Program-made: the position numbers and the translations under genes | Part shown: positions 1-64,000 of the stretch, piece after piece | Layout of the letters: the number at the start of each line of letters is the position of its first letter | Numbering within the stretch: position 1 is the first letter of the stretch | Notes under the pieces: generated by a model | The model's database searches: none | What the model saw: only the letters and a program-made list of their open reading frames with translations | What the model was told of the DNA's origin: nothing | Assembly (NCBI RefSeq): GCF_006345805.1 | Contig: NC_043010.1 | Span: forward strand, 35,774,001-35,838,000 | Direction of reading: 5' to 3' | DNA length: 64,000 nucleotides | Source: Octopus sinensis | Lineage: Eukaryota

Positions 1-403
1 GTTGTCGAGTGGTAGTTGGGAAGTATATACAAACACAAAGAAACAAACTGTTGTAGGTTGTATAGTGACCCTCATGCATCCAAGGAAAGTTTCGAACCCA
101 CGCCTTCTATTGTCTCAGCGATTCACTGGTTATCTAAATTGAAACTATATTTGTTTATTTCTCTTTACTCGGGGACCGTCTGACCAAGTCCTTTACCATT
201 CTTTTTTCTTCTGGAAACGCAACGAGAGTAAGTTGTTCTCTTCTTCAATAATAAGTTACCTCAGAACGGATTTGATCCTTCGACTCGCGCACAGCTAATC
301 TCAGTACTACAACATCTTAATTCAACAAAACATCAAACTGTCGTATCTTCTTCTATCAGGTCTGTATTGCGATTTCTCTTCTAATGGGGCCATTAAAAAA
401 TTG

Positions 404-768
404 CCATTAAAAAAATTGGGTTATCTCCCCTCTAAAAAGTTGAGTTTATGTGGTGACAAGAGATTGGATTAAAAGGGTTAAATCCTTTTGCTTCAATACT
501 TCAACGCATTGTTGACATTTGGCCTCCTCAATAGGAATGGTATGATTTGTTATAAAAATGTTATTAGATTCCATAAGATGTTTAATTTTTTCAGTTTTCA
601 TGGTTGTTAATTTTTTCAATTTTGTATGATTTGTTATAAAAATATGATCAGATTCAATAAGATGTTTAATCTTTTCACTTTTCATGTTTATTAATTTTTT
701 CATTTTTTTTGTTTTATTGAGGGTTAAACACTTTTTTTAGTTGGAGGAGATAACCCAATTTTTAATGG
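404..768. mobile_element. Small inverted-repeat-bounded (MITE/foldback-like) element
   Basis: CCATTAAAAAAATTGGGTTATCTCC (404-428) is the reverse complement of GGAGATAACCCAATTTTTAATGG (746-768) apart from A-run length; internal ~60-bp direct repeat at 541-602 and 626-686. Confidence 0.5.
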
Positions 769-906
769 GGGTGAGACAACCAAAAAGAACCGTATAAACT
801 TATATTTTATTTAGCCTGTAGAATCAAAGCGTCCATTGAAACTATGCAAATAATAAGAATGAAATATGACTAAGGAATAAAATGGTACAAAATAAAATAA
901 AACAAA

Positions 907-1070
907 TAGGCGAAGGAATGGGTGTGTGGTAAGTAGCTTGCTTACCAACCACATGGTTCCGGGTTCAGTCCCACTGCGTGGCACCTTGGGCAAGTGTCTT
1001 CTACTATAGCTTCGGGCCGACCAAAGCCTTGTGAGTGGATTTGGTAGACGGAAACTGAAAGAAGCCCGTC

Positions 1071-1147
<77 letters not shown>

Positions 1148-1385
1148 TTTGTGTGTCTGTGTTTGTCCCCCTCCAACATCGCTTGACAACCGATGGTGGT
1201 GTGTTTACGTCCTCGTTTCTGTCATGTGACTGTGGCCATGCTGGAGCACCACCTTTAGTCGAGCAAATCGACCCCAGGACCTATACTTTGTAAGCCTAGT
1301 ACTTATTCTATCGGTCTCTTTTACCGAACCGCTAGGTTACGGGGACGTAAACATACCAGCATCGGTTGGTGGGACAAACACAGAT
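907..1385. mobile_element. SINE family A, rearranged (5' part on +, 3' part on -)
   Basis: 907-1212 matches the head and middle of the copy at 2923-3325; 1215-1385 is the reverse complement of that copy's 3' part. Confidence 0.8.
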
Positions 1386-2449
1386 ATGTATATGTATATA
1401 TATGAATGTATAATAAAGCAATAACACCATTGAGCTCGTCCTCTTTTTACAAACTCACTTGCACTAAAACATGTCTTGCAATAATCACTTACTCTCTACA
1501 AACTCATTTTGTACGAAAGTTCACAGATCATACAGATCCACTTGCCTCACGCGCATTTTGTACACATATAATGCAACCATTTTGGATGCGTATATAGTAT
1601 TTTCTGTCTGTCCAGTACCACCGTATGATATCTAATATTCACTCTTTTGAGTATGTTTGCATCACCATTAGCTTTTTGAAACATAGATTACCACTTGTCC
1701 AGAAAGGAGTTAATGTAATGACCTTCATACAACAACGAAAAGTTAGGATCTGTCTATTTTGCGTCACTTTATTGAGCCATCTAATAACAATGCTTCTCAG
1801 TCCTTCATCGCTATATAAACGGATGTCAACATTTTCTCTTTACTCGAAAGCAGTTAGAGAATAAGTTTCGCTTCTGTCTTTTCCTGGGCCAAATGTGCAT
1901 TCTTTAAATAAGTCACCAGAGTTGACACCATCTTTCTAGACTCGACCAACTAGTCTAGAACACGTTGCGCATTTTAGTTGAATGAAACATCAAATTACCG
2001 TATCTCTTTTCACTAGGTTCAAGAACATTAGTTCAAGAATACTACAACGGGTTTAACTTAAACCGTGATTATCTCTCTCTCTCTTTGTCTCTCTCTATCT
2101 CTCAGTCTGTCTCTCTCTCACACACACGCACACACACGCACGCACGCATACACACACGCACACACATATATAAATCTGCAACTGAAGACATATGATTTTC
2201 AAACTGAAAAATGTGTTTTGCTGGTTGCTTAAGTAGCAAAAGAATTTTTTGTACGAGTATACACTAAAAATGGAAATATATATGAAAAAATACAAAACCA
2301 TGTGTGTATAAGAAGAAAGAAGGCAAAGAAGAAGGGGGAAAATAAGTAAATGAAATAAAGATAAAACTAAATATAAAGATAACTTTATTCTTATCTTTAT
2401 CTTTATTTTTATTTTCATTTAATTTTTATTTGCAACTTTATTTCATTTA

Positions 2450-2675
2450 CTTATTTCTTCTTCTCCTTCTTCTTCTTCTTCTTCTCCTCCTCCTCCTCCT
2501 CCTTCTTCTTCTTCATCATCATCTTCATCATCATCATCATCATCATCATCCTCTTCTTCTTCTTCTTCTTCTTCTTCTTCTTCTCTTCTTCTTCTTTTTC
2601 TTCTTCTTCTTCTTCTTCTTCTTCTTCTTCTTCTTCTTCTTCTTCTTCTTCTTCTTCTTCTTCTTCTTCTTCTTC
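2450..2675. repeat. Compound (CTT)n/(CAT)n microsatellite
   Basis: Direct reading of trinucleotide runs. Confidence 0.95.
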
Positions 2676-2850
2676 ACACATACTTGTTTTTTGCTGTTTA
2701 AGCAATCAGTAAAACATGCATTTTTCAGTTTGAAAACGTCTATTTGAAACTTGAAACTCATACAAGAGACACACACTGTAAAAATTATCCTCCAAAAAGC
2801 CATCTCTACACATTTTTTCAAATATATTATACTGTACCAAGAACTTTCTT

Positions 2851-2908
<58 letters not shown>

Positions 2909-2922
2909 ATACACATGTGTGT

Positions 2923-3325
2923 AGGCGTGGGAGTGGCTGTGTGGTAAGTAGCTTGCTTAAAAACCACATAGTTCCGGGTTCAGTCTCACTGCGGGACACC
3001 TTGGGCAAGTACCTTCTACTATAGCCTCGGGCCGACCAAAGCCTTGTGAGTGGATTTGGTAGACGGAAGCTGAAAGAAGCCCGTCGTATATATGTATGTG
3101 CATATGTATGTGTGTGTGTGTATGTTTGTGTGTCTGTGTTTGTCCCCCCAACATCGCTTGACAACCGATGCTGGTGTGTTTACGTCCCAGTCACTCAGCG
3201 GTTCGGCAAAACAGACCGATAGAATAAGTACTAGGCTTACAAAGAATAAGTCCTGGGGTTGATTTGCTCGACTAAAGGCGGTGCTCCAGCATGGCCACAG
3301 TCAAATGACTGAAACAAGTAAAAGT
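2923..3325 (+). mobile_element. SINE family A (tRNA-derived, CORE-like), full length
   Basis: A-box-like TGGCTGTGTGG, B-box-like GGTTCAGTC, CORE-like CACCTTGGGCAAGT, internal (TA/TG)n, tail CTCCAGCATGGCCACAGTC..TGACTGAAACAAG; many copies in the window. Confidence 0.85.
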
Positions 3326-3473
3326 GATATGTAAGTGTATATGTATGTATGCATGTATGTATGTATGTATGTATGTATGTATGTATGTATGTATGTATGT
3401 ATGTATGAATGTATGCATGTGTGTATATATGTGTGTATATACACATATATATGTTTATATATATAATATAGTG

Positions 3474-3579
<106 letters not shown>

Positions 3580-4031
3580 GTAGTATACAGGCAACGGGTG
3601 TGCATGTAGGTCGATCATTGCGCTATTCGTCCTGAAATAACATCTCAAGTCCATAAGAATTGTTATCTTAGCACGAATATTACAGTAAATGGTGTATATA
3701 CATCAAGTATGGCACATTGATGGCTATATGCATGTGTATGTGTAAGCGTACGTAAATATATATGTATATGAATATATATATATATATATGAATATATATG
3801 TATATACATGTACACAAACAGACAGACAGATAGATACACACACACACATGCCAAAAGTTTCGTTGCTGTTAAGAAAAAAGGTTATATATTTGGTAAAAAA
3901 AATCGGTGTCAAAAACGGAGAAAACGTATTGCGAAAGTCTGAAATCAAATGGTCTCGTGATGGAATAAAAATTCTGTCACTAATATAAGAAAATGTGTGT
4001 ATGTATGTATGCATGTATGTATGCATGTATG

Positions 4032-4413
4032 TGGAGGCGCAATGGCCCAGTGGTTAGGGCAGCGAACTCGCGGTCACAGGATCGCGGTTTCGATTCCCAG
4101 ACCGGGCGTTGTGAGTGTTTATTGAGCGAAAACACCTAAAGCTCCACGAGGCTCCGGCAGGGGATGGTGGTGATCCCTGCTGTACTCTTTCACCACACTT
4201 TCTCTCACTCTTACTTCCTGTTTCTGTTGTACCTGTATTTCAAAGGGCCGGCCTTGTCACTCTCTGTGTCACGCTGAATATCCCCGAGAACTACGTTACG
4301 GGTACACGTGTCTGTGGAGTGCTCAGCCACTTACACGTTAATTTCACGAGCAGGCTGTTCCGTTGATTCGGATCAACCGGAACCCTCGTCGTCGTAACCG
4401 ACGGAGTGCTTCC
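4032..4413 (+). mobile_element. SINE family B head with tail X
   Basis: tRNA-like head GGCGCAATGGCCCAGTGGTTAGGGCA..TTCGATTCC; head shared with 23513-23777, tail shared with 40453-40700. Confidence 0.85.
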
Positions 4414-4944
4414 AATGCATGTATATACGTGTGTGTGTACGCATATACATACACAAAAAATGCGCACACACACATGTTTCAGTAATTCGTTTTAAAATGG
4501 CACTCGTAATATGGCGAAAATGGTTATGGAGAAAACTCAGAACAATAGCCGTTCAAAAGAAAAAAAGCAAAAAACGGTAAAATACGTTCGTTTGTGTTTT
4601 TTTTTTTTTGCGTGAAATGTTGATCACATACGAATCCTAAGACACAGGTTTCAGCAGTGAGCTAATGCTATAACATCATCATCATCATCATCATCATCGC
4701 CTTCACCCCTCCACCACCACCACCACCAACAACAACAACAAGAAGCAACAGCAACTATGATAAAGATTTTTATTTAATTACAATGAATAAATTTATTAAA
4801 TAAGTTCTTCACGCATGTTCTGTGTTGTTTCTCTGGTGAGGAAGATGAAATAAAAACATATATCAAATATGCGCCATATACATCCTAAGGTAGACGCTGT
4901 ATATCTTATGAGAATCAAGAAATGTGGTGTGTGTATATACATAC

Positions 4945-5013
<69 letters not shown>

Positions 5014-5869
5014 AATGATAATAATATGAGGGAATATTATTCCAAACTTACAGGGAAAAATTCAATTTAGAAATACTAAATCAAATTTCTGAAAATATAG
5101 TATATATACATATATATATACTGAATTGATAAAAGGTGGTTATATATATATTTATATATATATACACATGTGTGTGTATATACAGATATGTGTGTGTATG
5201 TGTGTCTGTGTGCATGTATGTATAAAAGGAACATGTAAAATGGCTTGATGAAAGTTCAGGCTTGCTATACTATTTTTCTCACACGAATGATGTCACTCAA
5301 AACACATACTTGCGCGCACACAAACGCATGTCTTTTGCTTAATATAAATATAATAAATAGCGCAAAAATATCTATAGACATACTGTCAAGCATACCGTCA
5401 CACATACACACGTCTTCTACCTCTGTTGGCTGCAAGAAATAGAAGTCAAATTCCCTTGAAATCAAGCTTTTCTGTCTTTAAGGTAAAGTATTAGGAGCAA
5501 ATGAATAATGTTATCTTGAATGAACTGTGCCTGAAGGCAAAAAATATAATTAGAAAAAGGGTTGATAGTCACTGCAAGAGCGTCCTGGATCATCATAAAT
5601 CGGTACGATTAGCGCTGAACTGGGGTTAATGAACAACTGCAATAACTAGACATTAAGACACAGACACACGTACGCAAAAGCACGCACACACACAATGTGT
5701 CTTTTATCTATTAAGGCCTCGTTAAGCTTCAACAAGTGTGTACAACGACAACAGCAGTAGCAGCGACAGTAGCAGCAGTAATAGCAAAGAGATCCACAAC
5801 TTGATCATCACCCCATTCTATGGAACAGGATGCTGATAGTAAGCGTATAAAAAGGACCAATCGTATTAC

Positions 5870-5900
<31 letters not shown>

Positions 5901-5918
5901 TGTATGTATGTATGTATG

Positions 5919-5949
<31 letters not shown>

Positions 5950-6507
5950 TTCAATTCGTCCTTAGTCGAAAGACACCTGTTATGTCCTGTTATTATTTTT
6001 ATTGTTTTTTTATGTTGTATTTATTGTATTTATATTTGTGTAACATTGTTTTTTCGGTCCTTGTTTTTGTATACATTCGATGCTTTCTTCCAAGGAATCT
6101 AATGCTCTTAGCTTAGTTTTTCCTTGGGGCTGGCCAGATTGGAGCAATCTCGAGTATAATCAGCCGAAATTGCGAAGATAATCTGGTACTCGACTGAGGA
6201 AAGAAAACTTTGAATGACCCGTCCTTGTTTTCTTTGTATCGTCTGGATGTTTTGTTGTCCCTTTTTGTATGACCTAGTTGTCCGGATGTTTTGCGCTCTT
6301 GTCCCATTTGTATGTATGTATGTCATTATTCAGTTTTATGTATTTTATAGATATAAATGTATGTATGTATATATGTATCTTCATATTCATAGTTCAGTTA
6401 AAACAGGTTACCCTGAAGGAATACAGTTCAACTTTGACAGGCTGGAGTGACACACCACAAAAATACTTGCAATAACAACCCTGCCTTCATTTCTTATAGT
6501 TATAACA

Positions 6508-6885
6508 GGTACCGTATTGAGGTGCAGTTGACATTATACAGGGTACCAAAGGTACTGTGTTGAGGTACGGTCGACGTTCTACTGGTTACAATTGGTATTG
6601 TGTTGAGGCGCAGCCGATATTCTGGAGGTAACAAATGGTACCGTATCGTGGTGCAGCCAATATTTCGGAACATACAATAGGTACCGTATCGGGGAGCAAC
6701 CGATATTTCGGAACTTACAATAGGTACCGTATCGTGGTGCAGCCGATATTTTTGATGTTATAGTTCATACTGTATTGAGGTTCTGTCAATATTTTGGATG
6801 TTATTACAATTATGACTGAGTTGAGGCGTAACCGACATTCTACAGATAAGCTGGATCTGTATTGAGCTGCATTCCATATTCTTGA
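6508..6885. repeat. Degenerate 43-bp minisatellite, about 9 units
   Basis: Unit starts (GGTACCGTATYGWGGTGCAGCCGATATT-like) at 6508, 6551, 6594, 6637, 6680, 6723 and 6766, an exact 43-bp spacing, followed by two decayed units. Confidence 0.85.
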
Positions 6886-7033
6886 GACGGTGTTGACGTT
6901 GATGCTGTTATAACTGACGAGAGCTTTCGTTGGACCGAACGGTGTTTAGGGTTCCAAGTTCGAATCCACCGATGTGCAGAGAAGCTGAATCTGCTCAGTA
7001 ATAAAGCGGGGTGGAGTTAGGGGCTAGCAGCAG

Positions 7034-7103
<70 letters not shown>

Positions 7104-7544
7104 ACTGAATAACAGCAACAAAGATGATCGCCCAAGCTACTAGAAAAAGAAGCTATATATCTCGCCAACCACACGCTATTTTCTTATTAAGGGCCAGATC
7201 GCGTTAGTTAATGTAAACATATTACATGCCTGCCCCTAAAGAGAAAGCGGTATGCTCATTTGCTGTGTGATGCTTGTTATCATAGGTCCGTTAGATCAGA
7301 GTTGGCTCGGGGTTAAATAACTATAGCGACAACAGCCTCCAACAGCAATAATAAACCAAAAACTACCACCACCACTACCACCACCACCACCACCACCACC
7401 ATCACCACCACCACCGCCACCAGCAACAACAGTAACAACAACAACAACAACAACAGCAACCACTACCACCACCACAACAAGTCACAACAACAGCAACACT
7501 AAAATCGAATGATCACTTAGAGTCGATCGATCTATCAGAAATAA

Positions 7545-8668
7545 TGGTTTCAAATCTGGGTACAAGGAGAGCAAATTAAAGAAGGAGGAGTTTAAATGGA
7601 TTACATCGAACTCAGTGCTCAGCTGGTACTTTATTTTCTCGGCCCCCAGCGAAATCGACCTCGGTGTAAATTGAACTCAGAAACGTAAAGAACTAGAAAG
7701 AAATACTGCTATGCATTTTGTCCGTCGCACTAACGTTTCTTATTTCTTTATTGCCCACAAGGGGCTAAACATAGAAGGGACAAACAACGACAGACAAAGG
7801 GATTAAGTCGATTACATCGACCCCAGTGCGTAACTGGTACTTAATTTATCGACCCCGAAAGGATGAAAGGCAAAGTCAACCTCGGCGGAATTTGAACTTA
7901 GAACGTAACGGCAGACGATATACCTATTTCTATTTCTTTACTACCCACAAGGGGCTAAACACAGAGAGGACAAACAAGGGCAGACAAACGGATTAAGTCG
8001 ATTATATCGACCCCAGTTCGTAACAGGTACTTATTAAATCGAAAGGCAAAGTCGACCTCGGCGGAATTTGAACTCAGAACGTAACGGCAAACGAAATACC
8101 GTTAAGTATTTCACCCGGCGTGCTAACGTTTCTGCCAGCTCGCCACCTTAACCCCTTACAAATAATCGTTTCTATTATAGGCACAAGGCCTGAAATTTGG
8201 GAGAGAGGGATAGTTGATTACAACTACCTCAGTACTCAACTGGTACTTAATTTAGCGACCCCGGAAGGATGAAAGGCAAAATCGACCTCGGCGGAATTTG
8301 AACTCAGAACGTTGCGGCAGACGAAATATCGCTAAGTATTTCACCCGGCGTGCTAACGATTCTGCTAGTTCACCACCGTAACCTGTTACAAATAATAACC
8401 AAATCTCCCTCGAATCACACCTGCGTTTTCAAGAAATGAAGGTAGCAATGGATAACAATAATATGTTCTTTCCTACTCTAGGCACAAGGCCCGAAATTTT
8501 GGGGGAGGGGGCCAGTCGATTAGATCGATCCCAGTACACAACTGGTACTTAATTTATCGATTCCGAAAGGATGAAAGGCAAAGTCGACCTCGGCGGAATT
8601 TGAACTCAGAACGTAAAGACAGACAAAACACCTGGCGTGCTAACGTTTCTGCCAGCTCGCCGCCTTAG
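7545..8668 (-). mobile_element. Cluster of about 5 SINE family D units, including a tail-A/tail-A dimer at 7735-8150
   Basis: Repeated reverse complement of TAAGGCGGCGAGCTGGCAGAAACGTTAGC..GTTCAAATTCCGCCGAGGTCGACTTTGCCTTTCATCCTTTCGGGGTCGAT. Confidence 0.85.
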
Positions 8669-9735
8669 CTAACAATAATCTGTTAACAATAATATGTGGG
8701 ATGGTCACATATGGAACACCTTTGATTATAGGGGTTATATGGGGCGCTTACAGCAGAATTCCACCCCAAACTGTAATGACTATGGCCAAAGTGTCTTTAC
8801 GACGGCAATGATTACTGATTCAGAATGCAAAGAGCCAGGAGAAATGTTGCAATGCTTTTCAATGCTTTTCATTCAGACTATCTCTAACGGTTTCTACCAA
8901 TCCGCTCTCCTAATCCACTCTCTTGCTATGTAACAACAGTAACAACAGACAACGAGGATGCTTCTACCCAGTCGCTCATTTCAGCGAGAAATAGCAGCCA
9001 AATTTCCTTCGAATAAATTGCATTCTACTAACCGAGAGAGAGTGCATTAGATATTCTTGTTCAAAATTCAAAACAAACCGAAGCAACAAAACAAAAAAAC
9101 AACAACAAAAAACAAAACAAAACAAAAAAAAAACACAACCCCTTCACCACCCCCTCCAAAACCTCTACTAAACTTGAAATAAAGTCGAGAGTATCTTTGT
9201 AGGCCTATTTGATTAGAACAGACCTAGGTCTAAACAACATTACCCATCACCACCACCACAACAACAAGAGCAACAACAACCAACCCTAATGGCAAATAAA
9301 AGTCGTAGCAATAGCAATTGCAAAATCTCGTCTATAAACGATAACGAAAAGAGCCTTAACTGGTCCCTCAATATCCTAGAAATAACAGTGAAATCTCCTT
9401 GAAATTATCCCCTACTGGTTAAAACAAAATCACATGCACTATACGTTAAGAAATGGTATGGTCATGGCTTTGGTATGGTCATAGCTGGAATGATTTTGAT
9501 GGTGGGCCCACTCAGGACAGACTTGGGACTACAGAACGCCAACAATCACAACAAATATATAAAACAATATCAACAACATCAACAACAACGGTTGAAACAG
9601 CAGCAGCAACAGCAGCGGCAACAACACCAACAATAACAGCAATAATAACGTCAACAGTGGATGATTTCTGGGATGGGCCGAGCAGCGATTTCGGATTCCG
9701 ATTTTCCTTGGTTTTTGTCGTTTTTCTTTGGTGGT

Positions 9736-9834
9736 TCAACAATTACAAATGGGACCCTTCGTTGAGTTCATCGACTCTTCTGACTGCCCGATATTCTCAG
9801 CATACTCAATGGTGACTGGTTGAAATTTGAAAAG
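9736..9834 (-). CDS. Rab GTPase, candidate distal alternative last exon (LFKFQPVTIEYAENIGQSEESMNSTKGPICNC*)
   Basis: Acceptor tcttcttttAG; phase-0 open frame of 32 codons ending in CXC then TGA; joins in frame to the exon at 19776-19895. Confidence 0.65.
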   Translation of the reverse strand, partial: LFKFQPVTIEYAENIGQSEESMNSTKGPICNC

Positions 9835-9844
9835 CTAAAAGAAG

Positions 9845-9907
<63 letters not shown>

Positions 9908-9912
9908 TCATC

Positions 9913-10290
9913 ATTGAGAAAGAAAGCAAACTATGCTGGATCATAGGTATAGCATGCCCAGCTGACAATAAGGTATGGGATAAGGAAGAAAAAAATGTCG
10001 ATAGATATGACAGGTTAGCTTGGGAGGTTAAGCAGTTGTGGTCGATGAAATAGGTGGTAGTGGTACCATTAATTGTCGGGGACCTGGGAACAGTAACTAA
10101 AAATCTTGAGAAGTACATGGAACAAATAGGGGCTGCAATAAGGGTGGAGCACTTGCAGAAAACGGCACTGCTTGGAACCGCTCGAATACTCCTGAAGGTG
10201 CTCGAAAAAATAGGGGGTGTTACCTTAGTTCACTGGTAGTGAACAGCTGACACCTTAGTACATCTCCAGCGTTAGAAGCTGTGCAAAGGC
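9913..10290 (+). mobile_element. R4/Dong-type non-LTR element family 1, 5'-truncated
   Basis: RLE-type C-terminus (LCWIIGIACPAD..KNVDRYDRLAWEVKQLW..VPLIVGDLG..LQKTALLGTARIL); homologous to 51915-52291; (AAT)n on both sides. Confidence 0.85.
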
Positions 10291-10324
<34 letters not shown>

Positions 10325-10325
<1 letters not shown>

Positions 10326-10718
10326 TAGTTTCAAATTTTGGCTCAAGCCCAGCAATTTTGGGGGAAGGGTGAGTCGATTACATCAATCCAAGTGATCAAC
10401 TGGTACTTATTTTATCAACGCCGAAAGGATGTACAGATGACAGGTAAAAGCGGCAGACGAAATACTGCTAAGCATTTCGCCCGGGTGCTAACGATTCTGT
10501 TAGTTCACCGTCTTAATAATAGTAACAATCCGTTCTAATGAAAGCACAAGGCTAGAAATTTGGTGGGGAGGGGACTAATCGATTACATCGACCCCGGTGT
10601 TTGGACCCCAGTGTTTCACTGGTACTTAATTTATCGACCTAGAAAAGATGACAGGCAAAGTGGACCTCGGCGGAATTTGAACTCAGAACATAGCTAACGA
10701 TTCTGCCAGTTCGCCGCC

Positions 10719-10722
<4 letters not shown>
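10325..10722 (-). mobile_element. Two SINE family D (tail B) copies between (AAT)n tracts
   Basis: Match to the family D core and head. Confidence 0.75.
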
Positions 10723-10766
<44 letters not shown>

Positions 10767-11021
10767 TAATAATAATAATAATAATAAGAAGAAGAAGAAG
10801 AAGAAGAAGAAGGAAAAGAAAAAGAAGAAGGAGAATAATAAGAATAGAAAGAAGAGGAAAAGGAAGAAAAGGAAGAAGAATAGGAAAAAGAATAAAAATA
10901 ATAATGATGATAATAACAATAATAATAATAACAATAATAATAATAATAATAATAAGAAGAAGAAGAAGAAGGAGAATAAGAAGTAGAGGAAGAATAGGAA
11001 GAAGAAAAGGAAGAAAAATGG

Positions 11022-11062
<41 letters not shown>

Positions 11063-11669
11063 GGAAGAAGAATAGGAGGAAGAATATGAAGAAGAAGAAT
11101 ATGAAGAAGAAGAAGAATATGAAGAAGAAGAAGAAGAAGAAGAAGAAGAAGAAGAAGAAGAAAATGATGATGATGATGATGGTGGTGGCGGTGGTCGTAA
11201 AAGAATGGTTGAATTATAAACGAATAGCAGAATAAGAGACATAAATATTAATCAAGGTGTTTTCACACTTTAACAATAGACACATTCGACTTAATAGATT
11301 TAGGCTGGAGGGATGTTTGTTAGATTTGAGGAAAGTATGGATTAGTTACTTTATTCTGACCAAGCCCCCACCCCACCCCACCCCACCCCACCCCATCCCA
11401 CCACACTTAATAAGAAAAAATGTAGCATCTGATTCGGTTGAGAGATGGTTAGAATTAGAGGGTTTGGTGGTTCGTGATTTAGCTTTGGGTTATTGTTCTG
11501 TTAGATTCAAGTATTCTGTTAGGATTAAGGATTAACCGCTTTCTATTTTTTTTTTTCCGAACGAGGAGATTTGGCGCAGCTGTTTGGAAGCTGGTAATTT
11601 GGCAAGGCTGATTGGACATCGTGTTTGTTTTGGTGACAGCACTTTTTCGTACCGGAGGCAAACACACAC

Positions 11670-11703
<34 letters not shown>

Positions 11704-11836
11704 TTCAGATTGTTCTCAATGTAAAATGAAATACGTAATCTCAAAACATGCATGCATGCGCGCGCAGAAATATACATATAGGCAGGAAGTGAGTGAGAGA
11801 AAAAGAATGAAAGAGAGAGAAAGAGAGAGAGAGAGA

Positions 11837-11893
<57 letters not shown>

Positions 11894-12289
11894 GAGGCAG
11901 AGAACGCAAGAAGCTTTCAAGAGTCTCATGTCAAACAAGTCAGCGTCGAATCAATGATACCAAATATGTGGTGTCAAAACAGCTCCCTTCTCGTTTAAAA
12001 TGTAGAAAGCAGATAAGGGTTTGGTTAGATTCAGTTTAGGAATTGTTAGAATTCGATATTCTGGTGGTTTGTAGGTTAGTTTTAGGTCGTTCTTGAAAAT
12101 TTTTTATTGTTAGGGAATGTTTATTAGCGATTAGAAGAGCAGTGAGGTAGTTGGTTGTTGTGAAGAGACAGGATAAATATTGTCAGTTTACTGAAGTAGC
12201 CTTGCTTCTATAACCTCTCGACTCGTAATTGCCAGGAACACGACGCACAAATAGTGGCATCGCTTTTTCTATAATCCATTATTCTTTTA

Positions 12290-12501
12290 TTCTTTTATTT
12301 GTTTCAGTCATCTGACTGCGGCCATGCTGGAGCACCGCCTTTAGTGTCGAAGAAGTCGACCACGGGACTTATCCTTTGTAAGCCTAGTACTTATTCTATA
12401 TCGGTCTCTTTTGCCGAACCGCTAAGTTCCGGGGATGTAAACACACCGACATCGGTTGTCAAGCGATGGTGGTGGTGGTGCAACACAGGCACACAAACGC
12501 A

Positions 12502-12561
<60 letters not shown>

Positions 12562-12802
12562 TATACACACATGCACACCCTCACACAAACACACAAACAC
12601 ATACACACACACAAACACACAAACACATACATACGTATACAGACATATATACGACGAGCTTCTTTCAGTTTCCGCCTACCAGATCCCTCTATAAGGCTTT
12701 GGTTGGCCCGAAGACACTTGCTCAAGGTGTCACGCAGTGGGACTGAACCTGGAACCATGTACTTGGGAAGCAAGCTTCTTACCACACAACCACGCCTGCG
12801 CC
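12290..12802 (-). mobile_element. SINE family A
   Basis: Reverse-complement match to 2923-3325 with expanded internal (TG)n. Confidence 0.85.
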
Positions 12803-13204
12803 TTTTATTATTTTTTTCTACCGATTTCAGTCTTTGGACTGCGGTTATACAAGGGCACTGCTTTTAAAATATTTAGTCGATTCTTTCCAGAATTTTCCAT
12901 TGTATTTTGTTTGGCATCTATTCTGTTGATCACGTAAGGAACGTAAGGCAAAGTCAGTTTTGGTGAAAAAAGATATCACTCGGAACTAAATATTTCAGAA
13001 TTGATGCAATTCTTAATGTATCGTTTCATCCCTAACCAGTATAGAGCTCTCTCTTCCTACCCCCACTCTCTCTCCAGTCTATGATAGTGCAAGACATAGA
13101 CATCAGCCTCAGCAGCAGCAGCAGCAACAGAGCGATATCAACAACGGCATCATCATCGTCGTCATCACCAGCAGCAGCAGCAATCGCAGCAACTCAACGC
13201 TGCT

Positions 13205-14050
13205 TTCCAGATTAGCAATGAAAAGTTGAAATCAATTATTATTGGTGAGTCACAGAAGAAACAAGTCCAGTTGGAGGATGAAAATTCTGGAAATCGTGGA
13301 TTCGTTCACCTACTTGGGTTGTAGCATCGCCAATAATGGATAAGGCGGCGATCTGGTAGAAACGTTAGCACGCCGGGCGAGCCGTATTTCGTCTGCCGTT
13401 ACGTTCTAAGTTCAAATTCCGCCGAGGTCGACTTTGCCTTTCATCCTTTCGGGGTCGATTAAATAAGTACCAGTTACGCACTGGGGTCGATATAATCGAC
13501 TTAATCCGTTTGTCTGTCCTTGTTTGTCCCCCCTGTGTTTAGCCCCTTGTGGGTAGTAAAGAAATATAAATAATGGATATTCGGAAAGTGATGTGGAGAG
13601 AAGACTTAGCAAAGTTGCAGCTGTCTTCTAGCACCCGAAGCCTTTATGGTCTTAGCACTTCATTAAACAAGGCAACAAAAACTCCGTCTGTATACATCCA
13701 TTGTAATGTTGACAATACTTGTGAGACAAGGAAAAAGGCCAGCAGAATCTTTAGAACTAAGATGTCCACTATAGACGTTGCCGTAGGACCATACAAATAA
13801 TTTCTTAACCTAGCTACGTCATGAATAAAGAAGTCATGGGAAAAGCAAACTGTGCAACTTACGGCTTACCACCAGCGTAAGACGAGCGAAGATGCCGGAC
13901 CATGTGTTACGCGTACTCACGAAGAGATGAATGATAGCCTCTCTTGAGTGGAAGTTAAAGAATACACGTGGGAAGCAAAAGCGAACTTGCGAAGATCTGG
14001 TGGAGAACGTTAGAGGAGGACCTGGCAAATACAACCATGGTCTCGGAGCA
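13205..14050 (+). mobile_element. Decayed RTE-clade LINE 3' fragment, interrupted by a SINE
   Basis: Remnant peptides ILEIVDSFTYLGCSIANNG and LEWKLKNTRGKQKRTCEDLVENVR resemble the RTE ORF C-terminal region; multiple stops and frameshifts. Confidence 0.55.
13341..13568 (+). mobile_element. SINE family D (tail A) with target-site duplication
   Basis: Full head, core and tail; AATAATGGATA duplicated at 13332-13342 and 13569-13579. Confidence 0.9.
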
Positions 14051-14751
14051 TGCTCAAGACAGGTCTTGCAACTGTGCCGTATGGATATCTCTCGTCTTCC
14101 GATTCTCCTTATGAAGGATCGGGAGGAACTCGGATTATATGTGGTAGAATCATTAAACTTATGTACTTAAGCCCTTCAATCTCTATGGAACGTAGGCCAT
14201 CGACGACTTTTTTCCTCTGTTCTCGACTCTGGGCTGTATTTTTCTCTCTCAGGTCATGTTCGCTTTGAATTGCCATTGATATTTCTGGAACTTTGTTTTA
14301 TACTAGGTAGGAGCATTGACCCTACAAAAATCCATTTTTATTCCCGTCCAGTATGAAAAGATATGTCTTGCGCTCCACCGACACAACTCTGAGCGTCATC
14401 AAAACACACAAGCCACCATACCACAACAAGAACTGAAGCTTGTGGCGGAGAGTCGCGGAAAAAATGCTTTGCGATATTTATTCCGGCTGTATGTGCTCTG
14501 AGTTCAAATCCCATTGAGCCAGTTTCATCTTTCATTCTTTCGGGATCGATAAATACAGTTCCAGTCCAGAACAGGAGAGTGGATTGGCAGAATCGGTAGA
14601 GCATCGGTTGGAACACCTGGTGGTATCACTTCCTGCTTCTTGTATTCTGAATTGTGACGAGTCTAGACACGCCCTCTTGAGAAATGTTAGTGCAAGTACC
14701 CAAGTATTTCTTCATGGTATCACACCAGCTGGCAGGAGGGCGAAAGGGAGT

Positions 14752-14784
<33 letters not shown>

Positions 14785-15094
14785 AGAGACTCTGAGAAGA
14801 CTAAACCGTAAAAAATTACTAATATTATAAATTAGATAAAAAAGCTGATTTTATGTGATTTATTTTATGGGCTGTAGGGACGTATACTCGTAAAGGGCTA
14901 AAATCTGGTTCAGAAATATCCGCATGGAGAGAAAGCTAGTCCCTATTGAAACTAACTTCTCCGGATTTTCTTTTTTTAAAAGATGAAGTCAACAATTAAC
15001 AAAACTACTACTGTAGTAGTAGTAGTAGTAGCAGCAGCAGCAGCATTACAGCCACAGAAACATATCAATAACAACGACAACAGCTACTACTAAA

Positions 15095-15140
<46 letters not shown>

Positions 15141-15192
15141 GTAGCAGCATTACAACCACAGCAAACATCAATAACAACGATGACGACAACAG

Positions 15193-15235
<43 letters not shown>

Positions 15236-15376
15236 CTCAGCGACAACAATGACAACAACAACAACTAAAGATACCCAAACCTCACATTGTTAATCAGAGC
15301 AATGGCGGCGCGATGGTGATAGTAAAGGGGGGTGGTGGTAATGGCGGTGGTGGTGGTGGTGGTGGTGGTCGAACGT

Positions 15377-15490
15377 TCAACATGCACATTTACGTATTTT
15401 GTCGTCTTTTACTTTGAATGGAGGTGAGTCGTTCAATTCTGCTTTGGTTATCTCTTCTGGAATGGTTAAGTTCGGGTAATATTGCGACAT
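15377..15490 (-). CDS. Rab GTPase, proximal last exon (MSQYYPNLTIPEEITKAELNDSPPFKVKDDKIRKCAC*)
   Basis: Acceptor ctttctctatttacAG; phase 0; 37 codons ending in basic residues plus CXC and TGA. Confidence 0.85.
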   Translation of the reverse strand: MSQYYPNLTIPEEITKAELNDSPPFKVKDDKIRKCAC

Positions 15491-16539
15491 CTGTAAATAG
15501 AGAAAGCAACCGTAATTAAGAAGCGGTGACAACCACCATTAACAACTACAACAACAACAACAACAACAGCAGCAACAGCAACAAGAACAAGAACAACAAC
15601 AGCAACAGCAGCAGCAGCAACAAGAACAAGAACAAGAACAACAACAACAACAACAACAACACGACAATTCAACAAGAGCAAGAACAGCAACAGCAGCAGC
15701 AACAACAACAACAACAACAGCAACAACAACAACAACACGACAATTCAACAAGAGCAAGAACAGCAACAGCAGCAGCAGCAGCGGCGGCAGCAGCAGCAGC
15801 GGCAGCAGCAGCAGCCGCAGCTGTTCAAGAATTTGGACCTAGAGATCTCCATTTCCAGCGACTTGGAGGGCCACCTCCCAGTGGTGTCGGGCGTCAACGA
15901 AGAGCCCTCGACTACAACAAGACGACCAAAGTTTTTTTTTTTCCAAGGTCTGGGGTCTTCCGCCCCTAAGCCCTAGACCATCACCTAATCACCCTTACCA
16001 GTCCTGTTGCTTAACAACAACAATAACAGCGGCAGCAGCAGTGCTGTCATTAACAGCAACGTGCCAACGTAGGAGCCTTTAGGTTAAGAAGCGAGGAAGC
16101 CACCCTTTCTTCACCCGCATTCAAATGTAAAACTACCGATTGGTAAAGCCACTTGTTCCAGTCACTAGACTCCGGCCATGCTGGAGCACCACCTTTAGTC
16201 AAACAAATCGACTCCGGTACTTATTTTCTTTTTAAAGTCTGGAACTCATTCTATCGGTTTCTTTCGCCGAACTACTAAATTGTGGAGACGTAAAGAAACC
16301 GGGACTTGGTAACCAACGTTGGTTTGTTTACGCTCCTGTAACTTAGCAGTTCTGTAAAAGAGACCGATAGAAATTGGTACCACACTTTAAAAATTAAATA
16401 ATGGGGTCAGTTTGTTCGACTAAAGATTCTTCAAGGTTGTGCCCCTGAATGGCCGCAGTCTACTGACTGAAATAACTAAAAGATGAAAGATAAAAGATAG
16501 TTCTGAAGGCTGTGCATCTAGTTGCTGTTCAGTTTACTA

Positions 16540-17831
16540 CGAGGGGCGTTCAATAAGTAATGCCTCTGACCCACTTGCCGTTGATTGATCTAGCTGAGAT
16601 TTTGCATGTGTAATTATTTATATCTCTATAGATTAAGTGGCAAATTACAGCTCCGAACTAATAGTGGTTTCTGATTTACATGTGTTTGAAATGAGTCAAG
16701 TGGGAAATGGAGCCTGTTGAGTGTCGAGAAGTGATCCGGTGTTTGTATTTGAAATGACGCACACCACAAGAGACTTTTGATGAAATGAAAATAACTTATG
16801 GTGATGATGCCCCATCATATGACCTTGTAAAACGCTGGCATCGTGAATTCAAACATGGTCGGAACTCTGTGGAAACAGCTCCCAGATCTGGTCGCACCCC
16901 TTCTGCCATTGATGAGGCATCTGTCCGTCAAGTTGAGGCTGCCATTTTGGAAGATGGACGCATAACTATTCGCCAAATAGCCCATGAGGTCAAGATTCGT
17001 ACCGGGTCTGTGGAAACTATCATTCATGACCATTTGCATATGCAAAAGGTGTCTGCCAGAGGGATTCCCAGGTTGCTCACACTTTTCCTGAAGCAAGAAC
17101 GCGTCGAGTGCTCGAGGATGAATTTAGGGATGTGCCAAGAAGATGAGTCAAAATTTTTCAAAAGACTGATTACACAGGATGCGACCTGGGTCCTTCACCA
17201 TGATCCAGAGACCAAAGCCCAGTCAATGCAGTGGAAGCACCATGACTCACCTCCTCCAAAGAAGGCAAGGGTGCAGCCCTCCGCTGGCAAGGTCATGCTC
17301 ACAGTCTTCTGGGACCAGGACGGAGTAGTGATGACAGATTTCCTGGCAAAGGGTACCACAATTACAGGAGCCTATCATGCTTCACTTTTGAGGAAATTAA
17401 GAGAAGCTATCAAAACAAAGAGGCGGGGCAAGATCAGCAAAGGCATCCTCCTCCTGCAGGACAACGCTCCGGTCCACAACTCGCGTGTCGCCAGATCAGA
17501 AGCACAGGCGTGCGGCTATGAACACTTCCCCCATCCCCCTACTCTCCTGACATTGCACCCTCTGATTTTCACCTCTTCCCAGCCATGAAGTTGTTTTTGA
17601 AAGGAAAACGTTTCCCAGGTGATGCAGCCTTGATTTCTGAAGTCACGTCGTGGTTGGAGGACCAAGCTGGGGTCTTCTATGAAAACGGTCTCCAGAGCTG
17701 TATCAAATGATGGGAGAAATGCGTAACTCTGGGTTGTTCCTATGCTGAAAAAGACTAATACCTGTGCCAAGTTTCGTTGCTCTACTGCTATGGGAAGTGG
17801 GTCAGGGGCATTACTTATTGAACGCCCCTCG
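16540..17831 (+). mobile_element. Full-length mariner transposon (irritans-like TIR), 1292 bp
   Basis: 37-bp TIRs CGAGGGGCGTTCAATAAGTAATGCCYCTGACCCACTT with one mismatch; TA on both sides. Confidence 0.95.
16707..17758 (+). pseudogene. Mariner DD34D transposase, disabled
   Basis: ATG at 16707, in-frame TGA near 16755, motifs ITQDATW, LQDNAPVH and YSPDIAPSD; frameshift near 17540 and a second stop near 17708. Confidence 0.9.
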
Positions 17832-18399
17832 TATGTATGTAGTATAAAGCGGTGCCGCTTTCTTTATAATAAAGATTTTCTAACATAGGCATAAGACCGG
17901 AGGTGGACAGTCGATTGTACTAACCCTAGTACTCGCCAGCGATGCCCAGGAGAAAAAACAAAACAAAAACAAAGTCACCCTTGATAGGATTTGAACTTAA
18001 AATGTAAAGGCCCGAAGCTAAATGCTGCAAATTAGTATGCCCGACGCTTCGACGGTTCTCTTAAGGTAGATCGAAGTGTAGCATGACATTCGAACTGGTT
18101 TCTTTGTGTTAAGTACCTCAGTTGTTTTGGATTGCCTTCCATAGTTTGAGTTTGCTTAAATCGTAGCGTAACGCTCGAACTTATTGCATTATGTTAACTA
18201 TTTCGATTATATTTTCAGTTACCTTCCATAGTTTTAGGAGGTTTAAATGTTTAGAGCATAGTCTTATTTCTCGAACACGTTCTATCTTGTTAAGTTTGTC
18301 GATGAAGTTTCCGATTGTCTTCCATAGTTTTAGGTTGTTTAAATGCTTAAGACGTAGTGTAACTCAACTCTCTAACTCGTAGTTTCAGTTCGTTTAAAT

Positions 18400-18825
18400 C
18401 GAAGGACGGTTGATAAGAAAAATTGTTAAAGAGTTGGAAAAATACTTTGCGGTATTTGTTCTTGTTCTTTATGTTCTGAGCTCAAATCTCACCGCTGTCA
18501 ACTTGTCTTTTCATCTTATCGGGGTCGATAAAGTATCAATCAAGTACAGGAGTCGATGGTATCAGCTAACTTCTCTCCTCAATTTTTTTGCCTTACTTCT
18601 AAATCGGAAAACTTAGCGGTGAGCTAGTGGAAGCGTTAAAACATCTGAAAAATTGCGGTATTTTTCCGGTTCTTTACGTTCTGAGTTCAAGTCTCGCCGA
18701 AGTCAACTTTTCCTTTTAACCTTTCGAGAGTCTATAAAATGAAATACCAAACAAATACTGGGCCGATGCTATCAACTAACCCGTTCTCCTCACAGTTGCT
18801 GACTTTGTGCCTAAATTAGAAGCAA
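18400..18825 (+). mobile_element. Two degenerate SINE family D copies
   Basis: Diverged match to the core CTTTCATC..CGGGGTCGATAAA and to tail B. Confidence 0.6.
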
Positions 18826-19775
18826 TTAGTTTAAACACGCGATGTTCCCTTACGGGCAGTTAATATAAGGGAGATAATAATAATTTCTTCATAATATTTG
18901 GCGGGATTACAAGCTTGAATTTGAAATTTGCAATAAGGTAAAAGATGTATAGAATACACATATCTAATTTTGTTGGTGTTGCTTATTGCAGAGTTCTTAA
19001 AATTTCTAGTCAGTGATATCCATGTATAGTACCATTTCATTCTTTTTAGAAGTCGTCAGCATGGTATAACCTGAGATATATTAATTAATCCTTTTTTGAA
19101 GTGAAACATTTCTTTTAGATGGAAAATAATTAGTCCGGAAGAAATGCAGACTAAGTTTCTACTTCAAAGAACGTTTAACAATGGAGAGAGAAGGAAGTTC
19201 TTCGTGTCTGCATACAGGTTAACTGTATCATGCATTTTGATTATGCTTTTGAATTCTTTTCATAGCTAGGATTGTTTAAAGCATATCACTTGAACATACA
19301 TTGTGATAAGAACGATCAATAATATTACATAGATATTTTCTTGCAATTTGTATCTTAAACACAAGATCATGAATTTGGGGTAAATAGGTATAATCGATAA
19401 TATCGATCTTATAATCTGACTGGTGCAATATATTGTCAACTTCGGAAGAATGAAAAGCAAAGTCACACTCAGTGGGACTTGAACTCAGAACGTGACGGTT
19501 CCTATAGAAATAATGACTTCTAATGACAGAAATTTTGTTTGGGGTGGGTGTGTGCAGCCGATTCTGTCGAGTCTTAGTGCCTGACTGATACTTTATTTTA
19601 TTGAAACCGGTAGGATGAAGGGCAAAACTGAACTCGGTTTGAATTTGAATTCAGGAGATAACACGATCGAACTGCCGGCCAATCATATATTTCCAAATTC
19701 AAATTAAAAAATTTAAAGTAACAAAGGTGATATAGTGGGTGGGTTGTAGGAAAATCAGAAATGAGTAGTACTTAC

Positions 19776-19895
19776 CAACTGGGGATTGCAAATGTCTGTG
19801 ATGTGGTATGCCAAACGTTCAAAGACTAGCTGTACGTTTTCACCGGTTTTGGCACTTGTTTCAAAGAACTCAAACGCCATTTCTCTCGCGGCTAA
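19776..19895 (-). CDS. Rab GTPase exon with G5 motif (LAAREMAFEFFETSAKTGENVQLVFERLAYHITDICNPQL)
   Basis: catttcAG acceptor, GTAAGT donor, 120 nt in phase 0; ETSAK motif. Confidence 0.95.
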
Positions 19896-20307
19896 CTGAA
19901 ATGATAATAATAATAATAACAACAACAACACAACAACAACAATAATAATAATGAGTTTAAATGCTTGTCACAAAGGCAGTTTGTGGGGAGGGGATTAAGT
20001 CGATTACATCGACCCCAGTGTGTAACAGTGGAATTTGAACTCAGAACGTAGCGGCAGACGAAATACAAACCTTATTCAGGGACCTTTTGAGCGGGATGAA
20101 ATATTCAACCAGAAGAAAATTCTTACTGGGCCTCACCTGCAAAATCATGCGCTGTTTATCTTGATATAAGATCACCATGTCACGCATATATGGTTGTGAT
20201 GCATGTGCCTAGCGTACTCTTATCGGACGGATAGTCATGATGGGTATATTGGGCTTCGTATATTTGTACATCAGTGTCACTTTGATGGCATGTGCTGTTC
20301 TCTCATT

Positions 20308-20366
<59 letters not shown>

Positions 20367-20382
20367 ATAATAATAATAATAA

Positions 20383-20597
20383 TGCTTTCTATTGAAGGCA
20401 CAAGGCCTGAAATATTGGGGGAGAGAACTAGTCGATTACATCGACCCCAGTGTTTCACTAGTACTTAATTTATCGACTCGAAAGGATGAAAAGTAAAGTT
20501 GACCTCGACGGAATTTGAACTCAGAATATAGCGAAGGGCGAAATGCTGCTAAGCATTTTGTCCGGCGTGCTAACGATTCTGCCAGCTCGCTGCCTTA
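20383..20597 (-). mobile_element. SINE family D (tail B) between (AAT)n and (AAC)n
   Basis: Full head, core and tail match. Confidence 0.85.
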
Positions 20598-20630
20598 ACA
20601 ACAACAACAACAACAGCAACAACGACGACG

Positions 20631-20668
<38 letters not shown>

Positions 20669-21094
20669 TTCTAACATAGGCACAAACCCATAAATTCGCG
20701 ATGGCGTGTTAGTTGATTAAATCGACCATAGTATTTGAATAGTACTTTATTTTGTCGATTTAAAAAGAATCTGGTTCGGTGGGATTTCAGATCAGAACGT
20801 ACAGAACCGGAAAAATAATCGTAATGCCTTTTGTCCGATGCTTTAAGTGTTCTGCCAATCTTCCTATTTTTATTAATTATAATAATAATGATTTTTTTCT
20901 TAAGGTACAAGGGCAGACATTAGGTGAAGGAGTGCAGTCAATATGGTTGAACCCCAGTACTTGACCATTCACTAATTTGTAGAAGGAGGAGGAGGAGGAG
21001 GAGGAGGAGAAGAAGAAGAAGAAGGAGAAGAAGAAGAAGAAGAAGAAGAAGAAAGAGGAGGAGGAGGAGGAGGAGGAGGAGGAGAAAAAAAAGC

Positions 21095-21358
21095 GGCCCC
21101 CTTTGGTCAGGAATGGCTATGGGATTGCACCAAGCTACATGTCCGGGCAAGGTTGTTTATGGAAGACCAGCAGTCGCCCGTGCATACCAATCTCTCCTCT
21201 CCACGCCACCAGTGTTATCCAAGAGAAAGGCAAAGACCGATACAACTTAGCACCAGTGACGTCGCAACTTATTTCTACAGCTGAGTGAACTGGAGCCACG
21301 TGAAATAAAGCGTCTTGTTCAAGAACACAACACACGGCCCGGTCCGAGATTCGAACTC
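21095..21358 (-). mobile_element. SINE family C with tail Z, 5'-truncated
   Basis: Match to 26340-26670 and 37936-38268. Confidence 0.8.
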
Positions 21359-21479
21359 TCTCTCTCAATATATATGCGTGTGAAGGCGCATGGCTCAGTG
21401 GTTAGAGCGTCAGGCTCACCTGTTGTAAATTTCTCCAATTATTATGTCATTTAGTTTGTTTCTTTCATCAGATACATAC

Positions 21480-21587
21480 CTTTTTGCCCTTGCTGGTAGA
21501 AACTTTAATTCGGTCTTTCAGATCAATTTTATTGCCAATCAGTACGATGGGTACTGGTTCCAAGTGATTATGACTGTGTGATATTTC
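21480..21587 (-). CDS. Rab GTPase exon with G4 motif (EISHSHNHLEPVPIVLIGNKIDLKDRIKVSTSKGKK)
   Basis: ttctctctgtAG acceptor, GTATGT donor, 108 nt in phase 0; GNKID motif. Confidence 0.95.
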
Positions 21588-21732
21588 CTACAGAGAGAAA
21601 AAGAAAATTGAAATAACAGATTAGATCGATTATTGACTTTTAAAATTGATAGAAGAATACAGTCGACTTAATCATGCTCACTTGTTGAGTGGTACACATT
21701 TTATCGGTCTCAGAGAAATGAAAAACAAAGTT

Positions 21733-22302
21733 GGCAAGACTTCCGCCACTCCCAAAACCACCCGTAAAAAATTTTTTTCGACACAAAACCACCCCCTTTT
21801 CGGCTACAGGGAATACAAATCTGCAAAAGAAAAAAAAAAAAAAAAAAAGGAAAAACCCGACATTTCAAAAATTACCTTTCAACCCCCATTTCTTTCATTT
21901 TAAACCTTTTTGACAATTTTTCCCCCAAAATATGCGGCAAAATACGGAAATTATAATTCTGAAAAAAAAAGAATGTCCAAAAATCTTTGTAAAATTTTTT
22001 TAAAAGAATTTTTCTTTTTTTTTTTTAAATATGCGGAAAAATATGGACATCATGATTCGAACAAAAATTTCAAAACATTTCTGTACTTATGGTTACGATT
22101 TTAGGGTTAGGGTTAGGGTTTTAGGGTTATTGTTGGGGAAAAAAGTCAAAATTGAAGAAATTAGGGGGTGGAGGGGAAATTTCACAATGCCGATTTTTGG
22201 CAATTTTCCGGAACCTCCGTATCCGAAAAAAAATTACAAAAAATTGGCAAAAAAAAATTACAGAGAAAATGGGGGATTGGTGGGGTGGGCGGAAGTCTTT
22301 CC
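21733..22302. mobile_element. Non-autonomous TIR element with 8-bp TSD (Merlin-like termini) carrying TTAGGG repeats
   Basis: TIRs GGCAAGACTTCCGCC and GGCGGAAGTCTTTCC; ACAAAGTT at 21725-21732 and 22303-22310; splits a degenerate SINE D core; TTAGGG run at 22101-22129. Confidence 0.8.
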
Positions 22303-22834
22303 ACAAAGTTAACCACCGTGGGACTTGGACTCAATATACAAAGGAACATAACTAAATACTGAAAAGACTTTTGTCCGGCACTCTACCGAATTTTGCCACC
22401 TCTACCCTTAATATTACTCTCTAATATGGACACATGACCATACATTTCGTGGGTGGAGAAAGAAAAGGAGAGAAAATTACAGGTGATAATCATATATTCA
22501 TACTAAACTGTAAACAGACGATAGAATGGAACTTGATTAATGACAGCCAGTGTCACGAACTCAACCTCAAACGGTATTTAAACAATAGACGTATGTATCT
22601 GTAAATTCAACAAGAAAGAAAAGGAAAAAAAAACCTTTCCTAGGTCTCTAAAAACTTGGCCATTAGCACACTTTCAAACAGTTGCAGTAAAACTATGTCA
22701 GCAATTAGATTACGGAGGTGGAAAGGAAATTATGACATCTCAAAGTATAAATGAAAAGAATTTCTCTTTTATTATATACAAAATTACAGGTTTATATATA
22801 CGAGTGTGTGCGTGTGTATGTGTATTCTTTTATT

Positions 22835-23095
22835 TTTTTTACTTGTTTCAGTCATTTGATTGCGGCCAAACCGACCCAAGAACTTATTCTTTGTTAACCT
22901 AGTACTTATTCTATTGGTCTCTTTGCTGAACCGCTATGCTATGGGAACGTAAACACACCAGCATCGGTTTCCAAGCGATGGTGGAGCGGGCAAACACAGA
23001 TACACACACATATATATACACGACGGGCTTCTTTCAGTTTCCATCTACCAAATCCACAAGACTTTGGAAGGTCCGAGGCTATAGGTGCCATGCAG
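22835..23095 (-). mobile_element. SINE family A, degenerate
   Basis: Partial reverse-complement match to 2923-3325. Confidence 0.7.
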
Positions 23096-23512
23096 TGTGT
23101 GTGAGGGTGTGTGTGTGTATGAGTGTGTGTGTGTATGAGTATGTGTACGCGCATGCATGTATATGTATGCTTTACATAGAGTATGTATCTGAGCGCGTAC
23201 GGTTTCCTTTGTGTGTAAATTCTCTCTTTCCTTCCTTCTCCCTCTGTCTGTCTGTCTGCCTGCCTCCCCCCCCTTCTCTCTCTCTCTCTATCTATCTATC
23301 TATCAATCAATCAATCAAATGTACTGTTCCGTTATTGCTGGGATCAACAAGAAGAGCACTCCAGCTTTTGAGAGATAAATATGATTTAATATACACAGGA
23401 TTTAAATGCGAGCTACTATTAGTTTTAAGCCTTTGAAAATACAACGGTAGTTTAGTATGCTGCGTATTTCCAAGCAGTCGTTGAAACTCAAAATACAACA
23501 TAGCTGTTCTTT

Positions 23513-23777
23513 GTAACCAGGCTATCAGATGTTGCTACCCATCGCTGGTCAAATGACGCCACCACGCTGGCTAAGCGAGCAGGCCAACAGAAGAAAGAGT
23601 GAGAGAAAGTTGTGGCCAAAGAGTACAGCAGGGATCGCCACCACCCGCTGCCGGAGCCTCGTGGAGCTTTAGGTGTTTTCGCTCAATAAACACTCATAAC
23701 GTCCGGTCAGGGAATCGAAACCGCGATCCTACGACCGCGAGTCCGCTGCCCTAACCACTGGGCCATTGCGCCTCCAC
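23513..23777 (-). mobile_element. SINE family B head with tail Y
   Basis: Head as at 4032; different 3' half ending GACCAGCGATGGGTAGCAACATCTGATAGCCTGG. Confidence 0.8.
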
Positions 23778-25092
23778 CAAATAAATAAATAAATAAAATA
23801 AATAAATAAATAAATAAATAAATAAAAAGAAAGAGCGCGAAAGGACGAGAGGTAAAAAGAAAAGAGAAGTAGGATGAGAAAAAAAATTGAAAAAAGAAGA
23901 AATGGTAGACACAGTAGCGCCTCTCGAGAATGGAGTAAAGGGATTCAACTTTTGTTTAACAGAAAGATTTCCCAAGACTACCATTCAATACTGACTCTAA
24001 TACATGATATGAATTTAAACATTTCTACGCATTCGAAACACAACATACAGAAAAAACAAACAAAAACGATTATTAAAGTATACTTTATAAAATGCAAGCA
24101 TTTGAAACTGTGTCAATAAAATATTGGTAATGAAATGCAAGCATAGACACACACATACTCACACACACAATAAATTGATAAATAAATATACATACATAAC
24201 ATACATAGGCGTACACACACATAAACACGCACGTATATATATAATCACACATTCACATAAAATATACAGAAGCGATTCTTGGAAAAGAAGAAGAAAGAAT
24301 GAGGAAGGGAAGAAGGAGCGGAATAAGAAGAAATAAACAGAAAAGAATGTATGTAGAAACAAAAGAAGGAAGAGAAAGGAATCATTGTACGAAAATAAGA
24401 CACAAAAGAAAGCTATAAAAAAAACGACAGAGTACGAAAAGAAAGAAATGTAAGCAATAAAGTTGAAAAATAAAGCAAAAAAGAAAAAAAACTCGGATGA
24501 AACAAAGAAGATTACGAAATAAAGAAAACTTAAGGATATAAGAAAAATAATAAAGAACTCATTATTTTATAAGCAATTAAAATAAATGAACTAATATTAA
24601 ATGAGAAAAAAATAATGAGGCTACATAAATACGAAACATTGTCATCAAGGCAGCTATAAAATCCTTTAACAAAAGCACAATGAGTAAAATTTATAAAGAA
24701 AACGCGGATAGAGCCGTTTATCATTAGTATTATGAAAAGCGCGAAATGGCTGAGTTGATATTGTACTGTGTTGGTACCTATTTTATCGACTAAGGGAAGA
24801 TAAAAACCGAAGTCGACTTTGAAGGGGTTACTATTTCTGTCAGTATCTCTCCATTAACATCGTTAATGATTTCTAGCATTGGTCCAAGTCCGGGGATTTG
24901 CAACAGAGAAGTATAAATACTTACCCGGTTCTAATTTATCGACCCAAAAAGGATGAAATGCAAAGTTTATCCTGGCATGATCTGGGCCCATGAAGTATCG
25001 GTGTGCAGCAACGAAATACTGTTTCTTCCCACTTTTAATTGCAACAGTATATGAAACGAGCGAACGAGGGCAATCATTATCTTTACAATTAT

Positions 25093-25490
25093 TAAGGCGG
25101 CGAGCTGGCAGAAACGTTAGCACGCCGTGCGAAATGCTTCGCTGTATTTCGCCTGCCGTTACGTTCTGAGTTCAAATTCCGCCGAGGTCGACTTTGCCGT
25201 TCATCCTTTCGGGGTCGATTAAATAAGTACCAGTCACGCACTGGGGTCGATATAATCGACTTAATCCGTTTGTCTGTCCTTGTTTGTCCCCTCTGTGTTT
25301 AGCCCCTTGTGCGTAGTAAATAAATAGGTATTTCGTCCGTCATCACCTTCTCAGTTCAAATTCCACCGAGGTCGACTGTGCCTTCCATCTTCCAGAGTCG
25401 ATAAAATAAAAGGACCAGTTACGCACTGGGGTCTATGTAATCGACTAGCCCCACTCCTCCTCCAAAAGTTTCAGGTAGAAAGGATTATTA
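25093..25490 (+). mobile_element. Dimeric SINE D (head-core-tail A, then headless core-tail B) with a single TSD
   Basis: TTACAATTATTAA at 25083-25095 and 25491-25503 flanks both units. Confidence 0.85.
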
Positions 25491-26167
25491 TTACAATTAT
25501 TAAATAGAGATACTTTACGACATAGTATATGAATATGAATTTACACAAAGCCAAAACGTTTGTTACACAACATCTTCACTTCTGAAACATCAATAAACGT
25601 ATGGAACAACAAATAACTTACCTTTCGAGCAATCTTTAGCGTTTTAAAGGAAAACAAAAACAAACATTAAATATTAAACATTAAACTGTCATGTCGGACA
25701 CCTTCTGTTATTTTTTCTCTTTTTTTTTGTGTGTGAGTAAACTTCAAATTGAAATCAATAAAAATAAGTGAATGATAATTTGTATTGCCAGAGTCACAAA
25801 GCGAGTTCAGTTTTTCCCCCTCTGATATTTCTTCTTCATTCATTCTCTCTTTCTTTTTTAAATATAAATTCGCTTATATACATATTTTAATTTCATATCG
25901 ATGAGACTGAAGAGTTAGGGAAAATGAAATTAGTATCGATGAGTTCGGTGAATTTATTTCGCATTGTGAAATTCGAACTCGAATTGAAGTTTAAGATGCG
26001 AAAAGGAAACCGAAAACAAACTGATATTTGAATACGGTGTTTTGTTTGTTGACCTTCGATAACAGTGTTATTTTCGTATATATATATATACATATGCATA
26101 TGTGTGTGTGTGTGTATATACATGTATATATATAATGATATACATATATTTAGACATACATAAATAC

Positions 26168-26203
<36 letters not shown>

Positions 26204-26291
26204 CACCTCTCTATTTTCTCTCTCTCTTCTTCTCTGCTTCCCTGTGTGTCCGTCTGTCTCTCTATACGCAAACACACACACACACACACAT

Positions 26292-26339
<48 letters not shown>

Positions 26340-26341
<2 letters not shown>

Positions 26342-26670
26342 GTAAAGACCCCCTTCGGTCATGAATGACCATGGGATTGCACCTAGAAAGTTACCCTCCT
26401 AGACACAAGTCCGGGCAAGGTTGTTTATGGAAGACCAGCAGTCGCCCATGCATACCAGCCTCCCCTCTCCACGCCACCAGTGTTATCCAAGGGAAAGACA
26501 AAGGTCGATACAGCTTGGCACCAGTGACGTCGCAACTCACTCAGTGAGTGAACTGGAGCAACGTGAAATAAAGTGCTTTGCTCAAGAACACAACACGCAG
26601 CCCGGTCCGGGATTCGAGCTCACAACCTCACGATCGTAAGCTCGATGCTCTAACCACTGAGCCATGCACC
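26340..26670 (-). mobile_element. SINE family C with tail Z, full length
   Basis: tRNA-like head TGGCTCAGTGGTTAGAGC..TCGAATCC, CORE-like TTCTTGAGCAAAGCACTT, tail ending CATGACCGAAGGGGGTCTTT. Confidence 0.85.
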
Positions 26671-26727
26671 TTCACTATGTATGTATATATGTATATATAT
26701 ATATATATATGTCCACATCTCCTTTTT

Positions 26728-26813
<86 letters not shown>

Positions 26814-26876
26814 ATATATATATATATATATATAATATATAATATATATATATATATTATATATATATATATATAT

Positions 26877-26921
<45 letters not shown>

Positions 26922-26937
26922 CACACATATATATATA

Positions 26938-27265
26938 CAGGGTGTCCAAAAGTCAGTGATGTACAAGTCAAGAGGGTTTACATCAACAAACCGATGACCC
27001 TGGTGCAACTGAAGGAGAGCGTCAATAGAGAAATCAGAGAAGTGGGGTCTGAAACTCTTGAGGAAACAGCACTGGCATACAAAGCCGAAAATAGTTGCCA
27101 TTTAAGTGATATCATTTTTCATGTGAAGTAGTGGTGTTGCAAAATTTGACTCGTGCATATTAGTTTCCATTATTTCCTTTATAATGTATCAAAATTCCAT
27201 GCATATATTTGTAAAGTTAAGGAAGTTATTAAAAATTAAAACCCGTCTAGTAGTAGAATGCCCGT
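26938..27265 (+). mobile_element. Internally deleted Tc1/mariner (rosa-like) remnant
   Basis: TA-CAGGGTGTCC terminus followed by the transposase C-terminal peptide [30 protein letters not shown]. Confidence 0.6.
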
Positions 27266-28261
27266 CATATTTATAGGTCACGTATGCGACCAACCCGTGT
27301 TCCAATGTCTACTTTTTTTTTTCAGACGCTAGAACGTGATTTGAGAACGCTTCTGATTATTGGTTTCTGGCGGGTTCAGTGACTACGCAGATGCTCTCTC
27401 CTAGCCTCGGATCCAATTCTGCCAACTGAGCACCATTCTGTCAATCACGTTTCTGATATGGCTGTATTGCTAACGACGCCACATTGCTTATGACATTTTC
27501 AGAAAAAACCTCTTCTGAAATATCAACCTTGTCATGACATTTTATCATCCTCTGTTTCTACTGTTGCAACATTGCTTTCGCCTTGCTATTCAGAATTAAC
27601 TTCATACTGATGATGCTTTCTTTTGAATCCAATGTTGTCTTGGCAAATGTTACAAATACATTTTTTAAAGAATTACTTTATCAGTTATATGCAAACACCG
27701 TCTTTTCAATGGCATATCTGTTTAGCTTTAGGTTAGTCGTGATCGAGCAGAACTTTGATCAAAGGTATTCTAGCCTTGATCGTCCCAACTTTTATTTCAG
27801 ACATTGTGTATACAAGAATACATCACCCAATGTGTCCTTCCTTTTTCTATTTTCTTTTAAAATGTTGCAATATGATTTGAGGGAGGTTTGTTATTTCTAG
27901 CACGATGAGCAATTGCATAGGGGTTCCCTTAATCCCACGCAAACACATATACACATTTCCCTATGCATTTAAAAATCATGAACCACATATGTCTGTGGTT
28001 AGCATCGGGTTTGTGGTAATTGTCTTACGTTTACTTAAGCAAAATATTTAGGAGGCCTTGTATAAAGGGACTTTTTACTAATTTTGTAACAAGGTATTCT
28101 TTTGAACCAATTTCCAGTCAGCTTTATAGAAGTTCCAAGTAGTCAAGGTTTGGATGTTTCCTCTGCAGCACAAATTTTCTTCATTTGAGGCATCGAGTGG
28201 AAAATATGATGAGCATACCACCGCATCGAGTTGTTTTATATCTACTATTTGTTTGCAACAG

Positions 28262-28303
<42 letters not shown>

Positions 28304-28326
28304 GCTACTACTACTACTACTACTAC

Positions 28327-28388
<62 letters not shown>

Positions 28389-28417
28389 AAAACTGTAGTT
28401 TGCATGTATGTACTTAC

Positions 28418-28495
28418 GTTGTTTATGCTGTTCATCCAGTATGAAAGATGTGTAAACGTTGAAGGGTTCGTCACATCGTACACCAGAACAATACC
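28418..28495 (-). CDS. Rab GTPase exon (GIVLVYDVTNPSTFTHLSYWMNSINN)
   Basis: tttttttcacAG acceptor, GTAAGT donor, 78 nt in phase 0; RabF5-type LVYDVT motif. Confidence 0.95.
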
Positions 28496-28570
28496 CTGTG
28501 AAAAAAAAATAGAGAAAAGCTTACAATGATTGTCTAGAATAATTTATGAAGAATCATAGACATCGGCAGA

Positions 28571-28676
<106 letters not shown>

Positions 28677-29431
28677 CAATAAGAAAATGGAGGGGATCAA
28701 TAGGTGGTATTCATCAACTTTTAGACATCATATTATGTCAATTTATTTATTTATTTACTAAAAGGATAATTAACATACAGGAATAGAAATTGGGATAATA
28801 TCTTACAGCTGTTTCAGCCAAGAGGCAAAAATACCTAATTCTACCTATATCCTTCCAGTAGACTGAAATAATTAGTAGATGAAATTGAGGTACTTTTCTT
28901 ATTGCTCTATAAATTAATGGTAAAATAGCTATTTACCGTCACCCATTTATTACACTCGGTAAAGTAATTGCCATGCAATAAATAAAAAAAAACACTTGTG
29001 TATTAATAATTGAGTATTCTACCAGCAGTATATTGGATAGATATTATCCCTTAGTTGTTTGGATTCACAACCTCAAATTTTCTTGGAATATATATTTATA
29101 TATATATATATACTAGCTGAATAACCCGTCCTTGCTGGGCAATTTTTACAATAGAATGTATTATATAAATTTTTGTTTATTCCAAGTCAAACCACGCCAT
29201 CCCCAACAGATAGGTCTCCTGATCAGGACAGATTTGTGCAATTTTTCGCCCAAAACTTCGTTGAGAATGATTTTGCTTTTAAAATTATTTGCATGTCTGC
29301 TCGACCGTTTCACATGACTTTATTCATTAAAACTTATTAAAATTTCAGAAGTTCTTACAACTTTGGTCGTCGTAATGCTTTGCTTTCGTTTGTTTAATAA
29401 AAATTCCCCCTCGTTAGGATTTTGCTTTCAT

Positions 29432-30227
29432 TTAGTGACACTTGATGTAAGTCTCTGTGTTGAATCTGAGGCCGTGTGGGAAGATGAATGGAGGCATAAC
29501 ATCGCCATCACTAGTGATCACTCCAAACACCATGACGTTGACTGGATGTTTGATTATAATCACTCCCGGTATATGTTTTGGGGACACGGCAAGCCAACGG
29601 TTGTTCTGTGCGTTCACCATCTGATCCTGGTAGAAAGTTTTCTCGTCTGAAAAAAACCAAATCATGTTTGGTTGGAGGGGATGCTCGATTTTGTTCAAAA
29701 GTTTCGTAGCTCGGTCTTTCCTCTTGTCCTTTATGGCTTGGGATAAAAATTGGCCCTTTCTCATATTGTATGCATTACTTGCATGATAAGAAACTCAGAC
29801 ACTCCCATGTCCCAGGCGATGGATCTGCTTGAATTGGAAGGATCGTTGTCAATCATGGCCCGGATCTCACCAACAAATGCAGGAGTTCTTTTCTTATCAG
29901 AACGATCAGAGTGAATTTTCCGATCTGCCGTACTTTCATAATCACTATTAGACTTATCCAACACTTTCTGAATCCTCTGCACCGTCCTCAGATTAACACC
30001 CGGACACTCTGAAATGTTCGTATTGGAGCATCCGGCGCGAATGCCAAGCAGTACAGCATGTCGTTCCCAAATTTCTGGCTGAGTGAATTGCGTCATGGTG
30101 CTGTTTTTCTCACAGACGGTGCCCAACTGACCCTACTATACTGTGTAGTCGACAAAAGCAAAAACAAACAACGTGCATGTACTAAATTAAAACTATAAAA
30201 TGAGGACAATATACTCATCGCACCCTA
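29432..30227 (-). pseudogene. maT/DD37D-like transposase 5' half with one terminus
   Basis: Two frameshifted ORFs (29761-30126, 29432-29764) with an HTH-like region, WFFSDEKTF, NAQNNRW and VMVFGVITSDG; (C/T)AGGGTG terminus near 30227. Confidence 0.75.
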
Positions 30228-30415
30228 TATATACATGTGTATGCACACAGACAGACACACACACACATACACACACACATTATTAATATTTGCATTACCA
30301 CGCCCTCGTGTTGTTGTTTCTTGTTTTTCTCTCATTTTTTGGGGATTAATTGATTATATGTATGTATAATTATATATATATATATATATATATCATATAT
30401 ATATATATAATTATG

Positions 30416-30446
<31 letters not shown>

Positions 30447-30529
30447 ATACATATATATAATTTTGTGTATGTATGAATGTATATATATAATTATTTTGTG
30501 TATGTCTGTCTGTATATATATATCGCGAT

Positions 30530-30750
30530 CGACCAGACTACCGAATGTTGTTATACATCGGTGGACACAGTGCGCTTTAAATCGTTTTAACTATCGAATG
30601 GTGCCTTCGTCAACATTCTCCCTGATCAGAAAGCTAGCCCGTTGCTGGGTTATCCATTTACAGCTGAGTGGACTGGAGCGACGTGAAATGAAGTATTTTG
30701 CTCAAGAATACAACCCACCCCTCAGGTCCGGGAATCGAATCTACGATGGC
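30530..30750 (-). mobile_element. SINE with C-type core and tail Y, degenerate
   Basis: Core CTTGAGCAAAATACTTCATTTCACGTCGCTCCAGTCCACTCAGCTG; 3' end similar to the 23513 copy. Confidence 0.6.
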
Positions 30751-30812
30751 CGCTAGGATATATGTGTGTGCGTGTGTGTGTGTGTATGGATAAATATATG
30801 TATCTATGCATG

Positions 30813-30843
<31 letters not shown>

Positions 30844-31559
30844 ATTATATTGTGCATCTCTATAAATACGCGTATACATAAATACATACATACAGATATG
30901 CATACAAAGACACGTGCCCGCAACGCGCGCGCACACACAAACACACACAGATACACACATACATATACACACACGCACACACACAGACATACACACACAC
31001 ACACACATACACACGCGCGCGCGCGCACAAGAACATTCTAAAATAAACAGAAAACCAAATCAATAGTTCTTAATTATGAAAGCTGGCTTTGAAACTTCCC
31101 GAAAAGATTTACTGAATACAAATTATCCTTTGCTTCTCAATTTGCAGCTGGAGTCGACATCGTGTATTGTCCCTAGAACTGATTTAGGCATACTAATGGA
31201 AAGAGCACAGTGGAGGTCACCCTGTTAACACCACGACAATGAGGGCTTGCTTCGAAACAACAAGGCATGTGAAAATAAGAAGAAAAGAAAAACGTTGATG
31301 AAGTACCGAATGCTTGCCTTATATTGACTATTAATAATAACCTTACAACTATCGAAGATGAAACATTTCGGTTTTGATCATATTCTCGCACTCGATACAT
31401 CTTAAGGAAGCAACATCAGATTTAATGAAGTCGTTGATCTTGCCGCAGATAGGGACCTACGAGAAGAACGGATAGGCCAGTCTTACATGCACAACGTCTT
31501 CGTGGGTTAGCCATTAGGAAAATGGAAAAGTGGTGGATGAGCTGATGTAATAAACAGAT

Positions 31560-32352
31560 CTGCTATACACACATGCGTACATACAACCTAGACCATTCTG
31601 CTATACACATATGCGTACATACAACCTAGACCATTCTGCTATACACACATGCGTACATACAACCTAGACCATTCTGCTATACACACATGCGTACATACAA
31701 CCTAGACCATTCTGCTATACACACATGCGTACATACAACCTAGACCATTCTGTTATACACACATGCGTACATACAACCTAGACTATTCTGTTATACACAC
31801 ATGCGTACATACAACCTAGACTATTCTGCTATACACACATGCGTACATACAACCTAGACCATTCTGCTATACACACATGCGTGCATACAACCTAGACCAT
31901 TCTGTTATACACACATGCGTGCATACAACCTAGACCATTCTGCTATACACACATGCGTGCATACAACCTAGACCATTCTGCTATACACACATGCGTGCAT
32001 ACAACCTAGACCATTCTGCTATACACACATGCGTACATACAACCTAGACCATTCTGTTATACACACATGCATACATACAACCTAGACCATTCTATTATAC
32101 ACACATGCATACATACAACCTAGACCATTCTGTTATACACACATGCGTGCATACAACCTAGACCATTCTGCTATACACACATGCGTGCATACAACCTAAA
32201 CCATTCTGCTATACACACATGCGTACATACAACCTAGACCATTCTGTTATACACACATGCGTACATACAACCTAGACCATTCTATTATACACACATGCAT
32301 ACATACAACCTAGACCATTCTGTTATACACACATGCGTACATACAACCTAGA
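31560..32352. repeat. 38-bp minisatellite, about 21 copies
   Basis: Unit CTGCTATACACACATGCGTACATACAACCTAGACCATT, head to tail with no spacers and few substitutions. Confidence 0.97.
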
Positions 32353-32669
32353 TCATGCGTCTAAATGGTAGTGATCCCATAACCAATACACTACAAAACT
32401 AGCTGACATATATGTTTATGTTTGTAGAAGAGACTTTTATCTATCTATGTTCATGTAATATATCATTTTGAAATGGAGATTTCGGTCTATTGATTTATGG
32501 TAATGGGTTTGATCCAATCTTTAGTCATGTTTATTTTAAGCTGTCAAATTAGTGTTGGAGGAAAGAAATACAAGATAATATTTTATGATTTCAAAATGGA
32601 ACGGGAAGCAACGAACATTACTCATAATTACAACAGATCGTTTGACCAAAGAAACGATGAAGATCGGTG

Positions 32670-33120
32670 GAAAAGAGAATATATACGCTGAACTATTGAG
32701 AAATCTGCAGTTACTCTATCCTGATTACCAGTTCAGGTTTATGTCTGTAATCATTGGGACACTGGGATATGTAACACACTGCCTAAATACCAATCTTGAG
32801 AAATTAGACTTCTCAAAAGAAAAAAAAAGAGAAAGCTGATTCGAAGACTACAAATCCAATTCATTTTTGGAACTGTAAAGATCTGTAAAACTTTCCAGAA
32901 GTTTATCATTTAAGCATATATGAGTATGTCTTGATATGCAACTATATGCATGCGAATACATATTAAAAAAAAACATACGAATCCGCACGTATACATACAT
33001 ATATACATACAAAAATACCCTGTTGTTATGTTGAGATTCCAATGAAGGGGCCTTGGATCTAGGTTAGAAATCGACTCTTTCTCTATTGGCAAGAAACCTT
33101 ACAATGAAACTGAATAATGA
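32670..33120 (+). mobile_element. 3' fragment of an RLE-type non-LTR retrotransposon (third family)
   Basis: KENIYAELLRNLQLLYPDYQFRFMSVIIGTLGYV..RRLQIQFIFGTVKICKTF resembles RLE C-termini; followed by a UTR ending at (ACAT)n. Confidence 0.6.
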
Positions 33121-33348
33121 CATACATACACTTACTACATGCATATATATATATACACGCACACACGCATTTATAATACATGTATGTATGCATGTCTGTG
33201 TATATATGTGTATTTATATATATGTATATATGTGCATATATATGTATGTATGCGTGTATATATATGTATGTATATATGTATATATGTATATATGTATATA
33301 TGTATATATATATATATATAGTTATATATACATACATATATGTATATG

Positions 33349-33482
<134 letters not shown>

Positions 33483-34037
33483 GTATATGTATATGTTTAT
33501 GTATATAATGTATATATATATATATATGTGTGTGTGTATGTATGTGTATATATATTAGGAAACAAAGAAATAGAAAAGGAAAAGCTTGAAAAAGCTAGTA
33601 GCCCCTAGAAAAATTAATGACTAAGTATTCAGATTTTTGTTCACTATTGTTTGTACATGCTATTAAAAACTGTGTAGCGTGTTTCGATTCCCTTCCTGTA
33701 TACAGACAGTCAGGCAGATCGAAAATGCTTGTTTCATTCTTTTTTTTTTACTTTTTACTTTTTGTTTCTCTTTTTTTTTTGTAATCTTTGGGACTGTGAT
33801 TGCCATTTTGTTATATGGCGTAATTTTCATATATTTACTATTGATCTGGAAGTATTGCTCGGTTAATAATTTCGATCGATACGATATGTCGATAGATCAA
33901 TTTATTCATGGTGTGTCTTGCTTACGGTCGTTGGTAGCTGTTATTTTGTCTCGTTATTGTTTAATCGAAGCCCAGCTCTGACCGATCAGACACGCAATGA
34001 AAGACGTTCGAAGCGTGACCACCGTGACTTTTTTGTC

Positions 34038-34154
<117 letters not shown>

Positions 34155-34934
34155 TATAAATGTCACATTTACCAACGTGTTTCTTTTATTATTTACGACG
34201 GTAGTATGTCTGATTTGAAGGAAATTTGGATCGAGAAAACTCATGATCAAAAACTTTCCAGTCATGACTAGCCCGACTCTTGTCCGCACATCGTACCGTG
34301 GAAATATTATCCAGTAAGCTCTTGTCGAAGATAGTACGGTATAGTTTGAAGGCGATTTGGTTGGTATTTCTCGCAGTTCGATTGACTACCTGAAGTTTCA
34401 TTTGTTGGTTCGTGTCGAATGATGGTAATGGTGGTGTCTGGCCGTAAATGTTCTTGGTGCAAGACCTTGTGTTGTCATTGTTTGCTGTTGTCTATGTTGA
34501 GTCCCATGCCAGCTGTTATCAACCAGACAAATTATCAAAAGTCAAAACCAAGACAATCCCATTTTCTTCAATTCGGACAGCATGCATTTAGGGCAATATT
34601 ATCTAATTCGTGCTTCATTTTCAGGTATGCTAGTTTGATTCGAAAGACATATCTATAACTTCTAGCAGTGGTAAATGTTAATGTCAGTTTTGATAGCTAT
34701 CTTGGTGACATTGTTATTGTTTATCACCATATCAGTCCCTACCGATATATATGGTACTTAATGAATTTTATTTGTTTTTTTTCCATCTATTTTATTTTAT
34801 ATTCTAATTAGTTTTTAAAATTATTTATTGAATTGGCTTCTTATTGAAATTGTTTTTTCTCTTTCAGCTTCTATCCCTTCTCCCTATATCCGAGCATTTT
34901 GTCACTTCCCCCTTTATTTTTCAAGAACCCATCT

Positions 34935-35165
34935 AGTGATGGTGAGGGGACAAACACAGACACACAAATACATACATACATATACATACATATATATGTG
35001 TGTGTGTATACGACGACCTTCTTTCAGTTTCCGTCTACCAAATCCACTCAAATTGGCCTGAGGCTATAGTAGTAGACACTTGCCCAAGGGGCCACGCAGT
35101 GGGACTGTACCCGGAACCATGTGGTTGGGAAGTAAGCTTCTTACCACACAGCCACGCCTGCGCCT
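34935..35165 (-). mobile_element. SINE family A, 5' half
   Basis: Reverse-complement match to the head of 2923-3325. Confidence 0.8.
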
Positions 35166-35250
35166 TTATAATATTAATTTTTATAATCCTTCAACAAATG
35201 CTTATAGCAGTATCAGTCGTCGAATAAACATTATAGTATATTTCGTTTGG

Positions 35251-35468
35251 TAAGGCGGCGAGCTGGCAGAAACGTTAGCACACCAGGCGAAATGCTTATT
35301 GGTATTCTGTCTGTCTTTACGTTCTGAGATCAAATTCCGCCGAAGTCGACTTTGCCTTTCTTCCTTTCGGGTTCGATAAATTAAGTACCAGTTGCGTACT
35401 GGAACCGATCTAATAGACTGGCCCTTGCCCCCAAAATTTCGTGTTTTGTGCCTAGAGTAGAAAAGAAT
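35251..35468 (+). mobile_element. SINE family D (tail B)
   Basis: Full head, core and tail match. Confidence 0.85.
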
Positions 35469-35755
35469 ATATTTCATTTGTTTTTAACAGGTTTTATCGC
35501 GGACTTATATTTTCATCTTTACTAATTTTCTTGTCATTTTCCCACAAATTTTGTTTAATTATATTTCTCTAAATCCTTTTTAATGTTTTTCACTGAATTC
35601 GCATCTTTTCACTGAAATTTTCTTGCTTCTACTCTTATTCTTACTAAGGTTCCTTATGGTTTATTTTCTCCACCTTCACTTTGCAAAATCTCACAGAGTA
35701 CTCTCTACCTCTCTGTCCCTCTTTCTCTCTTTTTACCTATGTATGTATGGATGGG

Positions 35756-35840
<85 letters not shown>

Positions 35841-35861
35841 TTGTCTTCCTACCTACCTACA

Positions 35862-35932
<71 letters not shown>

Positions 35933-36641
35933 ATCTATATGTCTGTCTGCCTGTCCCTCTATCCATCCATCCATCCATCCATCCGTCTGTCCGTCCGTCC
36001 GTCCGTCTGTCTGTCTGTGAATCAGTCAGTCAGTTTGTCTGTCAGTCTGTCTATATCTCGCCACACACAGCCTTCTGGATTTTATGCTATTATTTACGTT
36101 CTCTAATACCACTCATGAAGACATGACAGTTCTCTAACATCTTGCATGTTTTTTTTGCGACAACCATCACTAACACGAGCAACCATCCTTACAACCATCA
36201 TTATCACCACCACCACCACCACCACTACCACTACCATTATCACCACCAACAACAATAACAGTAAAAACCATTACCGCTGCCACAACCATTACCATCGTAA
36301 CCACCTCCACCAGTATCGCCAACTAGAACACCAAAACCATACTCGCCGCAATCACCAGCACAAGCATAGCCACCTCCAACACCACCACCACCACCACCAC
36401 CACCACTACCGCCGCCAACAACAACAAAACCAACAACCTAATACCCAGAGCAACTATGACGACAACCACCACCATACAATCACAACCAGCCTCACCACAA
36501 CAAAACTAAACCAATCATGGCCGCCATTGTCCAATTCATCGTCATCACCATCATAAACATTAATCTGGTTCTTCTTTAAAATCCTTTCCGTCCAACCAAA
36601 CCTTGTTTTTTCCATCTTCCTTCCTCCTCCCACTGTCTTTA

Positions 36642-36692
<51 letters not shown>

Positions 36693-36984
36693 CTTCTTCT
36701 TCTTCTTCTTCTTCTTCTTCTTCTTCTTCTTCTTCTTCTTCTTCTTCTTCTTCTTCTTCTTCTTCTTCTTCTTCTTCTTCTTCAAGTTCCATTTCCTTCC
36801 TCTCGTCCTATGTTTAATCCGTTATCAAATAAATGGATAACCGGATTAACTGTGAATATAGCTTTCCTCATAATACTATGATTAGATGGTAAATTACCGA
36901 AACCGATAAATAAATAAATAAATGAATAAATAAAACGTCACGCAAATCCGTGTATACAAAGACGCAGAGGTTATATAAGGAAGG

Positions 36985-37018
<34 letters not shown>

Positions 37019-37032
37019 ATATATATATGGTG

Positions 37033-37063
<31 letters not shown>

Positions 37064-37156
37064 TGTTGTATGTGTTGTGTGTATATATATATGTATATAT
37101 GTATGTATGTATGTATGTTTGTATGTAGTATGTATGTATGTACGTATGTATGCATT

Positions 37157-37256
37157 NNNNNNNNNNNNNNNNNNNNNNNNNNNNNNNNNNNNNNNNNNNN
37201 NNNNNNNNNNNNNNNNNNNNNNNNNNNNNNNNNNNNNNNNNNNNNNNNNNNNNNNN
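37157..37256. other. Assembly gap (100 N)
   Basis: Run of n; true size unknown. Confidence 1.
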
Positions 37257-37459
37257 TTTATGTATGTATTTATATATATATATATACATATATACGACGG
37301 GCTTCTTTCAGTTTCCGTCTACCAAATCCACTCAAAAGGCTTTGGTCGGCCCGAGGCTATAGTAGAAGACACTTACCCAAGGTGCCACGCAGTGGGACTG
37401 AACCCGGAACCATGTGGTTCGTAAACAAACTACTTACCACACAGCCACTCCTACGCCTC
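37257..37459 (-). mobile_element. SINE family A, 5' half abutting the gap
   Basis: Reverse-complement match to the family A head. Confidence 0.85.
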
Positions 37460-37935
37460 AATGATTAGCAGATCGATAAGCTACCGTGTCAGTCAAATCC
37501 TGAGTGTATATAATCTGTATAAGTTCCCACATAAAAAATTAGTTTCCAGGATTGGCAATGCTGCTTCTGCGGCCGCTGCTGCTGCTATTGTGCATACTGC
37601 CAGTAACAGCAAGTTGTTCTTAGCCTACGGTATATATGAACAGCTTAAAGCGTCAGAGGGGAAAAACTGCGGCCCGCGGGACTTTACTTTCAGAATGGTA
37701 CGTTTAACGAAAAATGATCTTTTTTTTTTTTCTCTTAATATCATGAGTCACCTGATTTTGTGCCATGATTCGTGCGGCACGTTTCTGGAAAAGGTTGCCC
37801 ATGCCTTTAGTAACAGCGAGGTATACTGGGGGTATTTGAGAACTACCTTCTTTTGACTGTACGTCGCGTCTGGGTACAATATAAATAGATTTCCTCTACA
37901 AGGTAATTTTATACTATATCTACCCTCTCACTCAA

Positions 37936-38268
37936 GACGTATGGCTCAGTGGTTAGAGAGTTGGGCTTACAATTGTGAGGTTGTGAGTTCGATTCCCGGC
38001 CCGGGCTGTGTGTCGTGTTCTTGAGCAAGACACTTTATTTCAGGTTGCACCAGTCCACTCAGCTGTAGAAAGGAGCTGTGACGTCACACGTGCCAAGCTG
38101 TATCAGCCTTTGCCTTTCCCTTAGGTAACATCAGTGGCGTGGAGAAGGGAGACTGGAATACACGACCGACTGCTGGTCTTCCACACACAACCTTGCCCGG
38201 ACTTGTGCCTCGGAGAGGAACTTTCTAAGTGCAGTCCCATGGTCATGCATGACAGAAGGATGTCTTTG
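37936..38268 (+). mobile_element. SINE family C with tail Z
   Basis: Match to the reverse complement of 26340-26670. Confidence 0.85.
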
Positions 38269-38640
38269 CTCTTTTTACCATCTCGTTATACCGAAATTCA
38301 CACCGCTCGATCCATTCTCCCACCAACTCTGTCACTAACTGTAAATAACTCACTAAAGGGAAATAATGTTGAAGAATTGAGGCAAATACACACACACACA
38401 CACACACGCACACGCACACGCACGCACACGCACACGCACGCTCATGCACACACATCATAAATGTAAATTGGCACCCATCATTATAACATTTTATGTTTGC
38501 AGACACTCTGGTGCTTCAGACATGTTAATGTGTTATGCACAAGGCATGTCTATTAAATACGAGATTAAGTATTTAAATGCCCCAAGAGGCATTACTTTAT
38601 TTCTAGAAATAAACCTTTCGAAACTGATGGCGTTTATATG

Positions 38641-39182
38641 CGGGGTTATTGAAAAGTAACCCCCTAATTGAAAATACTTATAAACTATTTATTAATCGTA
38701 ATTTTTTTCTCAACTATTTTGTGTTTGTTTTTTGAAGTATGAGAATTTAATCTGTCATCGTGTTTCTCTTGTCGTTCGTGAATGGCCGAATACCCACTTC
38801 CCCAGGAGAGATGGATGGATCATTGTGGTTCGCATGAGTGGCCGGCCAAGAGTCCCAACTTAATAACATGTCACTTTTTTTTGAGGGTTGGTTGGTTAAA
38901 GGAACAAGTCAACTGTACCAAACAAAAAGACTTTGGAAGAGCTTCAAGGGCAAACACGAGAAGTTATGTTTTCTTCCATCTCACAAGAGTTTCTGGTGAA
39001 ATCAGTTGACGCAATTCTTGGGCGACTCATGAAGCTGGTGACGACATCTGGAGCCCATACCGAATTTTAAATAAAACCTCATGCTAAAAGCTTTCCTCTC
39101 ATATCCATTTTTTGTTTTGTAAAAATGACAATTAATAATTTATAAGCATTTTAAAATAGGGCGTTACTTTTAAATCAACCTG
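38641..39182 (+). mobile_element. Internally deleted rosa/DD41D-like transposon
   Basis: Degenerate ~50-bp TIRs (AAAAGTAACSCCCTAWTTKAAAATRCTTATAAA); internal RWMDHCGSHEWPAKSPNLITCHFF..GWLKEQV. Confidence 0.7.
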
Positions 39183-39274
39183 TGTGTGTATATATACATA
39201 CATATATATATATATGCAGATATAGATATAGATATATGTATATATGTAAATATAATATATATATTATATATATA

Positions 39275-39363
<89 letters not shown>

Positions 39364-39505
39364 ATATATTATATATATAACTGTGTGTGTGCGTGTGTAC
39401 GATATGTATATGTACGATATGTCTACACGTGTCTCTGACTCAACCTTTTCCCGGCATCCTGAATGTTAAAACACCAAGATTCTAACGAATCCTACAACTG
39501 ATTAA

Positions 39506-39543
<38 letters not shown>

Positions 39544-39573
39544 CAAACACACACACACATACACACACACACG

Positions 39574-39605
<32 letters not shown>

Positions 39606-40452
39606 ACATACACACACACGCGCACACGCACACGCACACACACACATACACACACACACACGCACACACACACAAACACACATATATACTTTAGAGAAAA
39701 GTATTTTAAAGAAATTTCGCATATTGAAATCTCATTTAATCATCAATTCATTTGTCTCCAAAGAATTGCCTAATTAGATATTAATCTATTAACTCTTAGG
39801 TAATGACTTGAAATTCGTTTTACATCACCACAAGGTCCTATATTTGCAACTGGGGGGGGGGGGGAGCGCTATTTGTGGTGGGGGAAAAATGAATTTCATT
39901 GGTTCCCATGTAAATGAGTTGATGTCAATTTGGAATCGATTCAACCGAGATTAGATCTCAGAACGGAGGCACCTAACTAAATACAGTAAGGTATTCATTG
40001 AAACGTTTGGCCATGTGTGCATGTGTGTGTGTGTGTGTGTGTACGTGTTTGTGTGTGTACGTGCGCATGTATATATATTTACATACAAACATACACACAT
40101 ACATGTATGCATGCATGTATGTATCTATGTATCTATGTACGTTAGTATAGGCGCTGAATGGCCAAATGGTTTAGAAATTCGCTATGGAATCACGAGGGTC
40201 CGGGTTCAATCATGCTACGTGGCATTTACGTATAAACCTCCTTTGGTTAAAGCTTAGACTGGTTCGCTACATTATTTCTAATGGATTAAATCTAAAAAGA
40301 AATGAAAATTGAGTTATCGACTGTTTAAAGTCTGTATATTTTTTTCTTAAACACCCTGTAAATACATACATACGTTTGTATGTATGTATGTATGTATGTA
40401 TGTATGTATGTATGTATGTATGTATGTATGTATGTATGTATGTATGGAATTA

Positions 40453-40700
40453 GTTGTGTCCTTGAGCAAGACACTTTATTTCACGTTGCTCCAGTCCACT
40501 CAGCTGGCAAAAATGAGTTGTACTTGTATTTCAAAGGGTCAGCCTTGTCACTCTCTGTGTCACGCTGATTATCCCCGAGAACTACGTTAAGGGTACACGT
40601 GTCTGTGGAATGCTCAGCCATTTGCACGTTAATTTCACGAGCAAGCTGTTCCGTTGATCGTATCAGCTGGGACCCTCGTCGTCGTAACCGGCGGAGTCTG
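40453..40700 (+). mobile_element. SINE with C-type core and tail X, 5'-truncated
   Basis: Core as in family C; 3' part nearly identical to about 4225-4410. Confidence 0.8.
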
Positions 40701-40894
40701 TAATGTATGGAATTTACAAAAAAAAAAGCAAAAGAAGAAGACGGGTGTGTAAACAACAAACAGATGTATTAGTTTAACGCTCAGGAAGTGAGAAGGTCTT
40801 TTACGTTTCGAGCCTACGCTGTTCAAAAGAAAGGAACCAAGAAATAAGCAGGGAGAGAGAAAATAAAAAAGGTTTAGTGGCAAACGATCAGTCA

Positions 40895-41238
40895 CGTATG
40901 TATGTATGTATGTATGTATGTACGTACGTATGTGTATGTATGTATGTATGTATGTATGTATGTATGTATGTATGTATGTATGTATGTATGTATGCATGTA
41001 TGTATTTATGTATGTATGTATGTATGTATGTATGCATGTATTTATGTATGCATGTATGTACGTATGTATCTATGTACGTATGTATGTACGTACGTATGTA
41101 TGTATGTACGTATGCATGTATATATGTATGTATGTATGTATGCATGTATGTACGTATGTATCTATGTACGTATGTATGTACGTACGTATGTATGTATGTA
41201 CGTATGCATGTATATATGTATGTATGTACGTATGCATG

Positions 41239-41272
<34 letters not shown>

Positions 41273-41646
41273 TGTATGTATGTATCTATCTATATGTGTA
41301 TTAATGTGCGTATCAAAATGTGTATACACGGAGTTTGCCACGCACATACAGACACACATACAAGTATGTGTGCGTGATTGTGTTTTTATGTATGCATATG
41401 TATGTATATATGTATGTATGTCTATATATACGTGTGTGTGTATATATCTATATATACATATAAATATATATATGTATGCACGCATGCTTGTATGTGTATA
41501 TGTATACATGCATGTATGCATATATGTATGCCTGTATGCATGTATGCAAGTATGTATGTACGTACGTATGCATGCATGTATGTATGTATGTATGTAAGTA
41601 TGTATGTATGTACGTATGTATGTATGTATGCACGTATGTATGTATG
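40895..41646. repeat. Long compound (ATGT)n microsatellite
   Basis: Direct reading. Confidence 0.95.
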
Positions 41647-42058
41647 GGCTTATATCTCTCTGGCGCCATACTATTCGCGTGACCACAACTTGATGGAGAT
41701 CCTGGTTTGTCAAAACTATCAAAATCCAACTCCAGTAAGAGGTTAAGCTTTTCCATATCTTCTTCACTTTTTTTTCCTCCGCGTCGCCCTCATTGAATGC
41801 AACGGAAAGAAATCTTTTATAAAACAAATGTTGATGCTCGTATAACTGGCGCCAGTTAAGTGTCTTGTTCAAGGACATAATGTAAGCACATAAGCATAAT
41901 CGCTTGCACGCCCAGGCATAGGCTCATATACACACACATTCACACACACACACACACACACGCACACACACAAACAAACACACACACACGCACACACACA
42001 CTCACACACATAAACAACACACACACACACACCAACAAAACATATAACACCTTCATCG

Positions 42059-42104
<46 letters not shown>

Positions 42105-42488
42105 TACTATTCCTATAAAATATCGTGTACATTTATGTACACGATATTTTATATGAATAATATATAGTCTATTGACCAAATTTTTTTGCGCTAGACCACT
42201 GGTAATAAAAAAATTTCTATAATTCTTATTACTCTAATATTATGTTTTATGTTATATATATATATATGCATATAATAAACACATATTTACGAATATATAC
42301 ACGCTCACACGCGTATACCACATACATACATATGAAAATGTATAGAGAGTGAGAGACAAAAATTGAGTGTAGCGGAAGGAAAGACAATAAAAGCGGGAGA
42401 AGAGAGAATAAATGAAGAAATGAAAGCAAAGTTTCTGTACATATGTTCATACAAACACAAGAAAATATGTGCGTCATGCAACTAAGTA

Positions 42489-43038
42489 TTGGGTCGTCCG
42501 GAAAGTTCGTGCCGATTTACCTTTCGACTTATTTTAGAACATGGTTGAGTCCATAGAATAGGATTTGACTACCCCTCCATTTAGAGCACAGTTTAAGCTA
42601 TCTTTTCTTGGAAGAAGGTTTATGTTCCTATAACCTGTGTTAATTCTGTAACCCTTTAAAATGGAAGATAAGAAAGTTCCTTTTCGGCACTTGATGCTTT
42701 GGGAACCAGATAAAATTGCTGCAGCTCGGCTGAGATGTGTTACCCCACCCTCCATATTCACCAGATATTGCTCCTTTGGATTTCCAGTTGTTCAGGTCTC
42801 TGCAGAATAGTCTTAATGGTAAAAATTTCAATTCCTTGGATGACATAAAAAGATACCCTGATGAATTCTTTGCCATGAAACCACCCCAATTCTGGGAAGA
42901 GGGTATTTTCAAGTTAAAGGAAAGATGGAGACGCATTGGGCAACAAAATGGTTCATATTTGGTTGATTAAAAATGTAATGGCAAGTATTGGCCTTTTTTT
43001 TCCTTTAAAAATCGACACGAACTTTCCGGACTACCCAA
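42489..43038 (+). mobile_element. Internally deleted mariner (mellifera-like TIR), 550 bp
   Basis: 30-bp TIRs TTGGGTMGTCCGGAAAGTTCGTGYCGATTT, TA on both sides; transposase start MEDKKVPFRHLMLW fused to HPPYSPDIAPLDFQLFRSLQN. Confidence 0.92.
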
Positions 43039-43047
43039 TAGAATTAA

Positions 43048-43267
43048 TCCTTCAGATTTTAAACCGGCCATATCTAGCCGAAATATTCTACCAGTCTTAT
43101 GTTCAAACTAGCCAGATTTGGCCTCTCATACCTGCCCTACAATATAATTCTAAATATAAACAATCACACAATCGAAATCTCAAAGCTATGAAATGATGCA
43201 TGATTAATTCAAAACAATGTGAATACTTAACCATTTCATTTGGCGGATTAATCTGAACGCTAAAGGG
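43048..43267. mobile_element. piggyBac-type MITE
   Basis: TTAA at 43044-43047 and 43268-43271; termini TCCTTCAG and CTAAAGGG (degenerate CCCTT TIR). Confidence 0.55.
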
Positions 43268-43949
43268 TTAAACATTTGCCAGAAACTATTAAGTTTCAGC
43301 CATCGGATTGTCAAATAATAAATAAAATTATCAATAAACATCTTACATATAAAGAAATGTAAAAAGTTCATTGACTTTTTTTTTCTGACGTTAATTGTAA
43401 AGTTCATAAACGTTATAGGTATTTATTGAAATTTTAGCAAGTGACGGTAAGTTGTGTGTTGCTATGATTGTCTACACAACGTTTGGAACATGGGATAGAA
43501 AAAGAAGACGAAGAAAGGAAAGAAGGAAAAGAGAATGACGATGAAAGGAAAGCAACAGAAAGAAGAAAGAAAACAGAAATAGAGGTGTGATAAGATGAAT
43601 GCTCTCTGTGAAAAAATAACGCAAGGATGGTTATACAATAGTGTAGATTTATGAAAATATTAATATAATTTGAATAGTACTAAAAATATTTGAAAAGCTC
43701 GGTTAAGTTTTAAATGCAAGCCACGTACACTGCAATATAAAAGTAACAGTTATCAGTGATTTAAAGTTTACTAATTTGTGCGAGATTTAATATTGTACAA
43801 GATAACATTTATATCTATATCAGCAGATATAACCTCTAAATTCCTGTTCATTGCTGATGTGGAAGGGAATAGACATCTTTTTAGGAATACAAAAGCTACA
43901 AAGGTTACAAGTTTGTTTATATACTTCAACATATGCCTCTTACTCTCGT

Positions 43950-44322
43950 TTACTCTTTTACTTGTTTCAGTCATTTGACTGTGGCCATGCTGGAGCACCG
44001 CCTTCAGTCGAGCAAATCGTCCCGAGGACTTATTCTTTGTAAGCTTAGTACTTATTCTATCGGCCTCTTTTGTCGAACTGCTAAGTTACGGAGACGTAAA
44101 CACACCACCATCGGTTGTCAAGCGATGTTGGGGGGACAAACACAGACACACAAACATATACACACAATATATACATATATACGACGGGCTTCTTTCAGTT
44201 TCCGTCTACCAAATCCACTCACAAGGCTTTGGTCGGCCTGAGTCTATAGTAGAAGACACTTGCCCAAGGTGCCACGCAGTGGGATTAAACCCGGAACCAT
44301 GTGGTTGGTAAACAAGCTACTT
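43950..44322 (-). mobile_element. SINE family A
   Basis: Reverse-complement match to 2923-3325. Confidence 0.85.
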
Positions 44323-44977
44323 GTGATAAATAAAAGAATTAATTAATACTTTTTGCTGTCAGTGTTTTACATTCATAGAAACACTCAAGCGAGTGTCTTT
44401 GCGTCATTGTGTTAGGTTAAGTGGAGCAACAAACAAGGCTTCACTGATAAAAATTGAAACGATATTTATATAGAGAGACATAATATATACGTGAGTACAT
44501 ATTATACATTGTTTACAGAAAGAAAGAGTTAAATGTGCTTACAGGACCTACTTATCAGCGCACGCATGGCTATGTGGTTAAAAAGTTTGGTTCATCAATG
44601 ACCACTTGGATTCAAGTTCGATCTCATTACAAAGTACTTGTGACGACTGTCTTCTATCGTAGTTTCGGATTGAATTACACCGTGTCTTGATTCGTATATA
44701 TATAAGTGTGTATGTATATATAGTCGGATCAATATAGTGGACGCTGAAGTACAATCAGTGAGATATTTAGGCTGTGCACAAAGAGAAAATTCACCGCTGT
44801 GAGTATTTAACGCCTAGGGGCTGGCCCAAATCGCGCATTGGGTAGATCACACGGAGTTTGATATACTCTACGAAGTCCGACGTGTCGTGAATCCCTTTGG
44901 TCTATTATTACCAAATTAAATAAATAAATAAATAAAATAACAGACGATGATCTATCGTCTGTTATTGTTCTTATAAT

Positions 44978-45270
44978 TTCTTTTCCTCAACAGGCCCTGC
45001 CCTATTTAACATTGTCCCGAGGGAGACAAAGAGGAAAAGGATCCCATCAACTTTAAACTGAGTCTGGATAGATTCCTTCAAAGAATACCAGATAAACCAC
45101 CCATAATTGGATACAACTCACCCAACAAGAACTCACTACTTGAACAAAACTTGACTTAAACAAAACTTGACTTAAACAGGATTCGAATAATCCTATCAGG
45201 TGGTGCTATTAAGTTAGACATGGCCTGGACCAATCTTTGGTCGAAACATATCTAAGTTATCTAAGTTATA
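44978..45270 (+). mobile_element. CR1-like LINE 3' fragment
   Basis: GPALFNIVP..FKLSLDRFLQRIPDKPPIIGY; ends in a tandem (TATCTAAGT)2 tail. Confidence 0.65.
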
Positions 45271-45280
45271 TATATTATAT

Positions 45281-45320
<40 letters not shown>

Positions 45321-45380
45321 TATATATATGTATGTATAAGCGGACGTTAATACACGCACCACATATACATATATATATAT

Positions 45381-45431
<51 letters not shown>

Positions 45432-45448
45432 GCATTGGTGGGCCTGCG

Positions 45449-45481
<33 letters not shown>

Positions 45482-45573
45482 CGGAAGCTTTATGAAAATA
45501 GACAAAAGACGAAGGCGGGTTTACGGAATAAACAAAAGACGAAGGCAGGTGGAATACAAACAAACAATTGTAT

Positions 45574-45654
<81 letters not shown>

Positions 45655-45655
45655 C

Positions 45656-45688
<33 letters not shown>

Positions 45689-46360
45689 ACTACATATATA
45701 TATATCAAAGAAAGAAAAATAACAGACGATAGATCATCATCTGTTATTTTTATATTTTGTTTGTTTTCCACCTGCCTTCGTCTTTTGTCTATTTTCATAA
45801 AGCTTCCCGTTATATATATATATATATACATAGTTGCTGTTTGGATATTTATGTGTGTACACCTTTCTGTATACCTCCATGCAATGCTTTGATAAATTAC
45901 GTGTCTATGATGAAAGCCACGACCAACGTAGCAGATTGTGGAGTATACAAATAAAACAAATAAATAAAAAAATGAATATGGAAAAACTATAACAATAACA
46001 TATTTAAATAAGGCAAAATAAAACGGATGGAGAACCACTTATCTCACAGGAAGCTAATTCCACTTGAATGTGTAAACCATTAGAGAGCAATGTCTAATGG
46101 GATGATATAACAATACTATTTTGGCAAAGTATCTTTAAAGCAATAGACAATTGAGAAACGCTGACATTCATGAAACGGCATTTTTTTTCATTGTTTTACT
46201 TTCTTATCTTTTTAAAGAGCAGTCTCTGTCATTGGACTACGGTCATCCTGGAGTATCACATTGAAGGGTTTCTGTTTTCAAATCAGTTCTATCGACTCCT
46301 TACTCTGACCTTAATCTGGCAAACAGGTTATACATCTATGTTTATTGAACAATTGAGAGC

Positions 46361-46495
<135 letters not shown>

Positions 46496-46516
46496 CATCT
46501 ATCTAACTATCTATCT

Positions 46517-46885
46517 AAATCCTATGAACCCAGAAATTGAAAACAGAGGGTTACCCACTTGCAAACAAATGTGGTAACATATAACAATATTGAGCGAGGT
46601 TACCGTGGTTTTTTTCGTAGGCTTTTCTTCCCACGGATAAACCTTATCTGCTTCCCCCTTTACACCGTACACCTATTGATCGTTTTTTTTTCCTCTCCCC
46701 CTTTTCTCCTCTTTTTTCTTCCTTTTTTATTTTTATTTTCCTTTTTTTTTCCCCCTTTTACGATCCCTTTTGATCGAAAACCTACGCCTCTTCTTTTTTT
46801 TTGTCTTTTTTCATCCCACAAAAGAAAAGCTCTACCTTGTAATTTGTCTCATCTGTGTGCAGCCCTGTGTCGCCAATAAAGAAAC

Positions 46886-46886
<1 letters not shown>
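46517..46886 (+). mobile_element. Tx1 sister family, 3' UTR-only copy within (TATC)n
   Basis: Aligns with 49160-49537; (TATC)n on both sides. Confidence 0.8.
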
Positions 46887-46954
<68 letters not shown>

Positions 46955-46957
<3 letters not shown>

Positions 46958-47350
46958 ACTCTTTACTCTTTTCTCTGTTACTCATTTCAGTCATTTGGCT
47001 GCGGCGATGCTGGAGCACCGCCTTTAGTCGAGCAAATCGACACCGGGACTTATTCTTTGTAAATCTAGTAATTATTCTATCGGTCTCTTTTGTCGAACCG
47101 CTAAGTTACTGGGACGTAAACACACCACCATCGGTTGTCAAGCGATGTTGGGGGGACAAACACAGACACATAAACACATACACACATATATACATATACA
47201 TATATACGTCTACCAAATCCACTCACAAGGCTTTGGTCGGCCCGAGGCTATAGTAGAAGACACTTGCCCAAGGTGCCACGCAGTGGAAGTGAACCCGGAA
47301 CCATGTGGTTCGTAAGCAAGCTACATCCCACACAGTCACTCTTACGCCCA
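46955..47350 (-). mobile_element. SINE family A
   Basis: Reverse-complement match to 2923-3325. Confidence 0.85.
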
Positions 47351-47609
47351 TGCATACGTTCATTTATTCTCAACAGCTTTTTGCTGTCGACGCCACCAAA
47401 AATGAATAATCTTATCGTTAAAGTAGCGAAATTGTAATGACTTTTGAACGATAACTGATGAGGGAAGAGCATGTTAGTCTTGTGAGCGATTTTTTCGTGT
47501 TCCTTTCTCGTCCGTTGTAATTTTTAAATCTAATTATTTAATGTAAAGCCACGCCTCCTCCATTTTGCTCCTACTCTGTAGCATCACACAACGGTAAGAT
47601 TTGTTGCAA

Positions 47610-47647
<38 letters not shown>

Positions 47648-47955
47648 TACTCTCTCACTTTCCATTTTTCTCTTCGTCTATCTTTCATTCTCCCTCATCA
47701 CCTTACCTCTCTGTTGCTTTTTCTGTTTATCCCTTTCACTTTGCTATTCTCCCTCCTTCTCTTCGACACACTCCTGCCTCCTTCAACGCACTCCACCTTC
47801 ATTCCATTTTTTTCTCTCTACAATCTCATTTATTTAAATCTGCATTTCTTTCCTGCTTTCTTTCTTTCTTTCTTTCTCTTTCTTTCTCTCTTTCTTTCTC
47901 TCTTTCTTTCTCTCTCTCTTTCTTTCTCTTTCCTCTATCTTTGTCTGTCTGTTTG

Positions 47956-47986
<31 letters not shown>

Positions 47987-48009
47987 ATATATCTATATCT
48001 CTATCTATA

Positions 48010-48093
<84 letters not shown>

Positions 48094-48739
48094 CCCTTTC
48101 TCTTTATACTCTGCTCCCATCTATTCCCCTGTCTTTCTCTCTCCTCTTCCCAACCTGTTTTCCCTCTCTATCCTCCCTCTCAGTACCACGTGACCTTCCC
48201 GTTTCTCCCTTCAACCTTCCTTTCCGTGCATGATCATTGACTTCTTCAGTCATGTTCCCTTGGGCTCTTGCCTTGGCATTTAACTTCAACCCGGTTGTCT
48301 ATCTTTCCTTGTATTTCTTCCATCCTTCCAATTTTCTTTCTATCTCGCTCCTTTCCTTTTAAGTCCTTTCAAGGACATCATTTTCCATTAGCGTTACTTT
48401 TACACATGTTTTGTCTCAAAGCTGTCTCATAGCCGTAAGACCTTTATTCCTATGTATATATTTCATAATAATCAACTACCTATGTCGTTTACTGTTATGT
48501 CTCGTGTTATTCTGTCGTCGTTTATAGTTTGTTTCTGTCGCCGTCCTCTACGTTTGCTAATTTATTCTCAGCAGGTTTTTGGTGTTGACGCCACCAAAAT
48601 GAACAATCTTATCGTTAAAGGCGCAAAATTGTTGTGATTTTTGAGCGACAACTGGTGAGTGAAGAGCATGTCTACGTCTTATGAGCAATTTTTCGGCGTG
48701 CAATTTTTTTTTTGTCATCTTTCTATATAATTTTTAAAC

Positions 48740-48910
<171 letters not shown>

Positions 48911-49537
48911 AGGGCGAATGGCACCGCGAGTGTCGCGTTGCTCTCAAGCAACTCTGCCGTCCTGGGTCGACCTTGAGTGACTTCATCACAACTAAAGCAT
49001 TCTCCACTTTCCTCTCTGGTCAATCTCTCAACTTCTTCAAGTATCACTTGAAGAGGAAAGTGAGAGTAGAGAGGCAAGTTTTGTCTAGTGAATGTTTTAA
49101 AAAAGATGGGTGAATGTAGCAAGGATGGCACGTATGAATGACGAAGCCACCTTGACTATGATTCTATGAACCGTAAAAATTAATACAGAGAGTTGCTTAT
49201 TTGCAAAAAAAAAAGAAATATAACATGTGACTTCATTGACCGAGGTTACCGTGGTCTTTTCCGTAGGCTTTTTTTTCCACGGGTAAACCTCACCTGTCCT
49301 CCATTTTACACTTCATATTGACATTTCTGTGATAACGATCCCTATTGATCAATTTTTTTCCTTTCCCTTTCCCCCCACTTTTTTTTTTATTTTATTCCCT
49401 CCTTTTTTGTCCTCTTTCTTTCCCTTTACGATCCCTTTTGATCGAAAACCAAACCCCCTTTTTTACCCCCAAAAGAAAAGCTCTACCTTGTAATTTGTCC
49501 TGTCTGTGTGCAGCCCTGTGTGGCTAATAAAGAAACA
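48911..49537 (+). mobile_element. Tx1 sister family, 5'-truncated and internally deleted copy within (TATC)n
   Basis: [15 protein letters not shown] and FLSGQSLNFFKYHLKRKVRVERQVLS match the ORF2 C-terminus at 55820-56896; 3' end CAGCCCTGTGTGGCTAATAAAGAAA; (TATC)n on both sides. Confidence 0.85.
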
Positions 49538-50300
49538 TATCTATCTATCTATCTACACATACACATGCACACACATACACACACACATACATATATACAT
49601 ATGCACATTGTACATTTTTGTGCTTGTGCCGCCCCAAGAGCTTGACAACTGGTGTTGGTCTGTTTATGTCCCCATAAACGATAAGTTCAGCACAACGGAC
49701 CGATAGGATAAGTATTAGATTTTAAAACAAAAACAACACAATCGGCACTAGGGCCGATTTGCTCGACTTAAAGCATTACAAGTCGGTACTCCAGCAAGGC
49801 TGCAGTTCAATGTCTGAAACAAGTAAACGATAAAAAATAAAAGACAGTCAACCAGAGCTTTCACGCGTTGATAGGAATATATCCGTTTTGTTTTGGACGT
49901 TTCGATTTTGCTACTCGTTATCTTGGGCAAGTGACGCTTATCACACCAGGGCTAACGAAGCCAATACTTGTGAGTGGAATTTGATAGACGGAAACTCTAC
50001 TGAAAACCACATCCAGACAAATGTACTCACACACACATACATGTATATGAGGTATAAAACTAATAGTAAATTCGAAGTCCTGCCGTTTGCTGGGTTCGTT
50101 AGACGGTATTTTTTCCTTTGAGTCAAAGTTTTATAAAGCAGTGGTTGATCTTGTGAGTTGAAGAAGGAGAAGAAGAAGAAGAAGAAGAAGAAGAAGAAGA
50201 AGAAGAGAAGAAGAAGAAGAAGAAGAAGAAGAAGAAAAAGCAGCAGCTGACGATGATAATGATACTGATGATGATGATGATAATAATAACAACAACAACA

Positions 50301-50370
<70 letters not shown>

Positions 50371-50419
50371 AATAATAACAACAATAATAATAATAATAAT
50401 AATAATGATGATGATGATG

Positions 50420-50462
<43 letters not shown>

Positions 50463-50473
50463 TAATAATAATA

Positions 50474-50521
<48 letters not shown>

Positions 50522-50539
50522 TGATGATGATGATGATAA

Positions 50540-52291
50540 TATGATCCCACATTCTTGGATTATGGAATGTATGAACCTATTTGGTATTGCATCGAATGTT
50601 GAGCGATTGCTTGGAAAAAGTATGGCGTGTTGGAGGACGGATCTGACATACGGAAGAAGTTTAGGGACAGTAGAAATCAGGAGGGGCATCTTCCAAAGGG
50701 ACTGCTTGTCCCCACTGATCTTTGTACTGTGCTTGATACCACTAACACTGATTCTGAGGAAAGCAAAAGCTGGGTATGTATTTAAAAGCCGCCATTTGTT
50801 ATTCATGGATGACCTCAAACTTTATGGTAAAGATGAATCCCAAGTCAGTTCCCTCGTTGATACGGTGTATATTTTTCAGTGCTGATATCAGAATGGAGTT
50901 CGGGCTGAGAAAGTGTGATGTGTTAGCCTTGAAGAGAGGAAAAACCAAATGTATGGACGGCTAACGATACCGTTGGGGGAGGTTATGAAGCAGATAGAAG
51001 AGACGGGCTATAAGTGCTTGGGGATTTTGGAAATGGATAAATTGACGTAGAAAGAAATGACAGAAAAGTTTAAGGTGGAATACATGCGTAGACTGAGACT
51101 GATCCTTAAGTCGAAATTAAACGGACGGAATAAGATTGAAGTTATCAACACCTGGGCGGTTTCACTCCTTATATATGGAGCAGGGGTAATCGCATGGACA
51201 CGAACAGCTTAGACAGAAAGATAAGGAAGTTGCTAACTAGATAGGGACACTCCACCCAAAGAGTGACACAGACAGACTCTATGTACCAAACAAAAGAGGG
51301 GGAAGAGGACTTATTGGGTGCGAACACAGCATTAGAGTCGAAGAAAACAACATAGCATGGTATGTAAAAAATACCACAGAACCGTTATTATTAGAAGTAG
51401 GAAGGTCAGGCTTGTGTAGGATGAAAGATTGCCAAGATAAAGCACTATACAAGAAATTGAAAACGAAAGAAACTGAAAATAGGTGGGTAAATAAAGAATG
51501 CATGGACAATTTTATAGGGATGACAGAAAAAAAAAGATTGCTGTGAATGGCTAAAAGGGATTTAAAACCGGAAACGGAGGCTCTAATCTGTGCTGCCCAA
51601 TAACAAGCACTAAGAACAAACTACATAAAATACAGAATAGACAACACATCAGAAAGTGATAAGTGCAGAATTTGTGGACAAAATGGTGAAGCCGTATGGC
51701 ACATCACCAGCATATGTACGCCACTAGCCCAGAAGGAATATAAGAGACGCCACGACAATATAGCAAGGCTTGTCCATTGGGCACTTTGCAACAAGTATGG
51801 ACTTGACAGGAAAAAAATTGGTACAACAATAAACTCGAAGGCATCATCAAAAATGATAATGCATTTATGATTCAGTGCGACTATGAGATAGAGAATAGGA
51901 AGCCAGACAGAGTCTTAATTGAGAAAGAAAGCATACTATGCTGGATCATAGATGTAACATGCTCAGCTGACAACAAGTTATGCGATAAGAGAAAAACAAG
52001 TCGATAGATATGACAGGTTAGCTTGGGATGTTAAGCAGTTGTGGTCGATGAAAAAGGTAGCAGTAGTACCAATTATTGTCGGAGCCTTGAGAACAGTGAG
52101 CAAAAATCTCGAGAAGTACGTGGAACAAATAGGGGCTGCAATAAGGGTGTAGCACTTGCAGAAAACAGCACTGCTTGAAACCGCTCGAAAACTCCAGAAG
52201 GTGCTCGAAAAAATAAGGTGTTACCTTAGTTTACTGGTAGTGAATAGCTGACACCGTAGTACATCTCCAGCGTTAAAAGCTGTGCAAAGGC
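50540..52291 (+). mobile_element. R4/Dong-type non-LTR element family 1, 5'-truncated and decayed
   Basis: RT motifs IPHSWI, RRGIFQRDCLSP, HLLFMDDLKLY; CRICG..H..C, RHDN and KPD..D of an RLE; many stops and frameshifts; (AAT)n/(GAT)n on the 5' side. Confidence 0.9.
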
Positions 52292-52294
52292 AAT

Positions 52295-52677
52295 TTGAGG
52301 GATGGGGCTAGTCGATTACATCGACCCAATTTTCACTGGTACTTAATTTATCGACCCCGAAAGGATGAAAAGTAAAGTCGACCTCGGCGGAATTTGAACT
52401 CAAAACGCCAAAACATGAAATTTGACGTAGCGACAGACGAAATACCTATTTCTTTACAACCCACAAGAGGCTAAACACAGAGAGGACAAACAAGGACAGA
52501 CAAACGGATTAAGTCGATTATATCGACCCCAGTGCGTAACTGGTACTTAATTTATCGACCCCGAAGGAATGAATGGCAAAGTCGACCTCGGCGGAATTTG
52601 AACTCAGAATGTAGCGGCAGACGAAATACGGCTACGCATTTCGCCCGGCGTGCTAACGATTCTGCCAGCTAGCCGCC

Positions 52678-52680
<3 letters not shown>
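52295..52680 (-). mobile_element. Dimeric SINE D (tail A unit plus headless tail B unit)
   Basis: Same internal junction (AAATA|GGTATTTCGTC) as 25093-25490. Confidence 0.8.
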
Positions 52681-52732
<52 letters not shown>

Positions 52733-53389
52733 TGATGATAATAATGATGATGATGATAGATTCCGAAAGGATGAAAGGCAAAGTCGACCTCGGCGGAATT
52801 TGAACTCAAAACGCCAAGACATGAAATGCCGCTAAGCATTTTGCCCGGCGTGCTAACGATTCTGCATGTACTTGTGAGGGAAATTTGATAGACGGAAACT
52901 GTATTGAAAACCGCCACCCCACACATACACACACATGCCTGCATACATACATACATACATACATACATACAAAAAAATAACGTTGAAGTTGGGTTCGAAG
53001 TGAAATTAATACTTGGATGGCTAAATATAGAATTAGAGCATAATAGGTTAACGATAGTTACGAATTAAAGATAGTTTTGTCATTACACTTGAGGAGTGTT
53101 ATTCTAAGTATTTAGCTGAAAGCATTGCATGATAATTTGTAAACAAAAGCGGAAGAGGATAAAATTTAAGCCTGTATTAAAAGATTGTGTTCTAGAAAAG
53201 ATTAATCTCAGTGAAAATATTCTGTTCTTTTATTCAGCTATTGTAAATTGCGCATTGAGAGAAATGTTTATATATAAGCAAATCATCACACGCACGCACT
53301 CACACACACACACACACACACACAACACACACACACACAAACGCACGCACGCACCCACTCTCTCTCTCACACGCACACACACACACACA

Positions 53390-53420
<31 letters not shown>

Positions 53421-53429
53421 CGTGTTTGT

Positions 53430-54366
53430 TTTAGTGATGAGGAAACCTTTCATGTTTCACGGAAACTGAGCGAACACAATATGAGAATCTGGGGATCAGA
53501 ACCATCCCCCCCCCCACGTAACTAGAGAAGTTCAGCGAGATAGTCCCAAAGCGAATGTCTGGTGTGGGATTATGTGCAATTGAATTATTGGTCCATTTTT
53601 CTTCAACGAGAGATCAATTACTGCAAATGTCTAGCTTGACCTTGTGAATGAATATGTGGCTCCACAACTCCAGGACCTTCAACCGACCATCATTTCCCAG
53701 CAAGATGGTGTCCCACCACATTGGAGATTGTATGTTCGTGAAATAAGGCGTCGAGCTGGCAGAAACGTTAGCACGCCGGGCGAAATGTATAGCCGTATTA
53801 TGCCTGCCGTTACGTTCTGAGTTCAAATTCCGCCGAGGTCCACTTTGCCTTTCATCCTTTCGGGGTCGATAAATTAAGTACCAGTTACGCACTGGGGTCG
53901 ATGTAATCGACTTAATCCTTTTGTCTGTCTTTGTTTGTCCCCTCTGTGTTTAGCCCCTTGTGGGTAGTAAAAAAATAGATTGCATGTTCGTGAATTCCTT
54001 AATCAAATATTTCCAGACCGTTGGATTGGAAGGGGAGGACCAATTACGTGGCCACCACGTTCATCACGTTCTATGGGGCTATGTTAAAGATATCGTGTAT
54101 CAAACAAAGATACGGGGCATTACTGAACTAAAATAACAGATTCGATCGCAAACATTGATAAGGCTATGTTACAGCGAACATGGCAAGAAATCGAGTACCG
54201 TTTTGATATGGATCGTGCGACTAATGGTGCCCATATAGAGGTGTATAAAATGAAATAAAAAAAAACTTTGAAAACCACTGAGTACGATAGAATAAGTCTG
54301 ATTAAGATATTTTATCAATTGCCTCTGTGATAAATTTTTTAAATTGTAAAAAGACTTTATGGACTG
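53430..54366 (+). pseudogene. rosa/DD41D-like transposase remnant interrupted by a SINE
   Basis: [64 protein letters not shown]. Confidence 0.85.
53743..53976 (+). mobile_element. SINE family D (tail A) with 18-bp TSD
   Basis: AGATTGYATGTTCGTGAA at 53725-53742 and 53977-53994; the transposase frame resumes after it. Confidence 0.92.
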
Positions 54367-54696
54367 TATGTATGTATGTATGTATGTATGTATGTATGTA
54401 TGTATGTATGTATGTATGTATGTATGTATGTATGTATGTACATAAGGAGAATTCACAAAAAAAAACCAAAAGACGAAGACAGGTGACGTAGACAACAAAC
54501 AGATGTATTAGTAAAACGTTAGGGAAGTGAAAGAGTCTTTAACGTTTCGAGTCTACGCTCTTCCACAGAAAGGAACACAGAGAGAAACAAGGAGAGAAAA
54601 TAAAGAGAGAGAGATACACAAATAAACACGCACACACACACAAATATATATTGGCATATACTAGTTTTTACAATATTGGTTTTTTGAAACCAATAA

Positions 54697-54834
54697 TTTA
54701 GAAACTTTGTTCTTGCTAGCGAGAATTCTATGTTGTTGACCTCGAGAGAATCTTTTTGGATGGAAAAAAGAACTCATAAATTCTTATGACATCACCGACA
54801 TACAATTCTTGCTGGTAAGAATAAAGTTTCTAAA
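54697..54834. repeat. Imperfect foldback/palindrome (MITE-like)
   Basis: TTTAGAAACTTTGTTCTTGCTAGCGAGAATT.. pairs with ..AATTCTTGCTGGTAAGAATAAAGTTTCTAAA. Confidence 0.75.
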
Positions 54835-55509
54835 AGGAATTGTAATATTTGTACGATTACATTGGTCCCCAGCTAGAACGTTTTCCATGTGTACAGGAGA
54901 TGTGGGTTCAAATCTCCCCCGTTGCTTTCATTAATTTTTTTTTGTTTTTCTATTCAAAGGGTTTTTAATCCAATATTTGCTCATATTTATTGTTTTATTT
55001 GCTTCGAGTTTCACCGCTCAAAAAAAAAAAAAAAAAATTCACGTTCTCTCGAAATTTCTAATTTTCTTACAATATTTATATAATTGTTTTATTACTATAC
55101 TCGTACCTTCTAATCCATTGCAATACTTCTACCCACGTGATCTGTCGAATATTCCACTTTGTCATCTTTAAAAATGATTACATTGCATTGGGCTGAACAA
55201 CAAGGACAATATTTGTCAGGTGACTTTAACCATTGCTGCTTTATCTGTATTCTTTTCCTTCAATGCTGAGATTTTCATTGTTGTCGTGGTCGTCGTTGCC
55301 GTTGTTGTTGTTGTTGTAGTTTGCTGTCCGCATTCTGGGTGTTATTGTTCTTGTTGATTTTTTTCTTTTCGTCTTTCTTCGTGTTGTTGTTGTTACTGTT
55401 GTCTGGCGGCTGGAATGATAATGACAGGCCTTTGAAGCAAGTTGTACAACTGGATAAATATCTCCTTTTCTTCGTTTTTATGAAGATGATGATGATGATG
55501 ATGATGGTG

Positions 55510-55544
<35 letters not shown>

Positions 55545-55819
55545 CAATTCTTTTTTATTGGCCACAAGGGCTGACACGCATGATTACATAAAGGGACAAG
55601 ACAGGACGAAAGGTTACAAAGGGTTTTGTCCGTTTGTTAAAAAATCCGTGTAAAAATACATTAACAATAATTATAATAAAACAATGAAAACTCCCAAAAG
55701 GGGGAGACGTTTCGAAAGGTTCCTGGTGGAAAAACCCTACAAAAGCCAACGGGAGCCTGGTCAAAAAAAGGGGTGTAGAGAGTCCCCTTTTTTTCTCCTT
55801 TTGTATTACCTTTTTGAAA

Positions 55820-56830
55820 TCACAGGCGAAACCTGAGAACTGGTCCATTTATACAGGCCAGTCTCGCACAATTCACCCACCTTTCATAAAACTTGCTATC
55901 GGACAGCACTTTCCTCTCTAACCTCATTTTCCTTTTCAAGTGAAACTTGAAAAAGTTGATGAGGCCTTGACCAAAGAGGAAAGTGTCTGACTTTAGCCCT
56001 TTCAAACGAGTCCACCACACCACCTCTTTCGCCACAGCCACTAGGCACAAGAAAACGGCCTCGCCCTCCTTGTTAAAGGAGGTCGGTGGGGCAATCTTCA
56101 CTATGGATTCGGCCGATAGTCGGATCCGTCCTACACGTGACAGTAGCTGTTCGACATAAACCCATATTTCAGCAATACTCGGGCACTGGACGAGTGCGTG
56201 CAGGACGGTTTCGTCGTCCTGGCAACACCTCGGGCAGGCCCGGCTGACGGCACTTCCGTGCCGGTAGAGTTTATCTCGAACAGGCAGAGCCCCTCGGTAG
56301 CACTGCCAGGCGAGAGACCTCTGGAAATTATCCATCGGCCCCGGCCCGAAAGTCCTCCCGAACAGACCGCACAGTTCGTCATCTTCAACGCCTAGAGTTT
56401 CCCCGAGAACGTCGTCGCATTTTTCCTCCACTAACCCTCTATAGAACGCTAGAGTGGAGCTGTAACCGATCGCATTGCCCGCCTGACGGAGGGCGGAGAG
56501 GGCTTGACGGCACTCGAGGTGCCAAGCGCCCTTTCTCGGTCTACGTTTGATCCAGGTCTGCAGCTCCGTCAAAGAGACGAGCTGCGGAAAATCGCGTCTG
56601 ACAAAAGACGACCACACCTGTTCACCGTCTAGGAAGCGCTTGAGATGCCGCAGCCTGAGCGCATGTCCGCGCAACAGCAACCACGGCATTCCAAGGCCTC
56701 CGTTCAGCGGTCGTTGACAGCAGATGGATCGCCTGACCAGTGGCACCTGACCCTTCCACAAAAAGTCGAAGAGCAGGCGTACCAGCTTGGCCAACCAGCG
56801 GTCGGGACAAGGGACGACGGTCAAGCGACG
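55820..56830 (-). CDS. Tx1 ORF2 C-terminal part (after frameshift), with CCHC zinc finger
   Basis: FLWKG, GGLGMP, CPRCCQDDETVLHALVQC. Confidence 0.88.
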   Translation of the reverse strand, partial: RRLTVVPCPDRWLAKLVRLLFDFLWKGQVPLVRRSICCQRPLNGGLGMPWLLLRGHALRLRHLKRFLDGEQVWSSFVRRDFPQLVSLTELQTWIKRRPRKGAWHLECRQALSALRQAGNAIGYSSTLAFYRGLVEEKCDDVLGETLGVEDDELCGLFGRTFGPGPMDNFQRSLAWQCYRGALPVRDKLYRHGSAVSRACPRCCQDDETVLHALVQCPSIAEIWVYVEQLLSRVGRIRLSAESIVKIAPPTSFNKEGEAVFLCLVAVAKEVVWWTRLKGLKSDTFLFGQGLINFFKFHLKRKMRLERKVLSDSKFYERWVNCARLACINGPVLRFRL

Positions 56831-59247
56831 ACGGATGCGATGTACGCATTCGCCACCTCCGCTCGACCTTTCAGGGACAGCTTCCTCTCGGCCCATTTCT
56901 GGGTGAGACGTGCCACCCTGCTCGTCACCTCTTCCCAGTTCTTATCCACCTGGAGGTCCGGACCGAACCAGACCCCGAGCAGTTTAACGGGTCCGTCTGT
57001 CCAGCGCCCTACGACGCTGTTGGACGGCATGGGCTTGCCTCTCCAGGTGCCCAGTTGCAAGCCCACAGACTTTTCCGCGTTAATCTTTGCCCCTGTCACC
57101 GCTTCGTACTGGTTTAGCGTCTCGCCAATCAGGCCAATGTGCCTGTGACTCGACACCACCACGGTGACGTCGTCGGCATAAGCAGACACGCTGTTTCCTC
57201 CTCCTAGATCGCGCGGGATACCCCTCAAAGCCTCCAACTTGCGCAGTAATGGCTCGAGAGTCAAAATGTACAAGAGGGAGGAGAGAGGGCATCCTTGGCG
57301 GACCGAACGCGAGATGTCGAACGGTTCCGAAAGGTGACCGTTCACCCGTATCACCGAGCAGATGTTGCTGTATAAAGCAGCGATCCACCCGCGGAAGACT
57401 GGACCGAAGCCGGCTGCCCTGAGGACAGCTGCCAGGTACCGATGGTCGACCCTATCGAAGGCTTTACTCTGATCCAAGTTGATCAAAGCCCCACCCGCGC
57501 CAGCGTCGTTACCCACCCTCTCTACGATGTAGCGCATGAGATGGAGGTTGTCGTGTATCGACCTGGTCGGCACGGCGCATGTCTGCGTCTTGCCGACCAG
57601 CTTGTCCACGACAAGCGCCAATCTCTTGGCTAGCACCTTGGCCAAAATCTTCAACTCTGCATTGAGCAGAGTGATGGGCCGGAAATTTCCTATAACGTCC
57701 CCCTTGTTTGGGTCCTTCTTTAGCAAAGCCACCACCCCTCGACAGACAAAAGCAGGAATTCTCCCGTTTTGCTGCCAGTTGCAGTAGACGTTTGCCAACA
57801 GGTCCGCAAACAAGTCTGGCATTGAAAAGTAAAGCTCGTAGGGCAGACCATCCAAACCCGGCGATCTACCTCTCGTGCAACTCTTCATCGCTTCCTGTAC
57901 TTCCCAGGCAGATATCGGTCCTTCGCAGCACTCTGCCTCGCTGTCCGAGAGTTGCGGCAGGCCGTCCAGGTACACACCGAAGTCTGTACCGTTGGTGTCC
58001 GTTCCACCGCTCGTCCCAAACAGTTGAGCAAAGTGCCGCTGAAGCACCGTACACATCTGCTTCGGTTCGGTAACCTCGCGCCCGTTCTGGTCCACCAAAG
58101 ACCGAATGGTTGCTCTGTTGCCTCGCTTCGCCTCCGCCACGCGGGCCCATCGAGCGGCTCTAGTCCCCTCCCCGCTTAGCGAACGTGCCTTAGCTCTGAC
58201 AACGCAGCCTTCGTGTTTGGCGTCGAAGTGTTGGTCGAGGGCCAACCTTGCCGCCAACACGTCGGTCGCGATGCCAGTGTCAAGAGCCTCGTCTAGTTTC
58301 TTAACTAAATCCCGCTCTCTCTTCCTACGTTCAATAGCTAGAGTCTTACTATACCTAATCGACTCTACTCTAATTGCTCTCTTGAGGGCAAACCACCAGT
58401 TGTTGTTGATGATTGTCCCCGTGAGCGCCCGCTTAACTAGTAAACTAATCCGGTCTCTGTAAGCTTTGCACGCCGTTAATGACGCGTTCAGCTTCCAGTA
58501 GCCGGGTCCCTGTCTATGTAGCCTATCTAAGTCGACCGTACAGATCACTAATTTGTGGTCCGTATATTCGACTAGGTGGAATTGTGGACACCCTACGCTG
58601 TCCTTATCCGCTGGCCTACAAAACACTCTATCTAAGTACGATCTAGACGACCCGATGCGGTTTGTCCAAGTCCACATTGGCACATTCGGGTTGTCTAGTC
58701 GAAACCTGTCGGACAGCTGAAAGCGGCCGAGTAGGTTGGCGAGGCTCTTGCACCCTCCCCCTCTCCTATCAGACGCTCCCCTGCCCACCCGATCGAAACG
58801 TTCGTCTAAGACAGCGTTCCAATCCCCAACTAGCACTAGAGTGCGTGACGTTCCCAGGAAAACTTCCAGACGTTTGAAATAATCCGACTGCCCTGCTCTT
58901 GTTGGAGCGTAGGCAGCCAGCAGTCTGAAAGCACCGCCGTCACTACCGTCCACGTCGAGGACCACCAACATACCTTCCGGATCCAAGAAGACTGTCCTTA
59001 TTTTCAGGTCCAGGCCCTTCCGAAACAACACCGCAGTACCACCACCGCCCGCTCCCGGCCGACACGGAGATAGAAATATCTCGTATCCGCCGAAAAGGGC
59101 TGCGAGTCCCTGCGGGTCGGAGAGCCTGGTTTCACTGATGGCTGCTACATCCACATCATGAAACCTCAGGTCGTTTAACAGGTGACCCTGTTTCCAAGGT
59201 GACCCGAGGCCTCTCACATTCAAGCAACCGATTCTAAGATTTGCCAT
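56821..59247 (-). CDS. Tx1 ORF2: APE endonuclease and reverse transcriptase
   Basis: APE motifs LNVRGL, SETR, GDWNA, YLDRVF, TDHK; RT motifs SPGLDGL, FRPITLLN, DQSKAFDRVDH, RQGCPLS, YADD. Confidence 0.96.
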   Translation of the reverse strand: MANLRIGCLNVRGLGSPWKQGHLLNDLRFHDVDVAAISETRLSDPQGLAALFGGYEIFLSPCRPGAGGGGTAVLFRKGLDLKIRTVFLDPEGMLVVLDVDGSDGGAFRLLAAYAPTRAGQSDYFKRLEVFLGTSRTLVLVGDWNAVLDERFDRVGRGASDRRGGGCKSLANLLGRFQLSDRFRLDNPNVPMWTWTNRIGSSRSYLDRVFCRPADKDSVGCPQFHLVEYTDHKLVICTVDLDRLHRQGPGYWKLNASLTACKAYRDRISLLVKRALTGTIINNNWWFALKRAIRVESIRYSKTLAIERRKRERDLVKKLDEALDTGIATDVLAARLALDQHFDAKHEGCVVRAKARSLSGEGTRAARWARVAEAKRGNRATIRSLVDQNGREVTEPKQMCTVLQRHFAQLFGTSGGTDTNGTDFGVYLDGLPQLSDSEAECCEGPISAWEVQEAMKSCTRGRSPGLDGLPYELYFSMPDLFADLLANVYCNWQQNGRIPAFVCRGVVALLKKDPNKGDVIGNFRPITLLNAELKILAKVLAKRLALVVDKLVGKTQTCAVPTRSIHDNLHLMRYIVERVGNDAGAGGALINLDQSKAFDRVDHRYLAAVLRAAGFGPVFRGWIAALYSNICSVIRVNGHLSEPFDISRSVRQGCPLSSLLYILTLEPLLRKLEALRGIPRDLGGGNSVSAYADDVTVVVSSHRHIGLIGETLNQYEAVTGAKINAEKSVGLQLGTWRGKPMPSNSVVGRWTDGPVKLLGVWFGPDLQVDKNWEEVTSRVARLTQKWAERKLSLKGRAEVANAYIASVVA

Positions 59248-59682
59248 GTCTCAAAAGTAGGGGGAAAAAAGGAGAAAAAAGGCTCTACTTACTGTTGTTG
59301 GTGGTGGGGGTGGCTCCCTTGTGCTTTTGCACGGGTGCTTCCACAATGTTTTTATAAAGTTTCTTCGAGAAACTTTTCCCTAGCGATCCCACATCGTTAG
59401 GGAATATTTGTTTGATTTCATCATATGTTTTTGCATTTATTTTTATTGTGAGAATGTGTGCTGGTGGGTGGTGTTTGTGTTGGTATGATGAAATCGGTTA
59501 TATTTGTACTAGTTTTGTTTTTTAAGTACTCCACTAGTTTTTGGTTCTTTGTGTTTATTGATGTAATTGTGTCTGTGTGTGTTTGTGTGTGTGGCAGTGG
59601 CAGTAGTGGTGTCGAAAGTGTTGTTGTTGTTGTTGTTGTGAGTGTGTGTTGTTGTTGTTGTTGTTGTTGATGTTGGGAAGCA

Positions 59683-61089
59683 CTATTTGTTCGTGCTTCC
59701 CCTGTAAATCTTTTTGTTTTTTCCTCCTTTTCTCTTTGGAGGCACTATACTCCATTCTCCTTTGTTGGAATCAGAGCTCGCACAATCCGACTCTTCATCC
59801 GGCAAAGGAATGGTTGAGGGGTCTGCTTCAGTAGCAGGACGAAAGGTTTTTGGTTCCGCCGGTATCGGTGGTGCCGCTGCTCCTGTTGCTGTTGATGTTG
59901 CTGCAGTTGATTTTCGAGGTACTGGTGTCGGTGTTGGTTTGGTGGTGGTTGTTGTTGTTCGTCTTGGTGCTGGCGTTGGTGATGGTGTTGGTGGTGTGGC
60001 AGCCTTTGGTGTTTCTTGCTGTTTTTGTTGTTTCTGTTGTTGTGGCTTGTGTTGTTGTTGTTGTTGCTGCTGCCTCTTGCTGAAAGCCTCCATCCTCTTT
60101 TTGTGAATGGGACAGTCCCTCTTTAAGTGGCTTTCGCTGCTGCAGAGGAAACATTTTGGCTTTCGCCCCTCCACAGCAACGTTTAGCCTGGTGCCGTCCG
60201 GCAAACTTACGAAATCAGGGACTTTACTGATATTCTCTTGCTGAATTTGCGCAAGAAGCAGCACTCCCATCCCCAACCAGTTTTTCGCCCTCACTCTCCT
60301 GACATCTAGAATGGTGGTAGTGTCCTCTATATCATAGAGGACAGCTTCCACCAGCCATGACATATCTAGCTCAGGGGGGGCGAGGTCGATTTTTATTTTT
60401 GTTACTCTTCGCCCGAGGTGGGTCGGAACTAGTAACAAATTCTCAGTTTGCAAGGGCGAAATGGCGTTCGCCCTTGCAAGCTCCTCTGTTGGGAAGCGAA
60501 CCTCCACGGTTCCAAAACGCTTCCCCTTGGTTACGTAGCTATTTTGGGCCCAAATGGGCTTTAGAGCTATCTCCAACTGTTGGGGTGTGGCATTTGTCAT
60601 TCTTTTTAGTTTTCTGTCGAAAACTTTGTATATTATTGTTTTCTTGTTGGTGCTTTCAATCACCTCTTGTGGAGTATTGAGGAAGATGCCATTGCCATCC
60701 TTCCTCAACAACTCCTTCGCTCTTTTCACATCTTCTAGAGTTATCTTAACTTCCTCCGAAATTTGCTTCGCAGCAGAAGCAAAATTGTTGGAAGTTTTTT
60801 CTTTTTTCTCCGTGTCAATGTTTGTAATGATTTTTGTAATTGTTTTTCCTTCCTCCTCCTTCCGTACCAAAGCATTGGGTGAAGGCAGAGGGGGAAAATC
60901 GAGAATTACGTCGAACGCGACGTCCTGGCTTGCATTCTCCTTTTGAACGGAGCGCGTGCTCTCCGGTTCGGAAGGAGGATCTTTGTTGCCTTTTAAGGCG
61001 TGAAGTGGGTGTTTTGGACGAATTGTGTGTGTTTGCGGAGGGAATGTATCTTGAAGGAAGGAACAGCCAACTGTTCGCTTCATAGCCAT
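59683..61089 (-). CDS. Tx1 ORF1: nucleic-acid-binding protein with zinc knuckle
   Basis: 468 aa; CFLCSSESHLKRDC (CX2CX4HX4C); Q/T/P-rich tail; lies upstream of ORF2. Confidence 0.9.
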   Translation of the reverse strand: MAMKRTVGCSFLQDTFPPQTHTIRPKHPLHALKGNKDPPSEPESTRSVQKENASQDVAFDVILDFPPLPSPNALVRKEEEGKTITKIITNIDTEKKEKTSNNFASAAKQISEEVKITLEDVKRAKELLRKDGNGIFLNTPQEVIESTNKKTIIYKVFDRKLKRMTNATPQQLEIALKPIWAQNSYVTKGKRFGTVEVRFPTEELARANAISPLQTENLLLVPTHLGRRVTKIKIDLAPPELDMSWLVEAVLYDIEDTTTILDVRRVRAKNWLGMGVLLLAQIQQENISKVPDFVSLPDGTRLNVAVEGRKPKCFLCSSESHLKRDCPIHKKRMEAFSKRQQQQQQQHKPQQQKQQKQQETPKAATPPTPSPTPAPRRTTTTTTKPTPTPVPRKSTAATSTATGAAAPPIPAEPKTFRPATEADPSTIPLPDEESDCASSDSNKGEWSIVPPKRKGGKNKKIYRGSTNK

Positions 61090-61315
61090 GTTTTTTTTGT
61101 AATATTCAAAAAGTTTAAAATGTCAAATTTTCAAAGTTTCAAAACGTAATTTCACCCCGAATGGGCAAAATTTCGCCCAACCGACGAGCTCCGCAAGAAG
61201 CCGGTCGGTTTGGCTACAAAAATATTAAAAAATATTCAAACTTATCAATAGATTTCCAGTGAAATTGGTGTCAAATTCACGGAGCTTTTTCAGACACGTC
61301 CATCGGCGTCGGAAG

Positions 61316-61366
<51 letters not shown>

Positions 61367-61368
<2 letters not shown>

Positions 61369-61496
61369 CATCCTACGCAAAACACTTTCAATACAGTAAC
61401 CATAAGAGCATCAAACACAATCATAGCACATACCCAAAGCACAAAGAGCTGTGCTCGGTAGTGAAGTGAACGCACGTTATAAAAATAAAACTACTG
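61367..61496 (+). mobile_element. R4/Dong-type family 2, extreme 3' fragment within (AAT)n
   Basis: HILRKTLSIQ* plus UTR; matches 63638-63767. Confidence 0.8.
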
Positions 61497-61508
61497 AATA
61501 ATAATAAT

Positions 61509-62074
61509 CCATTCTTTTATTAGCTACAAGGACTCACATACAATAACATTAAAGGACATGCAACAAGATAAAGACAAAACCGGGACCATACAATGGGTTT
61601 TCCGCGTGCCGATAATATAAAAAACAATTAAAATTGAACAGATTAAAACTCCCAATAGGGGAGGCGCTTTAAGGTCCTCGTGGAAAACTCTACAAAAGTC
61701 ACGGGCGCCTGATCAACAGGGCAAGAGCCCTTCTCCTTTAGTTCCCTTTTTTTTTACAGGTGCACGCTCACACTGGCCATTCTTCCAACATTCGCCCACC
61801 TTTCAACAAACTTGCTACAAGGCAACCATTCCCTCTTATTAAACTTCCTTTTCAAGTAAAACTTGAAAAAGTTGATGAGGGCTTGGCCAAAGAGAAAAGT
61901 GTCTACCTTTAGCCCTTTCAAACGGGTCCACCATACTACCTCTTTCGCTACAGCCACTAGAAAAATAAAAATTGCCTGCTCCTCCCAGCTAAAAGAGGGC
62001 GGCAGGGCAATCCTCACAATAGATTCTGCTGATAGCCAGATCCGCCCTACGCGCAACAGCAGGTGTTCGGCATA
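61509..62074 (-). mobile_element. Second, diverged 5'-truncated Tx1 copy ending at (ATT)n
   Basis: YAEHLLLRVGRIWLSAESIV..AVAKEVVWWTRLKGLK matches the ORF2 C-terminus; homologous 3' UTR. Confidence 0.9.
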
Positions 62075-62295
62075 TATCTTTTCTATTATAGGTACAAAGC
62101 TTGAAATTTTGGTGGGGAGAGGTTCCAGTCGATTAGATTGATCCCAGTGTTTCACTGGTACTTAATTTATCGACCCCGAAAGGATAAAAGGCAAAGTCGA
62201 CCTCGGCGGAATTTGAACTGAGAACATAGCACCGGGCGAAATGCTGCTAAGCATTTCGTCTGGCGTGCAAACGATTCTGCCAGATCACTGCCTTA
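62075..62295 (-). mobile_element. SINE family D (tail B) fused directly to the 5' truncation point of the Tx1 copy
   Basis: Minus strand reads ..TATAATAGAAAAGATA|TATGCCGAACACCTG.. Confidence 0.85.
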
Positions 62296-62396
62296 ACAAA
62301 AACAACAACAACAACAACAACAACAATGATAATAAATTCTTTTAATAATAGTAATAATAATTAATTCCCTTCTTTTTATAGGTGCACGCTCAGAAT

Positions 62397-62446
<50 letters not shown>

Positions 62447-62490
62447 TAATAATAATAATAATAATAATAATGATAATAATAATAATAATA

Positions 62491-63764
62491 AAATTTCTGA
62501 CAACAGAAAATGATGACCGTCAAAACAAAGGGCCGGACGTTGTTCCTCCTGTCCCGCAAATAAAACCAAAAAGGCATAAATGGACACGTGAGGAATATAT
62601 TTCAATCCTACACGCTTACTTTACAGCAGTGCTCTACCCAAAGAACGAAAACACAATAACATATACATATAAAATATGGAAGAAAAATAACATAAATAAA
62701 GACTTGGATACAGCAATGAACCCTAATAAACTAGCTAACATACGAAGATATATTCTCAACGCAAAAAAAATCACAAATAGAAATAGAACATTTAAAAGAA
62801 AATATACATCAGGAAAATGTAGATAGAAGCCACACAACAATGCCAAATAATATAAACACTGAGATAGTAAAACACGAAGACAAACGTAACATTTCCAACA
62901 AAAACGAAGTAAACAAAAACCAACAAACCCAGACCATACGTAAAGCAGCAAACCAAAACACGACGGACAAACACACGCATGAGAAAGAAAGCGACACAAA
63001 TCTAAAACCTGGAAACAACGAATGATTATGATACTATAAGAAGTAGAATAATCAAAGAACTGAAAACCACCGACCACACCTCCCAAAAATCAAAATAGAC
63101 AAAAAAACAACATCAATAATAAATAACATAAACCTAGCCGTCACGGAACTAATAGCCACTGAAACAAATAGCAATATCACTGAGCTAAATGACATAGTAT
63201 ATGCAGCAGCCACTGCAGCCACAAAAGAAGCTTGATACTCACTCAAACCCATCCAAACAGAAGTAACACCACCCAAACAAACCCTGTGGATAAATAACAA
63301 AAAAAATTTAAAAAATGAGAAAAAATCTGTCGATTCTTAACGAAATTAGTAGACAATCAACGCTACTAAGCAACAAAAAGAAAACAAAAATACTGTGCAA
63401 ATACAACATCACAGAAAAAGATTTACCTGAGATAAAAGAAAAGCTAAAGCAAGATATCCTTGCTAAAGCACAAAGGATCCGCCGGTATGAGAAACTCCAG
63501 CGTTTCTTTAAACAGAACAAACAGTTCAACTCCAACCCCAAAAAGTTCTGATGAAAAAATATTCAGACAAATACATAACAAAAACACCAAGACTTACAAA
63601 CACATAACATACAGAAAATTGCACTACTAGGCACTGCCCACATCCTACGCAAAAGACTTTCAATACAGTAACCATCAGAATATCACAACAAAACACAGCA
63701 CATACCCAAGGCACACAGTGCTGCGCTCGGTGGTGAAGTGAAAGCACGATATAAAAAAAACCCA

Positions 63765-63767
<3 letters not shown>
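62491..63767 (+). mobile_element. R4/Dong-type family 2, internally deleted copy within (AAT)n
   Basis: N-terminal RHKWTREEYISILHAYF and AKAQRIRRYEK..KQFNSNPKKF joined near 63550 to C-terminal IQKIALLGTAHILRK; (AAT)n on both sides. Confidence 0.8.
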
Positions 63768-63811
<44 letters not shown>

Positions 63812-63831
63812 TGATGATGATGATGATGATG

Positions 63832-63864
<33 letters not shown>

Positions 63865-64000
63865 TAATAATAATAATAACTACCCTGATGCAGTACCAGA
63901 CAGTGGCTCTCATGGCTTCTGATCTTAACTGATTGGTAGTGTTATCATGTACATTGTTTTGTCTTGGTATAAAAGATGGGCTACAACAAATATTCTGCTC

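Follow-up and report, generated by a model that had tools for sequence, protein, structure and literature searches.

An octopus Rab gene with two splice donors in its penultimate exon and two CXC-terminated tails

The window, a stretch of 64,000 nt from Octopus sinensis (NC_043010.1, positions 35,774,001 to 35,838,000), carries a Rab gene on its minus strand. The most upstream exon present in the assembly, exon A (28418..28495; 78 nt, phase 0), is followed by a 12-nt microexon of four residues (25622..25633), which has AG/GT flanks and a donor matching the consensus at 9 of 9 positions and is included in some database isoforms and skipped in others (P0007 versus P0014). Further downstream lie exon B (21480..21587; 108 nt), with the G4 motif, and exon C (19776..19895; 120 nt), with the G5 motif, which is spliced to 15490. 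The penultimate exon, D1, starts with a shared part of 26 codons ending in F-K (15413..15490), seen in reads and database proteins and bounded by an inner 5' splice site (AAA/GTAAAA at 15413). The next 11 codons and stop (15377..15412) form the tail of a short isoform, which is intronic in the long isoform and is represented in proteins P0007, P0014, and P0009. Then come a 91-nt segment of the short-isoform 3' UTR (15286..15376), found at the loose ends of the X1 and X3 contigs with letters exactly those of the window, and an outer 5' splice site (AAT/GTGAGG at 15286). The 5' part of the shared last exon, D2 (9736..9834), contributes 32 codons and a stop to the long isoform and is 3' UTR in the short one, and the common 3' UTR (9645..9735), which extends past 9645, is covered in all four runs. 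A hexamer scan of the window found neither AATAAA nor ATTAAA downstream of D2 until 7752. The 5' exons encoding residues 1-86 were found neither within the window nor in the 150 kb upstream, nor genome-wide, where the best of 28 matches reached 56% identity.

The full-length orthologues P0013 and P0007 score 175 bits with PF00071, and the window exons are 90-97% identical to P0013 over the tblastn matches. Checked by eye against the consensus motifs, the window exons hold G4, G5, and RabF5, and G1-G3 were seen in the orthologues only, the 5' exons not having been found in the assembly. The best matches among solved structures are Rab3C, Sec4, Rab18, Rab8A, and Rab10 (E 4e-38 to 1e-36), relatives bear the database names Rab-3C, Rab-13-like, and Rab-8B-like, and no clear best orthologue emerged within the Rab8 supergroup (Rab3, Rab8, Rab10, Sec4, Rab18). 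In a phylogenetic tree, the mollusc, brachiopod, annelid, nemertean, and priapulid relatives were placed apart from Rab3, Ypt2, and RabE; the Rab3, Ypt2, and RabE1 rows formed a separate group (100/99) in this 42-row tree, which was built without vertebrate reference Rabs and in which long branches meet. The gene appears to fall in an invertebrate Rab clade without a subfamily name. RabX4, described in PMC3425129 as a Rab8-derived family lost in vertebrates, is a lead only as to its identity, and a Protein Atlas search returned generic Ras-family clusters only.

An earlier note on this DNA had correctly located the G5 exon (19895-19776) and two phase-0 open frames behind AG acceptors, 15490-15377 and 9834-9736, and had interpreted the frames as alternative last exons, each with its own polyadenylation. 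The first of the two junctions that it proposed, 19776 to 15490, is present in 21 of 23 and 14 of 18 placed reads in two raw RNA runs, as well as in two contigs; the second, from 19776 straight to 9834, is listed in none of the four runs. What the note overlooked are the two donors: the 15490 exon is not terminal but is spliced onward at 15413 or 15286, in both cases to 9834, the acceptor of the shared last exon. Each mRNA includes the 15490 exon and terminates in that of 9834, which gives no support to a role for alternative polyadenylation. In the roughly 6 in 100 of the two raw runs that were read, the junction counts are small: 5 reads in X23 and 11 in X24 lead from 15413 to D2-type sequence, and about 1 and 3 reads, respectively, run past the inner donor and may be unspliced pre-mRNA. 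Viewed from the 9834 side, 7 reads of X23 give a consensus equal to the 15413 sequence, with an agreement of 0.81. The junction between 15286 and 9834 is found in the X1 and X3 contigs, which we only guess to be RNA; two X3 records, read as one contig owing to their equal length and depth and compatible coordinates, run from exon C through the CAC stop and the UTR into D2. Because X1 and X3 were recovered with a query rich in read-through words, their contigs say nothing on the prevalence of the short form. The two D1 junctions were not identified letter by letter within any single run, and the runs carry no tissue labels, sample being confounded with species. Two GT donors of one exon, 15413 and 15286, lead to the same acceptor, which is alternative 5' splice site usage, and the two CXC tails are genuine, each of them being expressed. 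A-to-I editing was considered for the last exonic base at the inner donor and rejected, the spliced-read consensus being the genomic A.

Mutually exclusive last exons, each joined to 19776 and coupled to alternative polyadenylation, would agree with the phase 0 of both acceptors, with the AATAAA hexamers at 14864, 14482, and 14342, after the first (CAC) stop, and with about 2 of the 7 X23 reads at 9834, which are unaccounted for, join another sequence, and could come from exon C. However, all three loose ends listed for 9834 consist of D1 sequence, exon C is joined straight to D2 in none of the octopod proteins examined, and splicing of the short form continues at 15286. This model is already largely refuted, and we give it very little chance. 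For the 9834 exon being part of a tandem paralogue or a chance frame, no supporting point was found. The earlier note had argued against a paralogue from the lack of a duplicate G4 or G5 exon, and indeed there is none in the window; in addition, a genome search placed exon C, D1, and D2 at one location each with 100% identity, 9834 is spliced to the same gene in reads and contigs, and its exon is conserved in Argonauta. The junction reads refute the paralogue or chance-frame reading, which we regard as next to impossible.

The two forms have in common the 26 residues that directly follow exon C and differ in the final 11 or 32. The proposal of one G-domain with two CXC tails made by alternative splicing is borne out by reads, contigs, and database proteins, but a full exchange of the tail is not. 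The short tail ends in CAC and the long, acidic one in CNC, each directly before the stop, and both display the XXCXC di-cysteine motif, which stands in a list of Rab C-terminal motifs (PMC5902227). The tails are unrelated, as had been claimed: D1 and D2 yielded no BLASTP alignment, and shuffles routinely reached their score (2352 of 5000 for protein, 802 of 3000 for DNA). Exon duplication as the source of the two tails was discarded, there being no D1-D2 similarity. Across the six frames of the window, CXC precedes only 22 of 4811 stops, and a search beyond exon C gave 21 candidate terminal exons, of which 3 close with CXC or CC, namely, D1, D2, and one Cys-codon repeat; given this rarity, the two CXC frames exceed chance.

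The inner junction splits a triplet, F-K/V or F-K/L, such that both isoforms rebuild [FI]-K-[LIV]. This pattern is present in all 12 tails checked, and its lysine, K218, does not vary among the 13 aligned sequences, gastropod and bivalve tails lying outside both sets. The triplet is a candidate CIM binding REP and some GEFs, called by pattern, with a second hydrophobic-x-hydrophobic triplet located earlier in the shared part. Between the triplet and the first cysteine, the linker measures 7 residues (four K/R, two D/E) in the short form versus 28 (two K/R, four D/E) in the long form. The CIM is described as a three-residue motif, the hydrophobic residues of which bind a GEF (PMC11618376), and 9 residues are cited as the minimal linker for prenylation (PMC5902227). 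In yeast, tail length gates GEF access (PMC10152722), and Rab location is reported not to be set by the tail alone (PMC11942325).

The explanation that we favor and consider probable is that one Rab gene gives rise to two proteins through two donors in the penultimate exon and a single last exon, and that this choice likely determines how long and how charged the tether from the GTPase to its lipid anchor is, and with it the distance at which the protein sits from the membrane. Choice of the inner donor, 15413, produces the long tail ending in CNC, and choice of the outer donor, 15286, leaves the short tail ending in CAC and turns the last exon into UTR. The triplet would act as the CIM for REP and some GEFs, both isoforms would be geranylgeranylated, and the 21 extra, acidic residues may alter how efficiently the protein is prenylated, its reach to a GEF, or which membrane it prefers. 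Use of the inner donor, a weak one, would be regulated.

Both tails have relatives elsewhere. The long form is represented in databases by XP_036364773.1, CAI9732902.1, and Argonauta GAB1604263.1, and the short form by XP_014780379.1/80.1 and a Logan cluster, in which 7 of 11 tail residues and CAC are identical and all six members have the short tail and no other. A sister cephalopod lineage thereby has the short tail too, and in the protein database search the long tail turned up in Octopus and Argonauta only. We infer that the short tail is older and that the long one arose in octopods, a polarity read at the protein level from one Logan cluster. In Argonauta, D2 retains its length of 32, frame, both ends, and CXC, with 8 of 32 residues identical, a likeness that none of 100000 shuffles matched (5 when the last three residues were left out). 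In organism D, CNC before the stop is kept and no coding indel is listed, with 7 of 32 D2 residues differing and no difference listed in the 78-nt shared part; D2 thus changes fast, and most of it appears to be weakly constrained. This divergence and the low fit of the inner donor to the consensus (6/9, compared with 7/9 for the outer one) would suit tolerated splicing variation, in which a cryptic donor runs into the UTR, CXC is kept just for anchoring, and the two proteins are equivalent. Nevertheless, length, frame, both ends, and CXC have been kept as far as Argonauta, and in two raw runs the long form predominates; we deem such variation unlikely. A bolder version of the two-donor explanation, which we consider possible but doubtful, is that a second prenylated tail of this Rab evolved de novo in octopods: a single base change from an Ile to a Val codon would have made the GT donor within the REP/GEF-binding triplet, and the 3' UTR exon would have been recruited as 32 codons, restoring the triplet and supplying a CXC end and yielding a regulated tether-length switch that directs one Rab to two membranes and leaves the ancestral short form exposed to NMD.

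The same splicing could instead serve dosage, the short mRNA being degraded by NMD and donor choice mainly setting the amount of the Rab. Exon junctions at least 50 nt past the stop can elicit NMD, with evidence in flies too (PMC6173133), and the junction of the short mRNA, 91 nt past the CAC stop, lies beyond this distance and is a possible NMD mark; moreover, the long form exceeds read-through in X23 and X24 despite its poorer donor. Yet the protein sequence of the short tail is conserved in the Logan cluster, where it is the sole tail, and the contigs of the short form reach a depth of 11-15, no branch being listed for them. A purely quantitative role is thus an improbable account, and donor choice as a determinant of the tether remains our preferred reading.

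KRAS4A/4B and CDC42 likewise attach two intact membrane-targeting tails to one G-domain by alternative splicing. In a preprint survey of 167 human Ras-superfamily members, nine further cases of C-terminal splicing were reported, of which only CDC42 is KRAS-like, and KRAS was described as having two homologous fourth exons, with 4A captured from NRAS (PMC9882654). The octopus tails, in contrast, are not homologous exons, and they are of the Rab-type CXC rather than the KRAS-type CAAX class; unlike in the KRAS/CDC42 type, they are not each spliced from a common upstream donor, since the donor spliced to 9834 is 15413 or 15286, and the two donors lie in one exon, both forms overlapping in 26 tail residues and using one last exon. 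Supplementary Fig. 9 of the same preprint may contain structures of the octopus kind for Rab8A, Rab35, or Rab15. RAB28, with three isoforms differing at the C terminus (PMC7326575), is also a Rab but of a different group, and two of its three isoforms carry CAAX farnesylation motifs, whereas both octopus isoforms have CXC, with the candidate CIM unchanged between them. For Rab1 and Rab11, tail length and tail recognition affect which TRAPP GEF can activate them (PMC10152722), and this steric gating offers a model for how linkers of 7 and 28 residues could differ in effect, although it is known between paralogues and the octopus pair are isoforms of one gene.

Small-GTPase genes with two intact membrane-targeting tails are rare (KRAS, CDC42, RAB28). 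With the same G-domain and candidate CIM, and only linker length and charge varying, the octopus isoforms provide a natural test of the tail's own contribution, its share in prenylation, GEF access, and membrane choice being a long-debated point in Rab biology. The short mRNA, with its conserved tail and a junction beyond the stop, is a ready reporter for whether junction-dependent NMD operates in molluscs. Among the papers listed by the literature searches, none dealt with the octopus Rab gene, and the two forms were not found in print as isoforms of one locus; each protein has already been annotated automatically, the one in a different species from the other.

The gene on the minus strand of the window (G000:C14:35774001-35838000) encodes a Rab, and it is a real, expressed and conserved two-tail Rab whose tails arise through alternative 5' splice sites and a shared last exon. 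Exon A (28495-28418), exon B (G4; 21587-21480) and exon C (G5; 19895-19776) are followed by D1 (from 15490) and D2 (from 9834), all in phase 0. The two tail frames exist as the earlier note described them, with AG acceptors and with CAC (whole D1) or CNC (D2) directly before the stop; by chance, such a CXC is rare, preceding 22 of 4811 stops, and CXC or CC closes 3 of 21 candidate terminal exons. That the G4 and G5 exons are not duplicated and that the tails are unrelated was likewise borne out: no second copy was found within the 64-kb window, exons C, D1 and D2 each occur once at 100% identity in the 2.72-Gb genome, and comparisons of D1 with D2 returned no similarity.

What did not hold was the proposal of two alternative last exons: D1 is spliced onward into D2 from two donors, an inner one after 15413 (long form) and an outer one after 15286 (short form), with introns of 5578 and 5451 nt, respectively. 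Only one phase-0 GT lies inside D1, at 15412. Four of the 24 listed runs, from samples without tissue labels, were examined. In two raw RNA runs of a relative (organism D), X23 and X24, of each of which ~6 in 100 was read, the anticipated 19776-15490 junction is present, with 21/23 and 14/18 reads over 15255-15525, respectively, running on into exon C; 5 and 11 reads depart at 15413 into D2-type sequence, and depth beyond the inner donor is ~1 and ~3. The other anticipated junction, from 19776 to 9834, is not listed in any of the four runs, where 9834 is joined with 15413 or 15286. Over 9645-9850, 7 of 33 X23 reads pass from 9834 into 15413 sequence (agreement 0.81), and the 19 X24 reads have no loose end listed. 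About two of those seven X23 reads join something else, so low-level skipping from 19776 to 9834 may occur.

The outer donor is seen in contigs of X1 (organism A; no listed difference from the window) and X3 (organism B), runs found with a query rich in read-through words and guessed to be RNA, yet both skipping two introns at GT-AG ends. Contigs of both runs join exon C and continue through to the CAC stop, and contigs of both pass from 9834 into 15286 with letters identical to the window, where 15285 starts GT. Two X3 records are alike in length (1141), depth and strand, and their matched parts line up in succession, 88 letters apart against 91 in the window; they are therefore read as one mRNA comprising exon C, D1 with its stop, UTR and D2. 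Since 9834 joins 15413 in reads and 15286 in contigs, D2 is the last exon common to both forms.

Both protein forms are already present as automatic annotations, in different species. The long form (exon C, the first 26 D1 residues and the 32-residue D2 tail) is found in XP_036364773.1, labelled Octopus sinensis and 100% identical over exon C, and in O. vulgaris CAI9732902.1; the former was probably annotated on the window DNA itself and therefore offers no independent support. Argonauta GAB1604263.1 has the first 24 D1 residues followed by the 32-residue D2 tail, and the short form is found in O. bimaculoides XP_014780379.1/80.1 and in a Logan cluster. Exon C joined straight to D2 is absent among these octopod and Logan proteins.

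The main rival explanation is that the short mRNA is a target of nonsense-mediated decay (NMD) and that the splice choice serves that function. Its junction lies 91 nt 3' of the stop, beyond the 50 nt of the NMD rule as stated in PMC6173133; the short tail, however, is conserved, occurring in 6/6 Logan cluster members, which weakens the NMD reading. As for D2, organism B differs at 1/32 residues and organism D at 7/32, with no coding indel listed, and the 78-nt shared D1 part has no listed difference in organism D. In Argonauta, D2 retains 32 codons, both ends and CXC with 8/32 residues identical, a match reached by 0 in 100000 shuffles, or by 5 once the last three residues are dropped. In Argonauta the long tail terminates in CAC, as does the Octopus short tail.

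In a 42-row tree, the Logan cluster is sister to Octopus and Argonauta (100/99; octopods 100/100), and all three fall within a mollusc group inside a broader invertebrate group that is separate from the Rab3, Ypt2 and RabE rows; we infer that the cluster is a non-octopod cephalopod. It carries Ile in place of the Octopus Val whose codon provides the GT, so that this lineage cannot have the inner donor at that codon. The simplest reading would be that the short tail came first and the long one is specific to octopods, with loss of the long tail in the sister lineage a possible alternative. Gastropod and bivalve orthologues (database proteins P0010-P0012, P0020-P0036) mostly have far longer, strongly basic tails with internal CC motifs (net +8 to +25 among those counted), unlike either cephalopod tail.

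The inner junction falls between K218 and the next residue. This lysine is invariant in 13/13 sequences of an alignment reaching from cephalopods as far as annelid and nemertean (gastropods and bivalves left out), lies within [FI]-K-[LIV] in 12/12 tails checked, and both isoforms restore the triplet, as F-K-V and F-K-L. The Rab CIM is described as a three-residue tail motif required for prenylation, the two hydrophobic residues of which also bind a GEF (PMC11618376); REP binds the CIM, with a 9-residue minimal linker cited (PMC5902227). The short form's linker from triplet to first cysteine spans 7 residues and the long form's 28, against 9-16 in seven relatives from outside the cephalopods; the residues beyond the triplet carry a net charge of +2 (short) vs -2 (long). 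For yeast TRAPPII, tail length is proposed to gate GEF access (PMC10152722). Because the junction splits a conserved triplet, linker and charge differ, and tail length may gate GEF access, we propose that alternative 5' splicing could switch tether length and charge: the triplet would be a CIM kept by both forms, both isoforms would probably be prenylated, and the tail change may alter location. The splicing step of this switch is directly observed. Fit to the donor consensus is 6/9 for the inner donor, 7/9 for the outer and 7-9/9 for the gene's other donors, and a weaker inner donor would be compatible with regulated splicing.

Among 167 human Ras-superfamily genes, only KRAS4A/4B and CDC42 are said to have distinct membrane-targeting tails (PMC9882654, preprint; PMC9663995). 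This gene works like them, giving two CXC tails from one G-domain, as the earlier note held; it stands outside the alternative-last-exon class, its tails being neither separate exons off one donor nor homologous. RAB28, as presented in PMC7326575, resembles it in its working. The clade of the protein has no name and appears to lie close to the Rab8 supergroup; database names for it disagree, and RabX4, as it appears in PMC3425129, is a possible subfamily lead. Searches of an open-access collection, which lacks most subscription journals, yielded no account of the gene or its splice arrangement.

A 12-nt microexon (25633-25622, minus strand, phase 0, perfect donor) adds four residues between exons A and B. 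Because these are present in P0006, P0007 and P0013 and absent from P0014, P0008 (Argonauta) and the Logan cluster, the microexon represents a further splice choice in this gene, independent of the first and apparently restricted to Octopus. Searches of the assembly, G000:C14:35838001-35988000 included, did not recover the 5' exons for G1-G3 (residues 1-86), and the RefSeq model is correspondingly shortened to 144 aa; N gaps lie at 37157-37256 and within stretch L035, and the length of contigs X1 and X3 would let them reach upstream of exon A. A mariner-type DNA transposon (16538-17833) sits in the exon C-D1 intron, with 42-nt inverted repeats, 95% complementary, and a 276-aa plus-strand frame matching Transposase_1 and HTH_32. 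A LINE-type retrotransposon at 55820-61122 (minus strand) has an upstream 479-aa frame, an 809-aa endonuclease and reverse transcriptase frame, and a zf-RVT frame in another reading frame.

Follow-up and report, generated by a model that had tools for sequence, protein, structure and literature searches.

An abundant octopus SINE shares its 3' end with Tx1-type LINEs and is probably mobilised by a sister lineage of its Tx1 neighbour

The window analysed here, a stretch of 64,000 nt from Octopus sinensis, carries both copies of a SINE and a full-length Tx1-type LINE (Table 1), and raises the question of whether the SINE depends on such a LINE for its mobilisation. Shared tails are a standard mark of SINE-LINE partnerships. 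A preliminary description of the window had proposed a partnership of this kind, quoting a Tx1 end and a SINE tail that were both located exactly where it had placed them. Working labels are used for the LINE families (Tx1a to Tx1g) and the SINE tails (A, B and C). Genome-wide counts refer to the 2.72-Gb genome, and the random genomic sample comprises 1.064 Mb, the window included.

Table 1. Positions of the SINE copies and Tx1-type LINE features within the window.
Feature	Position	Strand	Pfam
Full SINE, tail A, 18-bp target duplication	53744..53977	+	
Full SINE, tail A, 11-bp target duplication	13341..13566	+	
Tail-A dimer: full unit, then unit from SINE position 52	7741..8150	-	
Tail-A SINE, then position-52 unit with tail-B-like end	25093..25480	+	
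Tail-A SINE, then partial unit	52290..52680	-	
SINE with tail B	8162..8380	-	
Further tail-B SINEs	8460-8667, 20378-20597, 62076-62295	-	
Further tail-B SINE	35251-35470	+	
Full-length Tx1-type LINE, family Tx1a, ORF2 frameshifted in this copy	55545..61316	-	
Tx1a ORF1, frame of 479 aa between stops	59683..61122	-	
Tx1a ORF2, endonuclease and reverse transcriptase part	56821..59250	-	PF03372, PF00078
Tx1a ORF2 C-terminal part, zf-RVT, other frame	55820..56941	-	PF13966
Tx1a 3' terminus resembling tail A	55546..55613	-	
Tx1a hairpin with CUUGU loop	55560-55572	-	
(ATT)n tract after Tx1a 3' end	55510..55544	-	
(ATT)n tract before Tx1a 5' end	61317..61366	-	
5'-truncated Tx1b copy, ends in (ATCT)n	49005..49545	+	
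Another Tx1b-group end	46519-46885		
5'-truncated Tx1c copy, ends in (ATT)n	61497..62074	-	

The SINE is about 230 nt long and has some of the properties of a tRNA-derived (SINE2) element, being short, non-coding, dispersed, present in high copy number and flanked by target duplications. A pattern made up of the exact terminal 27 bases of tail A, seven free bases and then one non-G matches 73,198 genomic sites, and the SINE is among the commonest repeats of the genome. Its head contains A-like and B-like boxes, as judged by consensus. No tRNA was matched in the head in Rfam or by ARAGORN, and no U1 or U2 snRNA in Rfam at E values up to 10, so that the snRNA relationship of a SINEU element is not seen. 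As a check for the central domains of the CORE, Deu/Nin, V, Meta and Ceph superfamilies, three short motifs of the SINE body were compared with published alignments; they were absent from the readable part of the supplements (gapped alignments) of two publications (PMC4758252, PMC4824008). SINE A copies diverge from their consensus by 6.6% (n=94, random sample), copies with tail B by 16% and those with tail C by 18%.

Two tail-A copies had been described as carrying target duplications in non-microsatellite DNA, and both do: that at 53743 has a duplication of 18 bp with one mismatch (53725-53742 and 53977-53994), and that at 13341 one of 11 bp (13332-13342 and 13569-13579). More generally, duplications of 10-22 bp were found in 31 of 71 head-bearing SINE A copies. 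Another SINE unit follows 45 of 105 tail-A ends, and the units nested in such dimers begin at SINE position 52 or at about position 18. In the dimer at 7741..8150, the second tail (a C variant, and the one originally quoted) runs into a stretch of SINE that begins at about position 18. A seven-unit head-to-tail array, made up of one full unit and six units from position 52, was also recovered (L144, joined block B141, 33372-34519), with a single duplication enclosing all seven. Another abundant repeat of the window is composite (872-1368, 2922-3327, 43940-44322 and many more); its 3' part resembles the last hairpin of the SINE body, and a GT-rich stretch within it looks like the beginning of tail A, which raises the alignment background.

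The LINE of the window has the structure of the L1 group, with an ORF1 and an ORF2 that carries an APE endonuclease, a reverse transcriptase (RT) and a C-terminal zinc motif. The closest solved relative of its ORF2 is human L1 ORF2p (E 1e-44; R2, 1e-22), and among 65 ORF2 relatives the sole cephalopod-named entry is an Argonauta protein. A CX2CX4HX4C knuckle is visible by eye in the ORF1, for which no Pfam match was obtained in the window copy; sister-family ORF1s match zf-CCHC. The family has many intact frames. These LINEs are called Tx1-type on the basis of architecture, the RT tree being one without named Tx1 references. The use of repeats or microsatellites as targets, a trait of the Tx1 clade, is also seen: Tx1a and Tx1c lie in (ATT)n and Tx1b in (ATCT)n, Tx1f is often found within one other repeat, and subfamily g1 within the SINE. 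Since the LINE lies on the minus strand, nt 55555-55613 represent its 3' terminus. This terminus, followed by (ATT)n, is present in 30 of 30 fetched copies (window copy included) and so belongs to the element, which rules out an inserted SINE fragment as its source. Three loci (L004, L014, L030) contain head-to-tail Tx1a arrays joined by (ATT)n.

The two 3' ends quoted in the preliminary description agree at 45 of 65 columns, and an equal score is obtained with 3 of 2000 dinucleotide shuffles. When consensus sequences are compared, tail A and Tx1a agree at 36 of 54 positions (score 30). Among 400 shuffles, 3 attain this score, as do 13 of 6000 80-mers drawn at random from the genome; a full tiling has 114 such tiles among 32,972 unmasked ones, most of them representing a low-complexity stretch in another repeat. 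The similarity to Tx1a is thus above chance, and is modest when taken alone.

Closer relatives of tail A were found among sister families of this LINE. A codon pattern for the ORF2 C-terminus matched 5,672 genomic places, and 47 of 50 sampled C-termini lead to a related terminal motif (30 of the first 30, then 17 of a further 20 that had been chosen for variant codons). One of the variant-codon picks (L226) and one locus of the random sample (L244) are LINE ends without a microsatellite, and searches seeded from these two led to Tx1e and Tx1f; for Tx1b and Tx1c, 30 loci each were fetched for their 3' ends. The tail in its LINE-type form was sought with a further pattern, which matched 75 places, 30 of which were fetched. 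None of the 30 has a SINE body, 11 have ORF2 upstream, 11 have ORF1 only and 8 have neither. One of them seeded the family Tx1g, of which 28 of 30 loci reach a tail-A-like end, 20 of those 28 with an ORF2 C-terminus upstream. None of the 28 ends continues into a microsatellite tail typical of Tx1a or Tx1b, and candidate duplications of 11-25 bp flank 14 of them. One Tx1g copy (L395) retains an open ORF2 of 1128 aa (EN-RT-zf-RVT) together with a zf-CCHC ORF1.

Tail-A variants agree with Tx1g or its subfamilies at 41-44 of 48 positions, both sequences ending at distance 0 on the same terminal base, a similarity not reached by any of 400 shuffles (z 12-20). Scores against the overall tail-A consensus are 63 for Tx1g, 59 for e, 58 for f, 53 for b, 33 for c and 30 for a. 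Tail A is also matched by Tx1e (43/52), Tx1f (39/46) and Tx1b (39/50, the value for the end at 49005..49545, which is better than that of Tx1a), and more than one LINE family may therefore serve it, to judge from these alignments. The proposal that the SINE shares its tail with a Tx1-type LINE is hence supported, although the window's own Tx1a is not the closest match. Two outcomes that could have overturned it were looked for. A better match in another LINE clade was not seen in two ends that are R4/Dong-like by their motifs (scores 12-16) or in one that is CR1-like by its motif (18), and the similarity, rather than vanishing at consensus level, becomes stronger. Among the sampled families, no LINE carries tail A over its full 65 nt: for the initial ~17 bases no LINE source was found, and two homopolymer indels set the SINE tail apart from Tx1g. 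The true tail donor may for these reasons be a sister absent from the sample.

In a quickly searched RT tree of 44 rows, all Tx1 working families fall in one clade (support 99). Families a, b, c and d, together with two database proteins, form a microsatellite group (91) that is separate from e/f/g (99). Divergence from consensus is 1.6% for Tx1a, 5.0% for b, 8.5% for c, 7.0% for e, 4.2% for f and 6.7% for g, these LINE values being biased towards young ages because the copies were top hits. Endonuclease identity among e, f and g is 66-87% between families or subfamilies, one g2 endonuclease (L392) lying on the strand opposite its g2 end and possibly belonging to another copy.

A CUUGU loop on a stem of 3-4 bp is common to SINE tails A, B and C and to families a, c, f and g, while the hairpins of Tx1b and Tx1e have variant loops. 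In a loop-centred alignment of 19 rows, from which two mis-picked references and one duplicate had been dropped beforehand, 92.1% of 76 cells pair and both sides have changed in three of the four pairs; pairing falls to 21-50% in slid controls. The covariation value is 0.618, compared with 0.237 for shuffled and at most 0.177 for slid controls, where the shuffle control is not to be read as a probability, the rows being related and hand-picked on the loop. Folding with ViennaRNA gives the tail-A hairpin a pair probability of only 0.18-0.54 and places Tx1b and Tx1e in other registers; overall, folding support for the stem is good in B, C, a and c, and moderate in A, f and g. When SINE copies are compared with one another, conservation of the hairpin hardly exceeds that of the flanking sequence (6.0% vs 7.7% and 4.7%).

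Three features of a stringent SINE-LINE pair are found together in tail A and Tx1g, namely a co-terminal shared end, a stem-loop with compensatory changes, and an overlapping activity and insertion signature. Ages overlap (6.6% for SINE A, 6.7% for Tx1g, the latter subject to the LINE bias), duplications are of similar length (10-22 vs 11-25 bp), and a target site within the SINE head is common to both. The best reading, with a probability of about 0.8, is that a LINE of the e/f/g type drives the tail-A SINE through its tail. The partner is likely to be Tx1g, a sister lineage without a microsatellite tail, which makes the window's Tx1a a probable cousin. The idea of a Tx1-dependent SINE is retained here in amended form, and an earlier suggestion that another Tx1 subfamily might be involved has gained substance from Tx1g. 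The SINE would have captured its tail from a Tx1g-like RNA, by template switch or recombination. A Tx1g-type ORF2p would recognise the predicted CUUGU hairpin, and target-primed reverse transcription would begin at a fixed point past it, just after the A-rich end. Tx1a would share with tail A only an older, lineage-wide hairpin and A-rich end. The occurrence of ORF1 without ORF2 at 11 of the 30 non-SINE loci with this end is as expected if the tail acts in trans. ORF1-only elements that end in the LINE tail belong to several families (L332, L333, L335, L339, L342, L348, L351, L357, L358, L360; L347:1550-2690; L254:5920-6800).

The SINE variants differ in the sequences they enter. Within the first 100 of the 73,198 tail-A ends (counted by eye), a G follows 14 of 14 TAA-variant and 1 of 17 CAA-variant ends. 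One stem base of the SINE foretells the first target bases, T preceding GGTA and C preceding AGAAA. Patterns built to exclude the dimer unit matched 1,728 GGTA(not T) sites and 1,114 AGAAA(not C) sites; by eye, in the first 100 sites each, 95 of the former carry the T variant and 97 of the latter the C variant. Loci matching a pattern of tail A plus ATT, 30 of 30 of which had SINE bodies, were left out of the target counts as biased. Among the matches listed, TATA follows 16 of 62 TAG-variant tail-A ends, and many of these ends are followed by (TA)n, a third target class. In the LINEs, AGAA starts are seen in 7 of 12 young Tx1g1/g2 copies, two of them within the SINE head, and in 0 of 16 older g3/g4 copies.

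Duplications were compared with these motifs at 40 loci, of which 15 and 15 are head-bearing copies of the two variants. The motif lies inside the duplication in 8/15 and 8/15, indicating that the bases were already in the target before insertion. The other 14 of the 30 have no motif-containing duplication: none was found by script in 7/15 and 6/15, and a duplication only after the motif occurs in 0 and 1. In the dimers of each variant, the next unit likewise begins with that variant's bases, GGTA or AGAAA. Given that the same variant-linked bases occur inside duplications and in dimers, pairing between RNA and target is likely, and the earlier suggestion that the RNA 3' end has a role in targeting has gained support from the difference in target starts between variants. 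In mechanistic terms, read-through beyond the parent copy would supply a few initial bases that pair with the nicked DNA and so choose the site. With dimer parents, the longest complement to the read-through would be the SINE itself, which would explain its self-nesting. An account in which read-through RNA pairs with the nicked strand is slightly favoured here over one based on the endonuclease only.

The strongest competitor accepts the same partnership, and holds that endonuclease preferences of LINE subfamilies (for GGTA, AGAAA and TATA) set the targets of the SINE variants over time. It is a possibility to be kept in view, at clearly less than even odds. The Tx1L endonuclease alone nicks its target specifically, according to the part of the source consulted (PMC1950540), the endonucleases of e, f and g differ to the extent given above, and subfamily g2 combines the C variant with an AGAA start, as does SINE variant A2. 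Against protein-set targets, g1 copies with a T-variant tail start with AGAA in 3 of 7 cases, whereas the T-variant SINE starts with GGTA, and the ages of the SINE variants overlap (5.1-5.9%). No LINE subfamily that prefers GGTA was found in the sample, GGT occurring at 1 of 28 g ends; this fits RNA steering, and equally an unsampled partner. The endonuclease hairpin loop, located by a motif, separates the two subclades and does not separate (ATT)n from (ATCT)n families, in which it is nearly identical. As a comparison of sequences, this loop pattern would fit a coarse protein preference refined by RNA. In the portion of PMC1950540 available, flexibility of the loop matters more than its sequence.

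A fuller version of the RNA-pairing account is put forward tentatively, its chances being judged somewhat below even. Stringent recognition of the CUUGU hairpin would serve both the SINE and the ORF1-only elements, and targets would be chosen largely by read-through RNA bases. Target preference would then perhaps come from the previous landing site and not from the protein. The 'specificity' of the sister families for (ATT)n and (ATCT)n might be the same self-perpetuating loop.

An improbable alternative is a SINE copied loosely by any LINE enzyme (Dong/R4, RTE or CR1), with a tail that would be either a relic of capture or a signal for pol III or stability. SINE copies end on the terminal base of Tx1g without poly(A), and the duplication lengths and the in-SINE target site that they have in common with Tx1g and Tx1g1 also speak against loose copying, as do the unmatched Dong-like and CR1-like ends. 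In its favour, some variants have a polyadenylation-like hexamer in the A-rich end, and tails B and C were amplified although no LINE twin was found for them: matches outside the SINE core were mostly decayed SINEs by eye (7/106 and 27/124).

The stem of tail B was met in a LINE-type context in one ORF1-only element (L347), the exact 23-mer occurring only at that place. As had been proposed, tail B weakly resembles the Tx1a end (23/30, co-terminal; 0/400 shuffles, 7/6000 genomic sequences), and its similarity to Tx1a and Tx1c is weak and above chance; the match of tail C to Tx1a is not significant. The reported tendency of tail B to lie in AAT tracts was likewise borne out, (ATT)n following directly after 10 of 31 tail-B, 9 of 18 tail-C and 3 of 105 tail-A ends, compared with 90 of 20,000 random 22-mers. 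A Tx1-type partner is plausible for tail B; for tail C only the hairpin loop points to one. These older tails may have been served by Tx1a or by one of its (ATT)n-associated relatives. A CR1-like end that had been suggested by eye as partner of tails B and C gave no significant match (78/400 and 41/400 shuffles), and the Dong-like ends were likewise rejected.

As a partner for tail A, the (ATT)n family of the window itself, Tx1a, is most improbable. It is a young family with many intact frames, its end shares the loop and its match exceeds chance as described above, yet it scores 30 where Tx1g scores 63, and the match is not co-terminal. ATT repeats follow all 30 Tx1a copies and very few tail-A ends, and Tx1a belongs to the separate subclade and is younger (1.6% vs 6.6%, with LINE copies taken from top hits). 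Chance or low complexity, which could be argued for Tx1a alone from the number of tiles scoring equally, is refuted for Tx1g by the z values, and the five tiles scoring at least 52 are ends of this LINE lineage, an ORF1-only derivative and headless tail-A pieces (by eye). The tail-A SINE is best regarded as a dependant of the e/f/g lineage.

Several known systems resemble the proposed pair in part. A SINE-LINE pairing in the Tx1 clade is described for crocodilian SINEU and Tx1-Mar LINEs (Kojima 2015, PMC4494074), which, in the sections available, also have target sites and ages in common and insert into another repeat. The link there is a target preference, SINEU having snRNA-derived heads and poly(A), and no Repbase LINE is said in those sections to resemble the 3' half of SINEU-1; in octopus the SINE and the LINE are linked by near-identical 3' ends that lack poly(A). 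Stringent pairs in the L1 clade are ZmSINE2/3 with LINE1-1_ZM and SINEX-3_CR with L1-1_CR (PMC3472496, PMC3747384). As far as the consulted parts of these papers go, they likewise involve an L1-group LINE, about 45-50 conserved terminal bases and a hairpin with a conserved loop and compensatory stem changes, and they differ in coming from plants (monocots) and an alga and in having another loop and ends made of repeats or poly(A). Table 1 of PMC3747384, within the text accessed, lists no Tx1 partner and no mollusc. For UnaSINE/UnaL2 and other CR1, L2 and RTE pairs, the LINE RT is taken to read the shared tail (PMC3747384, in part); those pairs belong to other clades and have mobilisation assays.

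UnaSINE/UnaL2-type pairs have short or no duplications. Octopus SINEs named OK, OR1 and OR2 were reportedly described by Ohshima and Okada in 1994, and the present SINE may be one of these, which are likely to be from the same taxon. An annotation of O. vulgaris counts L1-Tx1 families and leaves SINEs mostly unclassified, the word 'partner' being absent from the text accessed (PMC13282606). What is already known is therefore a Tx1-SINE partnership without a shared tail, and hairpin L1-clade pairs in monocots and an alga. No shared-tail pair for a Tx1-type LINE was found in the literature covered, subscription journals and Repbase lying outside it; Repbase, the 1994 paper or some supplements may already hold one. 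In SART1Bm and R1Bm, RNA 3' bases are proposed to anneal to the nicked strand and set initiation, where pairing, from the passages seen, sharpens accuracy at one endonuclease-defined site (PMC7265360); in octopus, pairing would make the preferred site differ from one subfamily to another across the whole genome. HAL1 (half-L1) elements are also ORF1-only non-autonomous derivatives, of mammalian L1, and no shared hairpin tail is described for them in the sections available (PMC5753468).

If the partnership is real, stringent 3' recognition within the L1 group would be known in an animal as well as in plants and algae, and a likely driver could be named for what is one of the commonest repeats of this genome. 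The variant-specific target starts offer a natural experiment on the shares of endonuclease and RNA 3' end in 'sequence-specific' retrotransposons and, should RNA steering prove strong, would be relevant to retrotransposon-based insertion tools.

Other repeats were noted alongside these elements. Tx1f copies often occur at fixed spots of one other repeat (3' flanks of L302, L308, L310, L313, L318, L322-L326, L329 and L330), and one ORF1-only family does the same (L335 group). The end of this repeat looks Helitron-like by its motif, and either targeted insertion or carriage by the repeat could account for the association. Two plus-strand segments of the window (61367-61495 and 63639-63779) are presumably R4/Dong-like LINE 3' ends in (TAA)n, judging from a C-terminal motif; Tx1-type elements that share these tracts have the opposite orientation, and the two segments are accompanied by a decayed frame (62365-63600). 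The window also has a Mariner-type transposase fragment (16758-17588, plus strand; PF01359) and a 38-bp minisatellite of 21 copies with 96% matches (31559-32356). The random sample includes an LTR-type element with protease, RT and integrase matches and a cluster of C2H2 zinc-finger frames (L245:1271-6155; L246-L249).
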